A stretch of 64,000 bases of DNA from an uncultured virus (IMG/VR IMGVR_UViG_3300042319_001462) (IMGVR_UViG_3300042319_001462:1-64000), one strand, 5' to 3'; positions 1 through 64,000 are shown, counted from the first letter of the stretch. The notes: a model not told the origin generated them from the sequence alone. Made by a program: numbers and translations.

Positions 1-19
1 ACTCCTCTGCTTTCCGCCA
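1..19 (+). tRNA. 3' fragment of a tRNA cut by the window edge (identity unknown)
   Basis: ACTCCTCTGCTTTCCGCCA: end of a T-arm, acceptor strand and CCA, directly upstream of the tRNA array. Confidence 0.6.
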
Positions 20-26
20 AGATTGT

Positions 27-100
27 TCGGGTATAGTGTAATGGTAACACTACAGACTTTGACTCTGTCATTCTAGGTTCGAGCCCTAGTACCCGTGCCA
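27..100 (+). tRNA. tRNA-Gln(UUG)
   Basis: Cloverleaf; anticodon arm ACAGA-CTTTGAC-TCTGT; TTCGAGC T-loop; encoded CCA. Confidence 0.93.
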
Positions 101-108
101 AATTGAAT

Positions 109-182
109 AGCTCTGTAGTTAAATGGAATAACAGTCGGCTGATAACCGGCAGTCCTGGGATCGTTACCCGGTGGAGCTACCA
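109..182 (+). tRNA. tRNA-Ile(GAU), variant T-loop ATCGTTA
   Basis: Acceptor AGCTCTG/TGGAGCT; anticodon arm GTCGG-CTGATAA-CCGGC; CCA. Confidence 0.9.
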
Positions 183-1064
183 GAAACGTCTGCTGAATTT
201 TAATAAGTTTTCTTTACCAGAAATGACTTTGCCCAATGGATAGCTACCATGTGTATCATTGGGAGATTGTCCGAGCCAGGCAGCAAATAAAGGACTGTCA
301 AATAGGTTGTCCCTACCTTGGTCAAGATCAATTGCGATACCGCCACTGATTGTAGGCGGTGGACGTATGTCAAATTGTGCAGGGTCATCATGATCTGCAA
401 ATGCAGTTATAAAGTCTTTTCCCAGTAGATCTTTTTTGATCCACACATCATACCCCGACAATCTGAGATGCTGTTGCATTTCGTCAGGGATTGCAACAGC
501 TGATCCATCTAGAAAAACGTCAACATCTTGGTATTTAGATGACTCAAAAACAAACTCTACTGTTTGTACTTGTCGCAAGAATTCTTGTTTGTGTGGTGTT
601 ATTACATATTCTTCAAGGTAATGAATGCTTTGATTTAACACATTGATGTTGTACATGAATTCATCGTTGGTATAGGGTACAGGGTTAAATTCTTCCTGCC
701 CGTTGTGATGCCATCGATTTCCAAATTCTGTAGCTACTACTGCATATCTGTGTAATCGATTGAGCAATTGTTGTGTGCTCAAATCCAATCTACTCAATTG
801 ATCTTTGGTTACAATTTCCGGTAACGGGCATAGGTAACTGCTGGAGTTAATTGTTTTGATCACGTTCAAAATGCGATCAATTAGTGTGTCAACAGTTTCG
901 TGGCTGCAGGGCTGATAATTGGGCCAGGGCACGTGTCTAGGTGTTAGGCTGTAACAATCAACCATTTGATCATAATGAGTTTTCCAGAAGTGAACAAACT
1001 CAGTGTCAAGTAGTTCGACCAGGACCTGACCGTGCTTGGTCGAAAGTTGTATTTGATTGGTCAT
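177..1064 (-). CDS. hypothetical protein, probable paralogue of 29692..30780
   Basis: Long ORF; start reassigned to ATG 1064, which lies 5 nt after TATAAGTA; shares LNxLHRY...LNxxxHxxE motifs with 29692..30780. Confidence 0.75.
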   Translation of the reverse strand: MTNQIQLSTKHGQVLVELLDTEFVHFWKTHYDQMVDCYSLTPRHVPWPNYQPCSHETVDTLIDRILNVIKTINSSSYLCPLPEIVTKDQLSRLDLSTQQLLNRLHRYAVVATEFGNRWHHNGQEEFNPVPYTNDEFMYNINVLNQSIHYLEEYVITPHKQEFLRQVQTVEFVFESSKYQDVDVFLDGSAVAIPDEMQQHLRLSGYDVWIKKDLLGKDFITAFADHDDPAQFDIRPPPTISGGIAIDLDQGRDNLFDSPLFAAWLGQSPNDTHGSYPLGKVISGKENLLKFSRRFW

Positions 1065-1120
1065 GCCTATACTTATAGGGGCGGCCCCGGTAGTGTTGTG
1101 AAAATACAACAAAAATTCAC

Positions 1121-1149
1121 TTGACCGGTAAACGTATTTTTGCTACAAT
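1121..1149 (+). promoter_or_regulatory. sigma70-type promoter P1 of the tRNA operon
   Basis: TTGACC-17 bp-TACAAT. Confidence 0.75.
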
Positions 1150-1217
1150 AGAAACAAGTTAAGAAATTAACTGATGTTGCAAAAACCCTAGAAGTTGTAG
1201 GGACTTTGCAAAACAGA

Positions 1218-1246
1218 TTGACTGGTATTGCACATCGTGTTATACT
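1218..1246 (+). promoter_or_regulatory. sigma70-type promoter P2 of the tRNA operon
   Basis: TTGACT-17 bp-TATACT. Confidence 0.75.
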
Positions 1247-1251
1247 AGAGA

Positions 1252-1284
1252 CTAGTTAGAAATTAACTAGATGTTCTTTAAAAA
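1252..1284 (+). promoter_or_regulatory. boxB-like hairpin plus boxA antitermination element
   Basis: CTAGTTA-GAAAT-TAACTAG hairpin followed by TGTTCTTTAAAAA, matching the boxA consensus GYTCTTTAANA. Confidence 0.6.
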
Positions 1285-1317
1285 GTCGAGTTTTCTTGTA
1301 GTAACCCGCAAGGGTTG

Positions 1318-1535
1318 CTATATTAAAATGTATTAAAGGTTACCTACACCGTTAGGAACTTTGTGCGAGGACAGTGGGGCCGCCCACGCTCAATAGTCAG
1401 AGTTCATGAAGCCGAGCAGTAATGCTCAGAAAAGCGGCGGAGCATGTAGGCAGTAATGACCGTGCAGGCCTATACGAGACGGTCGTATAGGTAGACATAG
1501 ATGCACAATGGTTCCTTTAGTATTTTTTAATATAG
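1318..1535 (+). ncRNA. candidate structured ncRNA A
   Basis: 22-bp terminal stem 1318-1339/1514-1535 encloses nested helices (CCTACA/TGTAGG, GAACTTT/AGAGTTC, GTGGG/CCCAC, GAGCA-GTAA-TGCTC, CCTATACGA/TCGTATAGG, GTGCA/TGCAC); no credible ORF. Confidence 0.6.
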
Positions 1536-1537
1536 TT

Positions 1538-1613
1538 GGTCTTAAAGTGTTCATGGACGCACGACGGCTTGTCACGCCGTAAGAGTGGGGATCGTTACCC
1601 CCTAAGACCGCCA
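1538..1613 (+). tRNA. tRNA-Asp(GUC), atypical (A8/U14, C15/G48, A54/U58)
   Basis: Acceptor GGTCTTA/TAAGACC; anticodon arm ACGGC-TTGTCAC-GCCGT; CCA. Confidence 0.9.
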
Positions 1614-1616
1614 AGT

Positions 1617-1826
1617 TTTGAGAGTGTCAGCAAGTGAAGTCACGTTATGCAGTATTCTTCGAAGGTACTGAGTAATAGAAGGCAAGCGGGTTCGACTCCC
1701 GGCTGATCGGAAGATCGGTGTAGCATGGTTACCACGCTGGATGAATCCCAAGTGACGTACCGAACCCCGTCCGGACTTGTTAAATCGGGTGAATGGTGCC
1801 TATAACAGGGTGGCACTACTCTCAAA
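1617..1826 (+). ncRNA. candidate structured ncRNA B
   Basis: Closing stem TTTGAGAGTG/TACTCTCAAA; internal TTCG- and GGAA-capped hairpins and a T-arm-like GGGTTCGACTCCC. Confidence 0.6.
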
Positions 1827-1835
1827 TTCATTTTT

Positions 1836-1895
1836 GAAACTGCATCGCCTGGATACTTCCCTCATTGAGGCACTAGGTCCTGCAACAGCAGTTTC
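1836..1895 (+). ncRNA. candidate small structured RNA C
   Basis: GAAACTGC/GCAGTTTC closing stem; internal CCTGG/CTAGG and CCTC/GAGG stems. Confidence 0.35.
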
Positions 1896-1954
1896 TCTTT
1901 TTAACACGGCCCTGTTTGGTTGCTTGACTGGACTACTTCAGGGTTTTTCTTTAC

Positions 1955-2029
1955 GCTGGGTTCGTCTATCGGTTAGGACACAAGCCTTTCACGTTTGTAA
2001 GACGGGTTCGATTCCCGTACCCAGTACCA
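1955..2029 (+). tRNA. tRNA-Glu(UUC)
   Basis: Cloverleaf; CAAGC-CTTTCAC-GTTTG; CCA. Confidence 0.93.
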
Positions 2030-2033
2030 CTTT

Positions 2034-2122
2034 GGAGATGCGGCTACGATGGTGGAGTGGCCCCGGACTGTAAATCCGGTACTTAAGAAACGCAATAGGT
2101 TCGAATCCTATCATCTCCACCA
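2034..2122 (+). tRNA. tRNA-Tyr(GUA)
   Basis: CCGGA-CTGTAAA-TCCGG; long variable arm; CCA. Confidence 0.92.
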
Positions 2123-2126
2123 GAAC

Positions 2127-2340
2127 GTTCCGGGTGTCTCCGGATAGTGTGACCCACACGATGAGAAGTACTGTGACAAGTACGGGTGGTAGTCTTCGAA
2201 CCCAAAGGCCGCTAGCAATGCGATAACGGTCCCTGTCGGGAAGCGGGTGGAAGGTACGTGTGATGAAAAACTAATTGGTGAGTGAAAACTTGCTGACCAA
2301 ATTTCTGATGTACTACAATTACCGCCGGGGGATGCAGAGC
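2127..2340 (+). ncRNA. candidate structured ncRNA D
   Basis: Fills the gap between tRNA-Tyr and tRNA-Cys; 5' and 3' ends are complementary (TCTCCGG/CCGGGGG); several nested helices; no ORF. Confidence 0.55.
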
Positions 2341-2345
2341 AATAT

Positions 2346-2422
2346 GTAGGTGTGTCGCTGAATGGTTAGGCCGCGGATTGCAAATCCGTTTTATGCAAGT
2401 TCGATCCTTGTCACCTACTCCA
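2346..2422 (+). tRNA. tRNA-Cys(GCA)
   Basis: GCGGA-TTGCAAA-TCCGT; U73 discriminator; CCA. Confidence 0.92.
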
Positions 2423-2431
2423 AATTTTTAT

Positions 2432-2507
2432 TCCGCAGTAGCTCAGTTGGTAGAGTAGAAGACTGTTAATCTTTTGGTCCCTGGTTCGAGCCCAGGCTGT
2501 GGAGCCA
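2432..2507 (+). tRNA. tRNA-Asn(GUU) copy 1 (canonical)
   Basis: GAAGA-CTGTTAA-TCTTT; CCA. Confidence 0.94.
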
Positions 2508-2512
2508 ATTTT

Positions 2513-2536
2513 ATTTGCTATTTGCAAATAGCAAAT
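2513..2536. repeat. 24-bp perfect palindrome in a tRNA spacer
   Basis: ATTTGCTATTTGCAAATAGCAAAT is its own reverse complement. Confidence 0.85.
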
Positions 2537-2610
2537 GCGTGGTTAGTTTAATGGTAGAACCAGACGTTGCCAACGTTTAAGCAAGAGTTCGATTCTCTTA
2601 CCCCGCACCA
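2537..2610 (+). tRNA. tRNA-Gly(GCC)
   Basis: AGACG-TTGCCAA-CGTTT; CCA. Confidence 0.9.
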
Positions 2611-2618
2611 GTTTTATT

Positions 2619-2692
2619 GCTCTCATAGTATAAAGGCATTACACTACATTGGTAATGTAGCAACCCAGGATCGTTACCTGGTGAGAGCACCA
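2619..2692 (+). tRNA. tRNA-Thr(GGU), variant T-loop ATCGTTA
   Basis: CTACA-TTGGTAA-TGTAG; acceptor GCTCTCA/TGAGAGC; CCA. Confidence 0.9.
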
Positions 2693-2697
2693 GTTTT

Positions 2698-2772
2698 TGG
2701 CCTTTGGTGAAATGGATATCATCCTTGTCTTCGAAACAAGGGGTGGGAGTTCGATCCTCTCAAGGCCAGCCA
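2698..2772 (+). tRNA. tRNA-Arg(UCG)
   Basis: CTTGT-CTTCGAA-ACAAG; CCA. Confidence 0.9.
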
Positions 2773-2785
2773 TTTTGTAAGTTTT

Positions 2786-2875
2786 GGAACGGTCCTATAA
2801 TGGTATTAGAGCAGATTGCTAATCTGTCGCTCGGCGTAATCCGGGTTCTCGGTTCGAGTCCGAGTCGTTCCGCCA
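2786..2875 (+). tRNA. tRNA-Ser(GCU)
   Basis: GCAGA-TTGCTAA-TCTGT; long variable arm; G73; CCA. Confidence 0.92.
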
Positions 2876-2884
2876 AAATTTTAT

Positions 2885-2963
2885 TCCGCAGAACCCGAGC
2901 ATGGTGCATGGGCTTGACTGTTAATCAATGATTAGCTGGGATCGTTACCCAGATGCGGAGCCA
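2885..2963 (+). tRNA. tRNA-Asn(GUU) copy 2, atypical D-arm and ATCGTTA T-loop
   Basis: TTGA-CTGTTAA-TCAA; acceptor TCCGCA/TGCGGA; CCA. Confidence 0.8.
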
Positions 2964-3048
2964 TTATAGAAACACATACAGATCCGCCCGATAGTAAGGG
3001 AGATAGCGACTAACGTTGAAGGACTGTTTAAGTGTGTTTCTATAATGG
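2961..3048 (+). ncRNA. stem-closed spacer RNA E
   Basis: 17-bp stem CCATTATAGAAACACAT/GTGTGTTTCTATAATGG enclosing about 54 nt with ACAG-TCC/GGA-CTGT pairing. Confidence 0.5.
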
Positions 3049-3121
3049 GGGCAGTAGAGGGCTACGGCGGATCCTTGCAAGATTCGTGTCTAGATCGGTT
3101 CGATACCGACGGTCTCCACCA
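3047..3121 (+). tRNA. tRNA-Ala(UGC), non-canonical D-arm
   Basis: GGATC-CTTGCAA-GATTC; G3:U70 alanine identity pair; A73; CCA. Confidence 0.75.
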
Positions 3122-3128
3122 AGTTTAT

Positions 3129-3204
3129 CTCTCTAAAGCGTTATCTGGTTGCGTACACGGTTTGGGGCCGTGTGGTCAAGGTTCGAATCCTTGTAGGGAG
3201 ACCA
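3129..3204 (+). tRNA. tRNA-Pro(UGG) copy 1 (A8/U14)
   Basis: CACGG-TTTGGGG-CCGTG; CCA. Confidence 0.9.
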
Positions 3205-3210
3205 AATACT

Positions 3211-3285
3211 CCGGCGTTCGTTCAACGGATAGGACATGATTCTTCTAAAGTCATTATAGGGGTTCGATTCCTCTACGCCGGGCCA
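3211..3285 (+). tRNA. tRNA-Arg(UCU)
   Basis: TGATT-CTTCTAA-AGTCA; CCA. Confidence 0.92.
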
Positions 3286-4263
3286 TTATGAACATTGAGA
3301 CAAACAGGTTGGATGTACTGTCTTGGCGCTGGACAGCGATGTTGCTAGATTATGCACAAAGAAGTCACTTGTTAATATGTCAGCAATGTTGTGCTGATTG
3401 ATATCAATTGAATCCACATGCTGTATAATGCGCTGCCACAACTGTGCAGATATATCGCGTTGCCAAGACAAGCCACTGGTCATGCAACAAGGAATCACAT
3501 GCCCTTTGTGGTTTATGTAAATTCTACCACTGTTGATCCAGGAACAAGATGGTTTGGTAAATTGTTGTTGTTTGACTTTGTCAAGCGCCACAATATAATC
3601 CTTGGTACGAGTAGAATCAGCTGTGTCACTCATTTCAATATCGTGTGAGTACTCACCGTTGATCTTTACCGGCCAAATTGGATTATCCCAAAAGTTTCTA
3701 TTGGTTGATTGTGTTTGAAAATCAGCAAACCCCATGCTAGCGGCAAGTTCTTGTGCTTGCGCCACTTGGTGCTGATTGTGTTTGAACACAAGAAATTTCC
3801 ACGTGGCACGACCGCCTGCATTGATGTATGCCCGGGCGTTGCGCATGATTTTATCAAAATCAGCATTGATTCTGTATGTTGCATTGGTGTCAGCTAATCC
3901 GTCAATTGAAAAAACAACTGTCAAGTTGGGAATGGTTGCAAGATTTGCCCACCAGGTTGTGGATCGCATGCTACCGTTGGTGTATGCAACAATTGACTCC
4001 ACACTTGAGCAGTGCCTAAAAAAGCTTTCGGCACGTGGATGCATCATGATATCACCGTAGTCGCCTTCAAACACAATGTGTTTGAGGTTTGGCAACTGAG
4101 ACAGTACAAAGTTTTGTTCAAATGCTTCAAAGTCCAAATGGTCAGGCACTAGAAACTTGTTTAAGAATCCTTCCTGATCGTATCTAGGACACTGTGGGCA
4201 ATGCAAATTGCAATGCGATGTAGCTTCTACTACAACTCCGGTCACTTGTTCAGCAACAATCAT
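3286..4263 (-). CDS. radical SAM protein with C-terminal SPASM/twitch-like cysteines
   Basis: CNLHCPQC motif, TNGS, FSIDG, C-terminal C...PCC...CxxxC; start moved to ATG 4263 (GGAG SD, coupled to the upstream stop). Confidence 0.88.
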   Translation of the reverse strand: MIVAEQVTGVVVEATSHCNLHCPQCPRYDQEGFLNKFLVPDHLDFEAFEQNFVLSQLPNLKHIVFEGDYGDIMMHPRAESFFRHCSSVESIVAYTNGSMRSTTWWANLATIPNLTVVFSIDGLADTNATYRINADFDKIMRNARAYINAGGRATWKFLVFKHNQHQVAQAQELAASMGFADFQTQSTNRNFWDNPIWPVKINGEYSHDIEMSDTADSTRTKDYIVALDKVKQQQFTKPSCSWINSGRIYINHKGHVIPCCMTSGLSWQRDISAQLWQRIIQHVDSIDINQHNIADILTSDFFVHNLATSLSSAKTVHPTCLSQCS

Positions 4264-4694
4264 TAACAATTCTCCAATAACCAAATGTGAATTGGAGTAT
4301 AAAAATCAATTGTTACTGTGCCGTTGCAGCCCATGATTCCGTAGAATTCGTCTGTAAACTCAGGCTGTGTTCCGTTGAAATCGTGAGTGTAGCATTTTTT
4401 ACCTTTTGCATAGAGATCAGTAATATCTATGCCATCAAATGTTATATGTTCAACGAGTACTGTGCAGTCCGAGACTATGAGGTTGTTGCTGTCAACCACT
4501 GTGTGCGTTTGATTTTTGCCATGCATGGTCACAGTTAACACATGGTCTTGTGAAATATCACTTTCATCAAGTTCATGTTCAAAAGTCCATTTTTGGTCAC
4601 AAACCAAGGTAGACAACAAATGACCATTTAAGGATACATCAATTTTGATGTCTTGACAAACTTGGGTGGGATTGATTGTTAGGGAAATTAGCAT
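4263..4694 (-). CDS. hypothetical protein
   Basis: ORF coupled to the radical SAM gene; CATAAGTA motif 6 nt upstream of the ATG. Confidence 0.75.
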   Translation of the reverse strand: MLISLTINPTQVCQDIKIDVSLNGHLLSTLVCDQKWTFEHELDESDISQDHVLTVTMHGKNQTHTVVDSNNLIVSDCTVLVEHITFDGIDITDLYAKGKKCYTHDFNGTQPEFTDEFYGIMGCNGTVTIDFYTPIHIWLLENC

Positions 4695-4772
4695 CAAGAA
4701 TACTTATGCTGTAGCCGAGCCCATGCTGAGTTTAATGTTATTGTAATACAAAAATAGATATATAAGGATATT

Positions 4773-5207
4773 ATGTTACATCTAATTAAATCAGCCGCTG
4801 ACTCATTTCTTGAGTTTATTGCACAAGATCCTGTGCGCCCACACATACCAACTTCTTCAAGAGTTGGTGAAAACAGAGACATTTTTGTTGCTCGCAAAAA
4901 TGACTCAACTGCCCGCGCAATCACTTGCGTGAGCTACCAGTCAATTGTGCCCGAAAGTGAAAGCCAATTGTTTACTCCTTCCCAAGAGCCAATTGTTGTG
5001 GTTTTCTACACCATTTGGAGCTACGAAGCAGGAGCAGGACGAGACTTGATCTTTGAAGCAAGAGACTGGATTCAAAAAAACAAGCCAGGTATTCAACGGT
5101 TTGTTACACTGAGTCCGCCCACTGAGATGGCCCGTAGGTTCCATATCAAAAATGGTGCCAAGGTTTACCGTACCAACACAGACACAGTAAACTACGAGTA
5201 CCTGTAG
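4773..5207 (+). CDS. hypothetical phage protein, possibly GNAT-like
   Basis: AAGGA SD; FYTIWSY-GAGRDLI and TLSP...ARRFH.KNGA segments resemble acetyltransferase motifs. Confidence 0.7.
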   Translation: MLHLIKSAADSFLEFIAQDPVRPHIPTSSRVGENRDIFVARKNDSTARAITCVSYQSIVPESESQLFTPSQEPIVVVFYTIWSYEAGAGRDLIFEARDWIQKNKPGIQRFVTLSPPTEMARRFHIKNGAKVYRTNTDTVNYEYL

Positions 5208-5213
5208 TTTTGT

Positions 5214-5291
5214 TGGGGATTCGCCAAGTTGGTCCAAGGCACCGGATTTTGATTCCGGCATTCCTAGGTTCGAATCCTAGATCCTCAGCCA
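5214..5291 (+). tRNA. tRNA-Gln(UUG) copy 2
   Basis: CCGGA-TTTTGAT-TCCGG; CCA. Confidence 0.94.
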
Positions 5292-5299
5292 CAAATGAC

Positions 5300-5328
5300 T
5301 TGACAACAAATGACATTTGTCGTATAAT
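5300..5328 (+). promoter_or_regulatory. sigma70-type promoter
   Basis: TTGACA-17 bp-TATAAT. Confidence 0.85.
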
Positions 5329-5437
5329 ATGTTTTTACTAAGGAAAATGACATGAAACGTTCAGCGAAACGATAGTGTCATCCTAGACCCCCGTATGGTC
5401 CTGGATGGCACGTAAAAGACAATTCTTTACGATCCAT

Positions 5438-5514
5438 CCCTTCAAGATGTTACTGGTTAGCATACCGGACTCTTAATCCGAGAAGTCTGAGTTCGAATCT
5501 CAGTGGAGGGACCA
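5438..5514 (+). tRNA. tRNA-Lys(CUU) (A8/U14)
   Basis: CGGA-CTCTTAA-TCCG; CCA. Confidence 0.88.
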
Positions 5515-5517
5515 TAT

Positions 5518-5595
5518 GGGGGTATAGTGTTAACGGTTTAGCACAGCAGACTTTTAATCTGCCAGGTCAGGGTTCGAATCCCTGTGCCCCTACCA
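5518..5595 (+). tRNA. tRNA-Lys(UUU)
   Basis: GCAGA-CTTTTAA-TCTGC; CCA. Confidence 0.93.
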
Positions 5596-5696
5596 TATAA
5601 AAACACATTAACCAGTATCGTAGCAGTACTGCTGGTGCTACGGGATTTAGTGGGTTCGATCCCCACAGCCAGGTTCGTTAGTGTGTTTCTATATGG
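5593..5696 (+). ncRNA. stem-closed spacer RNA F with T-arm-like hairpin
   Basis: Stem CCATATAAAAACACATTA/TAGTGTGTTTCTATATGG; inside are CGTAGCA/TGCTACG and GTGGG-TTCGATC-CCCAC. Confidence 0.55.
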
Positions 5697-5769
5697 TGAT
5701 ATGACGTAGATGGATGCGTACCGCCCTCATAAGGCGAGGAGAGTGGATCATTCCCACTTATCACTACCA
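5695..5769 (+). tRNA. tRNA with CAU anticodon (elongator Met or Ile2), variant T-loop ATCATTC
   Basis: CGCC-CTCATAA-GGCG; acceptor GGTGATA/TATCACT; CCA; no initiator 1:72 mismatch. Confidence 0.8.
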
Positions 5770-5786
5770 GGATATATAGTAAAGAT

Positions 5787-5860
5787 GCCCTATTAGTATA
5801 ATGGTATTACACCTGTTTTGTAATCAGGTTACGGCAGTTCGATTCTGTCATGGGGCACCA
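5787..5860 (+). tRNA. tRNA-Thr(UGU)
   Basis: CCTG-TTTTGTAAT-CAGG anticodon arm; CCA. Confidence 0.9.
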
Positions 5861-5868
5861 AAAACCAA

Positions 5869-5942
5869 GCGGGGTTAGTTTAGTGGCAAAACGCTATCCT
5901 TCCAAGTTAGAGTTGCGAGTTCGATTCTCGCACCCCGCTCCA
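5869..5942 (+). tRNA. tRNA-Gly(UCC)
   Basis: CTTCCAA anticodon loop; acceptor GCGGGGT/ACCCCGC; U73; CCA. Confidence 0.9.
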
Positions 5943-5956
5943 TTCAAGGATACAAT

Positions 5957-6109
5957 ATGCCAATGTATGAAACAACTGTAAGAACACCACAAGGTGAAGA
6001 AAAGAAGCGTATCTATGCGGACACCCCGCAAGAGGCTAAACGACTTTTTGAACAACTGTATGGTGGTCCTAGAGCAGTGCCATACATTCCAAAAATTGTA
6101 GCAAGTTAA
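5957..6109 (+). CDS. small hypothetical protein (50 aa, MPMYETTVRTPQGEEKK...)
   Basis: AAGGA SD; ORF fills the gap between two tRNAs; below the ORF-track cutoff. Confidence 0.65.
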   Translation: MPMYETTVRTPQGEEKKRIYADTPQEAKRLFEQLYGGPRAVPYIPKIVAS

Positions 6110-6110
6110 T

Positions 6111-6187
6111 CGGTGTGTAGCTCAGTCTGGTAGAGCTCTGCGTTTGGGACGCAGTGGTCGCATGTTCGAATCGTGTCACACCGACCA
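6111..6187 (+). tRNA. tRNA-Pro(UGG) copy 2
   Basis: CTGCG-TTTGGGA-CGCAG; CCA. Confidence 0.94.
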
Positions 6188-6193
6188 ATTTAT

Positions 6194-6269
6194 ATCGCTG
6201 TAGTTCAATGGATAAGAATACGATGCTACGAACGTCGGGATAGGGGTTCGATTCCCTTCAGCGGTACCA
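6194..6269 (+). tRNA. tRNA-Arg(ACG)
   Basis: CGATG-CTACGAA-CGTCG; CCA. Confidence 0.93.
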
Positions 6270-6293
6270 ATCATAACTGGCAAAACAAATGCA

Positions 6294-6322
6294 TTGACAA
6301 CAAATTGCAGTTAGTGTATAAT
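6294..6322 (+). promoter_or_regulatory. sigma70-type promoter
   Basis: TTGACA-17 bp-TATAAT. Confidence 0.85.
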
Positions 6323-6361
6323 TTTACATGCAGAGACAGTAATTTAAACCAAGGAATTGAA

Positions 6362-6895
6362 ATGATTACTTTTAAAGAATTCATGGAAGTAGTGAATTAT
6401 CGTGTTACCGAGGGTAGCGACTACGGCTGGAGTTGTTTTGGTGATGATGCATATAGCCTGAGTGCGTGGAATGGTATTCACGGCGCCGGCGGCTGGAGTG
6501 CCAATATTGTGTTTGATACAAAGACTCAGGAGGTCTACGAAGTTGATGTTTGTGACTACACTAACAATCGTGCATATCGTATTATCAATTCTGAGTACAC
6601 TCAAGCACATGCCGATGAATCCGTTGACCGCGGAGAATTAGGTAATCAAGCCTGGGACGATGTTGAGTATATCAATCTTGAAGTTGACGATGAGTGGATC
6701 CAAAAGGGTCTAGCTATTGTAGCTGGCGAGGTTTACGATACTCGAGTACAAATGCCAGTTGATTTTTCCGACGAGGATTTGCTAAAATACATGAAGGCGG
6801 CGCATGACTTGGATATCACGTTTAACCAATATGTTGAGCAGGCTCTGAGGTTGGCAATTGAAAAACACAAAGATGGATCATGGCATGAACAGTGA
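6362..6895 (+). CDS. hypothetical phage protein (possible ribbon-helix-helix-like C-terminus)
   Basis: Start reassigned to ATG 6362 (AAGGA SD, downstream of the promoter; the track start overlaps tRNAs). Confidence 0.75.
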   Translation: MITFKEFMEVVNYRVTEGSDYGWSCFGDDAYSLSAWNGIHGAGGWSANIVFDTKTQEVYEVDVCDYTNNRAYRIINSEYTQAHADESVDRGELGNQAWDDVEYINLEVDDEWIQKGLAIVAGEVYDTRVQMPVDFSDEDLLKYMKAAHDLDITFNQYVEQALRLAIEKHKDGSWHEQ

Positions 6896-7193
6896 GTCAG
6901 ATAAATTCAAACGTTCGAAGCGTATTCAAAAAGATGAAAATGCTGTAAACAAGCAAGTCAAGATTGCCAAAGCACATGGGTTAACTGACAAAGATAAAGC
7001 CATACAAGAGCCTCATCGATTAGCAAAACATCACGCCATGGATTGTGGTAACCCTGAATGTTATTTGTGTGGTAATCCTAGGAAAACACACAAAGATAAA
7101 CTAACAACTCAAGAAAAGAGATTGTTTCAAGATGTAGAAAAATCTACAGATCGACATAGCAATGGTATTTTGCCGCCAACAGAGTTGGAATAA
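6885..7193 (+). CDS. hypothetical basic protein with Cys/His cluster
   Basis: HH..DCGNPECYLCGN motif; overlaps the upstream stop. Confidence 0.75.
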   Translation: MNSESDKFKRSKRIQKDENAVNKQVKIAKAHGLTDKDKAIQEPHRLAKHHAMDCGNPECYLCGNPRKTHKDKLTTQEKRLFQDVEKSTDRHSNGILPPTELE

Positions 7194-7200
7194 GTTCTAT

Positions 7201-7276
7201 GGTGTCACTAGTGTAGAGGTTCGCACACTAGTCTGTGAAACTGGTAGTACGGGATCGTTCCCCGTGTGACACCCCA
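7201..7276 (+). tRNA. tRNA-His(GUG), variant T-loop ATCGTTC
   Basis: G-1:C73; CTAGT-CTGTGAA-ACTGG; CCA. Confidence 0.9.
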
Positions 7277-7287
7277 GTTGAGATTTT

Positions 7288-7362
7288 GCCTGGATAGCTC
7301 AGGGGTAGAGCGTCTCCTTTACACGGAGAGGGTCCGCGGTTCGAAACCGTGTCCAGGTACCA
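7288..7362 (+). tRNA. tRNA-Val(UAC)
   Basis: TCTCC-TTTACAC-GGAGA; CCA. Confidence 0.94.
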
Positions 7363-7368
7363 TTTATT

Positions 7369-7443
7369 GCCCTAGTAGCTCAGTGGTAGAGCGCCGTCTT
7401 GATAAGGCGTAGGTCCGTGGATCGTTCCCACGCTAGGGTACCA
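7369..7443 (+). tRNA. tRNA-Ile(GAU) copy 2, variant T-loop ATCGTTC
   Basis: CGTC-TTGATAA-GGCG; CCA. Confidence 0.9.
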
Positions 7444-7460
7444 ATCAAAAGGAGTGCACC

Positions 7461-7961
7461 ATGCCGTGGATTCAAAACGTAGCCAAAAGCGACATTGCCC
7501 GGGGATTTCATATCAATCCCGGTGAGAACGCTATGCTGATTCAAATTGTGGATCCACCTGGTGACTTTCCCACACCCTTGTACAAGTTCAAGCAAGTTCA
7601 TCAATTTGAATTCTTAGACATTGAAGAAAATGATTTTGCATTAGACGAAGCCATGCGGTGCAGTCAAGAGCAGGCCAACGAGCTTGTTCGACTATTGCAA
7701 CATGCAAAGGACAATCACATGAATGTGGTTGTTCACTGTGTGGCGGGTGTTTGCCGTAGTGGTGCAGTGTGCGAAGTTGGTGTCATGCTGGGCTTTGATG
7801 ATACTGAGGTGTTTCGCAGTCCCAACTTGTTGGTCAAACATCGCATGATGAAGGCACTGGGTTGGACTTACGATGAACAAGAAGAAATCAAACATCGTCC
7901 ATATCTGTACCAACCGGATGAAAACGATCCACGCGGTACTGACACTCACGAAAGCAGTTGA
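7461..7961 (+). CDS. dual-specificity/tyrosine protein phosphatase family
   Basis: HCVAGVCRS = HCxxGxxRS signature; AGGAG SD. Confidence 0.88.
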   Translation: MPWIQNVAKSDIARGFHINPGENAMLIQIVDPPGDFPTPLYKFKQVHQFEFLDIEENDFALDEAMRCSQEQANELVRLLQHAKDNHMNVVVHCVAGVCRSGAVCEVGVMLGFDDTEVFRSPNLLVKHRMMKALGWTYDEQEEIKHRPYLYQPDENDPRGTDTHESS

Positions 7962-7970
7962 TGAATATTT

Positions 7971-8044
7971 AGGTCATTAGCTCAAAGGTAGAGCGGTGCA
8001 TTGACATTGCACATACAGCGGATCGTTACCGTTATGACCTACCA
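7971..8044 (+). tRNA. tRNA-Val(GAC), variant T-loop ATCGTTA
   Basis: GTGCA-TTGACAT-TGCAC; CCA. Confidence 0.9.
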
Positions 8045-8049
8045 GTTTT

Positions 8050-8180
8050 GCAAACATTAGACGTGTAGGGGTATACCTACCATTGGCGCTTGATACAATC
8101 CAGTGGACCAGGTGATCGGGTGCAAGACCCATAGAGATGCTGATATCTCACACACGCCCTAGCGAAATCAGTATGTTTGC
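8050..8180 (+). ncRNA. candidate structured ncRNA G
   Basis: GCAAACAT/ATGTTTGC closing stem followed by a T-run; multi-way junction (CGTGT/ACACG, GTAGG/CCTAC, CCATTGG/CCAGTGG, GGGT-GCAAG-ACCC, GAGAT/ATCTC). Confidence 0.5.
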
Positions 8181-8190
8181 TTTTTTATGG

Positions 8191-8219
8191 TTGACCAAAA
8201 ATCAACAATGTAGTATAAT
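8191..8219 (+). promoter_or_regulatory. sigma70-type promoter
   Basis: TTGACC-17 bp-TATAAT. Confidence 0.8.
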
Positions 8220-8225
8220 TGATGC

Positions 8226-8474
8226 ATGTACAAAGTAATCAGCAAAAATAACCTAACATTAAACGTATGTGCAACTTTGGACGAGGCCATGAGCTTTGCC
8301 AAAACTGTTGGAGTATTTGTAACCATTGCAGGAGCAGACTTCGAAGTATGCGGGGTGTTTGGTGTTGACGCTGTCAAAGACGGTGTGTGTCCAGACGGTG
8401 TTGCTTACGACTGGGACAAATCAAGCCGAATTGGCCGCGTTAAAAAAGAAAGGATTAGCGATGTCGTGCTTTAG
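8226..8474 (+). CDS. hypothetical protein (probably leaderless)
   Basis: ATG 6 nt after the -10 box. Confidence 0.65.
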   Translation: MYKVISKNNLTLNVCATLDEAMSFAKTVGVFVTIAGADFEVCGVFGVDAVKDGVCPDGVAYDWDKSSRIGRVKKERISDVVL

Positions 8475-8889
8475 TGTGTTAGTTAATAAAAAGATAAACG
8501 GAATGTTCATAGGCAACGATGCATGGACATTGGTATTTCGCGACATCAACGGAAATCACTATCGATTTGACACTGCAAATGATTGTTGCAATTCTGTGTG
8601 GTTCAACCATGTTAATGGTGTAGACTCTGTACTGGGCAGTGGCAACTCTTTTGATATCCTGCGTGGTGCAACAGTGTTGGCTGTAGAGTCAAAAGATTTT
8701 GAAAGACAAGATCTCGAAGATGAACACGAGTGCGTCGATGACGCATTTGTGACCATCCGCACAGATCGTGGATATATAGATTTAGAAGTTCGTAACAGCC
8801 ACAATGGTTATTACGGAGGATCCATCAGTTACAACCAAGACGGACTAGCTGATGTGGAAGATTTGAAGCCTGTTACCGCAGACTTTTAG
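8461..8889 (+). CDS. hypothetical phage protein
   Basis: Start reassigned to ATG 8461 (AAGGA SD); DCC...W and RNSHNGYYGG motifs. Confidence 0.75.
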   Translation: MSCFSVLVNKKINGMFIGNDAWTLVFRDINGNHYRFDTANDCCNSVWFNHVNGVDSVLGSGNSFDILRGATVLAVESKDFERQDLEDEHECVDDAFVTIRTDRGYIDLEVRNSHNGYYGGSISYNQDGLADVEDLKPVTADF

Positions 8890-8891
8890 AC

Positions 8892-8973
8892 GCCCCGATG
8901 GTGGAATGGTAGACACGGTAGACTCAAAATCTACTGCTTCGGCGTCCCGGTTCGAGTCCGGGTTGGGGTACCA
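8892..8973 (+). tRNA. tRNA-Leu(CAA)
   Basis: GTAGA-CTCAAAA-TCTAC; variable arm; CCA. Confidence 0.94.
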
Positions 8974-8980
8974 GATTAAT

Positions 8981-9064
8981 GCGAGTGTGGTGTAATGGTA
9001 GCCACAGGAGACTTAAAATCTCCCGTCTTAGGGCGTGCCGGTTCGACTCCGGCCACTCGCACCA
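8981..9064 (+). tRNA. tRNA-Leu(UAA)
   Basis: GGAGA-CTTAAAA-TCTCC; variable arm; CCA. Confidence 0.94.
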
Positions 9065-9083
9065 GTATAAGTAAGATAACACA

Positions 9084-9716
9084 ATGTCGACACTTAAAGT
9101 AGCTTTTTTAAATTTGCCTGCGCCGCCGACAGCGTTGGCAACCCAGTTGATCAACTGTTGCCAACAAATCCCCTTGTTTGAAGAACACAGGATCTGGGTC
9201 GACAATTTTCATCGCAACGAAATCCCTGTGGCTGCACACGAATACGGCACCAAAGACACTGTACTGTCTGCCGAAATACAAAATCAAATTAGAGCAGTTT
9301 ATCAGAAATTTTTTCCAAACACAGTTGTATCCGCAGTGGTTGGTAAAATTAAAAATGTATTGTCGGTTCCCAGTCAAAGTCCACCACATTGTGATCGTGC
9401 AAGATATGTTGCCATAAACTATTTGCTAGAGCTTGGCGGTCCGGATGTTCGCACAGTATTTTACAAAGAATCGCGACCCAATCCCGATCTTTCCAGTGCT
9501 GCCAACATCTACCACAAGGATGTGACTGTGGATTTTAAAACTGTGATTCCGTTACATCAATGGCATGCTTATGATGTGCAACACTATCACAGCGTGGAGA
9601 ATATCATAACTGAACGCTATTTGTTTTCTCTACTGCTTGATACCAACCCCACGTTTGCCGACTTTAGGCAACGTTATAAAAATTTAATAGATACCGACCA
9701 CTCCATACAGACATAA
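9084..9716 (+). CDS. putative 2OG-Fe(II) oxygenase-like protein
   Basis: PHCD (HxD)...HSV...RYLFS (distal His and Arg) pattern. Confidence 0.6.
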   Translation: MSTLKVAFLNLPAPPTALATQLINCCQQIPLFEEHRIWVDNFHRNEIPVAAHEYGTKDTVLSAEIQNQIRAVYQKFFPNTVVSAVVGKIKNVLSVPSQSPPHCDRARYVAINYLLELGGPDVRTVFYKESRPNPDLSSAANIYHKDVTVDFKTVIPLHQWHAYDVQHYHSVENIITERYLFSLLLDTNPTFADFRQRYKNLIDTDHSIQT

Positions 9717-9733
9717 CACACAAAGGAAATTGT

Positions 9734-10207
9734 ATGCCAACTATAGATATAAACCAAGTCAAGGATTATATTGCCCAACAAGGCCCAAACACACGTATCT
9801 ACCTAGGAGCAGACTCGGAGCGCCATCGTATCAATGGAATATGGTGGGGTGTTTACACTGTGTGCATTGTAGTACATATCGACGGATGCCACGGTTGCAA
9901 AATCTTTGGAGAAATCACTCGTGAACGTGACTACGACCAACGAGCCAATCGTCCCAGCATGCGTTTGATGAATGAAGTATACAAGGTTAGCGAAATGTTT
10001 CAGAAACTGAGTACTGTACTTGAAGATCGACCAGTTGAAGTTCACTTGGATATTAACCCAGATGAAATGCACGGTAGTTCATGTGTGGTCAGTCAAGCCA
10101 TTGGCTACATTCGCGGCACCTGCAATGTTATTCCGTTGGTGAAACCGCATGCCTGGGCTGCCTCACATGCAGCCGACAAGTTCCCAAGCCTGCAACGAGT
10201 GGCTTGA
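9734..10207 (+). CDS. RNase H-like (YkuK-type) protein
   Basis: IYLGADS, RLMNEV, EVHLDIN, AASHAAD motifs. Confidence 0.8.
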   Translation: MPTIDINQVKDYIAQQGPNTRIYLGADSERHRINGIWWGVYTVCIVVHIDGCHGCKIFGEITRERDYDQRANRPSMRLMNEVYKVSEMFQKLSTVLEDRPVEVHLDINPDEMHGSSCVVSQAIGYIRGTCNVIPLVKPHAWAASHAADKFPSLQRVA

Positions 10208-10219
10208 TAAGTATCAGCT

Positions 10220-11797
10220 ATGCTAGACAACCACAAACCAAATGTTGTAATCCTTACTGATCGCACAGATGTGTTGTTGCTGTCTAAGCCACTGGGCTCT
10301 CACAAAGTTGCATGCGAGCTTAGAGCGGCTGGGTACGAAGTGCTAGTGATAAATCACTTGCATGTGTTTTCAATTGAAGAAATCAAGAACATACTCCAAC
10401 AAACAGTTAATCAACAAACATTGTTTGTGGGAGTTAATTCTTTCTTTTATCAGTCAATAGAAAATCCCATTCAACTTGACACCCCGGACGTGCTGGATCA
10501 CGAACGCGGTGGACAGAAGTATACCGAGCGAGAGCCCGGTGCGTTTCTACCACATGGTATCAAGTACAACCGTGAACTACGTGAGCTAGTTTCCAATATC
10601 AACCCGCATTGTCAATGGGTGCTTGGTGGACCAGATGCACAAGACTTATCTTACATACGAGATTACGATTATGCTGTGATTGGTTACGGCGATGTTGCCA
10701 TAGTAAATCTAGCTGATCATTTGCACAAAGGCACTCCACTTGAAAAGTCTCGGCGCAGTTTGTTTGGAACCACGCTAGTGGATGACCGAGCGGCCGAATC
10801 ATACGACTTTAACAGCAGTGTTATGAAATATCAACCTCAGGATGCTATCTTGCCCGGGGAAACATTGGTAATCGAGATCAGTCGAGGTTGTATATTTCGA
10901 TGTGGATTTTGCAGTTATCCCTTGAACGGCAAGAAAAAATTAGATCACATCAAGCATGAAGAAACTCTGCGCAACGAACTGATTGATAATTATCAGCAAT
11001 TCGGAGTCACAAGGTACTTGTTTTCCGATGACACATTTAATGACAGTCAAGAAAAAGTAGAGATGATACATCGTGTGTCTAAATCACTGCCGTTTGATTT
11101 AGAGTTTTGGGCATTTGCTAGATTAGATCTGCTGGCAGCTCACCCTCATACCATTGACTTGTTGTTTGACAGTGGATGTCGTGGATGTTTTTTCGGTATT
11201 GAAACACTTGACCCTGCCACTGCCAAGTTGATTGGTAAAGGTGGATCAAGACAAAAGCTGATTGATACCTTGCGCATTTGCAAAGAAAAATACGGTGATC
11301 GTATTCTGTTGCATGGTACATTTATCTTTGGATTGCCTGGAGAAGAAATTGCCAGCATGGAACGTACTGCACAGGCTTTGCTGAACAAAGATATACCACT
11401 AGACTCCTGGGTGGTGCTTCCATTTTATCTAAGTCAACAAAATCTAGCCTACACAAGTGAGTTCGATCGTTACCCAGAAAAATACGGATACGAAATCACT
11501 GGAACACAAGACAACAATCGGTACTTGTGGAAAAATCAATTTACCACCTTTGAAGATTGCAAACGCATGGCTGACGAGTTAATGGCTCAGGGCATTCGTG
11601 ACGGTAATAGAAAAGTAAGCAATTTGGCCGCATTTGAAATTGCCGGGCTTGGGTTTGATTTGGACTTTGCTCTGAACAAACCAATGAAAGATTTTGATTG
11701 GCACAGTGTTGATGTTAGAAAACAACAGCGAGCAATTGAATACAAGGAGTTGTTGCATCGCCGACTGGGTATCATGCCGTTGACAACAAATGAATAA
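10220..11797 (+). CDS. B12-binding-domain-type radical SAM protein
   Basis: SRGCIFRCGFC, DDTFN, FFGIETL, FIFGLPGE; N-terminal region with LGGP and GYGD. Confidence 0.85.
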   Translation: MLDNHKPNVVILTDRTDVLLLSKPLGSHKVACELRAAGYEVLVINHLHVFSIEEIKNILQQTVNQQTLFVGVNSFFYQSIENPIQLDTPDVLDHERGGQKYTEREPGAFLPHGIKYNRELRELVSNINPHCQWVLGGPDAQDLSYIRDYDYAVIGYGDVAIVNLADHLHKGTPLEKSRRSLFGTTLVDDRAAESYDFNSSVMKYQPQDAILPGETLVIEISRGCIFRCGFCSYPLNGKKKLDHIKHEETLRNELIDNYQQFGVTRYLFSDDTFNDSQEKVEMIHRVSKSLPFDLEFWAFARLDLLAAHPHTIDLLFDSGCRGCFFGIETLDPATAKLIGKGGSRQKLIDTLRICKEKYGDRILLHGTFIFGLPGEEIASMERTAQALLNKDIPLDSWVVLPFYLSQQNLAYTSEFDRYPEKYGYEITGTQDNNRYLWKNQFTTFEDCKRMADELMAQGIRDGNRKVSNLAAFEIAGLGFDLDFALNKPMKDFDWHSVDVRKQQRAIEYKELLHRRLGIMPLTTNE

Positions 11798-11808
11798 TTT
11801 GCTATAAT
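11780..11808 (+). promoter_or_regulatory. sigma70-type promoter of rpoZ
   Basis: TTGACA-17 bp-TATAAT. Confidence 0.85.
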
Positions 11809-11838
11809 ACACACATAGTTTAACAAAAGGAAAATTTT

Positions 11839-12102
11839 ATGGCCAGATACACCAGTGAATCAGCAGTAAGTGCAGTGGGCAACCGGTACGACCTGGTGCT
11901 GATTGCATCCAGGCGTGCTAGAGAACTTTCTGTGGGGTATCAACCAACTGTTGTCAGCAATTCGGGCAATCTTGTCAAGGCTCTGGAAGAAATTGAACAA
12001 GGCAAAATTGGGCGTGAGCTTTTGCTAAAATCCACGCATGTGGAAGATCGAAGAACACGCAAAGAACGACACAGTGCCACACCTGGCCTTCCCGGTCGAT
12101 AA
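11839..12102 (+). CDS. rpoZ: RNA polymerase omega subunit homologue
   Basis: MARYT...GNRYDLVLIASRRAREL...ALEEIEQG matches the omega pattern. Confidence 0.85.
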   Translation: MARYTSESAVSAVGNRYDLVLIASRRARELSVGYQPTVVSNSGNLVKALEEIEQGKIGRELLLKSTHVEDRRTRKERHSATPGLPGR

Positions 12103-12133
12103 TGATTCTGTTAACCTATTCCGGAGTTGATAG

Positions 12134-12310
12134 ATGAACGAACGAATTAAACAACTAATGAATCAAGCAGGCACTGATACTAGTGGCAAATGGATGGGCG
12201 TGGACCATGCTGAAAAGTTCGCCGAGTTGATTGTGAAGAAATGTGCTGAACTTTGCTTGGCAGACTACGATGCAGACATTATACTGGCACATTTCGGAGT
12301 TGAAGAATAA
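12134..12310 (+). CDS. small hypothetical phage protein (MNERIKQL...HFGVEE, 58 aa)
   Basis: GGAG SD; open frame; below the track cutoff. Confidence 0.7.
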   Translation: MNERIKQLMNQAGTDTSGKWMGVDHAEKFAELIVKKCAELCLADYDADIILAHFGVEE

Positions 12311-12319
12311 ATAAAAGTT

Positions 12320-12640
12320 AAGACTGTATGAAGTAGACAGAAAAGGATTCAAGACGCGGGGGCAGTGCCCGCCAGGTCCACCATAAGGAGATTACGTGAG
12401 ATTACCATCATTGTTAGCAATATTAATTTTCATAGTAATAGTAGCAATCTTTTTATGATGGGCCTGACACAGGATCGATTGGGTCAAGAGTATTGAAATG
12501 GACAGTCCGGCAATGTAGAAGCCGTAGGATTGGGGTAACTCGGTCGAAGAAGCAAAACAAAGTAAACGCAAACGACTCACAGTTCGCATTAGCTGCCTAA
12601 ACTCAGCTTAGGGTAAGACATACCTCGTAACAGAAACTCT
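12320..12640 (+). ncRNA. ssrA: circularly permuted two-piece tmRNA (acceptor piece ends at 12383, coding piece starts at 12460, tag ANDSQFALAA at 12568-12600)
   Basis: T-arm GCGGG-GGCAGTG-CCCGC plus CAGGTCC-A-CCA lies upstream of the 5' strand GGGCCTG...GGATCGA; G3:U70 pair; tag ends in LAA-stop; outer ends approximate. Confidence 0.92.
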
Positions 12641-12641
12641 A

Positions 12642-12666
12642 GAAGCCCACTTCGGTGGGCTTTTTC
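12642..12666 (+). terminator. intrinsic terminator after the tmRNA
   Basis: AAGCCCAC-TTCG-GTGGGCTT followed by a T-run. Confidence 0.9.
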
Positions 12667-12838
12667 TTGATTAAATTAATTGACAGAATAAATATAGTCA
12701 GCAACGCCGGTATCAGACCGACGTCGGATCTCCAAGACGCTTGACATATCGATGTCTTTACTGTATTATTAATACAGAACGCCTACCGTGTGTGGACAAA
12801 ACGTTCACTAGCCCTAAATCACAACAAAGGAAAACACG

Positions 12839-13897
12839 ATGAAAACTCGCTCACTTAAAAATTACGACTCCACAGTTGGAGTAGAAGTATACGACATTGA
12901 CCTAAATTCAGATGATGAAATATTTGAACTTGGTAGGCTTGTTGCCGGACAATGCATTGTATTTGTCAATCAAAAAATTCCCACAGAAAGATTGTTCAAT
13001 GTAATGATGCAATGGGGAGACCCTAGCCGAGCAATCATGCATAACTACGTGCTTGAAAGTAAACTGCAAGGTCGGCATTGGCGCGAACTGTTGCTCAACT
13101 TGGGATTTGTTGCCAAGAATGTAAAAGACCTATCAGCGGCAGTGACCCTGGTCAGCTACAAGAATGATGATCACGGGCGTCCTACTGGATTGTTTACCAA
13201 TGGTGAACTAGACTGGCACAGTGACCAATGTTCATCCGATGATGCACAACGCATTATTGGCCTGCAGAGTGTAAGCGACACGGCCAACAGCCAAACCACA
13301 TTTTTGTGCACACACGATGCATATGAGTCTCTCAGCAGTGATATGCGTAGCATGGTCAAAGAGCTTGTGGTTCGACACAAATGGACTGACAATCTCATGG
13401 CCCCTGGACTGAACAAAACACAGAGCTTGATTCTGCGTTACAACATGACTCCGTTGGATGGCATGGAGACTCGGCTGTACCGAGAAACTGTTACAGGACT
13501 GTCGGGTATGAAAATCCCCAGTCATACATTTGACGGTTTTGTTGGCATGAGTCAAGAAGAAAGTCAGCGTGTGATGTCTGAATTGAAACGTCATGTGTAT
13601 CAGGATCGCTATGTATACACCCAAAATTGGGCTGACGGACAAATTGTGTTCATGGATCAAGAAATTACACTGCATGCTCGACCAACCAATGTGCAAGATG
13701 GAGACAAACGCACCATGGCTCGTGTGGTGTCTTATCTAAACAAGGTATACCCGCATGTGCAACCTGCAACCACGGTGAGATACAACGGGGAAATTTACAC
13801 ACACGACGAATTTGCCAAGTTGGTTGATGCAGATCGCAAAGACTATTTTGAAAAAACTCAACAGAGTTCTTACACTGTTTATGACCCAACACATTAA
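12839..13897 (+). CDS. TauD/TfdA-family 2OG-Fe(II) dioxygenase
   Basis: WHSD (HxD), W..G..V..D....LHAR...R.M.R. Confidence 0.88.
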   Translation: MKTRSLKNYDSTVGVEVYDIDLNSDDEIFELGRLVAGQCIVFVNQKIPTERLFNVMMQWGDPSRAIMHNYVLESKLQGRHWRELLLNLGFVAKNVKDLSAAVTLVSYKNDDHGRPTGLFTNGELDWHSDQCSSDDAQRIIGLQSVSDTANSQTTFLCTHDAYESLSSDMRSMVKELVVRHKWTDNLMAPGLNKTQSLILRYNMTPLDGMETRLYRETVTGLSGMKIPSHTFDGFVGMSQEESQRVMSELKRHVYQDRYVYTQNWADGQIVFMDQEITLHARPTNVQDGDKRTMARVVSYLNKVYPHVQPATTVRYNGEIYTHDEFAKLVDADRKDYFEKTQQSSYTVYDPTH

Positions 13898-14609
13898 TAC
13901 AACTGACAGACCGTTGATATTGGTGGGGTCAAGTATGACCATGGAAAAGTACACCGACATGTGCAATGTGTTGGGTATACAAATCCATGGTTGTATTGAC
14001 AGCGATTACTTTGGCAACAAATCTGAATTGTATGGAGTGCCTGTTATCGACACAGAAGATGCGTTTGAGCAAGACACCAAACTGAATTACTACCAACGCA
14101 ACTTCAATTTCTTTTGTGCTACAAACTGGGCTCCCGAAAAGGATGCTGTTACCACTCGCAATAGAGAAAAGCGACAGAGGCTGATCAATCTACTGGATAG
14201 TAAGCAACTGTCAGTCATTAGCTTGATTGACCCCACGGCCCATGTTAGCCGTAGCGCCACTATTGGTCGTGGGGTGTTTGTTGATGGTCTTGCGCAGATT
14301 GAGCCAGGTGTGGTACTGGGTGATTACTCTATGATTTACAGTTTTACTTGTGTGGGTCATCACACCAGAGTTGACCGTAATTCAGTACTGCAAAGATTTT
14401 GCTCGATTGGTGGTGACATTCACTTTGAAGAAAACTGTTTCCTGGGGGTCAATGTCAAGGCTCTCAAGACCAGTGCAACATTTGGCAAAGACACCTTTGT
14501 GCACGAATGCCTATACATTCGACGCGGAACCATGCCAGGGGAAGTGGTCAGCATCAATGGCTCCAATATGAGTCGAGTCTATTCTGAACAACAACGACAT
14601 ATCACCTAA
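13881..14609 (+). CDS. hexapeptide-repeat acetyltransferase (NeuD/PglD-like)
   Basis: LIDPTAHVS..ATIG.G..V, VGHH hexapeptide repeats; start reassigned to ATG 13881. Confidence 0.8.
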   Translation: MTQHINTTDRPLILVGSSMTMEKYTDMCNVLGIQIHGCIDSDYFGNKSELYGVPVIDTEDAFEQDTKLNYYQRNFNFFCATNWAPEKDAVTTRNREKRQRLINLLDSKQLSVISLIDPTAHVSRSATIGRGVFVDGLAQIEPGVVLGDYSMIYSFTCVGHHTRVDRNSVLQRFCSIGGDIHFEENCFLGVNVKALKTSATFGKDTFVHECLYIRRGTMPGEVVSINGSNMSRVYSEQQRHIT

Positions 14610-14614
14610 CTATC

Positions 14615-14860
14615 ATGATTATATCTGAACTTAAAAAAATTATTTCTATTCAACTGGGAATTCCTGAAAGCAAAATTCACGAACACCACGAGATTGTAGC
14701 TGACTTGGGGGCCGACTCACTGGACTTGATTGAGCTGGTGATGGAGATTGAAACAAAATTTAAAATTGCAATTGAAGAACACGAATACGAGAACGCAAGA
14801 ACTGTGCAACAAATTGTAAACCTTATTCAGAGCAAACATGAAAGTCACCGTAAAACGTAA
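14615..14860 (+). CDS. acpP: acyl carrier protein
   Basis: DLGADSLDLIELVMEIE phosphopantetheine motif. Confidence 0.9.
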   Translation: MIISELKKIISIQLGIPESKIHEHHEIVADLGADSLDLIELVMEIETKFKIAIEEHEYENARTVQQIVNLIQSKHESHRKT

Positions 14861-15107
14861 CCTTATTGTGTTCCATGATCCAGCAGATTGGGAACCAATT
14901 CTTCAGAAACTAGTAGACAATCACGGCCCAACAATTAGAATCAGTTGGGTCATGCGTCGAGAACTTGGATTCACCTGGCGCAATCACCAGGGGCTGGCGT
15001 CTGCCAACATAGCCAAAGACCCAAACAGAATGTACTATCAAGCTCAAATTCATCTAGATTTCTTCAATGAATCTGCACAAAGTTGGTTCCAGTTGCGCTA
15101 TTTGTAG
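14838..15107 (+). CDS. hypothetical protein
   Basis: ORF overlapping the ACP stop; C-terminal F.NE..QSWFQLRY. Confidence 0.65.
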   Translation: MKVTVKRNLIVFHDPADWEPILQKLVDNHGPTIRISWVMRRELGFTWRNHQGLASANIAKDPNRMYYQAQIHLDFFNESAQSWFQLRYL

Positions 15108-15108
15108 G

Positions 15109-15137
15109 TTGACCAATAATTCCTGATTTGCTATAAT
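15109..15137 (+). promoter_or_regulatory. sigma70-type promoter
   Basis: TTGACC-17 bp-TATAAT. Confidence 0.8.
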
Positions 15138-15163
15138 ACATGTATAGACAATAAGGAATTGAG

Positions 15164-15298
15164 ATGATGTACACACTGATCACAAAGTCTGGTAAAGTTT
15201 ACACTTTTTATCTCAAATCTGTAGCAGAAACGTATCAAGCGGCATTTGGTGGTGTTGTTTTTACACAACAAGTGCTAGTTGACACAGAAATCGCTTGA
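15164..15298 (+). CDS. small hypothetical protein (44 aa)
   Basis: TAAGGA SD, downstream of the promoter; MMYTLITKSGKVYTFY... Confidence 0.6.
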   Translation: MMYTLITKSGKVYTFYLKSVAETYQAAFGGVVFTQQVLVDTEIA

Positions 15299-15307
15299 TT
15301 GTATAAT
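15279..15307 (+). promoter_or_regulatory. sigma70-type promoter
   Basis: TTGACA-17 bp-TATAAT. Confidence 0.8.
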
Positions 15308-15346
15308 ACTTGTATTGAAACATTTTTTAACTGAAGGAAACGCCCT

Positions 15347-16438
15347 ATGTCACACGAAAATCGCACAGTTACCTCTGCTGGTGCCCGAAAAGCCATTAAA
15401 AAGTGCTTTTCTAAAAAACGCCCACTGTTCCTCTGGGGCCCTCCTGGTATTGGCAAGTCTGAGGTTGTTGCTAGTATCACCGAAGAACTTGGTGGCTTCA
15501 TGATTGACTTGCGTCTGGGACAAATGGATCCAACAGACATTCGCGGTATTCCGTTTTACAACAAAGAAATTGGTAAGATGGACTGGGCTCCACCAATTGA
15601 CTTGCCGGACGAAGACTTGGCTGGCCAATATCCAGTTGTGGTTTTGTTCATGGACGAAATGAACTCTGCGGCACCTGCTGTACAGGCTGCGGCTTATCAA
15701 TTGGTATTGAATCGCCGAATTGGCAAGTACCGACTGCCCGACAATGTTGTTATGGTAGCCGCAGGCAACCGCGAGAGCGACAAAGGTGTCACGTATCGCA
15801 TGCCTACTCCGCTGGCAAACCGATTTGTGCATGCTGAAATGCGTGTGGACTTCCCAAGCTGGCAAGAGTGGGCTGTGCAGAATCAGATCCACAAGGATGT
15901 GGTTGGTTACTTGAGTTTTGCCAAGCAAGACTTGTATGACTTTGATGCCAAGTCCAGCTCACGTGCATTTGCTACTCCGCGCACCTGGACCTTTGTAAGC
16001 GAGTTGTTGGATGATGACGACATCGACGAGACCACTGCAACTGATTTGATTGCCGGCACCGTTGGCGAAGGTCTTGCAGTGAAGTTCATGGCACATCGCA
16101 AGATTGCTGGTAAATTGCCCAAGCCCGAGGATGTGCTGAGTGGCAAGGCTACTGAACTCGCAGTTAAAGAAGTGAGTGCAATGTACAGTTTGGTCATCAG
16201 CTTGTGTTACGAGCTCAAGGATGCAATTGACAGCAAGCGTGTGGACGACAAAAAGTTCCATGAAATGTCTGACAATTTCTTTGCGTTCATGATGAAGAAT
16301 TTTGAAACAGAGCTGGTTGTTATGGGTGCAAGGATTGCCCTTACAACTTATAACTTGCCTTTCCAGCCCACCAAGCTGAAGTACTTTGATGAGTTTCATC
16401 AACGTTACGGCAAGTACATCTTGCAAGCCAACAGCTGA
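15347..16438 (+). CDS. MoxR-like AAA+ ATPase
   Basis: Walker A GPPGIGKS, Walker B LFMDE, AAGN sensor, LANRF arginine finger. Confidence 0.9.
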   Translation: MSHENRTVTSAGARKAIKKCFSKKRPLFLWGPPGIGKSEVVASITEELGGFMIDLRLGQMDPTDIRGIPFYNKEIGKMDWAPPIDLPDEDLAGQYPVVVLFMDEMNSAAPAVQAAAYQLVLNRRIGKYRLPDNVVMVAAGNRESDKGVTYRMPTPLANRFVHAEMRVDFPSWQEWAVQNQIHKDVVGYLSFAKQDLYDFDAKSSSRAFATPRTWTFVSELLDDDDIDETTATDLIAGTVGEGLAVKFMAHRKIAGKLPKPEDVLSGKATELAVKEVSAMYSLVISLCYELKDAIDSKRVDDKKFHEMSDNFFAFMMKNFETELVVMGARIALTTYNLPFQPTKLKYFDEFHQRYGKYILQANS

Positions 16439-16475
16439 TAGCACGGGGTTGAGTCAAGTGAAGGGACATAGGGCT

Positions 16476-16709
16476 ATGTCTGACTCAACCCCGGACTATT
16501 CCACTGTTCGGATAAAGTTTAGTCCTTACAGTCATCATGAAGTTCAACAACTCTTGCGACAAATTTACGCCAGTTTTGGAAAAGATAAAAATCGGTGGTA
16601 TTATGTTTCTCCTCCAGTTGACTCAGTTGAAGAAAATGTCTGGATACTGGACTTCACATTCAAAGACCCACATGATGCAATTATGTTTAGTCTTAAATAC
16701 GCAAGATGA
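16476..16709 (+). CDS. hypothetical protein
   Basis: Start reassigned to ATG 16476; ATGA overlap with the next gene. Confidence 0.65.
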   Translation: MSDSTPDYSTVRIKFSPYSHHEVQQLLRQIYASFGKDKNRWYYVSPPVDSVEENVWILDFTFKDPHDAIMFSLKYAR

Positions 16710-17086
16710 AATACACTGTACAGCGGCTTGATGGCAGACATAGTTATCAAAAATGGTTTCAGTATTATGCCGGATTTTCAAATTCCATGTCCTTTAACAA
16801 AGGACCATTGCATTTTACTCAAGCTCAACAATGGTGTTTTCGTACCTGGGGCTGGAGTGCCGAGGTCAGGCAATGGAACGACATCTATCGCTGGAGCTCA
16901 AATCATACTCCAATGATGCGTTTGCCTGGCGGCTTTGTTAAACAAACACCTAGTAATCTCCCCGAAGAGTGCAATCCTTATTGGAGTTGGACCAATGGTT
17001 CTACCAGTGCCAACGAGCTACGAATTTACTTCAAAAGTGACGCAGAACTAGCGTTTTTTCAACTGGCAAATGCGGTTGACCAATAA
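16706..17086 (+). CDS. hypothetical protein
   Basis: Coupled ORF, Trp-rich. Confidence 0.7.
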   Translation: MKYTVQRLDGRHSYQKWFQYYAGFSNSMSFNKGPLHFTQAQQWCFRTWGWSAEVRQWNDIYRWSSNHTPMMRLPGGFVKQTPSNLPEECNPYWSWTNGSTSANELRIYFKSDAELAFFQLANAVDQ

Positions 17087-17104
17087 TTCCCTTTTTGCTA
17101 CAAT
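17076..17104 (+). promoter_or_regulatory. sigma70-type promoter
   Basis: TTGACC-17 bp-TACAAT. Confidence 0.75.
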
Positions 17105-17135
17105 TAGGGTATAGTAAGAAACAAAGGAACTCAAA

Positions 17136-17363
17136 ATGGACACTATCCAAAAAACAGCACTCAAAGAAACAGCCAAAACTCTGGCAGGACTCACTGCCAT
17201 TGCTGTGCTGGTACCGGTCACAATCTTTCTGATCCCTTTGCCAGTACTGGGCGGAATCGTCGGTGTGGCGGCTATGTGTTTTGCCGCCAAGTTGATCTAC
17301 GATACCAAACTTGATCAAGCAAAATTCGAAGCTCAATACCTTGACAAAAAGGTTGACCAATAA
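17136..17363 (+). CDS. small membrane protein (two hydrophobic segments)
   Basis: AAGGA SD; long hydrophobic core. Confidence 0.7.
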   Translation: MDTIQKTALKETAKTLAGLTAIAVLVPVTIFLIPLPVLGGIVGVAAMCFAAKLIYDTKLDQAKFEAQYLDKKVDQ

Positions 17364-17381
17364 ATTCCAATTTGTTATAAT
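17353..17381 (+). promoter_or_regulatory. sigma70-type promoter
   Basis: TTGACC-17 bp-TATAAT. Confidence 0.8.
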
Positions 17382-17407
17382 ACTTGTATAGACACCAAGG
17401 AACTGAC

Positions 17408-18694
17408 ATGAGCGCAACCACTACAGAAAACAAAAAAGAACTGGCAAAAAAGTTTGCTAGTCTTATTGGTGCCACAGACCCAAAAATTGATCGCGAAGTT
17501 CGAGAGTCCTTGATTACTGCACGAGTTGGTATGTTGCTTCGTGCCAGCTTCTTTGGTAACCTAGCAACTCGGTTGAAATTGGTCAATGCCGACGAGTGGT
17601 GCAGTACTGCCGCAACAGATGGTCGTAATTTCTATTACAACAGTCGGTTTGTCAAAATGCTAAAACCCAAAGAGATTGAGTTCTTGTTTGGGCATGAGGT
17701 ATTGCATTGTGTTTATGATCACTTTGGGCGTCGCGGAGATCGTGACCCGCAATTGTGGAACGTTGCAAACGATTTCTGTGTTAACTCAGATTTGAAGAAA
17801 CACAAAGTTGGAGAATTCATTACCAGTGTGCCTTGCTTGTATAATTCCAAATACGATGGCATGAGCTCTGAAGAAGTTTACGACAAACTGTATGAGAACG
17901 CAGAAAAAATCAATATTGATGACCTGGTCAATCAACTGATTGACGAGCATCTAGACGGCACAGACGAAGGCAGTGGCGATGGTGGCGGCGATGGTGGCAA
18001 GGACGGCAAGGGTCGTCCAAAGTTGAGCGATGAGGAACGTGCCAAGATTCGCGATGAGATTAAAGAAGCCATGTTGTCAGCGGCACAGACTTGCGATGCA
18101 GGTAACTTGCCAGCTGGAGTCAAGCGATTGATTAGTCAATTGACAGAGCCTCAGATGAACTGGCGAGAACTGCTACGCATGCAATTGGAGAGCACTATCA
18201 AGAGTGATTACAGTTGGATGCGATCTAGCCGTAAAGGTTGGGACATGGATGCAGTGATGCCCGGTATGAAAACTACCGATGCCATTGATATTGCTGTGGC
18301 TATTGACACATCTGGATCTATCAGTACTGAACAAGCTCGTGACTTCTTGAGTGAGATCAAGGGCATCATGGAAAGCTTTGACAGCTACAAAATCCATGTG
18401 TTTACTTTTGATACTGAAACATACAATCCACAACAGTACAACAGCGAGAATCTTGAAGACATTACTGAGTACGACATTCAGGGTGGTGGCGGTACTGATT
18501 TTGATGCTATTTTCCGCTATCTTAAAGATGTTGAAATTGAGCCCAAGAAGCTGGTGGTGTTTACAGATGGGTATCCATTCGGTAGCTGGGGCGACCCAAT
18601 TTATTGTGACACTGTTTGGATCATTCACGGTGACAAGAATCCTGATCCACCGTTTGGTACTTTTGCATTGTACGGCGAAGGCGATCAAGACTAA
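17408..18694 (+). CDS. metallopeptidase-like plus VWA domain protein (DUF2201-type)
   Basis: TAATDG, HEVLH (HExxH), DTSGS MIDAS, GGGTDF, FTDG. Confidence 0.88.
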   Translation: MSATTTENKKELAKKFASLIGATDPKIDREVRESLITARVGMLLRASFFGNLATRLKLVNADEWCSTAATDGRNFYYNSRFVKMLKPKEIEFLFGHEVLHCVYDHFGRRGDRDPQLWNVANDFCVNSDLKKHKVGEFITSVPCLYNSKYDGMSSEEVYDKLYENAEKINIDDLVNQLIDEHLDGTDEGSGDGGGDGGKDGKGRPKLSDEERAKIRDEIKEAMLSAAQTCDAGNLPAGVKRLISQLTEPQMNWRELLRMQLESTIKSDYSWMRSSRKGWDMDAVMPGMKTTDAIDIAVAIDTSGSISTEQARDFLSEIKGIMESFDSYKIHVFTFDTETYNPQQYNSENLEDITEYDIQGGGGTDFDAIFRYLKDVEIEPKKLVVFTDGYPFGSWGDPIYCDTVWIIHGDKNPDPPFGTFALYGEGDQD

Positions 18695-18715
18695 TTTGTC
18701 CAGAACCGTGCTATA

Positions 18716-18748
18716 ACCGGGGGATTTTTTACCCCCGGTGTTCTTTTT
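18716..18748 (+). terminator. intrinsic terminator
   Basis: ACCGGGGG/CCCCCGGT stem followed by a T-rich tail. Confidence 0.7.
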
Positions 18749-18763
18749 ATCTTAAATATTGAC

Positions 18764-18973
18764 ATGGACGAAACTACACAACAAACAAATCTTACCATAG
18801 CTGACTTAGCATCTATTAGAGATTTAATCGACACTGCATGCTCTAGGGGTGCGTACCGAGCTTCAGAAATGAAATCAGTTGGCGAAATATACGAACGCCT
18901 AAATGCATTCCTGAGCGAAGTGGTCGCTCAAGCCAATGCAACATCCGCTAATCAACAAGGAGAACCAAAATGA
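18764..18973 (+). CDS. hypothetical protein
   Basis: ORF 5 nt after CTTAAATA; coupled to the next gene. Confidence 0.7.
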   Translation: MDETTQQTNLTIADLASIRDLIDTACSRGAYRASEMKSVGEIYERLNAFLSEVVAQANATSANQQGEPK

Positions 18974-19671
18974 TTAAACACGTAGGTAAACACGGTGACC
19001 GTAGAGTCGCTATTGTATTCAGAGAAGTGCCTGGTGAAGAGCACATGTGCTTGGTAATTTATCCTGACACCATGCCAGTTTCCATGCATGATACTATCAT
19101 GCGCACAATCGAGTCAGACATTGGACAAACAGCAGAGAATCTTGGAGATGCTCTGTTCCGTAGTTTGTTCCCAGATGGACGCCCTATGCTTCAGACTCTG
19201 CACGCCGAAGGCATGTTGAAGAAAGTGCAAACAAAGCAGGTGGTAGTTACACCAAATCCATCAAGTCATGTTAACTTGGAAGAAATGAATCGTATCATCC
19301 GCGAGATGAAGACCGGTGCAGATGCTATCAAGAAAATGGCCGACATTGACAACAATCGCGGCATGAGTAACTACAAACGCAGAGATGATTACGGTCGTGA
19401 GATTGGTGCGCCAATGGAGCAACTGCGTCAAGGAAGTGCCGCTGTGGCAGGTTCAGATGCGGCACGTGCACTTGACGATGCGGCCTTGGCCAACAACTTC
19501 CGGGACCAAGCCACACGTATGGCAGCAGAGGCACGAAGCTTGCTAGCCGAGTCAGATCGTTTGATGAAAGAGGCAGCTACCATGAGCGGCAGTGTAGCGT
19601 CCGGAGAACAAGCCGCAAAACCCAAGCGCGGCCGTCCTAATAAAAAGGCGGTGCCGGATGCAACATACTGA
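18970..19671 (+). CDS. hypothetical protein with basic PKRGRP tail
   Basis: AGGAG SD; long ORF. Confidence 0.8.
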   Translation: MIKHVGKHGDRRVAIVFREVPGEEHMCLVIYPDTMPVSMHDTIMRTIESDIGQTAENLGDALFRSLFPDGRPMLQTLHAEGMLKKVQTKQVVVTPNPSSHVNLEEMNRIIREMKTGADAIKKMADIDNNRGMSNYKRRDDYGREIGAPMEQLRQGSAAVAGSDAARALDDAALANNFRDQATRMAAEARSLLAESDRLMKEAATMSGSVASGEQAAKPKRGRPNKKAVPDATY

Positions 19672-19960
19672 GGATTGGCTGAAACGATGGGAAGACATCA
19701 TTGACCAAGTCGAGAAAGAGCACATCCCGTTTGAATGCATCAAAAAGGTAGTGTTCCGAATTGCAGGTGGTCGTCAAAAAACCATTAATCTTCGAAAACT
19801 TAAAGATCAAGGATTTGGAATTGACGACATTCAAGAGGCAGTGGACAACTTTGTGCAGGCCAATTGTGATGATATCACCAACATGGAATTTGTGCTTGAC
19901 ATCGAAGCAGTGGCAGAATTATTACAACCCGAAACTGACAAGCTCCTTAGAGGAATATGA
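19658..19960 (+). CDS. hypothetical protein
   Basis: Coupled ORF between 18970 and thyX. Confidence 0.75.
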   Translation: MQHTEDWLKRWEDIIDQVEKEHIPFECIKKVVFRIAGGRQKTINLRKLKDQGFGIDDIQEAVDNFVQANCDDITNMEFVLDIEAVAELLQPETDKLLRGI

Positions 19961-20649
19961 TGAATGTTAAACTACTCAGTTACAGTCAACCCACAGCAGA
20001 ATTTGCAAGCCTGGGCGTCGAAGATGCGCAGGAACTCATTGCGTATTGCGCCCGTGTGTCCAATCCCGCCAATCAGTTCAACACTGAAACAAGCGACAAA
20101 CTCATACGATACCTTATCCGACACCAACACTGGAGTCCTTTGGAGATGGTGTCAGCCTGCCTCGAAATCGTCACCACCCGCGACATCGCAAGACAAATTC
20201 TACGACATCGAAGCTTCTCCTTTCAAGAGTTCTCCCAACGATATGCTGACCCAACGGCAGAGTTGGATGATGCGTTTGTACTACGAGACGCTAGATTCCA
20301 AGACACCAAGAATCGACAAAACAGCGTAGAACTTGATCTTGCCGATGAGTCTCAGCGGCTGTTGGCTATTGAATGGGAACGTGCTCAAAAACGTGTGCTA
20401 TTCTCGGCCAAACAAGAGTACGCCTGGGCAATCAAAAATGGCATTGCCAAAGAACAGGCCCGTGCTGTATTACCCGAAGGTCTTACAGTGAGTCGTTTGT
20501 ACATGAATGGCACATTACGTAGCTGGATTCACTTTATCCAACTGCGTAGTGCCAATGGAACTCAGAAAGAACATCAAGCCATTGCGATAGCATGTGCCAA
20601 GGTAATTACTGAAATATTCCCAATGGCCAGTGACCTTGTGGCAGAATAA
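19957..20649 (+). CDS. thyX: FAD-dependent thymidylate synthase
   Basis: HWSPLE and the RHRSFSFQEFSQRY ThyX motif. Confidence 0.95.
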   Translation: MMNVKLLSYSQPTAEFASLGVEDAQELIAYCARVSNPANQFNTETSDKLIRYLIRHQHWSPLEMVSACLEIVTTRDIARQILRHRSFSFQEFSQRYADPTAELDDAFVLRDARFQDTKNRQNSVELDLADESQRLLAIEWERAQKRVLFSAKQEYAWAIKNGIAKEQARAVLPEGLTVSRLYMNGTLRSWIHFIQLRSANGTQKEHQAIAIACAKVITEIFPMASDLVAE

Positions 20650-20990
20650 TGCTACAATGTGTTATGGCAATAACACGCAAAGAACACGCTCAGTGGCGTC
20701 ATTTTAAATCTGAAGAAGTCAAGGTAATTGCCGATCGTGCAGTTCGGTTTCGAGATGTACAAGTGCATGAATTTATCCTAGGTGATGTAGATGACCCTGA
20801 CTTGTTTGCAGCCAGACCGTTGCACAAGTGGGCCGAAAGCGAAGTTGGCAAATGGTGTATAGAAAATGCAGAAGAAACACCATATTGGGTTAGATCATCT
20901 AGTTATGAAATACATGGTTATAGATACATTGTAATGGCCCGGCTTAGTGAACAAAACGAAACTTATTTTAGATTGAGATTCAAGGTATGA
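20649..20990 (+). CDS. hypothetical protein
   Basis: Coupled at both ends; GDVDDPDL motif. Confidence 0.7.
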   Translation: MLQCVMAITRKEHAQWRHFKSEEVKVIADRAVRFRDVQVHEFILGDVDDPDLFAARPLHKWAESEVGKWCIENAEETPYWVRSSSYEIHGYRYIVMARLSEQNETYFRLRFKV

Positions 20991-21946
20991 ATATTTTAGT
21001 AACTGGTGGACATGGTCTGATTGGACACAACGTGGTACAACGTCTTCAGGCACGTGGCGAAACAGTCAGTGTTGTGGACACACACACCACTTATGGAATC
21101 ATCCCACAAGCAGAGATTGATTACTTGATTGGCGAACGACTCAAAAAGCTCACCGATCACACATACTACAATCAGTGTATCACAGACAGTTACGAAATTG
21201 ATCATATTGTAGAAAAAGAAAACCCCCGGGTGATCATTCACTGTGCTAGTTTCCCTCGACAGAAAGTGGTCAATGCCAACCCTGCACATGGTGCTGACGT
21301 CATGATGCGTGGCTTGATCAACCTGTTGGAGAGTGCCAAAAAGCATGGTGTAGAACGTTTTGTATACATTAGTTCAAGCATGGTGTACGGAGACTTTGAT
21401 GACCAAGTGTTAGAAGATGATGAGTGTAGCCCACAAGGGCAATACGGCATTATGAAACTGGCCGGTGAATGGTTGGTCAAAGACTATGCTCGCCGCACTG
21501 GTATGGAATATGTTATTCTTAGACCTAGTGCTGTGTATGGACCACTGGATGTGGAAGATCGTGTAGTTGCAAAGTTCATGCTCACTGCCATGCGAGATGA
21601 AACTCTCAAAGTAAACGGGGCAGGCGAAACACTGGACTTTACCTATGTTGACGATGCTGCCGACGGTGTGGTATCAGCAGCCACACGTATCACATGTCGT
21701 GATATGACGTTTAACATTACCAAGAGCCACAGTGTGAGTCTACTGCAAGCTGCCGAAATGATCACAGGTATTGTGGGGCGGGGCAAGATTGAAGTTCGAG
21801 ACAAGGATGCAGACTTTCCCAGCCGTGGCGCACTGAACATTGACCGTGCACGAACCATTCTTGGTTTTGATCCCAAGGTAGATGTTGAACAAGGATTCCA
21901 AAATTACTACAAGTGGTTGAGCGAATCGTCTTATTGGAACAAATGA
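20987..21946 (+). CDS. NAD-dependent nucleotide-sugar epimerase/dehydratase
   Basis: TGGHGLIG, SSSMVYG, YGIMK (YxxxK), DFTYVDD. Confidence 0.93.
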   Translation: MNILVTGGHGLIGHNVVQRLQARGETVSVVDTHTTYGIIPQAEIDYLIGERLKKLTDHTYYNQCITDSYEIDHIVEKENPRVIIHCASFPRQKVVNANPAHGADVMMRGLINLLESAKKHGVERFVYISSSMVYGDFDDQVLEDDECSPQGQYGIMKLAGEWLVKDYARRTGMEYVILRPSAVYGPLDVEDRVVAKFMLTAMRDETLKVNGAGETLDFTYVDDAADGVVSAATRITCRDMTFNITKSHSVSLLQAAEMITGIVGRGKIEVRDKDADFPSRGALNIDRARTILGFDPKVDVEQGFQNYYKWLSESSYWNK

Positions 21947-23049
21947 CAGCCACTGGTCTTACTATTCCGTTTACTGGATTGCGAAAACAGTACAATAATC
22001 TTCGCACAGAAATACTGAATTCTGTGGATGAGGTACTGCGATCTGGACAACTCATGAATGGCAATCATACACTAGAGTTTGAACACTGGTTGGCTCAAAA
22101 GAATCACGCAAGATATGCAGTGACTTGCCACAGTGGTACACATGCACTGGAAATTATTGCTAGCTATTATGCAGGTCAAGCAGACATCTCCGACCCTCCC
22201 AGGGTATTGCTTCCATCAGTAACTTACGTGGCCACTGCTAATGCATTTATCAATGCAGGGTGGGATGTTTACTTTGTTGACACTGATGTACATGGACTGT
22301 TGGATCTCAACCGTATCCCATCCACACTAGGGTACGATGCTGTTGTGCTGGTGGGCTTGTATGGTGCCAGTGTGTTGCATTATAAAAATTCCCGACAATG
22401 GGACGACTGGCAATTGCAAGATGTTGCAATAATTGAGGATGCTGCTCAACACTGGCTCAGTGCCGGGTGTGTTAGACTAGGTGAGGCGGCTGCTGTTAGC
22501 TTTGACCCAATGAAAAATCTAGCCAATTATGGCAATGGCGGTGCTGTGGTAACCAACAACATCAGTCTAGCCAATCATGCACGATCCTGGAGAGACAATG
22601 GTAAACCCAGCAATCACCAACCAGGTACCAACAGCAGAATGAGCGAGATTGATTGTGCAACCATGCGTGTGAAAGCTCAGTATATTGATCAATGGCAACA
22701 TCGTAGACGTAACATTGCCAATTACTGGATTGATCGATTCAAGAAAAGTCCCATTAGATGTTTAATCAATGACAGCAATAACCAGGAACATTGCTTTCAT
22801 AAATTTGTAGTTGACATTGATCAACGAGACATTGTAAAAAAGAATCTATCTCTACGCAAAATCGAAACCAAAGTGCATTATGAGTATCCCTTGCACGAAC
22901 TGGGTGCTTATAGACAATATCCAGGACCCGACTTGTTGAGTTCAGCCAGTGCACTGTGTCGACGAGTACTGAGTTTGCCTATCTATCCTGAGTTAACAGA
23001 TCTTGAAGTTGAATATGTCAGCGATCAGTTAGTAGATTGCGTTTCATAA
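21943..23049 (+). CDS. DegT/DnrJ/EryC1/StrS sugar aminotransferase
   Basis: SGTHAL, IIEDAAQ, SFDPMKNL (PLP Lys), GNGGAV, LSLPIYP; start at the ATGA overlap 21943. Confidence 0.93.
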   Translation: MTATGLTIPFTGLRKQYNNLRTEILNSVDEVLRSGQLMNGNHTLEFEHWLAQKNHARYAVTCHSGTHALEIIASYYAGQADISDPPRVLLPSVTYVATANAFINAGWDVYFVDTDVHGLLDLNRIPSTLGYDAVVLVGLYGASVLHYKNSRQWDDWQLQDVAIIEDAAQHWLSAGCVRLGEAAAVSFDPMKNLANYGNGGAVVTNNISLANHARSWRDNGKPSNHQPGTNSRMSEIDCATMRVKAQYIDQWQHRRRNIANYWIDRFKKSPIRCLINDSNNQEHCFHKFVVDIDQRDIVKKNLSLRKIETKVHYEYPLHELGAYRQYPGPDLLSSASALCRRVLSLPIYPELTDLEVEYVSDQLVDCVS

Positions 23050-24634
23050 ACGCATAACTTGCCAACCAATCCCACTCGTAGCTCTTGCGGAGTTCAGTGG
23101 GATCACCATTGACTGCTTCGTAATACTCCACAGCATCTTGTGCACCTTTGTGGCTCCAATGACCATTGGCAATAGTACCTGAGTCTTCCTTTAGCCAAAC
23201 CTTTAGTCGGTACTCGTTTTCCACGTCGGGTAAACTTGCACGAAGTTTTAGTACTTCACGGAATGCAGTGCGCCAGGCCATCCAAGGCGATTCAGCATAC
23301 ATGGCTGTGCCACTGATAATAGGTACAACTTCGTGCGGTTGATCTAGAGTAAAGTCCAAGCCAACACCTGTGTTCTCCAACACCAACTGCCGGTTGTAGG
23401 CAATCATGGCTTGGTGTCCGTATACCAGTCCATTCACAGGATTACCAGCATGAAAAATATAGTGCTTGGGCTGTTGCATACGATCAGGTTGCCAGGTCCA
23501 ATCAAACCTTTGATTTACTTCTAGCTTGGCAAACACCGCAAAGAACCAAGGCGTGGTGCTGGCTCTGGCAGCCGCGTGGTATGCTGCCACTCGTCCATTT
23601 ACACCCTCTATCACATGAACGCGATTTGTGTACCTTGACTCATTGGCCAGATACACTGTCATCTGCAAATAATTAGACTTGGCATTGGGTTCGCCATTGC
23701 TGATAAACACAATGTCCAAGGGATGAGTCTTGAGACAAATTTTACTTTTATCAATATAAGGATAATCGTATACTTGTGTTTTGATGTAATTTTTACATTC
23801 CCTAGGTACCACTGCTGTGCCATGATCGTTGCTGAGTGGTGTAACTGTTTTGGTACGCTCTTGCCACAAACTTACTGTGGGAGCATGTGTGCCCATGCTG
23901 GTGCCTTGATGAAACTGCACCAAGGGAGTGGTGAATTCATGTTCCCAAATAGCAGTTGCTAGACTGTCATGTGTGTACTCAACTTCTGGCATGGGCAATC
24001 GAGGCACAACTATATCTTCAACAAAATGCAAAGTCTCAAACCATTCCAAAACTTTCAAGCTTTCAGTTTTCTGTAAAAAGCTAGGCACGTGCACATAAAA
24101 AGTATCACCAAATTTCTGTTCGTTGCTGGCAAACACATGCAACATGTTGTTCTGCCATTCGCTTGGATGCCAAGTAAAATCAAAGTTGCTGTAATCGCAA
24201 ACACTTGATACCACCCACACATATTCATGCTTTACATTTTTTAATACTCTGCGTAGAGTGCCTAGATAATCGCTTACGTATCGAGTGACTGTGTCGTATG
24301 CGGTTTCAAATCCGTTGCCGTGATCAATTGCAATGATTGGAACTGATTGACCACGATTGATCACAGCATGATCTCGATTGATATCACTCATGCCAGATTT
24401 GGGCAACAAGTAGGTGCCGCCGTTGGCTTGATGCTGACTGGGCCAAACATGTGTTTGATCAGCTTGCCAAGGGCTGGGCACCCAAAGAAAGTCAAAGCCC
24501 TGATAGTCCGATAAGTAGTTGACAATCCAACATGCCCGCGTACGACTTTTTTCACATGCCTCTGCCAAAGAATTCACAGCCTGCTCGTGTGGGAACAAGT
24601 TGGGTTTGGCTCCAATATAAAATACATCAAACAT
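23018..24634 (-). CDS. multi-domain glycosyltransferase-like protein
   Basis: C-terminal domain DIVFISNGEP...GV.G...AY.AAA...AWRTAFRE..K, paralogous to 39916..40842. Confidence 0.65.
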   Translation of the reverse strand: MFDVFYIGAKPNLFPHEQAVNSLAEACEKSRTRACWIVNYLSDYQGFDFLWVPSPWQADQTHVWPSQHQANGGTYLLPKSGMSDINRDHAVINRGQSVPIIAIDHGNGFETAYDTVTRYVSDYLGTLRRVLKNVKHEYVWVVSSVCDYSNFDFTWHPSEWQNNMLHVFASNEQKFGDTFYVHVPSFLQKTESLKVLEWFETLHFVEDIVVPRLPMPEVEYTHDSLATAIWEHEFTTPLVQFHQGTSMGTHAPTVSLWQERTKTVTPLSNDHGTAVVPRECKNYIKTQVYDYPYIDKSKICLKTHPLDIVFISNGEPNAKSNYLQMTVYLANESRYTNRVHVIEGVNGRVAAYHAAARASTTPWFFAVFAKLEVNQRFDWTWQPDRMQQPKHYIFHAGNPVNGLVYGHQAMIAYNRQLVLENTGVGLDFTLDQPHEVVPIISGTAMYAESPWMAWRTAFREVLKLRASLPDVENEYRLKVWLKEDSGTIANGHWSHKGAQDAVEYYEAVNGDPTELRKSYEWDWLASYAFMKRNLLTDR

Positions 24635-25742
24635 GATTAGAATCGACGAGATTTATAACAACACATTCAAGCCCTATATAAACAGGTTCATGCCCGGAAC
24701 TAGAATGTTCATGTGCGATCCGCCGGGGCGAAGCGATGCTGAGAGTTTGATCAATTATGGAAGTAGTGTACACGATTCTAATTATATATTATTTCATGAC
24801 CAAGAGCCTATTCATCTGGACACACACATTCCGTTATTTGAAGATGCAGTGAGACGAAATCGAGACTTGAATCAAAACACAGGCGCTACTCATCAAGCTA
24901 TTATCACTAGTGAATATCAAAGCCAGGCAGTTGAACAAGTATGTAGTCAATTTAACTGGCAGCACTACTATTACTTCTTTCATGGGTGGGCAGCACTGGA
25001 TTGGTATCGAGGGTACAATAAAACCTTTTTGATTCAGCCCTGGGCTGACCGTGTTCCTACCAAAACATTCATAGCCCCCAACAGGATCATTGCTGGACAC
25101 AGGGCACACAGATTGCAAATGTTATATTGGATATTTAAACTAGACATGATGGACAACCACATCAGTTGTCCCAAAACATGTCCAGCAGAAAATGTCAGTA
25201 TACACGATGCAATTTCTCCGCTATTGCCACAGTACCCCGACATAGCATCAGTATTTGCAAAACCACCGTTGCCGTTAAATTTTGCCGGAGAAGTCAATCA
25301 CCCCATGCACAGTTGTTGGTTAAGTTTGTTTGATGAATGTGCTGATAGTTTGCTGTATCTTGTGACTGAAACTGTGGCTCAAGGTCAGCGTCAGCACTTG
25401 ACTGAAAAGATATTCAAACCCATTGCCCTGGGTATGCCATTTATGGTAGTGGGCACACAGGGCAGTTTGAAATATCTGCGTCAATATGGGTTTAAAACTT
25501 TTGATGGGCTTTGGGATGAAAGTTATGACAACGAGCCGGACACCGCTGTGAGAATTCAGATGATAGCACAGACCCTTAAAGGCCTAGACTGCCTGTCACC
25601 GTTGCACAAGCAAGATATTTTTAAGGCAGCCCACAGCATAATTGAGCACAACTGGAATCATTTTTATAATGGTGGATTTGAAACAGTGCTTTGGTCTGAA
25701 TTTACAACGATGTTACAAAACTTGCGCAAAGATTTTTCATGA
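24633..25742 (+). CDS. putative glycosyltransferase-like protein, TEK-KP family
   Basis: VTET...LTEKIFKPI..G.PF...GF.TF...DESYD. Confidence 0.6.
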   Translation: MIRIDEIYNNTFKPYINRFMPGTRMFMCDPPGRSDAESLINYGSSVHDSNYILFHDQEPIHLDTHIPLFEDAVRRNRDLNQNTGATHQAIITSEYQSQAVEQVCSQFNWQHYYYFFHGWAALDWYRGYNKTFLIQPWADRVPTKTFIAPNRIIAGHRAHRLQMLYWIFKLDMMDNHISCPKTCPAENVSIHDAISPLLPQYPDIASVFAKPPLPLNFAGEVNHPMHSCWLSLFDECADSLLYLVTETVAQGQRQHLTEKIFKPIALGMPFMVVGTQGSLKYLRQYGFKTFDGLWDESYDNEPDTAVRIQMIAQTLKGLDCLSPLHKQDIFKAAHSIIEHNWNHFYNGGFETVLWSEFTTMLQNLRKDFS

Positions 25743-26917
25743 TTCACTTGTGTTACGATCAAGTTGGCCGCCCAAATCTAGCACTTGCAACAGATGGTAG
25801 TTATGATACCCAGTGGCCATTCACAGTGTTGCCAAGACTGAGTCTGTATTTAAAATCTCACGGAATACCCTGTGCAGAATCCACAGTAGAGCAAGCACCC
25901 CCGGGCGCCTGGTACCCCATTGGTATAAGCTGGTTTGATCACTCTTGTGATTACATGTCATTGATGACCCCGGCACTGATCAAGCGTGTTCAAAACAAAC
26001 ACATTCAATTGTTGTTTTACTATCACGAAGGAGACAATCCTCAATTGATAATCCAACGATTGAATCAATTGTGTGACACATATTCACTGCCACATGCACT
26101 ATTGATCAGTGCTAACACAGCAGCCGATCAAGTGTCACAAGGTATATACTTTCCAGATCACGAGTACTTTTTCCGACACATAAATCGATTCCAGGTCAGC
26201 CAACCAGCAACAAATCAACCACGTGACTATACGTTTACAGCACTGAGTCGAACACACAAATGGTGGCGTGCCACAGTCATGAGCGAGCTAAAACATGCCG
26301 GTTATCTAGATCAAAGTCTCTGGAGCTACAACACTCTGGTAGACATCAATGACTCTAACGAAAACAATCCCATACGTGCCTGGCACCCCAAACAGTATCG
26401 TCGTGTGCTAGAGTTCATTGCACACGGACCGTATGTGTGTGACACTGCCGATGCCGACAAACAAAACCAACACAGTGATGTAAATCTGGACCTGTTTACC
26501 AATTCTTATTGTAATATTGTGTTGGAAACACTGTACGATGTTGATCAGAGCTTGGGTGCATTCTTGACAGAAAAAACATTCAAGCCCATCAAGTATGGAC
26601 AGCCATTTGTGATAATCGGATGTGCAGGAAGTCTAGAGGCACTACGGGCACTGGGGTATCGCACATTTGATCATGTGATAGACAACAGTTATGATAGTAT
26701 TCATGACAATCGTGGCAGGTGGGCCGCAATACAGAATACCATTGCAAAAATCAATAACGAATTTGATCGATTGACCTGGTTCCGCCGTTGTCTTCCGGAC
26801 ATACTGCATAACCAACAGTTGTTTGCCAGTCGTGGACAACTACCATTAAATAATTTAATAAAACACATGGAGACAAAATGCCTAGAGTTAGCAGCCACAC
26901 CAGTTGGCAACCATTAG
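25739..26917 (+). CDS. putative glycosyltransferase-like protein, TEK-KP family
   Basis: VLET...LTEKTFKPI..GQPF...GYRTF...DNSYD. Confidence 0.6.
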   Translation: MIHLCYDQVGRPNLALATDGSYDTQWPFTVLPRLSLYLKSHGIPCAESTVEQAPPGAWYPIGISWFDHSCDYMSLMTPALIKRVQNKHIQLLFYYHEGDNPQLIIQRLNQLCDTYSLPHALLISANTAADQVSQGIYFPDHEYFFRHINRFQVSQPATNQPRDYTFTALSRTHKWWRATVMSELKHAGYLDQSLWSYNTLVDINDSNENNPIRAWHPKQYRRVLEFIAHGPYVCDTADADKQNQHSDVNLDLFTNSYCNIVLETLYDVDQSLGAFLTEKTFKPIKYGQPFVIIGCAGSLEALRALGYRTFDHVIDNSYDSIHDNRGRWAAIQNTIAKINNEFDRLTWFRRCLPDILHNQQLFASRGQLPLNNLIKHMETKCLELAATPVGNH

Positions 26918-27927
26918 AAGAAGTTGTTGTGGGGCGAGCCTACAGTCCAGACTACTTTGATTTCATCGAAGATGCACAAGTGCGAAATCAACTACAGCAA
27001 ATTCTTGCTGAAACAGCTGAAGATCTGGACAACTTGCAAAAGACCATTGAGCGGTACGGAGCAATTGTGCAACGCCCAGACTTGCCTGACAAAGACAGAT
27101 TTCAAAAGTTTCAAACGTTTGGCAGACCAATTCCGCTACCCCCATTGACTCCTAGAGATTGGCAAATCACTCTTGGCGAAACACTGTTACGCATACTGCC
27201 ATTAAAAGAACTGGATCATATTTGTGATCAGTACGGAGATCAAGTGCGCAGTCCTCATCATGATCACGGAATTCGGCACGTGGATGGCATACATGATCCT
27301 GACTGTGTGTTAGTCGGTGCCAGTGCCAGTTGTATTGTGCGAGTTGGCCTTGATGTGTTTTTTGACAATAGTGATTACTTGCGTCCAGATCAAACACAAT
27401 GGATTGTTGACAACTGCCTGAGCAAGCAACACCGTGTTCACGAAGCAGTTACAGATGGCCACGGAGATGCTGTTTTTGCCATTCTCAAGCCTGGTGTTAT
27501 CTTGTCAAGCAAGCACGATGAAAACTTGCACTTTGATCGTGACTTTCCAGGCTGGGAAGTCTTGCGTGTGTTGGATTCCAGTATTGATGCTGCCATTGCC
27601 ATGGGACAGTTTAAAAATCAAAGCAATGCAGGTGCTTGGTACATACAGGGACAAACACCTAGCGACAACTTCAAACAGTATGTAGACACATACTTGACTA
27701 AATGGACTGGCTTTGTGGCCGAAACAGTGTTTGACGTCAACTGCTTGGTACTAGACGAACAAAATGTCATCTTCTCAGCCTACAACAAATCAGTATTTGA
27801 TTTTTGCCAACAACACAAAATCAATCCCATTATATCTGAGCTACGACACAGTTATTTCTGGGATGGGGGAATCAGTTGCTGTACCCAGGACATCAGGCGT
27901 CGGGGCGGGCTTGAACGGTATCTTTAA
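26878..27927 (+). CDS. amidinotransferase (glycine/inosamine amidinotransferase fold)
   Basis: W.PLEEVVVG, PRD, HGD, FDVN.L, C-terminal GGISCCTQD. Confidence 0.85.
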   Translation: MPRVSSHTSWQPLEEVVVGRAYSPDYFDFIEDAQVRNQLQQILAETAEDLDNLQKTIERYGAIVQRPDLPDKDRFQKFQTFGRPIPLPPLTPRDWQITLGETLLRILPLKELDHICDQYGDQVRSPHHDHGIRHVDGIHDPDCVLVGASASCIVRVGLDVFFDNSDYLRPDQTQWIVDNCLSKQHRVHEAVTDGHGDAVFAILKPGVILSSKHDENLHFDRDFPGWEVLRVLDSSIDAAIAMGQFKNQSNAGAWYIQGQTPSDNFKQYVDTYLTKWTGFVAETVFDVNCLVLDEQNVIFSAYNKSVFDFCQQHKINPIISELRHSYFWDGGISCCTQDIRRRGGLERYL

Positions 27928-28129
27928 GACCCCATTTGATTTTTAGCCAAATGCGTTCATGGATATAATAGTCAATGCTTAACAGTATATGCAATGCTGT
28001 TGCAAATCCTGTGGCACTGGCAATATTTCCAGTAAACATATAGGTCCACAATATTGTAAATGACCAAGCGGTCAATCTATATGTGAGCATTCTTGTTATT
28101 GTTCGTTTGTGTGTTTCTACTAACTGCAT
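27893..28129 (-). CDS. small membrane protein, DUF2061-like
   Basis: ETHKRTI...TYR...YYIHERIW...WG. Confidence 0.75.
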   Translation of the reverse strand: MQLVETHKRTITRMLTYRLTAWSFTILWTYMFTGNIASATGFATALHILLSIDYYIHERIWLKIKWGLKDTVQARPDA

Positions 28130-29607
28130 ACTTTCACTCCGTATTGTTGTTCAAATCTATCTGCATCTGCTCGATTGTTGACCATGGGCTCACCACGTAT
28201 GTTAAGGCTGGTGTTGAGCAACATGGGGCAGTCGGTCATGACGTACCACTTTTCGAGCAGTTCTCTAATTCCACTTCCATCTCGCGGCACTGTCTGTACA
28301 CGACTAGTACCGTCAGCGTGAACGATAGCAGGAAATAAGTCAGGAACCCTGCAACGAGCGACTGACTGCATATACCTACTGTTGCCGAAACCCCCAGGCA
28401 TATCAAAGTAAGTATCAGCCAATTCTTCCAAAATAACGGGCGCAAAAGGTCTGAATTGTTGTCGTCGTTTGATGTCATTTACTTTCTCCTTGATTTCTTG
28501 ACCTCTGGGGTCAGCCAGTAAACTGCGATTTCCTAGGGCTCTGGGACCAAACTCAGCCCGGCCCGAGGCAACTCCTACAATTTTGTCAGCCAGTAGCCGA
28601 TCCAGGATACTGTTAACGGGATAGGGACCAGGAATATCATGACCCAAAAAAGCATTTTGCCAGTTGATTTTGCGCCCAAGAGTCAGTGCGGCAGCGCCAA
28701 GACTGCTGCCAGCATCACCCGGGCAAGGCATAATCCATATATTATCAAAGTAACGCCCTATTCGTGCATTGGCTGCACAATTAAGTGCAACCCCGCCCAT
28801 GTAAACCAGATTGTTGCTCCAGTTGAATTGTCTTGCACGTAACATCACATTTAGAATCAACTGCTCTGCCAGTTCCTGAGCACCAGCAGCCAAGTCCATG
28901 TCATTTGATTTTTCAAGATAAGATTTGTCTATTCCTGTGTGCAGATTTTGTGTAAACTTGATATTCCATTCGTCGGCAACAAAATCATATTTAAACTTGT
29001 TGGACATTTTGCGGTCGCCATATGCAGCCATGCCCATTAGTATATACTCTTCGTCTAGTACACGTAGGCCAACGCGGCCAGTCGCTGCTGAATAAAAGAG
29101 TCCGATGCTATGCGGATAACACTGGCTCCACATCTTGCGATAATGCGCTTTACCAAATTTATCATATTCTGCCGCCCATATTGTTATTGTGTCAAATTCC
29201 CCAATGGCATCAATTACCACCACAGTAGCACGATCAAACGGGCTGGTTTGGAATCCACCGGCTGCATGACTGAGATGATGGCTGTGCGTGCTGATGCGTG
29301 CTGGCAACGTGACCAGGCCGCCTAATTGATCATTGATGATGCGTCTAGCTGTTAACTTGTTCCATTCTATGCCCTGTCCCGAGTACAATTGTCGCAACTG
29401 TTTCAACCATGGTCGTTCATAGTAGGCAATCTGATTGATTGTGTTGCCATAATCCACGGCATCTTGAATCAATTCAAGACATAGGTTTTCGTCATTTTTT
29501 TTCTTGCTGTAGCGTTCACTATGTCCAGCAAACAAGATATCACCCTGGGGAGATATCACTGTGGCTGCCGCATCATGAAATCCAGCTGCGATTCCCAGTA
29601 TATTCAT
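28120..29607 (-). CDS. carbamoyltransferase (NodU/CmcH family)
   Basis: HDAAA, HHLSHAA, GGVALNC, EFGPRALGNRS, RPFAP, LLNTSLN.RGEP. Confidence 0.95.
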   Translation of the reverse strand: MNILGIAAGFHDAAATVISPQGDILFAGHSERYSKKKNDENLCLELIQDAVDYGNTINQIAYYERPWLKQLRQLYSGQGIEWNKLTARRIINDQLGGLVTLPARISTHSHHLSHAAGGFQTSPFDRATVVVIDAIGEFDTITIWAAEYDKFGKAHYRKMWSQCYPHSIGLFYSAATGRVGLRVLDEEYILMGMAAYGDRKMSNKFKYDFVADEWNIKFTQNLHTGIDKSYLEKSNDMDLAAGAQELAEQLILNVMLRARQFNWSNNLVYMGGVALNCAANARIGRYFDNIWIMPCPGDAGSSLGAAALTLGRKINWQNAFLGHDIPGPYPVNSILDRLLADKIVGVASGRAEFGPRALGNRSLLADPRGQEIKEKVNDIKRRQQFRPFAPVILEELADTYFDMPGGFGNSRYMQSVARCRVPDLFPAIVHADGTSRVQTVPRDGSGIRELLEKWYVMTDCPMLLNTSLNIRGEPMVNNRADADRFEQQYGVKVCS

Positions 29608-29705
29608 TTGTAGATAAATGGGTCTCGTTTGCGTAACTCTTTGAGCTTTCGGCGGTAGTGAATTTCCAATTTGATTCGATTGATTATGTTCTTAATCCAG
29701 TTCAT
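29604..29705 (-). CDS. small basic protein (33 aa, ends KRDPFIYK)
   Basis: AAGGA SD; ATGA overlap with the carbamoyltransferase start. Confidence 0.65.
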   Translation of the reverse strand: MNWIKNIINRIKLEIHYRRKLKELRKRDPFIYK

Positions 29706-30780
29706 GTGTGCGTCCTTGTTCAATAATGGCCACTTGTGATGCCGTAAAATTGCTGTCACTCCAGTGATAATCGTATGTTGCCACAGCATCGCTGGTACGA
29801 ATACTGTATACATCCAAATATTTATAGAGTTGTTGCCACACAGACAAATAGTCCTGGGTTCCAAAACTACTGTGCAAATCAATCTGCGCCACTTGTGGAT
29901 GTCCAATGGTCAGAGCTGGATCTTCCGGATCAAATCCATTATCTCGTAGCCATGATCTAAATTCTGCCAACTTGCGCACTTGCCAATCACGTCCAGCAGG
30001 GTTCACACCCCATTCAATATCAAAATCTCCAGCAGCTTCAGTCTGACTGCGCAGGGTGCTGGTTGTTAATTCGTCCACACTGCGACCTTCATCATTAAAC
30101 ACTTCCCAATGATGTTTGCCCACTGCTTTGTTGACCCCAACAAACACCCCGCCCTGAGCACGATTAATGGTATCAACCCCAAACAACTCATAGTCGTGTT
30201 GATCTAGCACAAACCTCGGTGCATGCAGCCAGCACATGAGTTGACTGGGACGTTGCCATTCTGGCGCTGTGTGTAGTTTTCTATTGCTGAGTACCCAGGA
30301 TTCAAATTCATGACACAGCAAATTCAGCTGTCGTATGTGCCAGCGAGTGGTGCCGTTGGCCGCAGTGTACAACTGGCTCATTTGGCCACTGACCCCTTGA
30401 AGGTCTTCAAAGTATCTGTGCAACATGTTCATGCGTTGCTGGTTGACCATACCCCCAGGGGTGTGTTCGTCAAATGGTCCGGGAATCAAACAGTCACTAA
30501 GTGAAAAGTGATCATGTATTGTGTATCCCAGATCAGCTGAATTTATTGCCTGGATGCTGGTGTTTATTTGGTCTAGTATGTACGCACCGTTGCGCTGGCT
30601 TTGTGCAAATCCCAGAAAACAGTAATTCTTTTCTAGATGATAGTTGTTCTTTAGCAATTGATTCAGTGCGCCAAGCCATTTGCGTGACAATGATGAATCC
30701 ATTACGTCAATGTGTAATGGTAATAAATTGCCTGTGCGTATATCACGCAGGGTCATTTGAATTTTATCAAGCAATTTCAT
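29692..30780 (-). CDS. hypothetical protein, paralogue of 177..1064
   Basis: Long ORF in the operon; MNMLHRYFE...LNLLCHEFE...GKH motifs. Confidence 0.8.
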   Translation of the reverse strand: MKLLDKIQMTLRDIRTGNLLPLHIDVMDSSLSRKWLGALNQLLKNNYHLEKNYCFLGFAQSQRNGAYILDQINTSIQAINSADLGYTIHDHFSLSDCLIPGPFDEHTPGGMVNQQRMNMLHRYFEDLQGVSGQMSQLYTAANGTTRWHIRQLNLLCHEFESWVLSNRKLHTAPEWQRPSQLMCWLHAPRFVLDQHDYELFGVDTINRAQGGVFVGVNKAVGKHHWEVFNDEGRSVDELTTSTLRSQTEAAGDFDIEWGVNPAGRDWQVRKLAEFRSWLRDNGFDPEDPALTIGHPQVAQIDLHSSFGTQDYLSVWQQLYKYLDVYSIRTSDAVATYDYHWSDSNFTASQVAIIEQGRTHELD

Positions 30781-32059
30781 CCCACCATTTCTTTATCTTG
30801 GGTCTTGCACTCAGTATGTCTGACATTGATGTCTTTGCTGTGCGAATGTTTTCTAATTGTAACACACGAGCTTTGCCTTTTGCAAGCTCTTTCTGATAGG
30901 TATCCGGCCATTGTTCTTCAAACGTTGGGCGTGTTTTTAACTGTGCCAGCACATCGCGCATGGCGGGCTCTGTACAGTTTGGAATCAATTCATCAATCCA
31001 GTCTTCCAATAGCGATCTTGGCAATGCCAGTGGACTCATGATAATATCTGGTCCAAAGCTGAATATGACCTTGGCCAACAAGTCCACATTGTATTCCTGT
31101 GCCAACTGCTGTATGTTCTCAACTTCAAACATGCCCGGCAGCGTGAGTGTGAAATCTAATCGCATTTGTCTGCGGTGACGTTGGTGTGATAATCCTGCTT
31201 CAAAGTTGTGTCTAAACTGCTGGTAGTCAAGCCCTGTTCTAATGTATTCACCGATTGCTCCAGTGCCGTCAAGGCTCGCGCAAATTTGCCAATCTCGTAC
31301 ATGATCCAAAATATCACTGTAAAGATTACACCCCCTATAATTAACACGGCTAAGATTGGTATTGTATCTAGCATATACTTGCCCTCCATCCCCTAATTCA
31401 ATTATGCGTTGCATATAACGCCAGTGCTGTTCGTACATGAGTGGTTCGCCGCCCACCCAGTATATTTCCTCCACACTGTGCTGTTCTACTGCTGTGGAGA
31501 ATTCTGCTTCGATTTGCTGGTCTTGAAATTGAGATATTTGTTCACGTATTTCCGGCAATTGCCAATTGTTTTTAGAGTTGGTCCAGTCAACCATGTTGTG
31601 TGTTTTTTGCTCGGCTTCCCAACTGCTGGATAACATGTCACCACACATTCTACACTTGAAATTGCACAAGTTCGAAAATCTATAGTCCCACGACACTGGC
31701 CGCATGGTTGTAGATCCTGATTGGTCTGTTGATTCATATACTTGATCTAGTTTGTGTTGGAACAAATGCCAAAAGTAATCTCGGTACACACTGGTATTCA
31801 GCAGTTTGTCATTGCATACTTCACACTCGGGCAAGGATTCCCCGGCCAGCATGCGTTGGCGCACACTGCGCATGTGGTCACCGTTCCAGTGTTGTTCCAG
31901 TGTTATTGGTATGTATTGCCCAGAACCTGCCGCAGTGTCAATATACTGACGAAAGTTTTGCGCAGGTTCTCTAGACGCACAGCACAGCCGCCGTTCGGTT
32001 TGCGGACTCAGGTATGTGTGAGTCCACGGGGCCAGGCAAAGACTAGATGTTTTTGACAT
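30767..32059 (-). CDS. radical SAM protein with N-terminal twitch-like domain
   Basis: N-terminal CLAPW...CC...CxxC; CNFKCRMC; GGEP; YNTN. Confidence 0.9.
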   Translation of the reverse strand: MSKTSSLCLAPWTHTYLSPQTERRLCCASREPAQNFRQYIDTAAGSGQYIPITLEQHWNGDHMRSVRQRMLAGESLPECEVCNDKLLNTSVYRDYFWHLFQHKLDQVYESTDQSGSTTMRPVSWDYRFSNLCNFKCRMCGDMLSSSWEAEQKTHNMVDWTNSKNNWQLPEIREQISQFQDQQIEAEFSTAVEQHSVEEIYWVGGEPLMYEQHWRYMQRIIELGDGGQVYARYNTNLSRVNYRGCNLYSDILDHVRDWQICASLDGTGAIGEYIRTGLDYQQFRHNFEAGLSHQRHRRQMRLDFTLTLPGMFEVENIQQLAQEYNVDLLAKVIFSFGPDIIMSPLALPRSLLEDWIDELIPNCTEPAMRDVLAQLKTRPTFEEQWPDTYQKELAKGKARVLQLENIRTAKTSMSDILSARPKIKKWWDEIA

Positions 32060-33251
32060 AATTCAGCAATTGCGACAATTTGGGTATGGCCCATTTTAAA
32101 TCAGTGTCACGACGTTGATCCAATTGGCGTATTTCTGCGCAGATTCTCTCACCCGAAGTGCTGGTTCCTTGATTCATAAAATCAATGATTCCATCAAAGT
32201 CAGCACGATATTCTGTACTGGCTTGTTGTAGGTACTGTGTGATTTCTAGCTTGGCATGTGCAGGCAAAGCAGCCACACTAAAATACCAAGCATCATGCAT
32301 GATATTCCAGTACACAAAGTCAAAGTCCTGTAGGCTGATCCACAATGCAGTGTCTTCAAGATAGCACACATTAAAGATATTCACAGTACTACAGCATTGC
32401 AACTGTAGGTTGGGCATTTGAGTCCTTAACGCCCGAAAACGATCAAGATTATCTACTACCTTGGGCCAACTGGCGTTGGTGCGTTGATATTCAAATCTTG
32501 ACCCTACATCGTCGATGCTGATGGCAATTTCCACAGTTTTAAAATGTTTCCAAATTGACGGTGCTTGATCTGGGAATTGTGTTCCATTTGTGTTGTAATG
32601 TATTTCCACGTTGCCAGCAATGCCACGATCCACCATGCCTTGCAACATGTCAAAATGTTCCTGAATCATAAATGGCTCGCCACCGGTGAATTCAATATAT
32701 TTGATCTGACTCAATATTGAATCAATTTCCTGCCAAAAATTCTTGTTGTCCCTAGGCCAAGCCCCGGCACGTAGCATCTGATAATGAAATGACTGCTTTT
32801 GTTCCTCACGTGGCAAAAAGCTCAGTTCTTCTGTGGCAAATTGACTGCTACTCCACGATCCACATATACGGCATTTTAAATTGCAAATGTTGCCTAGTTT
32901 TAAATCCAAGAACATCAGGGGCTTGGCATGTGCTGTCCAGTCTGTATCAATGCCCATGTGTTTGAGTCTGTCCAGGGTGTGCATGCGTTTGCTGGTGCGG
33001 CCAGCATCTTCCTCGTTCCAGCACTTGCGGCATGTTTTGGGCTGTTGCCCCTGAAGGAATTGTTCACGCAGAGATTGCATTGATTTGGAATTTTGCACAG
33101 AGGCAAAGTCAGCAGTTAACAATGAGAACTTTTGACCAGCATCATCCACCAGCTCATCATCAGCTAGACAGCAAGGACGCACAGTTCCTATGGGACTGGC
33201 TTCCAGACTGACCCAGGGCAATACACAAAACTTCTCATGAGGCAGGTTCAT
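32043..33251 (-). CDS. radical SAM protein with N-terminal twitch-like domain
   Basis: CVLPW...PCC...CxxC; CNLKCRIC; GGEP; YNTNG. Confidence 0.9.
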   Translation of the reverse strand: MNLPHEKFCVLPWVSLEASPIGTVRPCCLADDELVDDAGQKFSLLTADFASVQNSKSMQSLREQFLQGQQPKTCRKCWNEEDAGRTSKRMHTLDRLKHMGIDTDWTAHAKPLMFLDLKLGNICNLKCRICGSWSSSQFATEELSFLPREEQKQSFHYQMLRAGAWPRDNKNFWQEIDSILSQIKYIEFTGGEPFMIQEHFDMLQGMVDRGIAGNVEIHYNTNGTQFPDQAPSIWKHFKTVEIAISIDDVGSRFEYQRTNASWPKVVDNLDRFRALRTQMPNLQLQCCSTVNIFNVCYLEDTALWISLQDFDFVYWNIMHDAWYFSVAALPAHAKLEITQYLQQASTEYRADFDGIIDFMNQGTSTSGERICAEIRQLDQRRDTDLKWAIPKLSQLLNYVKNI

Positions 33252-34507
33252 TTTAGGGCCTTTAATTCTGGGATCACATCTAGAATGTTTTCTTTTCTAA
33301 TGGTATCTAGCTCATGTGTTTTGCGCCAGAATGTATCAATTAAATGAGTATTATCTGTTGCGTTCATAAACGTAATAGCTGACTCAAATCCTTGGGTGGC
33401 ACGACCCAGGCGATCCTGGGGACGAAGCCATTCTAGATGCTGTGTCCACTTTGCGTGTAACTGTGCTTTGTATTTCAACGGAGCAATATCAATCCTGTAG
33501 TGCTGTGGATCTTGTAGTATGTTTACATTGAGATCTTGTGCGCGAATCAATCCTTGGTCTACCCAAGCACGATGAAACTCTGACAGATGCATTGCATTCA
33601 TGATGCTTAGTGTAGGCGAGATGTAAAAATCCACGTCGGGACATGTGGCCAACATATCTATACGGTTCTGGCGCACCACACCCCAGTCTGTGCCTTTACG
33701 TATGTATTCACCGCGTGAGCCCATGTCGTCCAGGCTGGCACCCACTGCAACTGATTTAAATTGCTTCCAGTATTCAAATACACTGCGACCTTTAAGGTCT
33801 GTATGTGTGAAGTTTGTGTTGTATATCAGTCTGACATCTGTGCGCCCACGTCGAACCAGTTCTTCCAGGATATTGTAGTGTTCTTCCATTAATAATGGTT
33901 CACCCCCGGCAAAGTATATTTGTTCCACATAGTCTAAATGGGGAATCAATTGAGTCCACATGTCTGTTTCTGTGCGGCCTGCGTAGTTTAATACTTTGTT
34001 TTGTGCTTTCCAATCTCCGCCAGCTAACTTGGCTTGATCTTGATACCAGCTTGAACTAAAGATATGGCCACAGCTACGGCAACTTAGGTTACACAAGTTG
34101 CTGAAACGAATGTCCCAGTAAGTCATTTCAAACGGGTTGTCTTCCAACTTCTTGATCTGATGCCCGTGATGTTTATTGGCGCTCTTACGGCCACTAAAGA
34201 ACCCCGATTCTTCTTGCTCGTAGCAACGTGTGCAGGCAGCATTGGGCGTTTCGCTTAACATATCTGCACGTAGCTTTTGCATGGGTTTGCCGCGCCAGAT
34301 TTCCTCAAGTGTGTTGGTTCTACAGTTGCCTACCACACCCGGCTTCATTTCAGCATGACAGCAAGGATATGCTTCGCCTGTGGGGTATGCGTGTAAGTGT
34401 ATCCAAGGATAGATACAAAACGTTTTTGAATCTTTTAATAAAAATTCCTCACGCTCGGTCAGCTCTGTGGCATGTACTAGATCTGTTGAGTTGTAATTGT
34501 ATGTCAT
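33248..34507 (-). CDS. radical SAM protein with N-terminal twitch-like domain
   Basis: CIYPW...PCC...CxxC; CNLSCRSC; GGEP. Confidence 0.9.
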   Translation of the reverse strand: MTYNYNSTDLVHATELTEREEFLLKDSKTFCIYPWIHLHAYPTGEAYPCCHAEMKPGVVGNCRTNTLEEIWRGKPMQKLRADMLSETPNAACTRCYEQEESGFFSGRKSANKHHGHQIKKLEDNPFEMTYWDIRFSNLCNLSCRSCGHIFSSSWYQDQAKLAGGDWKAQNKVLNYAGRTETDMWTQLIPHLDYVEQIYFAGGEPLLMEEHYNILEELVRRGRTDVRLIYNTNFTHTDLKGRSVFEYWKQFKSVAVGASLDDMGSRGEYIRKGTDWGVVRQNRIDMLATCPDVDFYISPTLSIMNAMHLSEFHRAWVDQGLIRAQDLNVNILQDPQHYRIDIAPLKYKAQLHAKWTQHLEWLRPQDRLGRATQGFESAITFMNATDNTHLIDTFWRKTHELDTIRKENILDVIPELKALK

Positions 34508-35838
34508 TATAGTGAATTATACCACTCGGTCAGTTCCGGAAATGCATCCGCAAAGTTTTTACCCCTGCGGTTGTCGTACTGTGTGTAGAACTGTTTGAAG
34601 TCTTGCTGTAGCACTGATTGTTCAGCGGCTCCGGCATGTGGTGTTTTGACCACATCTAAATAGTCTACTAGGCGTTGTAATTGATTCCACTCAAATTCCT
34701 GGAACAAGCTTGATCCTTTATTATCAACCATGACCTGGACCAATCGCTGTTGAAGTTCTTGGCGTAAATGATCGGGTAACACTAACGGGCTTTGGAAACT
34801 AGGGAAACGTAGAATATTCAAGCTGACATTAATGGAATCATTTCCGTATTCGCGCTTCCAATTCAGCACACACTCTAAAAATGAATCCAGTGTAGTCAAG
34901 CACAGTGCATTAATGGTACACATAACGTGTAGGCCACGGAACTTGCCCGAGCTTAACAAACGTTCTACATTGTTTGCCCAGTCGTCAAATACCAGGCCAT
35001 CACGAATGTATTCTGCTTGTAAACTCATTGCTTCGTTTGAAGTGTATAGGTCTACTTCCACACCATCAATAGCAGTTAACAGGCGATCAACATCAACATC
35101 GGTGCCTAGGTTACTGTTAATGGCCAAGCGTGTGGTACTCTTGCCTTTGTTGGTTTTAAACCACTCAATTAGTCGCCATGTTTCGGCACTCATCAAGGGT
35201 TCACCACCGGTGATCCTTAGCTCTTGTAGTGTTCTGTGGAGGTCTGACTCCCACCATTGGTGGAACGCTTCCACATAAGGATTAACCTCACCGAATTTAT
35301 ACAATTGGCTGCTATCATGAGTATGAGTAAAGTGATTGCGCCCGTCTGATACAAGTCCTGTGTATGCCCCGTTTCGTTTAATGTCGTTAACCCATGTAGT
35401 GCTGAAAGCAGGATTACAGTAACTACAAGCAAACTGGCAAGTGCGATCAAAAGCAATTTCCAATGTTTTGAGATTAAAGTCTTCACGGGCTGGAGTTGCG
35501 TAAGCATGTTTCAAATCCTTTATTTCGTAAATTTTACTTTTGTACACACGGTCGCTGATGTTGTCACGACCAATGTCCTCTACCTTCCAGCAATATTCAC
35601 AGCCGCTGGGACGTTCTCCCCGTTGCATTTGCTCACGTTCCATTTTCTTTTTGGTAGTGTTGTGCAGTGCGCTGGGGTTTAACTTGATCTCTTCAACGTC
35701 AATTGCATGCGGCAGTGGGTGATGACAACTGGTAGTTTGCCCACTTCCTAGCCATATAGTGGCGTTGTACCATTTGGCAGCACAAAAACTGTTAGACAGT
35801 TTGTCCAGTACTGTGTGTTTAAAATCTAAATCAGTCAT
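34507..35838 (-). CDS. radical SAM protein with N-terminal twitch-like domain
   Basis: CAAKW...SCHHP...CEYC; CQFACSYC; GGEP; start reassigned to ATG 35838. Confidence 0.9.
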   Translation of the reverse strand: MTDLDFKHTVLDKLSNSFCAAKWYNATIWLGSGQTTSCHHPLPHAIDVEEIKLNPSALHNTTKKKMEREQMQRGERPSGCEYCWKVEDIGRDNISDRVYKSKIYEIKDLKHAYATPAREDFNLKTLEIAFDRTCQFACSYCNPAFSTTWVNDIKRNGAYTGLVSDGRNHFTHTHDSSQLYKFGEVNPYVEAFHQWWESDLHRTLQELRITGGEPLMSAETWRLIEWFKTNKGKSTTRLAINSNLGTDVDVDRLLTAIDGVEVDLYTSNEAMSLQAEYIRDGLVFDDWANNVERLLSSGKFRGLHVMCTINALCLTTLDSFLECVLNWKREYGNDSINVSLNILRFPSFQSPLVLPDHLRQELQQRLVQVMVDNKGSSLFQEFEWNQLQRLVDYLDVVKTPHAGAAEQSVLQQDFKQFYTQYDNRRGKNFADAFPELTEWYNSL

Positions 35839-36973
35839 TAAATTTGTTTTCTTTAAGAAATTGACGAAAACGCTCGGGGAATTCATCACGCACAGTGTCA
35901 CGCAGTTCTAACATGTGCTGTTGATTGTATTTACATACGCTGGAGCAGGCCGCAAGGAATTCATCTAGATTCTGAGCACACAAATCTTCAACTACCTGTG
36001 TAATACGTGTGAGTCGATCCTGGCTGTTGTCAATCAAATCAAAACTTTCGTCAATCACATGCCCAAATGTCTTGAAGCCTAGGTTACGCATGTCGCGATA
36101 GTATCCGCGATTGGCTGCTGCTATCCAAGGATGTCCCATGGCCACAGGCTTCCATATCTTTTCAGTTCTAAATGAATACGGATATTCAAACACTGTTTCT
36201 GATACTAGACTAAAGTAGGTGTCGATATAGGGATCGGCCTTGAGATATATTTCTCCCCATTCTTGATTAAACAACCCAAATTTGATGTAGCCGTGTCCTA
36301 GGTTGCGATCTACATTGACACTGTATCGATCAACTTCATAATGAGCCGGTAAAAGATGCGGATCTCGATGTGTGAGCATTAGATCTTGACCATTAAATGG
36401 CACAGACAAATTAATTTTGCCACCAAGCCCGCCCTCCAAGCAACTCCATAAACTCTGATCTAGCAGGCCCATGATATTGAGTTTTTCTATTAGAAACTTA
36501 CGATGCCCACGAATACGCCCATTTAGAAACAAAAACTTATAGGGCTTGTTAGTGGTTGAGTACAGCGCCTGTGCTTGTGTAATAGCAGCGATGTTTTCTT
36601 CATAGTCGTGTATCTTGGGCAAGAAACTATCATACAGTAAACAGGGCCAGGTTTCATCCATGTCCCCACCACCAACCAATAACACACGTCCGGATTGTAT
36701 TAGATCCGCGCAGTTGTGCACATGCTCGCAGTGTGCTTTTAATGTCTCGCTGCCTTCGGCTGGATTGCTCAACACAACACTGATTGTGTTGGAGGTCACT
36801 AACTCTCTGATTCGATCTTTATTTAAATTATATTGTGCGCGGCCAATTACATAAATGGCGCCTGGTACTATGTTGTGCTTGTTGAAATTGTAGAAATGAT
36901 CATCCAGCCAGGGCTTTAATTGATCATAAACTTCGCACATTGTATCAAGTATAAGTTTACGATTATCTAGCAT
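35831..36973 (-). CDS. putative glycosyltransferase-like protein, TEK-KP family
   Basis: VSET...RTEKIWKPV..GHPW...GFKTF...DESFD. Confidence 0.6.
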   Translation of the reverse strand: MLDNRKLILDTMCEVYDQLKPWLDDHFYNFNKHNIVPGAIYVIGRAQYNLNKDRIRELVTSNTISVVLSNPAEGSETLKAHCEHVHNCADLIQSGRVLLVGGGDMDETWPCLLYDSFLPKIHDYEENIAAITQAQALYSTTNKPYKFLFLNGRIRGHRKFLIEKLNIMGLLDQSLWSCLEGGLGGKINLSVPFNGQDLMLTHRDPHLLPAHYEVDRYSVNVDRNLGHGYIKFGLFNQEWGEIYLKADPYIDTYFSLVSETVFEYPYSFRTEKIWKPVAMGHPWIAAANRGYYRDMRNLGFKTFGHVIDESFDLIDNSQDRLTRITQVVEDLCAQNLDEFLAACSSVCKYNQQHMLELRDTVRDEFPERFRQFLKENKFND

Positions 36974-38879
36974 TGTATTCACATTCTGCCCACCAGGCTC
37001 GCATTTCGGGAAAGGTCTTTAAAAAATCTGTGTTGCGGCGGCGATCGTGTTCAGTAAAAAAACGATAAAAATCTGCTCGTGCCACATTGTGATCAGCAGT
37101 TTGGCCACTGCGCATCCAGGCAATGTCTCTGTCCAAACGTGCCACTTCGTAGTCCTTGAATCCATGATAAGGGTTGTCGGGTGTGGTCAAGTGTGTGCTC
37201 ATCCAATCTCTAATGTCCTCTAATTTTTGTGCATAAGATTCAGGCAAAATTTGCAAGCTTTGCCATGCAGGGTCGCGCAGTACAGGCGTATCAAACCACA
37301 CACGCTGATATGTGGTGCTGTGCTTGCGGCGTAGTTCTAGTATGCCTTCAAGCAGTTGTGGCAGACTACTCACAGAGAGATTGTTCATTGTGATAATAAA
37401 CGTCAGGCTGTTGTAACTGGGCACTTGAGTCAGGTATTGATCTACTCTACTCCAAACTAGATCAAAATCCATGCCATGACGCATGTACTCTGCTTGTGAG
37501 CCCCATCCGTCCAAGGAGACATATTGCATAAAGTGTTCTATGCGCCCGTCACAAATGTTTTGTACTGCTGTTAGATATTTGTCAAATAGCACTTGGTCTA
37601 CTGAAAAGTTACTTGTGACATTCAAGTGTAGTTGCTTTGACGGGTTTTGAATCACATAGTCAAACACTCTATAAGTGTTTTTGTCCATGAGCGGTTCGCC
37701 GCCGGTCATGCGAAAGTGCACCAGTTCAGGGTACAGAGTAGGCCACCACTGCCAAAACGCTTCAACGTAGGGATTGTTTTCTCTCACAGGAATTGGAGTT
37801 CGAGTTCCAACAAAGTGAGACGGTGAGTTATGCTCGGTACTGGTGGGGTAACCTCCCTGTCTAGCAATCTCATCAGCCCAACTAGAACTAAACTGAGGAG
37901 AGCAGTAACTACAGCGTAGATTGCAAGCATGATTGAAATTGACTTCTACATAACTAGGCACAATATCATCGTCCCAGTTTGCGCTTACAATTTTTCCAAA
38001 ATCTTTTTCAGCCCAAGATTCTCCGCTGCGGTAATGCCGATCACTCAGCTTGCCGTTATCCTCCATGGTCCAGCAATAACTGCATTCTGCAGGGCGCACA
38101 CCATCAAGCATTAATTTACGCTGTTGTTTTTTGTGTTCAGTATTGTGCAATCCGCTTGGGCCTCGCTTGATGTCTTCGAGACGAATTTCATGCAATGGTG
38201 GATGGTAACAACTGTTATTGAGGCCTGTGGCCAGGTGCAGACTAACCTGTTTCCACTTGGCTAGACACATGCTGGGACTTACTGTGTCCAGTCGTTGTTT
38301 CATGGTTTCGGCATCGTCAAGAAACTTGCTTTTGAATCCATCCACAATTTTATCCCCAGACACCTGAGTCAGATCATGCGGTTGATATTCTGCAATGGCC
38401 TGTTGATATTCCACACTGTTGATTGTTGCCAATTCCATTCGCATCATTTGAGCAAAGTCAGACTGATCCAGGGAGATGTTGACAATGATGTCAGCGCCGG
38501 TTGTGTCCAGTGGATATTCAGTGTAATATTTTTTATGGTACGATACATGTGCCTTGGCATGCTCTAATTTGCCGGGCATGTCTTTGTCACGATACTGATC
38601 CTCTAGATACCACTCTCGTTGTAGACTGCTACCCAAATCAGACTTGATGATTGTGATTTTCTGTCCCGGAAACAACCGACTCAACAACGGAGCATTTACA
38701 CAGTGTGTGAGTATCAGGTCCTGATCTGGCAAGACTGAGTCTGCTGTTAGGTAACGGTATTCAAAACGTTGATTTTTAAGCAAATGATCATAGGTGGTGT
38801 GACTGGTGAATTCCGTTGTTCCTGTTAGATATTGGTAGTATCTGTTTCCACCTGCGCCGGGGTAAAATGCTATGATCAT
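36963..38879 (-). CDS. fusion protein: uncharacterised N-terminal domain plus twitch radical SAM
   Basis: N-terminal FYPGAGGN; from about residue 205 CLAKW...SCYHP...CSYC; CNLRCSYC; GGEP. Confidence 0.85.
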   Translation of the reverse strand: MIIAFYPGAGGNRYYQYLTGTTEFTSHTTYDHLLKNQRFEYRYLTADSVLPDQDLILTHCVNAPLLSRLFPGQKITIIKSDLGSSLQREWYLEDQYRDKDMPGKLEHAKAHVSYHKKYYTEYPLDTTGADIIVNISLDQSDFAQMMRMELATINSVEYQQAIAEYQPHDLTQVSGDKIVDGFKSKFLDDAETMKQRLDTVSPSMCLAKWKQVSLHLATGLNNSCYHPPLHEIRLEDIKRGPSGLHNTEHKKQQRKLMLDGVRPAECSYCWTMEDNGKLSDRHYRSGESWAEKDFGKIVSANWDDDIVPSYVEVNFNHACNLRCSYCSPQFSSSWADEIARQGGYPTSTEHNSPSHFVGTRTPIPVRENNPYVEAFWQWWPTLYPELVHFRMTGGEPLMDKNTYRVFDYVIQNPSKQLHLNVTSNFSVDQVLFDKYLTAVQNICDGRIEHFMQYVSLDGWGSQAEYMRHGMDFDLVWSRVDQYLTQVPSYNSLTFIITMNNLSVSSLPQLLEGILELRRKHSTTYQRVWFDTPVLRDPAWQSLQILPESYAQKLEDIRDWMSTHLTTPDNPYHGFKDYEVARLDRDIAWMRSGQTADHNVARADFYRFFTEHDRRRNTDFLKTFPEMRAWWAECEYNAR

Positions 38880-39427
38880 AATTGTGTTGCTGTTATGTAA
38901 AAAATGTCAATGTCCAATAATCTGTCTGTTATGGTCAATCCGCTTGATGCCAGATGTAAATTTAATTCATCAATCACTTGATTGTACGAAAATTTTAATC
39001 TATGAAACAACAACGTGGTAATTGGAATTGTCACTATAACACGCCCATTTTGTTTTAATACAGGAACAAGTTTGCCAATAACTCTGGCACAATCAGCCAC
39101 AGTCCGGTATCTAAATTCAGTTAGGCCTGCTAAAATTATGTTGTTGTACTGAATTGAGTCTGGTACATGGTTGTACGAATCAACAAAACTGACATTGTGC
39201 ACATGTAATTTATTCCATATCACTTGTGAGTCTGTTAATTCAATTATTTTGTCAATCTGTATATCTTTGGGCAGTGTGTACGGGAAACTATCAATTGACA
39301 TGGTGCTGCCGTTGACCATGTTGTTTTTAATAAATGCCACTGGGACAGGCGATATTTTTCTAAATCTCAATAAAGGATGTAGTGCTTTGTACACTCTCCA
39401 GGCAAATAATTTTTGTTTTACATGCAT
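38876..39427 (-). CDS. hypothetical protein (possible degenerate methyltransferase fold)
   Basis: Coupled ORF; LKQNGRVIV resembles the LKPGG motif; AT-rich. Confidence 0.6.
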   Translation of the reverse strand: MHVKQKLFAWRVYKALHPLLRFRKISPVPVAFIKNNMVNGSTMSIDSFPYTLPKDIQIDKIIELTDSQVIWNKLHVHNVSFVDSYNHVPDSIQYNNIILAGLTEFRYRTVADCARVIGKLVPVLKQNGRVIVTIPITTLLFHRLKFSYNQVIDELNLHLASSGLTITDRLLDIDIFYITATQL

Positions 39428-39912
39428 AATTTTTTTTCATAATACATGTTTGTTGTTGGATGAACAAAATTAAAATGTGTGCCATCATCGTGTTCAATGT
39501 AAGACTGTTTGATTTTTACAAAATTCAACGGCAGTAGAGACAAACTAACTATGTCAATCAGGTCCTGGTCATAATTGTCCGTGAGATTATGCCAGTGTTG
39601 GTCAGTGGTTATTAAGTATTTGTTAATTGCTATGTAAACCCAGTCTGGGTTGGCAGCTTGTATTTTTTTATCAATTGCCAGCAATACCTCTTCTAGTTTG
39701 TTATCAAGTTGATTCACAAACACTGCCAGCAATCCAGTGTTGTGCACTGTTCCAATTTTGCAATCTGGCAACTGAGACTGAAAGTACTCAACATCATTGT
39801 CGCCGTGCAGTTCCAGGCTAGTAATGCTGTGTTGTTTTACAAAATCAACAAGATATTTGTCTTGCAAGATGTTGCAGCCAAGTCCTTGCAACTGCTGGAT
39901 CCGCCAACTCAT
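39418..39912 (-). CDS. hypothetical protein
   Basis: Coupled ORF in the operon. Confidence 0.7.
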   Translation of the reverse strand: MSWRIQQLQGLGCNILQDKYLVDFVKQHSITSLELHGDNDVEYFQSQLPDCKIGTVHNTGLLAVFVNQLDNKLEEVLLAIDKKIQAANPDWVYIAINKYLITTDQHWHNLTDNYDQDLIDIVSLSLLPLNFVKIKQSYIEHDDGTHFNFVHPTTNMYYEKKLCM

Positions 39913-39915
39913 GTG

Positions 39916-40842
39916 TTACCAACCTTCTTGTTGTCTGATAACATCTATCTCTCGTGTCATTACACCACGGTTGTGCCAGTTGCTACGATAGTGATGTTTA
40001 AAGAATTCACTTTCTTTGTGTAGCAAAGTATTCATTGGCAGGTCCAACTGAGTGTGCAACTGCTCTTGATATCTCACAATCAATTCAGCCGAATCCACTC
40101 CCTGGATAGATTTCCAAAGCTGGTCCAATGCATCAAAGCTCTGCACATCTCTATAGTCCCAGTCAGTTAGCATGGTCATGTATGTGCCCATTCTAGCACC
40201 AGCAATGGCCCACGCACCCTGGTCAACATCCAACCCAACGTTTTGCCATATGGTAAGATGATCAAGGTTGCGTTGATGCACACGGTCACGGAATTCAACT
40301 ACTGTGGGACGTCGGCCACGGTCCAGGCACATCTTGACCCCTTCCCTAAAGCCGGCACGCCAGGCGTGCTTGGGCGAGCCGTTGGGGTATGTGGTTGAAT
40401 AACAATCGTACATGCTCCAGTACAAGGGATCAAAACAGAACTCCACTTGAGTTTCGGTACGCCCATCTGTTGCTTCGTGTGTTTTCATGTCATTGACAAA
40501 CTTACGTGTCCAGCTACTGATACCACCGTTGCCATACATGAGCCCATTGATGTGGTTACGAGCACGCCAGCGATACACTGCATTTTCCCAGTCGGTGTCT
40601 TGGTATTCTATAGTCAGGTTAAAGAATTTTTCATCAGGTAAATTATCACCATCAATCAAAACAAAACGTTCAGTATCACTGGCAGCGGCAGCGGCCTTGT
40701 GTGCCGCATCACTACCTTGGACTCCATCCACACGTTTGGCCCAGGGAATCATGTTTTTGATTTTGACCCAGAACTCTTCTTTTTGTGGTTCGTCGTAACT
40801 TAAATATATGCAGTCTAGATCTGCAATATCAATCTTGTGCAT
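39916..40842 (-). CDS. glycosyltransferase-like protein (GT-A, DGD motif)
   Basis: LSYDEP...GVQGSDAAHKAAA...IDGDN...AWRAGFREGVK. Confidence 0.7.
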   Translation of the reverse strand: MHKIDIADLDCIYLSYDEPQKEEFWVKIKNMIPWAKRVDGVQGSDAAHKAAAAASDTERFVLIDGDNLPDEKFFNLTIEYQDTDWENAVYRWRARNHINGLMYGNGGISSWTRKFVNDMKTHEATDGRTETQVEFCFDPLYWSMYDCYSTTYPNGSPKHAWRAGFREGVKMCLDRGRRPTVVEFRDRVHQRNLDHLTIWQNVGLDVDQGAWAIAGARMGTYMTMLTDWDYRDVQSFDALDQLWKSIQGVDSAELIVRYQEQLHTQLDLPMNTLLHKESEFFKHHYRSNWHNRGVMTREIDVIRQQEGW

Positions 40843-41179
40843 GGTTATTCAAACTCCATTTGATGTGTGGTTCGCTAGGCTCTACCACAATGGCCACATT
40901 GGTTGGGTCACAACATGTGCCATCCTGTCCAGGACGTAATTTATTAAATTGTCGAGTCTCAATTAGCACTAGGTGGCCGTCGACCACTCGTGCGTTTGTG
41001 GGGCTGATTAAATAGGTTTCTAGATCAACTTCTATGTAGTTACCGGGCAAGTCTTCCATGGTGTAGAATAACGGCCGTCCTTGGTCATTGTAATATAACC
41101 GATAGAATACAGGTGCAGGTGCAGGTGGATTCCAGGCAGTTAGTGCAGCCCAGAAGTTATCAGTTGTTGCTTGAGTCAT
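40829..41179 (-). CDS. hypothetical protein
   Basis: Coupled ORF; YRLYY motif. Confidence 0.7.
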   Translation of the reverse strand: MTQATTDNFWAALTAWNPPAPAPVFYRLYYNDQGRPLFYTMEDLPGNYIEVDLETYLISPTNARVVDGHLVLIETRQFNKLRPGQDGTCCDPTNVAIVVEPSEPHIKWSLNNHAQD

Positions 41180-41948
41180 GTTCTAACCAATCCTTGACGT
41201 GATAATGAAACATACCAGTCTGAGCTACTGAATTGATGCGTAGTCCAGGATTAGTGTGTTCCCATACCAGTTCCTGTGTCCAGTTATTGCTGTGTATTGG
41301 CTGGATGTGTCTTTTCATGTGCACAATACTTGGACCTAGTTCTGCTGGTAATGTGACATTTTCCACTCCCACAATCACTGCCGCCATGGCATAAACCACA
41401 TCAGTTGTTGCATGGTCATCGGGAAATTTAAGCAACATTCGCCACTGTGGCCAATTTTCAAATATGTTGCGAACCACATCAAAAAACTCACGGGCAGTTT
41501 TACTCAATCGCCAGTATGTTATTGCATTGTACACATCTGGCAGATTGTTGGTGTCAAACAATTTTCTGTAAAATCTACTGGTTGCAGGCTCATTGTAAAA
41601 TGTCCTACACCCTTGACTTATCACAACATCTCTATGCTCAAACAACTGCCACCAATGATCCACGGGACTTGTGCACAACATGTCAGCTTCAAGTTTGATT
41701 GTTTGGCGATACGGGCTGGCTGAAAAACATTGCCAATCGTTGGCATACCCGTGAATGTTGCTAGTTGGTAATTCAACAACATGTGTGAACAAACTCCAGT
41801 CACAACGGTCGTTGGTCATGATTGCTATGTTTGCATCTGGATGCCATTGTCGAATACTGATTGCCAATTTTTCTGCGCAATCAGTGTAGCTAACAGTGTC
41901 AGAATTGATAGCTGGGATCAAGTACCCACGCTCAGCAAGTATTGGCAA
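41160..41948 (-). CDS. glycosyltransferase-like protein (GT-A)
   Basis: SPY.QTIKLEADM; paralogous to the adjacent gene. Confidence 0.65.
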   Translation of the reverse strand: MPILAERGYLIPAINSDTVSYTDCAEKLAISIRQWHPDANIAIMTNDRCDWSLFTHVVELPTSNIHGYANDWQCFSASPYRQTIKLEADMLCTSPVDHWWQLFEHRDVVISQGCRTFYNEPATSRFYRKLFDTNNLPDVYNAITYWRLSKTAREFFDVVRNIFENWPQWRMLLKFPDDHATTDVVYAMAAVIVGVENVTLPAELGPSIVHMKRHIQPIHSNNWTQELVWEHTNPGLRINSVAQTGMFHYHVKDWLEHDSSNN

Positions 41949-42744
41949 TTATTTCCCCTAGTTGTAATTTACCCATGGCATGGAAATCTTGTTGTTGCAA
42001 ATTGATCCAACGAGTTTTATTGTCGCCGGTGACAAAATCAACTCTGTAATGATCCTGTCCCAGCTGTGTTAGTTTGTGCTCAGGTAACAAACTTGCTAGG
42101 TTCCAGGGTATACTGCACTGTGGCTGCATGTGCCCGTTAACTGTGTTTAGCGCAATGCTCAAGGCATGGTCATTGCGGTATGTGCCGGAATTGTTTGCAT
42201 AGAGATTTCTATAATGCATCCAATTATTTCGAACCATGCTCATAGCATCAAATATCATTTTGGCTGTGTCGCTACGCCTAAACATCATTACAGTAGCCCA
42301 CCACATGGGCATGCGATAGTTACCAAAATAATTAAGCCCAGTAAAATCAGTCAACCCAGTTACGTCACTGGCCCAGCGATGTGCAAGAAAGTTATCGGGG
42401 CTTTGTAAAATTGTGCCAAGTTGATTACTTGCAACGACATAGTCTGCATCCAGTACCAGGGTCTGATCCCATGGACTTAATGCATAAGCATCCATGCGAT
42501 TGGTGTTGTGCCAGGTTACTGTGGTGTTGTAATCACTAAAATATCGTTTGTTTGCTATGCCAAGGTTAGCAGGTCCAACACAGATGGCTTTGTCAAAGCC
42601 TGACAGATCCTGCTGTTGTGTGTCGGTGATCAAACAAACTGGTATGTTTAGATGTCTACGGATGTTGTTGGCTGTCCAACGTGCCATGGACACATAGTCT
42701 ATTTGTTCGTTGTTAAATGCAAATACCAGGGCACCAGTAGTCAT
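41932..42744 (-). CDS. glycosyltransferase-like protein (GT-A, DAD motif)
   Basis: SPWDQTLVLDADY, RND, HAMGK; start at the ATGA overlap 42744. Confidence 0.7.
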   Translation of the reverse strand: MTTGALVFAFNNEQIDYVSMARWTANNIRRHLNIPVCLITDTQQQDLSGFDKAICVGPANLGIANKRYFSDYNTTVTWHNTNRMDAYALSPWDQTLVLDADYVVASNQLGTILQSPDNFLAHRWASDVTGLTDFTGLNYFGNYRMPMWWATVMMFRRSDTAKMIFDAMSMVRNNWMHYRNLYANNSGTYRNDHALSIALNTVNGHMQPQCSIPWNLASLLPEHKLTQLGQDHYRVDFVTGDNKTRWINLQQQDFHAMGKLQLGEIIANTC

Positions 42745-43046
42745 CGTTTTTTGTTGTTCTCTTCGTGCTCTATTAGCCAAGCATTCATTTGCTCTTGCCA
42801 GCGTTGTTGGCTTTGTGCGTACAGCTCTTTGGTATCAACTTGAACAGGGTTTTCGTACAGGTCCAGAATCACTGCGGTTGCATCTGGGCAGGTTAACAGT
42901 GTGGTTTGTAGCTCGGGACCAGCTCGCCACATGCCTCCGCGATAGGCAAACAACATCCTAGCTAGGTATTTTTCTTTTAGCAGTTGCTTGGCCGCTGTGT
43001 GTTCAAATCTTGCACGGCCGTGTTCAATAAGTTGCGCAGTATTCAT
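42741..43046 (-). CDS. hypothetical protein, first gene of the modification operon
   Basis: ATG 4 nt after TATAATTA. Confidence 0.75.
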   Translation of the reverse strand: MNTAQLIEHGRARFEHTAAKQLLKEKYLARMLFAYRGGMWRAGPELQTTLLTCPDATAVILDLYENPVQVDTKELYAQSQQRWQEQMNAWLIEHEENNKKR

Positions 43047-43077
43047 CTAGTAATTATACAGGATTTTTTGACAAAAT

Positions 43078-43099
43078 AAAAGGGCCTTGCGGCCCTTTT
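43078..43099 (-). terminator. intrinsic terminator (possibly bidirectional) after the tail genes
   Basis: AAAAGGGCC-TTGC-GGCCCTTTT. Confidence 0.85.
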
Positions 43100-43114
43100 G
43101 GACAATTGCATCAA

Positions 43115-44107
43115 TTAACTTACACTGGCTGCAATAGTAGGAGTTCCCCAGCTGTTGGTCAAGTTTGTGGTTGCTGGTGGAACAAAACGACATACCACAG
43201 CCGGTGCTGTACCAAACGAAGAGAATGGGCTGGCAGTGTCTGTTCCACCACTGATGTTAGATGTTTGACCTGATCCTGAATCTGACCAAGTGGTAACAAA
43301 TGTAAGCGTAGTTGATCCAGCATTTTTTGCGGCAGTGACTCTAACAAAGTCAGAAGTATAAGGGGAAACTGTTGAGGTCAACTGGAACATTGTTGTGGCA
43401 GCGGCACCGGCTGTTAGTGTGTACCAGCCAGTTGTGGTCAAGTTTGGACTAGGTGTGCCTGATCCACCAATTCGAGTAAAGCCTGTGTAGCTTTGGCCAG
43501 CAATGGTCTGCGCCGCACTGTTTACACGACCACTCATGTACAAGGTACCAACTGTACCAATAAGAGTGTTCCAGTCTGGGTCAGCGTCTGTGCCGGTTGA
43601 TGTTTTGCTCATGTCCAAGCGTACAAGTCCACCTGCATTCCAGAAGTATCTTGCTTGATCAGCACTGGGGAAAGTAACTGTGTGCGTGAACGTGATAGTC
43701 CAGGCGCTGGCACCTGAACCAGTGCCCGTTGTTTTGGCGCTACTACCGGTCCATGTTGAACTGGTTGTGCCGCTGGCGGCAGCGTTGCCACGATTGGGTG
43801 TGATGTTGGTCAAGTCTGTGTTGATTGCTGCCAAAATACTAATGGTCTGACCTGTTGTGGGTGCGGATCTTGATGTTATGGTTGTGCCAGTTTGTGCGCC
43901 CATACTAGCTATGTTGTTGACTAGGCCTGCCCACTGTGTAGCTGTTACAACGGTTGATCCGCCGGTCACAGTTGAGAGTGCAGTTTGTCCCCATCCACTA
44001 TCGCCTGATCCGGTGCTCCACACGTTGTTGACGTTGGCACCAGATGTGGTACTAGCAAATCCGTTGTAATCTGTTGCTTGGATTAATCCGCCTGATGAAT
44101 ATGTCAT
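43115..44107 (-). CDS. putative virion structural/tail fibre protein (Thr/Ser/Gly-rich)
   Basis: Composition, position and ARYFWNAGG motif. Confidence 0.7.
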   Translation of the reverse strand: MTYSSGGLIQATDYNGFASTTSGANVNNVWSTGSGDSGWGQTALSTVTGGSTVVTATQWAGLVNNIASMGAQTGTTITSRSAPTTGQTISILAAINTDLTNITPNRGNAAASGTTSSTWTGSSAKTTGTGSGASAWTITFTHTVTFPSADQARYFWNAGGLVRLDMSKTSTGTDADPDWNTLIGTVGTLYMSGRVNSAAQTIAGQSYTGFTRIGGSGTPSPNLTTTGWYTLTAGAAATTMFQLTSTVSPYTSDFVRVTAAKNAGSTTLTFVTTWSDSGSGQTSNISGGTDTASPFSSFGTAPAVVCRFVPPATTNLTNSWGTPTIAASVS

Positions 44108-44117
44108 TTGTTTTACC

Positions 44118-45512
44118 TTATTTGATTGTTACTATGGATTCGACCAGGCCAAGTCCAGTAGTTGTTTTGGCTTCTAATGCACGGCCAATCACGTTGAATG
44201 CCGTTGCTTCGCCAGGTAGTGCAGCTCGGGCTGTTCCAGCACCTGCTGACACAAGGCGATCACCTTTGCGCACCACTCCGTTGACCTTGACTGGCACACG
44301 TCCAGTCATAGCAATTGGTGGGTGTGTTTGGTCGTTGCCGGCACCAGAATTCATTAGATACGCTGCATTCGTACTCACAACGCCAAACACTTCTTCGCTA
44401 AGATCAGAAATGCTCATTGTAATTTCATTTGTGCCGCCAAGTTCGACCACAGTGCCTGGCTCTAGGTACGCATCGGCTGCAAAACGTTCAGCCACGTCAG
44501 CGTATTGTGCTGAAGTGGCCTGGGCAAAAACCGTGTTGAAGTAACTGCTGGAACTGCCAATATTGCCCACACCGTTACCGGCTGCATTTATAAGAGCAGT
44601 TGCTCCAGCTGCCGAATTAAGTGACAGAGTAGTTGGGAATGACACAACCGATGTTGCTCCATTAACCAACATAACTGTGGTAGTAACACCGCCGTCATTT
44701 ACCTTGACAGATAAGTTGGCATCTTGTGTTTGATTCTGTAATGTAACTTCTGATGTGCCGGTGTTGACAGAAATTTTTGCGTCTTGGTCAACACCAACTG
44801 TCAGTCCTGAATCATTCAGGACGCCTAGTGTGCCCGATGTGGTGCCGTTGGTATTGTTGCGTATAAATTCTGAACTTGTGAATCCGCCAAGACTTTGTGC
44901 ATCAGTAGCTGTTCCACGGAACAGTGCGTTTGATACTGTTGTGCTGAGCTGGATACCAGGACTGATTGTTGCAAAACCAGTAATGCTTGGTACTGGAGTA
45001 AACGTAGCATCCTTTGATATCAACCCAACCAGTGTGTCTTGAACGTACAGTTGAATAACTACGTGATTTACGCTGAGGTTATCTGTTAGTGTGGTAACAA
45101 TTGCGCCCGATGTTCCTTGTCCGGAAGTTGATGCTGGACCAACCAGAATAAAAGCAGCACCATTGTAAACTTTCAACTGTTGATTGACAGTGTCAAACCA
45201 AAGATCTCCAGCCACATTGCTGACGGGCGCAGTAGATGATGCAGTTGATGCTGAAATAACTTTGAAAGTTGTACCGTTGTACACTTTCATGACGTTATTG
45301 GTTTTGTCCCACCACAGTTGTCCTGTAAGCGGTGCGCTAGGTGCAGTGGTATTAGCACCACACTCTAGCAAGTGCATGAAGTTTTCGTCTAAAAACTCGC
45401 CGTAGCCGGCATAGTTTTTACCCACTAAGATCATGCTACTAGCGGTGTTAATTGTACCATCTGCAATGGTAGCAAAAATGCTGCCGTCAGTTAAATTGAT
45501 TGTATATGCCAT
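44118..45512 (-). CDS. putative tail fibre protein with C-terminal chaperone/peptidase-like domain
   Basis: LVGKNYAGYGE..EN, GQLWWD/GDLWFD repeats, ADVAE...GRVPVKV...KGDRLVS C-terminus. Confidence 0.75.
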   Translation of the reverse strand: MAYTINLTDGSIFATIADGTINTASSMILVGKNYAGYGEFLDENFMHLLECGANTTAPSAPLTGQLWWDKTNNVMKVYNGTTFKVISASTASSTAPVSNVAGDLWFDTVNQQLKVYNGAAFILVGPASTSGQGTSGAIVTTLTDNLSVNHVVIQLYVQDTLVGLISKDATFTPVPSITGFATISPGIQLSTTVSNALFRGTATDAQSLGGFTSSEFIRNNTNGTTSGTLGVLNDSGLTVGVDQDAKISVNTGTSEVTLQNQTQDANLSVKVNDGGVTTTVMLVNGATSVVSFPTTLSLNSAAGATALINAAGNGVGNIGSSSSYFNTVFAQATSAQYADVAERFAADAYLEPGTVVELGGTNEITMSISDLSEEVFGVVSTNAAYLMNSGAGNDQTHPPIAMTGRVPVKVNGVVRKGDRLVSAGAGTARAALPGEATAFNVIGRALEAKTTTGLGLVESIVTIK

Positions 45513-45563
45513 TTATCGTTACTCCGTCATTTCAGTATTTATGGGCGAATTCTATATTCATAT

Positions 45564-46169
45564 TTATGCTGCACTCAAGTTAGTTAACGTCTGAATGCGC
45601 ACAGTATAATCTATTTGTATTTGCCTATTTAAGCTTTTTTGCACAGGATGAAATATCACGTGAGTCAAAAGCATAAGATTGCTTGAAGAACCTTCCCAGG
45701 CTTTTAATCCCAGCTCATCAAACACGTATTCACCATTGAAGTTTGTGCTGTTGTCAAATGCTTGTTGCCCAGCTGGTTCACCGTAATCTAGCAAACAAGT
45801 GACCAAAACGTCAGTGTACACTTGCCCAGAAGTGTGCAACACTGTGAGCTTGTTGCGGGTTGGGTCTGTATTGGCAGCAGAATTGTCATCAACTACCTTG
45901 ATAAAAGTTTGGTTGTACAAGTCGGCGTTTTGACCAGTTACGTTAGGGGGCAGATATGTAATGACCCCTGTTGGATCCACGCTACTGCCACCGTTGCCAA
46001 ATGCCATGGCATAGATATAGCCAAGGTCTTTATTGGCAATGCTCTGGGCCAATGCAATACTCATATTTTCATAATGAATTGCATTTTTCTTGTCAACGAA
46101 TGTTTCCCCGTTGTTGGGGTCGTAGATCTTTAAGAATCCCTGCACTGCGACTGGAATTAGTGGCATCAT
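45564..46169 (-). CDS. putative baseplate/tail structural protein
   Basis: Lies in the structural operon; FDELGL...THVIFHPVQKS. Confidence 0.7.
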   Translation of the reverse strand: MMPLIPVAVQGFLKIYDPNNGETFVDKKNAIHYENMSIALAQSIANKDLGYIYAMAFGNGGSSVDPTGVITYLPPNVTGQNADLYNQTFIKVVDDNSAANTDPTRNKLTVLHTSGQVYTDVLVTCLLDYGEPAGQQAFDNSTNFNGEYVFDELGLKAWEGSSSNLMLLTHVIFHPVQKSLNRQIQIDYTVRIQTLTNLSAA

Positions 46170-46318
46170 GACCGAGCCTCCACTAGTACTTCTTGTGTGT
46201 TTGGATCAAACACACGAACGTAGGCTGCAAGCTGTATGTTGCCTTGGTCGTCGGGCCGAGCTGGTTTACGCTCGGGTGTGTTTGGGGCATTATTAATATT
46301 GTTGTCTTGGGGCATCAT
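46166..46318 (-). CDS. small hypothetical protein (50 aa)
   Basis: ATG 4 nt after CATAAATA; ATGA overlap with 45564..46169; VRVFDPNTQE resembles the neighbour's LKIYDPNNGE. Confidence 0.65.
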   Translation of the reverse strand: MMPQDNNINNAPNTPERKPARPDDQGNIQLAAYVRVFDPNTQEVLVEARS

Positions 46319-46334
46319 GTTTTATTTATGTCCT

Positions 46335-49300
46335 TTATTCTCCGCGCAAAAACCTTGCGGCATAGGTATCGGTATCTTGTAATGGAACACCATCGCTAGC
46401 TGTGCCTGCTCCCAATTGATACCAGCTTTTCCCACGTAGTAAACTGATAGACACTTGATATCCAGATTCAGGTGCTTGATCAAATTCCACAGTAACTGGG
46501 TTAGAATTGATAATGCTGTATCCCGAGGACTGTAGTGTGCCACCAATTCGTACTTCAACTGCTTCTAGGATTTCAGTAGAATCCAATCCAGATACCGATA
46601 TTGATTCAGTTTCAAACACTGTGGTTGTTCCATCGCCTAGGAAGTTTTCATTAACTATATAGTTTTGGTATTCAGATATTAGTAAATTACCACTACCAAT
46701 GTCATATACTGCGGCTCCAACTGCATGTGGTGCGGCTGCGGTTCCGGCAGTACCACGGCGCAGACCACTAACTGTGTTGTTTGCAGTATCGCGGTTGCGA
46801 TAGGTAATGCGTTCGCCATCAATTGTGATATACCCAAAAATACCCAGGGGCAGATTTGGTTCAGGCAAGGCTGTCACATCACTGACATAAATTATGTCAT
46901 CACTTGCACTCAAAGCCACTGCAACTTGGGTTGTCGTGGCAGGTGTGATTCGATAGGTGCGCTGTAGTCCTCGCATGTCTTGGAATATGCGGAATGCCAT
47001 GGCTTCTGGTACCACTTGATTTGTCATGCTTGTAATTACCACCACTTGAGATGCGCCAATTACTGGATTATTCAAAATAACCAACGACCCATCAACCACA
47101 AAGTCACGTCCCGAAGACAAGTATCGTCCATCAAGAGTAACAATCAAACGTTCAGGTTTGAGTATTAGACGTCCAGTGTCAAATTGATTGTTCTGAATCA
47201 ATGTACCACTTTGATAGTCATACGAGCCTGGCTCGCCGGTGGTATTGCCAGTGTCGTACAGGGTATCGCTGTATCCTTCAGTTATCACTAGCCCTGATTC
47301 ATTCGGGCCCACAAATACTTGTGTTAGCAATTGTTGTTGGGTAGTGTCGTTCCATGAAGTAACCGAAATAACATCTCCTACTACAGGAATCAAACCCTGA
47401 CTTGGTTGGAATGTGATCTGATTGCCCACTACCCAATACTGTGCTTTGGTTCTAACAGATATCAATATATTTGATAAGTTGGCTGGCGGTGTAGCAAATT
47501 CAATTGCTCGTTGTGTGCTATCGTCAGCTGGATCAACTGTAAAGTCAACTCCCAGTACTTGTGCAACGTTGTTGACATACACTGCAACATCGTTGTCAGC
47601 CACAAGATTCAAGCTATACCCACCCGTAGTTGGTAGATCATAATAAACAGTGACTCCATCTCCAACATAGTCTATCCCTTCTGCAGGACGAGCTCTTGTG
47701 CCATTTTTGTTTACTACCACATTAACTGGGTTGGTTCCCATCATGCTGTTGGTCAGTGTGTAAGTCAGCGCACCAGTGCTGTAGATGTACTGAGTCACTG
47801 GCAAGCTCCATGTACCGCCAACCTCAGCACCAAGAGCTGTTATTGTCACACTGTCTGTTGAAGTAAATGCACTGCTAAATGTAATCAATGTGTTTACGGT
47901 GGAGTCTGCACTTGATGTAAAGTTAGATACTTGAACACCATTCACAAACACCACTAAACTATCAATCAAACTATAGGTCATTGGGATTACCACTGTAGAC
48001 CCAATATCGGATCCCAAGTATGTTTGTGTAAACAACTGATTACCGCCGCCCAGGGAATACGCCGCAATAGTGAGCACATCACCAAGGCTGGCATTTGCAC
48101 TGATAATTGTAACTGTAGAATTTACCCAATTAACTGTGTAATCAGTGCCAAGTGCTAGATCAACCCCAGTGGTTAGATTGTATACATTTAGTGCAATTGC
48201 ATTGTTTAACAATCCAACAAAACTCAAACTGCTGCCATCAAAAATATAGTTACGATCTTTTTCTGGCCAGCCGTGTCCATCACCTATCCAGTCAGCCCCC
48301 GGTGTGGTATACACACGCATGTCAAGTGTATCATATGTGATACCTGGCACCAACTCTTCTGGAGCATGACTCTCGTATGTGTCAACAAATGCACCACCGT
48401 CAACATTGATGTCCGTAGGGAGTGTTCCGAGGTACGGATCCAAGAACGAACTGCTGTACGCTGCATCTAAAATAGCTGGATCGTAAGTTGGGATACCCTC
48501 AGCATCATACGAGATATTGTCAAACGGGTTGATGTCAAAGTTTCCAACATCAAATCCAGTATTTTGGTCAAACCCTGGACCCATTACTTGCACACCTGGG
48601 TAATCAATGCCACTGATCAATAATGCTAGATCTAGGCCAGGCTGATCAGGAGTGGGTGCATAATATCCCATGGTGCGATCAACACCAGTTAGATCACCAG
48701 CGGGCACCACTGTCCAATCTGTTGGGTCAAATGTTGTTGTCTGTACTTGTGCGTTTGCTGACCATACTCGATCTGCATAACGTACCATGGTACCCTCTGT
48801 GTATATCACCCCAGATTGCCACGGAACCACAGTTGGAGTATACTGATAACGATCATATCGCATGGTTGTTGTTAAACTACGCACACGAGAGTTGCCCATG
48901 TAAGCCACTGCACTTGCACCTGAACCACCGCCACCTGTTATGGTAATTATTGCAGTGGTGGAATATCCCTCGCCTGCAGATACAACATTAATTGCCACCA
49001 CTTGGCCTGCGCTGTTGATTTGTGCAGTCATTGTGGCAGGTGTAATACAATCACCAGTAACAGTCACTGTGGGTTGAGTAATATATCCAGTGCCGCCAGA
49101 CACTATCCCAACATTTTCAATACTCAATAGATAGTTCTGATACCATTGATTCCAGGGGAATGTAGTCCACACAGGATCAGTGCTTGGGCGGCTGCTGGTT
49201 GTACTCAAGTTGCCAGTATTGTCTAGTACCGGACTAACAAACAGTTGCTCGGCGGCATCCCAGTATGCTGGTAAATCAAAATCAGTCACGCTACCAAGAT

Positions 49301-52300
49301 ATTGGTCAAATCCTTGGTACTTCAAATTAAATTCTCTTATTTGAACATGGTATGGCTTGACTTCGTTAATGTAGTCCAATACAAAGTTTTGATTGTCTTG
49401 GCGGTACACTTGGTATGGCACAAGATTTCGAATGGTATGATCAACATCAATCAAGCTGGTCTTGGTTAGCCAATTTGGTGCTTGTTGTTCACTGAGGATG
49501 TAATTAAACATCAGCATTAACAACCGATTACGTTCAATTAATAATTCTCCAATAAACAACTCCTGATTGATTGCTTCAAGAATCTTTCGAGTTTCGGTAA
49601 TCGGGGCTTCGTCATAGTACTGTGCGTCAAATACTTCGCTATCAAATCCAAATCGTCCCAGGTTATAATCCCACAATGCAGGAGATATCTCAATAGTGCC
49701 GCGTTGTAGTGCCACACGTTCCCAGCTGGTGCCGGTATAGACATAAATTTCCCACAAGTTTTGAGCATTAGCAGTTACCTTGACTGCACTGCCAGTCGGT
49801 ACTGTGATCGTGTCTAGTGAAGAAACATTGGGCACTTCTAGTAAAATGCGTGTCAATGGATTGTAATTGGCCTTAAACCAATCAATACGAGACCAGTATA
49901 TTTTGGTATCATAGTTTTGCACTCGTGCTAAACTTAGATTACGCTCGCCTGGTAAAATTCCAGCAACCACTTGATAGATTGTCCAGAAACCACTATTGGT
50001 ACTATCACTAACCACAAGATATCGATAGCCAATTGGAACTTCAAGCAGGTCTTGGTATCCTAATTCTTCAATATTGGACACTCTCTTGTCCCAAGCTCCG
50101 GTAGTTGCAGCTGGTTCAGGCTCTGCACTGTTTAGTAAATTAAATGATCGAATCTCGGTTATTGGATACAGGGCCAGCACTGCGTTGGTTTGCTGAATAT
50201 AGTTTTTCAGTGCAAGGAATCGATTAACAAACATGCTCTGACGTGGGCGATATTCAATACCGTATTGCTCGCTAGGACTCAGCAACGGGTCAGGCACAGC
50301 ATTACCAGCTGAGTCAGATCCGGTCATGCTGTCAAGGAATTTTCGATACAAGGATGCATCCAGGAACGCATCTGGACGGTCTTGTGCAATCAGCTGATAC
50401 TCAACGTGCACTGCTGCATCTGTTGCTTGTTGATCATACTCTATATACAGCACAGTGTCCTGTGCAGAGATATACTGTAAACCATTGTAAATGGCCACTG
50501 TGCTGGCATCTATTGGAGCAAGATAACTAATACCACTACTGCGCGGATTTTCAATGTAGTTGGTTAATGTATTAATACTCAGTGTTTTACCAGCAACTGT
50601 TGCTGTTTCTGCAATACCAGTGACCCAGAAGTAATATTGTGTTTCAATAAATCCTTGAAGATTAACTGATGTGGTCACATCATAGCTGGTGATACTGTAC
50701 GGGGTGCCTGGTCCAACGTACTCTGCTGGGGGCAATGGACTTACTATCCACTGATACATTTCAACTTTGCTACCAGGGAATATTTGTCCCCAGCGTCGGC
50801 TCGCATACACAATATCATTTTGGTGTGGATCAATAAATCTCACATTTGATGTATTCCACCAGACCTGTCCAACACGAGATTGCCCCCATTGTTGGCCAAA
50901 ATTATTCACACTGCCCGTGTTGTATGTTGCCGGGTCCACTGCACCAATAAAATCTATGTTCTGACGCACCACGCCCAACAATCGGCCTTGTAATGGGTCA
51001 AAAAAGTCAAAATACTCCTGTGGCGAGCTGCTCACACGATCATACATGAATATGGTATTGAGTAAGTTAACATCAACCACCGGCTGTTGCACTCTAACAG
51101 GTATCCAAGCTGGCAATAAATTTGGATTGTGATATTGTAATACCTGGCCAAAGTTTGACAGGCTACTGTCTCCAAGATCTGATCCAGGGGCACCGATCAA
51201 CATAACACCAGTAGTGTAATCGATTGCAGCACCAAAGTTATCTAATGGTTGCAAACTGCTATTTACAAACTGCTGGCCAAATACAAATTTTGCCGGGTTA
51301 GTTATCGATTCGTCAACTGCGGTTAGCAAATCATATTCATACACGGCTCCACTCTGCTGAACTGGATCAGCAAAAGGTGTGCTGTACGAGTCAAAATATG
51401 TATTGCCAGCATCAAATGTTGTTGGGGCAATCATGTTACCATTTGGAGCACCCACTATCAAAGTTTGGGTGTCGTCGCTGATGAATAGACCCAGGCCAAA
51501 GTTTGCTTGAGTTTGCGGTACTGGGCTAACAATCTCCTGAGCCCAAGAATAAACAGTTAATCCTAGATCATTAAACAGTGTGCCCGACCCTGGCAAAACT
51601 GACATTCTGTTAAATCGCTGAGTTGATTGAATATTTTTAACATTCAGCATCATGCGTCCAGAAACCACAGTGATGTCTGCAGTATTGTATGGCGGAATTG
51701 TGAATGTAATCTGTTGAACAGTATTATCGTAGGTGTAATCACTGCCATATGTCTGCAACACATCCTCAATGTATACCACTGTGGTGTAACTAGAAGCATC
51801 TGTATAGGTGGTACCAATATCAAACACGCGGGTTGTACCGTCGCCTTGCAACACTAGATCCTCAGTGGGCATTGCAATTACATTGGGTATACCAGCAGTA
51901 TTGATATCAAGTATCAAGTCAGCAATAGTAGTACCGGTGCATTTGACAAAATAATCATCAATTCGAATGTAGTCATCCTCTGTCAAAACTGGGTTTGCAA
52001 CAGTGGTGCTTATTGTTCCGTAGAGACGAGCTTGATTTCGATACACTTCAACTTTGCCGGCTTGTGAAAGAATAGCTGAATCATATGGTGACGAAATATA
52101 CAGACTGCAATCATTCACACACTGATCAACTTTTAGGCCAAATCTTGCCGCAGCCACTGGGTTATTTGACTGTATGGTTTGCAACAGACTAAATTGATTG
52201 GTTTCAATTTGTATAATATCTCCAACTGCTAGAGGAGAAGTAATTGTAACAGTTTTGGTGCCAGTGTCCACACTGTATGTTCCACCAATGTTTAATCCAG

Positions 52301-55300
52301 TCTGCAACAAATAAACACCGTTGACAGACACAGCAACAAATCCTGGAGTCAACATGCTGTTTAGAGTAGTATACTCAGTCTGAGTTGCATCTGTGACTGT
52401 AAACTTTTCTAAACTACGATCAAATACATAAACCAGTCCTTCTTCATTTGCATCTGAATCTGGACTACCAATCATGACTTGCGAACCAGTAGTGGTTGCA
52501 CTAACCGATTTACCAAATTGAGCGTCAGCATCAATACCCGGTACTGTGAGTTTTTCAACAAAATCAAAATGTGAACTACTGTCAACTAAGATTGTTGCGC
52601 CAGGTACTGGAATAGTAACGAATGTCAATTGAGTAGTGACTGGGTCAAACGTGTAATCAATATTTGGACGATACAACATATCGCCCACTCGCACAGTAAA
52701 GGAATGAAGCGAGGTTGCTGTGGCCAGAGTTTGGTTGAGCGCAAACACACTGGTATTTGACACGCCACTGCCGGTGTAGGAAATTTCACTAATCTCACCA
52801 GACAACACATTAGTAACTGCATCCACGGTGATTGTTATATTGTTAGCCGGGCTTGTTCCGCCGCCAACAACCGATGCATTAATTGTAATGGTGTCGTTAA
52901 CAGCGTAACCTTGACCTGGTGATTCCAAGGTAACAGTGTACACGCCACGCACGCGGTTAACTGTGAACTCTGCGCCAAGTCCAGCACCGCTGGTACTTGA
53001 CGGAGCTACACCGGTATATGTTTGTTGATCAAGTTGTGTTAACTGTCTGCGAGTTATTACAATTCTTTGCCCCACTGTAGGAGTAGAGTTAAGCTCTACC
53101 GTGGATGCAGTAACAGTGTAGTCGGTGGAGTTAGTCAACAATACATTGTTTAACACCACAGCCAATTGATCAGGATAGTTTGAGTCAATAACTAGGCTGT
53201 CGCTCCAGTTGAACGATGTGGTAATTCCATCACCAATATAAGTCACTGACTGAGATTGCACATCAACACGAGTAAATGCATAAACTGCATTGTCATCTGG
53301 AGCGCCGATGTACATCCAGCGTTCATCTTGGCTCATGGTTACAGAAGAACCAAATAATCCCTGCACCGCTTCATCGCCGTCGGGAGCAACCAATAGCTGT
53401 CGCTGTTCAAATACATTGCTACCAGGTTCCACAAAGATTGTAGTAACATATCCTCGATTAGTGTTGCTGGTGCTGGCGCCTGCTACTGCCCAACTTTGAG
53501 CGCCAACATCAATCTCGTTGCCGTATCCAGTTGCATCTGTTGCTTTTAGCAACAAAATGTTGTTTTGTTCATATCGATCTTGGTCTGTACGAACAAACGT
53601 GTAGACCGCACCTGGTGCAGTTGCTTGGTCGGTAGGATTGTATCCCGGTGCTCCAATCAGTGCGCTTAGGTTTTCAAGTCCTTGGGCAACACTTGCTCCA
53701 AATTGACTATAGGCCACTGGAGTGGTTGCTGTTAATGTAGGGTCAACTGTAAACGGTTCAGTTTTTTCCAAAACTGTCCAATTGCCATTGCCGTTGTTAT
53801 CTACCCAAACTTTAACTCCGGGTAACAGTTGATCTGCATATGATAATTGAGGTATATCCGATGGCTGTGCAACTCTGTTGGTTTCCAAAGTAAGCCCTAG
53901 GCCGTTACCAATTTGGAATCTATCAAATGTACTAAACACGTAATCAATTATAACAGTATAGATTCCTGTAACTGCTAGTACTCGATATACTCCATTAACT
54001 GAGCTGGAAAAATTCTTGATAACAAGAACATCGTCCACTGACAATCCGTGAGCTGCGCCAAATGTAACTTGAGACGCATTGTCTAGGTTGTCTTCAATTC
54101 GTAGAATCTGTCCTGGAACTTGTACCACTCGGTACACTCCCCAGTCATATGTGTTGACTCGTGCTGTCCAGATTGTAGTGCCAACTCCAATTGAATAGTA
54201 TTGTTCAATTATCGAGGTTAAATCAATTAGGTCAAATGTTGTTATGTCAACGTCGTCAAGACTAACGTATCCAGCAGTGGGCAGGCCAACGTCTGTCACT
54301 GTGGTGTTTGTTGTGGGCAAGATATTAGTTGATGTTATCTTGTAACTGCTTTTCCAAATGTCTTTTAACAGCACTGTTTGGTCGGCTTGTGATGTTTGCT
54401 GAGGTTCAACCAGTTGAATCAACGATGGATCACTTGTTAACTTGGCTTCGTTCAGTAGAAATTCAACAAAACTTCTGTTGGCATTTGCTCCATACGTGCT
54501 ACGCAACATGGCCCAGTATTCATATATGCTGTACTCAGCGATTTCTTTTCCAAGATTAGCTAGACTGAACAAGTTGGTTGCACGAACTGTTCCTTTTGTA
54601 CCAAGAAACTGTTGATACAGATTGACCTGACTAACATCGTCAAGATTTAATGACTGCATGTACTGTCGAGGACGGAATCCAATTAGCCCATAGCTGAAAA
54701 TGTCAACTTCTGTTTCAAGGTTGGCATCATATACGCTGTAAGATCGTGCCAGTTGATCGCTGGCGTTGGCAGAGTTAGGCAACAATCCTTTTTGTATTTG
54801 TCCGTAGTCGCTCTTGATCCACAGGCTGAAATCAAATTCTGCGCTGGGCCTGATGATGGTGCTTGCACTCCAGTACTGATCCTTGAACAACACAATGTCG
54901 CCCTTGGTGTACTTGCTATTTGGTTGCCATTCTTGAATGTTGTCTTGATTGAGAACAAAACCAGGAGCATTAACTGTTCCGTTCCAATCTCCTGTTAGCC
55001 ATCCCGAAACCAGCACGCGGCTTTGGCGGGCACCTGTCACAGGATCGTAGATTAGATCAGCAAAAATACTTCGATTGTCCAACACCACCATGTGTTCGTA
55101 TGCTGTAAATCTCAGATTCAAAAAGTTAATAAAACTTGATGTTGTTGTTGAGATTTTAAATGTGTTTTCAAATCGATCAATTACCAACTCGCTTGGAGAT
55201 ATTGCAGTGCGATTTTGATTTAGCACAATGCTATCAAGTCTTGGTGGCTGTATGCTTTCAACCACTGCCCCAGGTCGTAGAACTGAAATACTTGTTGCAG

Positions 55301-58300
55301 CCGGGTTCAAGTTGATAATACTACCTGAAGTCCATCCTTGGTTGCTCCAATACAAAAATTCCTGTGCCATTTGCGGCCAGTTCATGATATAACCGTTTTC
55401 AATTCCTTCAAAAGTCATGCCGCGGTCAGCCAACAACTTGCCATAGCTGTACAAGAAATCACACACTGCTGCCTGACTGGTGAATACAAATCCATAAGGA
55501 ATCTGTGCGACTGTATTTGAGTACTCGATTGACACACGCTCCTGCGAGCCGCCAGCTGATACCACAACAAACTGTCCTGTTGGCTTGGATACTGCAATTT
55601 CAAAATAGCTAGCAACACTGTTGTAACCAAAAACTGCCCACCCAGTGTCGGTGCGTTGAACAATTACTCCACTATAGGTCACTTGTTCAAAAGGTTGATT
55701 TTGATACAACAAAACCTGATAACTTTCGTCTGGCAGCAACAAGCTGTTGTTTGTACCAGTTGGAGTTGACCGTTCAGAGTAAATTTTTAAATAATTCTTA
55801 TCAGTAAATGCTGCTGTGCGCCAGCAAAGTCTTACATCAACATTGGCCAACGTTCTAGATAACAGCGACGAACTATCAACGCCTCGCTGTTGATTATAAT
55901 CAATAATCCAGTTGTTGTAGCTGGCTTTGCTAACCCCATTGCCGTATAACGGTGTCAGGTTACTGGCTTCAAGTCTGTAACGGTTATCCCATAGATACTG
56001 TTCAATGCCAGTGTTGTACACATAACGATCACGATCAGCAAACAGGCTAAAAAATTCAGCTGGTTTTGTTAATGCCAACAAGCGCATGACTGCAAACGGC
56101 CAAGCTGAACTGGTTCTCCAGGCGTTTTCTACAGGACCATCATCACCAAATGTCCAACTACGACGGAAACTGGTTGCATCATAGTTTCCAACTGTAGACT
56201 GCAACGGATCCAACAGTGCACCTTCGGTACCTGCTGGGATAACAGTTGTTAAGCCTGGACGAGCGTATCGCGGATCAATCCTTGGAGACAACGGATCTGC
56301 AATGTACCCACGTTCTAGGTCGCGCCACAACACCAAGTTTCCTGATGTGTATGGTGCAGGACCATATGCATCCTCCCACCAATACGGTTCTTGACTAAAA
56401 CCTAACATTTCCCACGGAGTAGTGTTGGGTGTGATAGTATCATAGAAATATTCATAGATACCACGCCATGCACCCAACAAAGGTTGCGCGGTGAGACGGT
56501 TACCACTCTGACTATAGTTGTAGGTGAATGGATTGTTTGGTAGATAGTTTTGTGAAGTATAATCCAACTTGTTCCAGCCAACCCATGATAGAAAATCTGG
56601 CAACAAGATTGAATTAATTTCAGTTAATGAATAGTCGGTTGTGCGGAACTGCCCAGGGATTACATCATCTGCGTCTAATGGCACCGGTGTAACAATTTTA
56701 AGGTTGTTGAAAATACGAGTCTCAAATTCCAGCAACACATTGTCGCGGTAGTCACCAAACGCTATGGTAATTGACCCATCGTGTCCACGAATCACCAACG
56801 TCGGCTCAACGTATGTTTCGTCTAGATAAATTTCTGGACGGTACGCTGGGTACAAGCCCATCTTTGTGGGCGTGTTGGGGATAAAACTACCATACGTAGT
56901 ATCGTATTCTCGAATTGTAATTAAATCACCAATGGCCAGCGGTGCAGAGATTGTGATTGTTGCGCTGTTGGTAGAAACAGTGTAATCATACCCACGAGTT
57001 AGAATTGTACCATTTAAATAAACCAATACGCTCTGGAAATTGGACTGGGTAAAATCATAAACTTTATTAATACCAAATACATCTGTGCTGACTTGCGAGT
57101 AGGTATAGTTGATTTCTGTGTATGTTTCGCCACCTGGAATCATGTCACTCCAGTAAAACGGAAACATCTCAGTCTTGCCAAGAGTCATTTCTGACAGCAC
57201 ACTGTCTAGTACTTGGGTTGGTGTTGAATTAATAAAGTCGCCTTGGCCCGCAAGATCGGTCAATCGAGCTTTGTACTTGCTGTACTCCTGATTGCTAAAG
57301 GTCAGCGAATTAAACAATTCATATTGCGGGTCGCGCAGATACACACCGGGTAATACCAGCGGTGATGAATGTTGCACAATGTTTGTGCCGTAAGGAATAA
57401 TGTCGCCGAGATCGCGAGAATTGTTAGCACCGTTAATTACCCCCACTAGACCACGTAAATTTTGTCCAATACTATCGTAGTGTGTGCGAATTGTGCCAAG
57501 TGTGAACTGTGGGCTGTTTCCGTTTGGAGCATTGTTTTCTAAATTCAATGGTACTTGATAGAATCCAATCTTGCTAGCATAGTTGCTGATAACTTGCAGT
57601 TCAATTATGGTGTTTACCGGAATCGTAACATTGAATGTTATAGTAGTCGACGTGTCGCTTACTGTAGTTGAGTACTTGGTAGTATCAACAAATACTCCAT
57701 CGGCAAACACTTGCACTGGTGGGTAGACTGAACTAGTGTCAACCGGAACGTCTAATATCAGCGGAGTTGCGTCATAGGTAAATCTGAACACCTGGCGGCT
57801 ACGATTTTTAGCTGCCGCTGGTTGCCAGCCCAGTTGACTAGAGAATGATGTGCGATCAATGTACTGACGCACAAATCCTGTGCTGATAGCCTGGGTTGTG
57901 CTGGTTTTGTCACGCACGTAGATAAATGTGTCGGTGTAAAGATAATTAGAAAATAGTATATCGCCAACGTTGTTGATGTTCAAAAACTTTAGCGGGAAGC
58001 CCAGCACAACGTCGGTAACTGACTGGCCGCCATCAGTGTAACCAAACAATCGACTACCAGTAAAGGTAGTGCTAGGATATACTGCACGATCACCAAAACT
58101 AAATCCATTGATGTCATAAACATCAAATAGCGGCGCTTGATTTACTTTGGTTTTTTGCTGTGCCAACTGCCATGTTACACCATTAAACCAAAAGCTTTTG
58201 CCTTGTTGATTTAGACCGTTTAAACTCACCACGGTCTGATCATATAGCGGATTGCCATCAGCAGCCGGCACTAGATCAATAATCAGTGTTCCAGAATTGG

Positions 58301-60479
58301 TTGGGTCAATAAATCTAACTGTGTAAATTTTGTTTCGCACTGCCGGATCAATGTCGGCTGCAAAAATTACACGAGTACCATTCAAAAAGTTGTAGCCATC
58401 TACCCCATATCCAGTCTGTCCGTTGACATTGCCAAGTGCGTCGGTGGTTTGAAAGTCAATGATATTAACTGGCTCTTTGGCCTGTGTGCCAGTGTTCCAA
58501 AGGTCAAGATTTGCCCGGAATTCAATGATTGGTCGTTTTGCACGTTGGTCATTATTGACCACTGAAGGTTGATTGTTTCGTTCAGCACTGTAGTTGATAA
58601 CATCAATGTGGAACCAACGGTTGCAACGGCTCCAAGCGTTTCTACTTTGACTAGAGCGGTTCTGTACCAGGTAGTCTGGTACCAACGGTGAATTTAAATT
58701 TGCATCGTATCCGCCGGTATCATACGGAATGCTTGAATATGGAACAAGTTCACTTGTTGTGTATGTTTCAGGCGTGATCATGTCGGACACTGGCACAAGC
58801 CGTATTCCGTTGCCTAATGCCGCACCTGCAACTGAAGCAGTTGGTAACGGTGCACCTTCTGGTGCCCCTGCTCCAAGATTAGCAATGCTTTCATCAACTG
58901 AATCATAAATGTATTGTTGAAAATCAGTTGACGAGGCCAGGCCAGTAATCTTTTGGCCATTGTACACGTGCCAAGGACCAAAATATGCTTGCCCGTCAAC
59001 AAATCCAACTTTGGCAATTGATCCAGGGCCTGTGCCCACTCCTTCAACATAGTATTCTAGATTTTCATATCCAGCAGGACTCGTGACTCCGCGAAATTGT
59101 ACTTTTAATCCATTGGTAAACACTACACCATTTGGGCTGGTATAGTTTTTGGCTCCAATAATTTCGTTGATGTCAATTGGCGCCGACGCATCTGCATCAA
59201 TTAGTCTAATCTGACCAAAAATTTCTGGGTTTACACTATCTTGATAGTACAATGTATCTTGTATGGCCGTCAACAAAGGTTGTTGTTCAAAGTAGCCAGT
59301 GTCGGCTTTGTACCAAACTGTACTGCTGTATTGTGTTCCGTAATCAATGCGAAATTTAGTCAGTGCTGGAACTTCAGCAATGCTACTAAGTTGCATAAAT
59401 GGCTGACCGTCGTTATCGTAGACATAGTTGATTTGCCAAATGCTGTAACGCTGACTTTGTAGTGTTATGTCAGTGGTTTGGTCAAACAAAATTGAATCAT
59501 ATGTACCAAGTGCACCTGTGTCTCCAGTGTTTATTGGATCAAACTGTGTGTTAATTTGCCAGCCACCAGCAGCTGGGTCAGAAATCTGATTTGTAAAAAT
59601 TATTGTTCGACCATCTAACTCAGTGATACCATCAACCCCAGTGGGATTGGCTGCTAGGAATGCCGACACGTATATATTGTTGAGTTGATTGAATTTTAAT
59701 TCTGGCGCAACTAGGTCAACTGGTGCCCGTGTGTTTAGAGCATAATAAAAATCTTGAGCATTTTTTAACGGAACATCAAAGGTGATAGTACCAACATCGT
59801 CGCCGTTGTTGGTTACACCGTATACATCTCTGCTGCTGATATTTGGTGTTTGCGGTAATCGACCATTAATACCAGGCGCGGCTTGAATCCAAAAATTGTA
59901 ACCAAGTTGATTGACATCAAATGTATATGATCCACCACGTGCTAGTGTGATGACTGGATTGTTACCTAGGACTCCAAAGAATTGATATGCTGTGTCTGTT
60001 CGAGTAACTGCAAAATCATCAGTCAACAACACATCACTGGATCCAACATCAACTGATGACGGTCCTGTTGGCAACCAATAATATTGGCTGTAGTTATTGA
60101 ATTTATCAAGGTCGCAGAATGGATCCCACGAATAGTATTCGCTTTCAAACAACCGATCTTGACGTGAGACATCGCCTTTTTGCAAATTCAATGCATCAAT
60201 TATGCCCGGATATGTCATTACATCACGAGCACGTGATGTGTTGGGGTCCAACAATACCACACCGGGCTCAAGCTGATAGTCTGTACGAGTTGCAGTTGGT
60301 TCTGTCAAATATTTGTCAGCAGGATTTACGCCTGGACCAACTCGACGCCCCACGTATCCTTGAGTACGATTAACATTGGGTTCCTGGGTTAATTGGTCTA
60401 GGGTTGCTGCCAAAAACTTGCGGTTCGTACCTGTACGAAAAATCTCTGGTAAAAGATCAACGGTTCTGTGTAATGCCAT
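46335..60479 (-). CDS. giant (4714 aa) baseplate/tail-associated structural protein
   Basis: Uninterrupted ORF coupled to the wedge gene; FG-GAP-like repeats and repeated GDG.T..F beta modules. Confidence 0.85.
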   Translation of the reverse strand: MALHRTVDLLPEIFRTGTNRKFLAATLDQLTQEPNVNRTQGYVGRRVGPGVNPADKYLTEPTATRTDYQLEPGVVLLDPNTSRARDVMTYPGIIDALNLQKGDVSRQDRLFESEYYSWDPFCDLDKFNNYSQYYWLPTGPSSVDVGSSDVLLTDDFAVTRTDTAYQFFGVLGNNPVITLARGGSYTFDVNQLGYNFWIQAAPGINGRLPQTPNISSRDVYGVTNNGDDVGTITFDVPLKNAQDFYYALNTRAPVDLVAPELKFNQLNNIYVSAFLAANPTGVDGITELDGRTIIFTNQISDPAAGGWQINTQFDPINTGDTGALGTYDSILFDQTTDITLQSQRYSIWQINYVYDNDGQPFMQLSSIAEVPALTKFRIDYGTQYSSTVWYKADTGYFEQQPLLTAIQDTLYYQDSVNPEIFGQIRLIDADASAPIDINEIIGAKNYTSPNGVVFTNGLKVQFRGVTSPAGYENLEYYVEGVGTGPGSIAKVGFVDGQAYFGPWHVYNGQKITGLASSTDFQQYIYDSVDESIANLGAGAPEGAPLPTASVAGAALGNGIRLVPVSDMITPETYTTSELVPYSSIPYDTGGYDANLNSPLVPDYLVQNRSSQSRNAWSRCNRWFHIDVINYSAERNNQPSVVNNDQRAKRPIIEFRANLDLWNTGTQAKEPVNIIDFQTTDALGNVNGQTGYGVDGYNFLNGTRVIFAADIDPAVRNKIYTVRFIDPTNSGTLIIDLVPAADGNPLYDQTVVSLNGLNQQGKSFWFNGVTWQLAQQKTKVNQAPLFDVYDINGFSFGDRAVYPSTTFTGSRLFGYTDGGQSVTDVVLGFPLKFLNINNVGDILFSNYLYTDTFIYVRDKTSTTQAISTGFVRQYIDRTSFSSQLGWQPAAAKNRSRQVFRFTYDATPLILDVPVDTSSVYPPVQVFADGVFVDTTKYSTTVSDTSTTITFNVTIPVNTIIELQVISNYASKIGFYQVPLNLENNAPNGNSPQFTLGTIRTHYDSIGQNLRGLVGVINGANNSRDLGDIIPYGTNIVQHSSPLVLPGVYLRDPQYELFNSLTFSNQEYSKYKARLTDLAGQGDFINSTPTQVLDSVLSEMTLGKTEMFPFYWSDMIPGGETYTEINYTYSQVSTDVFGINKVYDFTQSNFQSVLVYLNGTILTRGYDYTVSTNSATITISAPLAIGDLITIREYDTTYGSFIPNTPTKMGLYPAYRPEIYLDETYVEPTLVIRGHDGSITIAFGDYRDNVLLEFETRIFNNLKIVTPVPLDADDVIPGQFRTTDYSLTEINSILLPDFLSWVGWNKLDYTSQNYLPNNPFTYNYSQSGNRLTAQPLLGAWRGIYEYFYDTITPNTTPWEMLGFSQEPYWWEDAYGPAPYTSGNLVLWRDLERGYIADPLSPRIDPRYARPGLTTVIPAGTEGALLDPLQSTVGNYDATSFRRSWTFGDDGPVENAWRTSSAWPFAVMRLLALTKPAEFFSLFADRDRYVYNTGIEQYLWDNRYRLEASNLTPLYGNGVSKASYNNWIIDYNQQRGVDSSSLLSRTLANVDVRLCWRTAAFTDKNYLKIYSERSTPTGTNNSLLLPDESYQVLLYQNQPFEQVTYSGVIVQRTDTGWAVFGYNSVASYFEIAVSKPTGQFVVVSAGGSQERVSIEYSNTVAQIPYGFVFTSQAAVCDFLYSYGKLLADRGMTFEGIENGYIMNWPQMAQEFLYWSNQGWTSGSIINLNPAATSISVLRPGAVVESIQPPRLDSIVLNQNRTAISPSELVIDRFENTFKISTTTSSFINFLNLRFTAYEHMVVLDNRSIFADLIYDPVTGARQSRVLVSGWLTGDWNGTVNAPGFVLNQDNIQEWQPNSKYTKGDIVLFKDQYWSASTIIRPSAEFDFSLWIKSDYGQIQKGLLPNSANASDQLARSYSVYDANLETEVDIFSYGLIGFRPRQYMQSLNLDDVSQVNLYQQFLGTKGTVRATNLFSLANLGKEIAEYSIYEYWAMLRSTYGANANRSFVEFLLNEAKLTSDPSLIQLVEPQQTSQADQTVLLKDIWKSSYKITSTNILPTTNTTVTDVGLPTAGYVSLDDVDITTFDLIDLTSIIEQYYSIGVGTTIWTARVNTYDWGVYRVVQVPGQILRIEDNLDNASQVTFGAAHGLSVDDVLVIKNFSSSVNGVYRVLAVTGIYTVIIDYVFSTFDRFQIGNGLGLTLETNRVAQPSDIPQLSYADQLLPGVKVWVDNNGNGNWTVLEKTEPFTVDPTLTATTPVAYSQFGASVAQGLENLSALIGAPGYNPTDQATAPGAVYTFVRTDQDRYEQNNILLLKATDATGYGNEIDVGAQSWAVAGASTSNTNRGYVTTIFVEPGSNVFEQRQLLVAPDGDEAVQGLFGSSVTMSQDERWMYIGAPDDNAVYAFTRVDVQSQSVTYIGDGITTSFNWSDSLVIDSNYPDQLAVVLNNVLLTNSTDYTVTASTVELNSTPTVGQRIVITRRQLTQLDQQTYTGVAPSSTSGAGLGAEFTVNRVRGVYTVTLESPGQGYAVNDTITINASVVGGGTSPANNITITVDAVTNVLSGEISEISYTGSGVSNTSVFALNQTLATATSLHSFTVRVGDMLYRPNIDYTFDPVTTQLTFVTIPVPGATILVDSSSHFDFVEKLTVPGIDADAQFGKSVSATTTGSQVMIGSPDSDANEEGLVYVFDRSLEKFTVTDATQTEYTTLNSMLTPGFVAVSVNGVYLLQTGLNIGGTYSVDTGTKTVTITSPLAVGDIIQIETNQFSLLQTIQSNNPVAAARFGLKVDQCVNDCSLYISSPYDSAILSQAGKVEVYRNQARLYGTISTTVANPVLTEDDYIRIDDYFVKCTGTTIADLILDINTAGIPNVIAMPTEDLVLQGDGTTRVFDIGTTYTDASSYTTVVYIEDVLQTYGSDYTYDNTVQQITFTIPPYNTADITVVSGRMMLNVKNIQSTQRFNRMSVLPGSGTLFNDLGLTVYSWAQEIVSPVPQTQANFGLGLFISDDTQTLIVGAPNGNMIAPTTFDAGNTYFDSYSTPFADPVQQSGAVYEYDLLTAVDESITNPAKFVFGQQFVNSSLQPLDNFGAAIDYTTGVMLIGAPGSDLGDSSLSNFGQVLQYHNPNLLPAWIPVRVQQPVVDVNLLNTIFMYDRVSSSPQEYFDFFDPLQGRLLGVVRQNIDFIGAVDPATYNTGSVNNFGQQWGQSRVGQVWWNTSNVRFIDPHQNDIVYASRRWGQIFPGSKVEMYQWIVSPLPPAEYVGPGTPYSITSYDVTTSVNLQGFIETQYYFWVTGIAETATVAGKTLSINTLTNYIENPRSSGISYLAPIDASTVAIYNGLQYISAQDTVLYIEYDQQATDAAVHVEYQLIAQDRPDAFLDASLYRKFLDSMTGSDSAGNAVPDPLLSPSEQYGIEYRPRQSMFVNRFLALKNYIQQTNAVLALYPITEIRSFNLLNSAEPEPAATTGAWDKRVSNIEELGYQDLLEVPIGYRYLVVSDSTNSGFWTIYQVVAGILPGERNLSLARVQNYDTKIYWSRIDWFKANYNPLTRILLEVPNVSSLDTITVPTGSAVKVTANAQNLWEIYVYTGTSWERVALQRGTIEISPALWDYNLGRFGFDSEVFDAQYYDEAPITETRKILEAINQELFIGELLIERNRLLMLMFNYILSEQQAPNWLTKTSLIDVDHTIRNLVPYQVYRQDNQNFVLDYINEVKPYHVQIREFNLKYQGFDQYLGSVTDFDLPAYWDAAEQLFVSPVLDNTGNLSTTSSRPSTDPVWTTFPWNQWYQNYLLSIENVGIVSGGTGYITQPTVTVTGDCITPATMTAQINSAGQVVAINVVSAGEGYSTTAIITITGGGGSGASAVAYMGNSRVRSLTTTMRYDRYQYTPTVVPWQSGVIYTEGTMVRYADRVWSANAQVQTTTFDPTDWTVVPAGDLTGVDRTMGYYAPTPDQPGLDLALLISGIDYPGVQVMGPGFDQNTGFDVGNFDINPFDNISYDAEGIPTYDPAILDAAYSSSFLDPYLGTLPTDINVDGGAFVDTYESHAPEELVPGITYDTLDMRVYTTPGADWIGDGHGWPEKDRNYIFDGSSLSFVGLLNNAIALNVYNLTTGVDLALGTDYTVNWVNSTVTIISANASLGDVLTIAAYSLGGGNQLFTQTYLGSDIGSTVVIPMTYSLIDSLVVFVNGVQVSNFTSSADSTVNTLITFSSAFTSTDSVTITALGAEVGGTWSLPVTQYIYSTGALTYTLTNSMMGTNPVNVVVNKNGTRARPAEGIDYVGDGVTVYYDLPTTGGYSLNLVADNDVAVYVNNVAQVLGVDFTVDPADDSTQRAIEFATPPANLSNILISVRTKAQYWVVGNQITFQPSQGLIPVVGDVISVTSWNDTTQQQLLTQVFVGPNESGLVITEGYSDTLYDTGNTTGEPGSYDYQSGTLIQNNQFDTGRLILKPERLIVTLDGRYLSSGRDFVVDGSLVILNNPVIGASQVVVITSMTNQVVPEAMAFRIFQDMRGLQRTYRITPATTTQVAVALSASDDIIYVSDVTALPEPNLPLGIFGYITIDGERITYRNRDTANNTVSGLRRGTAGTAAAPHAVGAAVYDIGSGNLLISEYQNYIVNENFLGDGTTTVFETESISVSGLDSTEILEAVEVRIGGTLQSSGYSIINSNPVTVEFDQAPESGYQVSISLLRGKSWYQLGAGTASDGVPLQDTDTYAARFLRGE

Positions 60480-63400
60480 TAGTAGTTACTCCCACCATTA
60501 GTGAGTGGTGTTGTTCCAGTTTGTCCAATCGTGATGCCAGGCGCACCAATTGAGGTTACTGGATATAATCCTGATACCGAAGTTTGACTTCGGATATTGC
60601 TTTGTGTTAGTGCCGAAATTACCTCGATGTCGCTGACAGTTGCCGCGCTTACAAAAATTTCATTTGGTGCTGATCGTATTTCATACAAGTCACCAAAACT
60701 TTTTAGAGGGTTGAGTGGCACCAACACAACTGAACTGATTATGGATCCTAGTTGTCTGTGCAGATAAGCAGCCAATTCTGAGAAATAAAAACTATCACCA
60801 AAATCCCATTTGTCAATAGTAAAATATTCATTAATCTTGGCAACAACTTGACTCTTGATTTCGCTGTCACTTGCAACTGTGTTCAAAGCCTTGACCACTT
60901 TGATAATGCCCTGTAGTTGCAAGGGTGCTTTGGCTCCAAACAATGGTTTAAACGTTACTGAATTAAAAACAATGTTGTCTGAAATCATTTTGTAGTCATC
61001 AAGAGTTGAATATGCTGTAGTTAGCTGTGCTATATCTGGTGGTGCTGGTTGTGGCACTGTGCCAGTGGTGTCAGTAATGTAATTTTGATACGCTGTGTAG
61101 TAGCTTTGAGTCACCAAGTACATATCAATAATGTTGGTGGTGCCTGGATCAATTATGTTTGTTAGTGCACTGTTGTGACGATATTGGAACGACAGAGCAC
61201 CGCGTCCTACCCGAGCTATGTAAGAACTCAACTCAACTAGTGTTCGTTGTTGTATTCCATTCACAAACAAAACTTCAAGTTGATAAAACTTGTCTGTGGA
61301 TGTGGTGTAAAATACTTGTCCATTTACATACTCGCTCTTGACCAATTCAACATCATCGAGAGTAGCGTACCTGCTGATCACCACTCCTGGTTCTACTGGC
61401 AAGTATCTTTCAAGATCATCAAAATCTACTGTCTGACGGAAAAATACCAGTTTAGTTGATGGATCAACTGATGGTTCAACTATGGTATCAAAGAAGTCAG
61501 GATCATCTGCTATACCATCGCCATCGCTGTCCACATAACTGATGTCAACTTCGTAATCGTTAACATATCCATCGCTTTGAATGGGTTGCCCAATGATGTC
61601 CATGACAATATCAGATGGCAAAGGCTCGTTTGTGTCAGGCTTGGAATTTATTTTCAACACCTTGATATAGTCATTGATCACTGAACCAGTTGTGCTGTCA
61701 TACACTAGGCCGTTGCCATCATAGTAAAATCGAGTTTGCAACACGCTGGCAAATTTATAGTCTAGACCACGAGAGGTGACCACATAGCCTTGGCCATTTG
61801 TGGTAAACTGAATCAGCCAACTTGCATCAAGATTTAACCCTTGGGTGTTTTGTGCGTAACTCAAACTAAATGGCGATGTGGATGCTAAATTGGTACTACT
61901 AATTAGATACCAAGTGCCGTTTAGGTTATCAAATCCAATGCCGAAATTACGGAATAGTTCAATTTGTTGAATCATGCTTTGTTGCAAGGTCAACGGCAGT
62001 TGATTGATAAATCTTGGAATTACAACCTGCGCAAGTGCGCCAGTTGGTACAAAATTGTTAAGAGTTACTGGACCCACACCGTTGGGCAAATTGCCCAGGC
62101 CTTGCGCAGTGCCATCAACCACTACTGAAGTAACTGATGCCCAGATTGTTAATTTCTCGTCAGCGCGAGTGGGTGTGCCAGTTTGCAACCGATTGTTGGC
62201 ATCAAAAAATTGACCCGTTGGAGCTCTAAATTGTACCAAGCTGCCAACTGTTATGTATTTGGCATTGTTGTTTGTGTACTGACCAAGTGGTAACGGTGTT
62301 TTCTGCGGACCATAGTAAAAATAGCCGCTGGTTTCATTAACTAGGCTTGTGGATTGATTCCATCCTGCGCCGATTACAGTCAGTGGCGGACGAGGAAAAT
62401 TTTCATAATAAAATTGCAACAAGCTACGGCCTGCCACAACTGGGTAAACTGATCTACTCAATACATCAACAATGTCATTACGATTGAACCAACTAAACTC
62501 AAAACTAGGCAAAACATTTTCGCGATAAATTACACCATCGCTGGCAAAGATATTGGTACTAGAATATTTGCCAGTGACATCAGTGAGATCAATATATCTT
62601 GAAGAGCCAATGCTGCTACGTACAACAGATTTGCTCTTGATGATTGAGTTAAATTCAGTGAACGGGAAGTTGTTATAATCTTCGCCGTTGACCATGCGGT
62701 TCTGTGTGTAGTAACGTGCAGGGGCACGTTGTTTGATCTCTGCTAGAGATTCTCTAGCTTGGGCATTTGTCACCGGTGTGGTTATACCACATGTGAATGT
62801 AATTGTTTCCAATCGTCCTTGACGGCTAATATAGCTAATGGGCACAACTATGTTCTGCATTTCTTCTGGATTGATAATGTATTCAAGTCCATTACTTGCA
62901 CGAACATAAGTTCTAAAAGTTCCCACTGGGATGCTGGAGAATACGCCGTCACCAAATGTCAGCGTAATTTGATCGTTGACTCTGCTGGTAATAGAATACA
63001 ATGTTCGCTGGTCAGGAGCCAACTGCTCAACTGCTCCAGCAAAAATATTGTTAACAAATGTCCATTCAGAGGCAACACTACCCACATCATCTAGTTTGTA
63101 TAACCAATGATCTTGTTCGTTACAACCTTCAATATTGATAGCAACTGTTCGATTGGGAATTGCTTCAGCTAAGTTAAAATCTTGATTCTGCAACACTCCT
63201 TGTTTGAACAAGAAAAAGAATCCAGTGTTGTTACTGCCAAAACCCAGGCCATCATTTCGATACAATATGTTAAATGCACCATTTGGTTGTGGTGGTGGCT
63301 CATAGACATAAGCTTTACCAATGCTGGTTGCACTGGTAACCTCAAACGGCATGTTGACACCATCCACTACTGCGGTGTACGGAACCACTGGTAGATAGCC

Positions 63401-63979
63401 CGGAACTAAATTAACAGTATATTCATCGGTGCCAACGCCAAGGATTGTTTGTTTATTGCCCGGGCGACCAAATTTTTGGCTTGCGAGCAGCGACGAGTTA
63501 ACAATAGTTGTAAATTGTTCTAGCCAGTTGGGGTTGGTTGGATCATTCCAGTCAATAGTTACATTGGCCAAGTTAATGCCATTGTAATCAACCACACTTT
63601 CAGTTGTGCTAACTGAAAATACCTTTAGATATCCCTGAGACGAGGTGTTACGCTTGGGTGTGTAACTGACCAAATTGGCCAGGCGCACAACTGAATCTCT
63701 TCGTTCAGCGGTGTCTAGGAAGTTTTCACGGGTATTGAGATCATTGCGGAATGCCAGTGCCTGTCCCATAAACGCCATGACATCAAGCAATGCAATAAAC
63801 TCGCTTGACTCAATGTAGTCGTTAAATGTTTCAGGGTAGTAAAGACGCAGGTAGTCAACAAAGCTCTTGCGTAATGTCTCAAAATCGTAGGATTGGAAGT
63901 CGGCTTCTCTATAAGTTTGATAGAGTCTCTTCCAGTCTTCTACACCAAATATTGCGGTTTGTCGTGTTGTCTTGGCCAT
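60479..63979 (-). CDS. baseplate wedge subunit (T4 gp6-like)
   Basis: DFETLR, ENFLDTAERRDSV..LA....Y.P, FGDG, E....IK..AP..Y..QNRMV..EDY. Confidence 0.85.
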   Translation of the reverse strand: MAKTTRQTAIFGVEDWKRLYQTYREADFQSYDFETLRKSFVDYLRLYYPETFNDYIESSEFIALLDVMAFMGQALAFRNDLNTRENFLDTAERRDSVVRLANLVSYTPKRNTSSQGYLKVFSVSTTESVVDYNGINLANVTIDWNDPTNPNWLEQFTTIVNSSLLASQKFGRPGNKQTILGVGTDEYTVNLVPGYLPVVPYTAVVDGVNMPFEVTSATSIGKAYVYEPPPQPNGAFNILYRNDGLGFGSNNTGFFFLFKQGVLQNQDFNLAEAIPNRTVAINIEGCNEQDHWLYKLDDVGSVASEWTFVNNIFAGAVEQLAPDQRTLYSITSRVNDQITLTFGDGVFSSIPVGTFRTYVRASNGLEYIINPEEMQNIVVPISYISRQGRLETITFTCGITTPVTNAQARESLAEIKQRAPARYYTQNRMVNGEDYNNFPFTEFNSIIKSKSVVRSSIGSSRYIDLTDVTGKYSSTNIFASDGVIYRENVLPSFEFSWFNRNDIVDVLSRSVYPVVAGRSLLQFYYENFPRPPLTVIGAGWNQSTSLVNETSGYFYYGPQKTPLPLGQYTNNNAKYITVGSLVQFRAPTGQFFDANNRLQTGTPTRADEKLTIWASVTSVVVDGTAQGLGNLPNGVGPVTLNNFVPTGALAQVVIPRFINQLPLTLQQSMIQQIELFRNFGIGFDNLNGTWYLISSTNLASTSPFSLSYAQNTQGLNLDASWLIQFTTNGQGYVVTSRGLDYKFASVLQTRFYYDGNGLVYDSTTGSVINDYIKVLKINSKPDTNEPLPSDIVMDIIGQPIQSDGYVNDYEVDISYVDSDGDGIADDPDFFDTIVEPSVDPSTKLVFFRQTVDFDDLERYLPVEPGVVISRYATLDDVELVKSEYVNGQVFYTTSTDKFYQLEVLFVNGIQQRTLVELSSYIARVGRGALSFQYRHNSALTNIIDPGTTNIIDMYLVTQSYYTAYQNYITDTTGTVPQPAPPDIAQLTTAYSTLDDYKMISDNIVFNSVTFKPLFGAKAPLQLQGIIKVVKALNTVASDSEIKSQVVAKINEYFTIDKWDFGDSFYFSELAAYLHRQLGSIISSVVLVPLNPLKSFGDLYEIRSAPNEIFVSAATVSDIEVISALTQSNIRSQTSVSGLYPVTSIGAPGITIGQTGTTPLTNGGSNY

Positions 63980-64000
63980 AGTATCTCGTTGTTTGAGTAT

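Follow-up and report, generated by a model that had tools for sequence, protein, structure and literature searches.

We analysed a window of 64,000 bases, meaning the whole stretch of DNA and not a feature within it. It covers the opening 64 kb of a virus record that is 71,328 bases long and has a CheckV completeness of 21%. The AAA ATPase encoded in the window has its nearest counterparts, at 51% identity, in the PA5oct group of Pseudomonas jumbo phages. Bases 1-9100 are taken up by a + strand tRNA array with 25 ARAGORN genes, and a permuted tmRNA lies at 12.3-12.6 kb (Rfam RF04321, 106 bits). Two elements of the array, E (2961-3048) and F (5593-5696), each consist of a cargo enclosed by two complementary arms (Table 1). 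The closing stem of E has 17 consecutive pairs, one of them G.U (z -6.6; 0 of 200 shuffles equally stable), and the arms of F match those of E apart from a single A.C mismatch in the stem (z -5.1). The interiors belong to different cargo clusters, so that the nearly identical arms and unrelated interiors described in the first-pass annotation are confirmed. The base of the stem is in both cases the CCA of the upstream tRNA, tRNA-Asn(GTT) for E (2961-2963) and tRNA-Lys(TTT) for F, and the terminal UGG is made up of U-1, G1 and G2 of the downstream tRNA; folds and tRNA calls agree on this arrangement, which had likewise been noticed at first reading. The predicted promoter of Table 1 precedes a leader, the tRNA-Lys pair, F and later tRNAs.

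Table 1. Features of the tRNA array and tmRNA discussed in the text (positions counted from the first base of the window)
Feature	Position	Strand	Basis and remarks
Third, diverged member	1317..1536	+	Cargo of about 180 nt; predicted cuts 1324/1325 and 1530/1531
tRNA-Asn(GTT)	2885..2963 (start approximate)	+	Relaxed-threshold ARAGORN (missed by default), cloverleaf fold
E left arm	2961..2977	+	RNase III cut predicted at 2968/2969; tied with the register one base lower
E cargo	2978..3031	+	Three-way junction, two hairpins with kissing loops; 38-sequence alignment
E right arm	3032..3048	+	Predicted cut 3042/3043; last GG is G1-G2 of tRNA-Ala
tRNA-Ala(TGC), 3' of E	3047..3121	+	Relaxed ARAGORN, fold
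Predicted sigma-70 promoter (12/12 consensus)	5300..5328	+	Consensus match only
tRNA-Lys(TTT), 5' of F	5518..5595	+	Rfam tRNA, 61 bits; anticodon read from fold
F left arm	5593..5609	+	Equals family consensus; predicted cut 5599/5600; 9/10 RNase III rules
F cargo	5610..5679	+	Hairpin with pseudoknot-forming loop and tRNA-like T arm; 7 homologues
F right arm	5680..5696	+	Predicted cut 5691/5692; last GG opens the CAT-anticodon tRNA
CAT-anticodon tRNA, 3' of F	5695..5769	+	Rfam, 41.5 bits; relaxed ARAGORN
Permuted tmRNA intervening segment	12382..12457	+	Not a family member, from Rfam, arm comparison and rule score

The third, diverged member is closed by a 23-bp stem and is flanked by a promoter-like site upstream (1218-1246) and by tRNA-Asp downstream. 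It has 11 distinct homologues, nine with both arms, one that ends before the right arm and one that is armless. The tmRNA intervening segment, to which a similar geometry had been ascribed, does not belong with these elements: its 12-bp stem (12382-12393 with 12446-12457) prolongs the tmRNA's own acceptor helix and has just the first five bases in common with the family arm, its CCA pairs upstream of the tmRNA 5' end with G+1 remaining in its own acceptor stem, and its best RNase III score (6/10) is at background level. Two-piece tmRNAs are already known from aquatic phages (PMC9004378, accessible part).

A family of cassettes with exchangeable cargos

The search for these arms in relatives and the catalogue of their cargo, both suggested by the first-pass annotation, brought out at least 322 distinct cassettes. 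IMG/VR was scanned with two arm patterns and with cargo-based scans, and all family counts are lower bounds. The parsed set holds at least 426 cassettes at a minimum of 251 tRNA-array loci; tRNA-free loci were excluded unless found by cargo scan, and 55 of the 243 loci initially parsed, with neither cassette nor tRNA, were dropped as chance or unrelated matches. Cassettes were parsed shortest-first, so tandem copies count separately, and the opposite-strand control is uninformative for inverted repeats. The cargos are mostly 30-110 nt and up to about 180 nt long, and blastn groups them into at least 157 clusters (also given as about 157), 102 of them singletons, a clustering that may split distant homologues.

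The carriers are uncultured lake phages. Three complete genomes, from two T4-like lineages of 160-170 kb and 350 kb (26-34% identity between the lineages in capsid, terminase and polymerase), have well-matched copies within or beside tRNA clusters, and weak matches elsewhere in them are few and chance-like. GTDB yielded four matches. They lie on three short contigs, all rich in tRNA genes, from metagenome-assembled or uncultured genomes; these are probably phage contigs within bins. A sequence-blind search of the tRNA regions of XacN1 and Phosso found no stem scoring above 6 on the RNase III rules, and blastn of F against cultured phages gave only tRNA ends among the matches listed (30 of 88 records).

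Nearly half of the listed cassettes (143 of 322) begin on the CCA of a called tRNA, most commonly tRNA-Lys(TTT) (72 of the 143), and these 72 carry 45 different cargo clusters. Conversely, the E cargo was found behind at least seven tRNA types, never without the stem, and it travels with its arms to these different tRNAs. Both observations bear out the idea of a reusable carrier stem with swappable cargo. At the other end, 64 of the 322 listed cassettes finish on a called tRNA start, 48 have a tRNA on both sides and 163 on neither. The UGG is retained in 183 of the 258 cassettes without a following tRNA start and thus belongs to the arm, and it is incidental that a tRNA start is sometimes part of the pairing; the first-pass claim that the stem takes hold of the next tRNA's 5' end holds for E and F but does not extend to the family (64 of 322). 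It is scarcely credible that the stem serves to join two tRNA ends for ligation into circular or cross-joined tRNAs. In E and F the CCA is indeed paired with G1-G2 of the tRNA that follows, but called tRNAs lie on both sides in just the 48 cassettes mentioned, RtcB was found in none of 21 phage records and a T4-type RNA ligase 1 in only one of them.

On the tRNA strand, conservation maintains the stem as a paired helix. Arm positions 5-8, 11, 14 and 16 covary, and G.U pairs outnumber A.C combinations on that strand by 116 to 31 in the listed cassettes, where the finder favours G.U, and by about 27 to 8 in the nearly unfiltered E set. The finder demanded 13 of 16 pairs, which inflates pairing; however, when E relatives were collected by cargo alone, 74 of the 75 metagenome hits without cut-off ends passed it, and inspection by eye shows a variant stem in the remaining one. 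Positions 12, 13 and 15 are near-invariant even though the E. coli RNase III rules hardly constrain them, which indicates that the arms are also shaped by shared ancestry or by another factor.

The exchange of cargos at one site and the recurrence of one cargo at many sites could also be produced if the arms worked as DNA, marking the ends of a MITE-like or attC-like mobile cassette on which a recombinase acts. The arms of different cargos are moreover closer within a locus than between loci (22.1 vs 20.3 of 28; 0 of 2000 resamplings), although this likeness may stem from common ancestry or a common host. We regard such DNA ends as quite improbable, since the excess of G.U over A.C follows the tRNA strand and since neither a tyrosine integrase nor a reverse transcriptase was found in any of the 21 phage records (a search that covered these two enzyme families). 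Neither an empty site nor a target-site duplication was recognised; a candidate empty-site palindrome is limited to one kind of junction, Lys(CTT)-Lys(TTT) (20 of 20), and leader pairing accounts for it there. The role of recombination handle, offered at first reading as one of two functions, therefore finds no direct support.

The E and F cargos themselves look selected, judging from their aligned homologues. Four of the five loop-loop pairs of E change on both sides in the 38-sequence alignment, and its covariation score was reached by 0 of 500 shuffles, a value that kinship may inflate; some of the core was moreover prescribed by the search pattern. All 15 E loop combinations in the metagenome hits retain 3-5 Watson-Crick pairs. 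In F, the loop can pair upstream in a first pseudoknot, with one compensatory pair among seven homologues, and a second, downstream pairing is suggested by conservation only. Across the family, 17 of the 148 cargo clusters contain T-loop arms, against 0.8 expected, and nested folding is modestly above that of shuffles (mean z -0.7; 12 of 148 clusters below -2). Hammerhead cores were found in none of the 148 clusters and GGA (CsrA-type) motifs are not enriched (141 vs 160 expected). Rfam has no family for E, F or other window elements, and Rfam scans over the cassettes of 60 further loci gave none among the matches listed. Some cargos may bear at most a loose likeness to ToxI, SAM-II, twister or SRP Alu RNAs.

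Fit of the stem to RNase III substrates

The determinants of RNase III cleavage comprise a distal box (U-A/U.G) and a proximal box (G-C, W-W, A-U and a weak pair); a G-C at the fourth proximal position (pb4) is a catalytic antideterminant with which binding without cleavage is possible, and a tetraloop suffices atop the site (PMC1540722, accessible part). We scored ten rules, six above the cut and four below, the lower four being a symmetric extension of those in the accessible part of that paper; they describe a minimal E. coli substrate and may not be those of the phages' host. The score peaks in a single register, with pb4 at arm position 8, where the mean is 7.95 of 10 for the 322 listed cassettes and at most 4.84 in other registers. 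For the 182 listed non-seed cassettes the mean is 7.41, against at most 4.64 in 10 other registers, and 0 of 1000 column-order shuffles reach it (maximum 6.87; the sequences are related and not independent). The 55 metagenome E cassettes, which were found by cargo alone, give 7.07 against at most 4.53.

Among the 182 non-seed cassettes, the W-W pair at pb2 is present in 99% of upper and 91% of lower halves, and, in keeping with the bar on G-C or C-G at pb2 of substrates, G-C variants are found in 16 cassettes at pb1 and in none at pb2; both pb2 positions are A-U/U-A in all 55 cassettes of the E set. The pb1 G-C is present in 68% of lower halves and 9% of upper halves, the former being the G-C that the CCA:UGG pairs contribute to the second proximal box. 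Upper pb4 is other than G-C/C-G in 70%, and the distal box, nine to ten pairs away from the cut, shows U.G in 56% and U-A in 78%. The helix-length rule (at least about 11 bp from cut to top) is in keeping with the 10 conserved pairs at positions 8-17, position 18 being paired in 76% of listed cassettes and whole stems measuring 18-23 bp. Pairing is weakest at position 8 (57% paired), and positions 6-7, the predicted overhang, are variable. Several features run the other way: the pb1 G-C is rare in upper halves, G-C at pb4 is common, positions 12, 13 and 15 are more invariant than the rules demand, and the positions between the predicted cuts are mostly A-U/U-A in the family, contrary to the preference in vivo for G-C/C-G at two such positions (PMC6212723, accessible part).

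In the window, F scores 9/10, the third member 8/10 in the same register as the family and E 6/10 with two registers tied. The distal U.G and U-A are both present in F and the third member, whereas E is without the distal U-A and has a G-C at pb4, as do 20 of its 55 homologues. As a control we used T7 hairpins that we take to be the known sites of RNase III cleavage in T7 (R1.1 and its relatives). The one that precedes gene 1.1 follows 6 of 6 upper-half rules at the expected place, with a mismatch at pb4, and 7 of its 10 upper-stem positions equal the arm consensus; a further three hairpins of T7 follow 5 of 6, one hairpin having been mis-picked by the script. A sequence-blind search of four tRNA arrays gave scores of at least 8 for 15 of 29 long stems, a few of which are alternative pairings of the same arms, and for 0 of 90 stems elsewhere; one array stem whose upper arm is unrelated to the family scores 9. 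The processing signal proposed in the first-pass annotation can thus be specified as a putative RNase III site whose cut positions can be predicted, for which the fit in one register and the T7 control argue.

No RNase III gene was found in the 21 phage records, 12 of which are less than 90% complete, so the enzyme would be that of the host. The RNA runs (shares 0.05-0.09) consist of contigs of relatives, which cannot show RNA ends. One RNA contig of 106 bases exactly spans a relative of F, contig ends at repeated arms not being RNA ends.

Proposed processing model and comparison with known systems

On these grounds we propose, with a probability of roughly 0.68, that the stem is a processing stalk for host RNase III which makes a small structured RNA a plug-in of the tRNA operon in these phages. 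Within the polycistronic RNA, the enzyme would cut the 5' strand after arm position 7, and a cut on the other strand would give a 2-nt 3' overhang. The cargo would be freed closed by a stem of about 10 bp (5600-5691, 92 nt, for F; 2969-3042 for E), and the leftover foot of 5-6 bp including CCA:UGG (5 bp at F) would melt. The upstream tRNA would then retain a trailer of 4-5 nt for exonucleases (4 nt for tRNA-Lys at F), and a directly following tRNA a leader of 3-4 nt for RNase P (3 nt at F). Docking on the CCA may be favoured because C-C-A:U-G-G builds the second proximal box, a role that would account for it better than tRNA-to-tRNA clamping. Whole stem-plus-cargo units could pass between phages by ordinary recombination in the tRNA array.

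The same RNase III evidence would apply if the stem were punctuation only, i.e. a site that cuts up or times the tRNA precursor, with the tops as degraded passengers. The 102 singletons among at least 157 cargo clusters and the weak average folding of the cargos would suit such a role; however, a tetraloop would suffice atop an RNase III site (PMC1540722, accessible part), the E three-way junction with its compensatory kissing loops is kept over 38 sequences, the E cargo shifts with its arms among tRNAs, and most tRNA junctions of the window lack a similar closing stem (sequence-blind stem search). We consider punctuation alone unlikely. The compact folds, conservation and exchange suggest that the RNAs that would be freed from the stalk are probably trans-acting products, such as protein decoys, tRNA-elbow mimics or aptamers.

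The Y RNAs of bacteria and phages (YrlA) combine a constant terminal helix with a variable effector domain, sometimes with tRNA-like arms, and adjoin tRNA genes. The cassettes resemble YrlA/Ro60 in these respects, the tRNA-like arms being present in some, and differ in that their constant helix fits the RNase III rules and that TROVE/Ro60 was found in none of the 21 phage records (9 of these at least 90% complete). The comparison raises the possibility of an uncut or slowly cut binding handle, as in Ro60-Y RNA, in which the stem would act as an RNase III sponge or as a dock for a host or phage protein, with a variable effector domain. A G-C at pb4 in 49 of the 182 non-seed cassettes would permit binding without cleavage (PMC1540722, accessible part), and the extra invariant arm positions and the T arms of some cargos, as in Y RNAs, would also agree with a handle. 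Set against these are the lack of Ro60 in those 21 records, the lack of any cassette-covering Y RNA match in Rfam scans, and the lack of a recognisable RNA-binding protein in 27 of the 40 proteins shared by the three complete genomes (compared with PHROGs, 10 also with Pfam; several unnamed), and we give the handle a slightly slimmer chance than punctuation. The YrlA model itself gave sub-threshold hits on tRNAs only, and none in window positions 1-14000. A retron ncRNA, with its a1/a2 inverted repeats, was also considered; the reverse transcriptase that goes with it was found in 0 of 21 phage records.

The processing stalk has several partial counterparts. The 16S and 23S rRNAs are framed by complementary flanks at which RNase III cuts, and their operon includes tRNAs as well. 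The cassettes share with these stalks a stable RNA between complementary flanks, for which cleavage by RNase III is predicted, and the tRNAs of the operon; in contrast, the phages employ a single stalk sequence again and again, for unrelated, exchangeable small RNAs of at least 157 clusters. T4 species 1 and 2 RNAs are structured phage RNAs near tRNAs. GOLLD and ROOL, as described in the accessible part of PMC5737381, are likewise structured phage RNAs near tRNAs. Unlike the cassettes, all of these are single large families for which a carrier stem is not described in the sources as accessible, and the window elements have no Rfam match. T7 sites of the R1.1 type (PMC1540722, accessible part) have the same distal U-A/U.G box, A-U proximal pairs and weak pair at the predicted cut. 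They differ in having small loops and mRNA products, whereas the cassettes have a structured top of 30-180 nt, a fully paired foot and tRNA neighbours.

We did not find this cassette family described in the literature searched, which consisted mostly of papers outside subscription. Two catalogues of structured RNAs, PMC5737381 and PMC10690425 (both in their accessible parts), might include single cargos; the arm and E-cargo motifs are absent from seven searched supplementary files of the latter. What we describe is a widespread arrangement, apparently unpublished, that probably acts like an RNase III processing stalk and is reused as a modular frame for small RNAs.

The tRNA-Lys(TTT) slot, the commonest one, is sometimes preceded by a leader switch of lysine codons, so that a response to tRNA-Lys loss could be involved. 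Tentatively, and with more doubt than conviction, tRNA arrays may be the RNA counterpart of anti-defence islands, in which the RNase III frame would express and exchange hundreds of RNA effectors against defence or translation factors of the host. Should the frame prove to be a release signal for RNase III, the exact ends of phage small RNAs in at least 157 clusters would be defined, and such clusters, which have no Rfam match in the scanned loci, would be a library for ligand, protein-binding or anti-defence tests. It would also offer a natural portable frame to free small RNAs from one bacterial transcript, and it bears on why large phages retain non-coding stretches in their tRNA arrays.

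The lysine leader upstream of cassette F

The element lying directly 5′ of cassette F, the cargo RNA and conserved closing stem docked on the CCA of tRNA-Lys(TTT), contains a short leader ORF, and most of the 37 distinct homologues retain an MKR..K peptide. The segment 3′ of this ORF (5387-5402) has two alternative pairings, either inside the leader or with the tRNA-Lys(CTT)/tRNA-Lys(TTT) junction, and the complement to that junction is kept in 34 of the 37. The element looks like a ribosome-sensing switch acting on tRNA-Lys maturation. Among the Lys(TTT)-docked cassettes having enough upstream sequence, the leader motif was found upstream of 9 of 43.

Features of the window and of related records (window coordinates unless stated)
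Feature	Location	Description
Leader ORF	5352-5375 (element 5341-5523)	7 codons, MKRSAKR
Hairpin	8048-8180	3′ of tRNA-Val; 8-bp closing stem
Structured non-coding element	1617-1830	~210 nt; between tRNA-Asp and next tRNAs
Multi-hairpin non-coding stretch	2124-2340	between tRNA-Tyr and tRNA-Cys
Additional sites in relatives	G010 86284-86381; G010 92383-92506; L016 cassette	
Metallophosphoesterase gene	L247:13313-13960 (G010); G004 near 300 kb	within or adjoining tRNA arrays
Radical SAM and other genes	177-1112; 3286-4284; 10220-14860; 28120-35901	

Other structured elements

The closing stem of the hairpin following tRNA-Val resembles the cassette arms, and this hairpin is possibly a decayed fourth member of the family. 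The element after tRNA-Asp includes a T-loop hairpin, is closed by a separate, bulged stem and gave no match in Rfam. Relatives of the multi-hairpin stretch occur in contigs from RNA libraries. In the relatives, one array stem scores 9/10 on the RNase III rules despite an unrelated upper arm. The cargo of the L016 cassette carries a T arm and then a D-like arm, an order permuted as in Y RNAs.

Protein genes

The four window regions in the last row of the table hold many radical SAM genes, TauD and an acyl carrier protein, as well as an RNA polymerase omega homologue, a carbamoyltransferase and sugar-modifying genes. Since the metallophosphoesterase is 64-66% identical between both T4-like lineages, far higher than the core genes, this gene probably moves together with the tRNA arrays.
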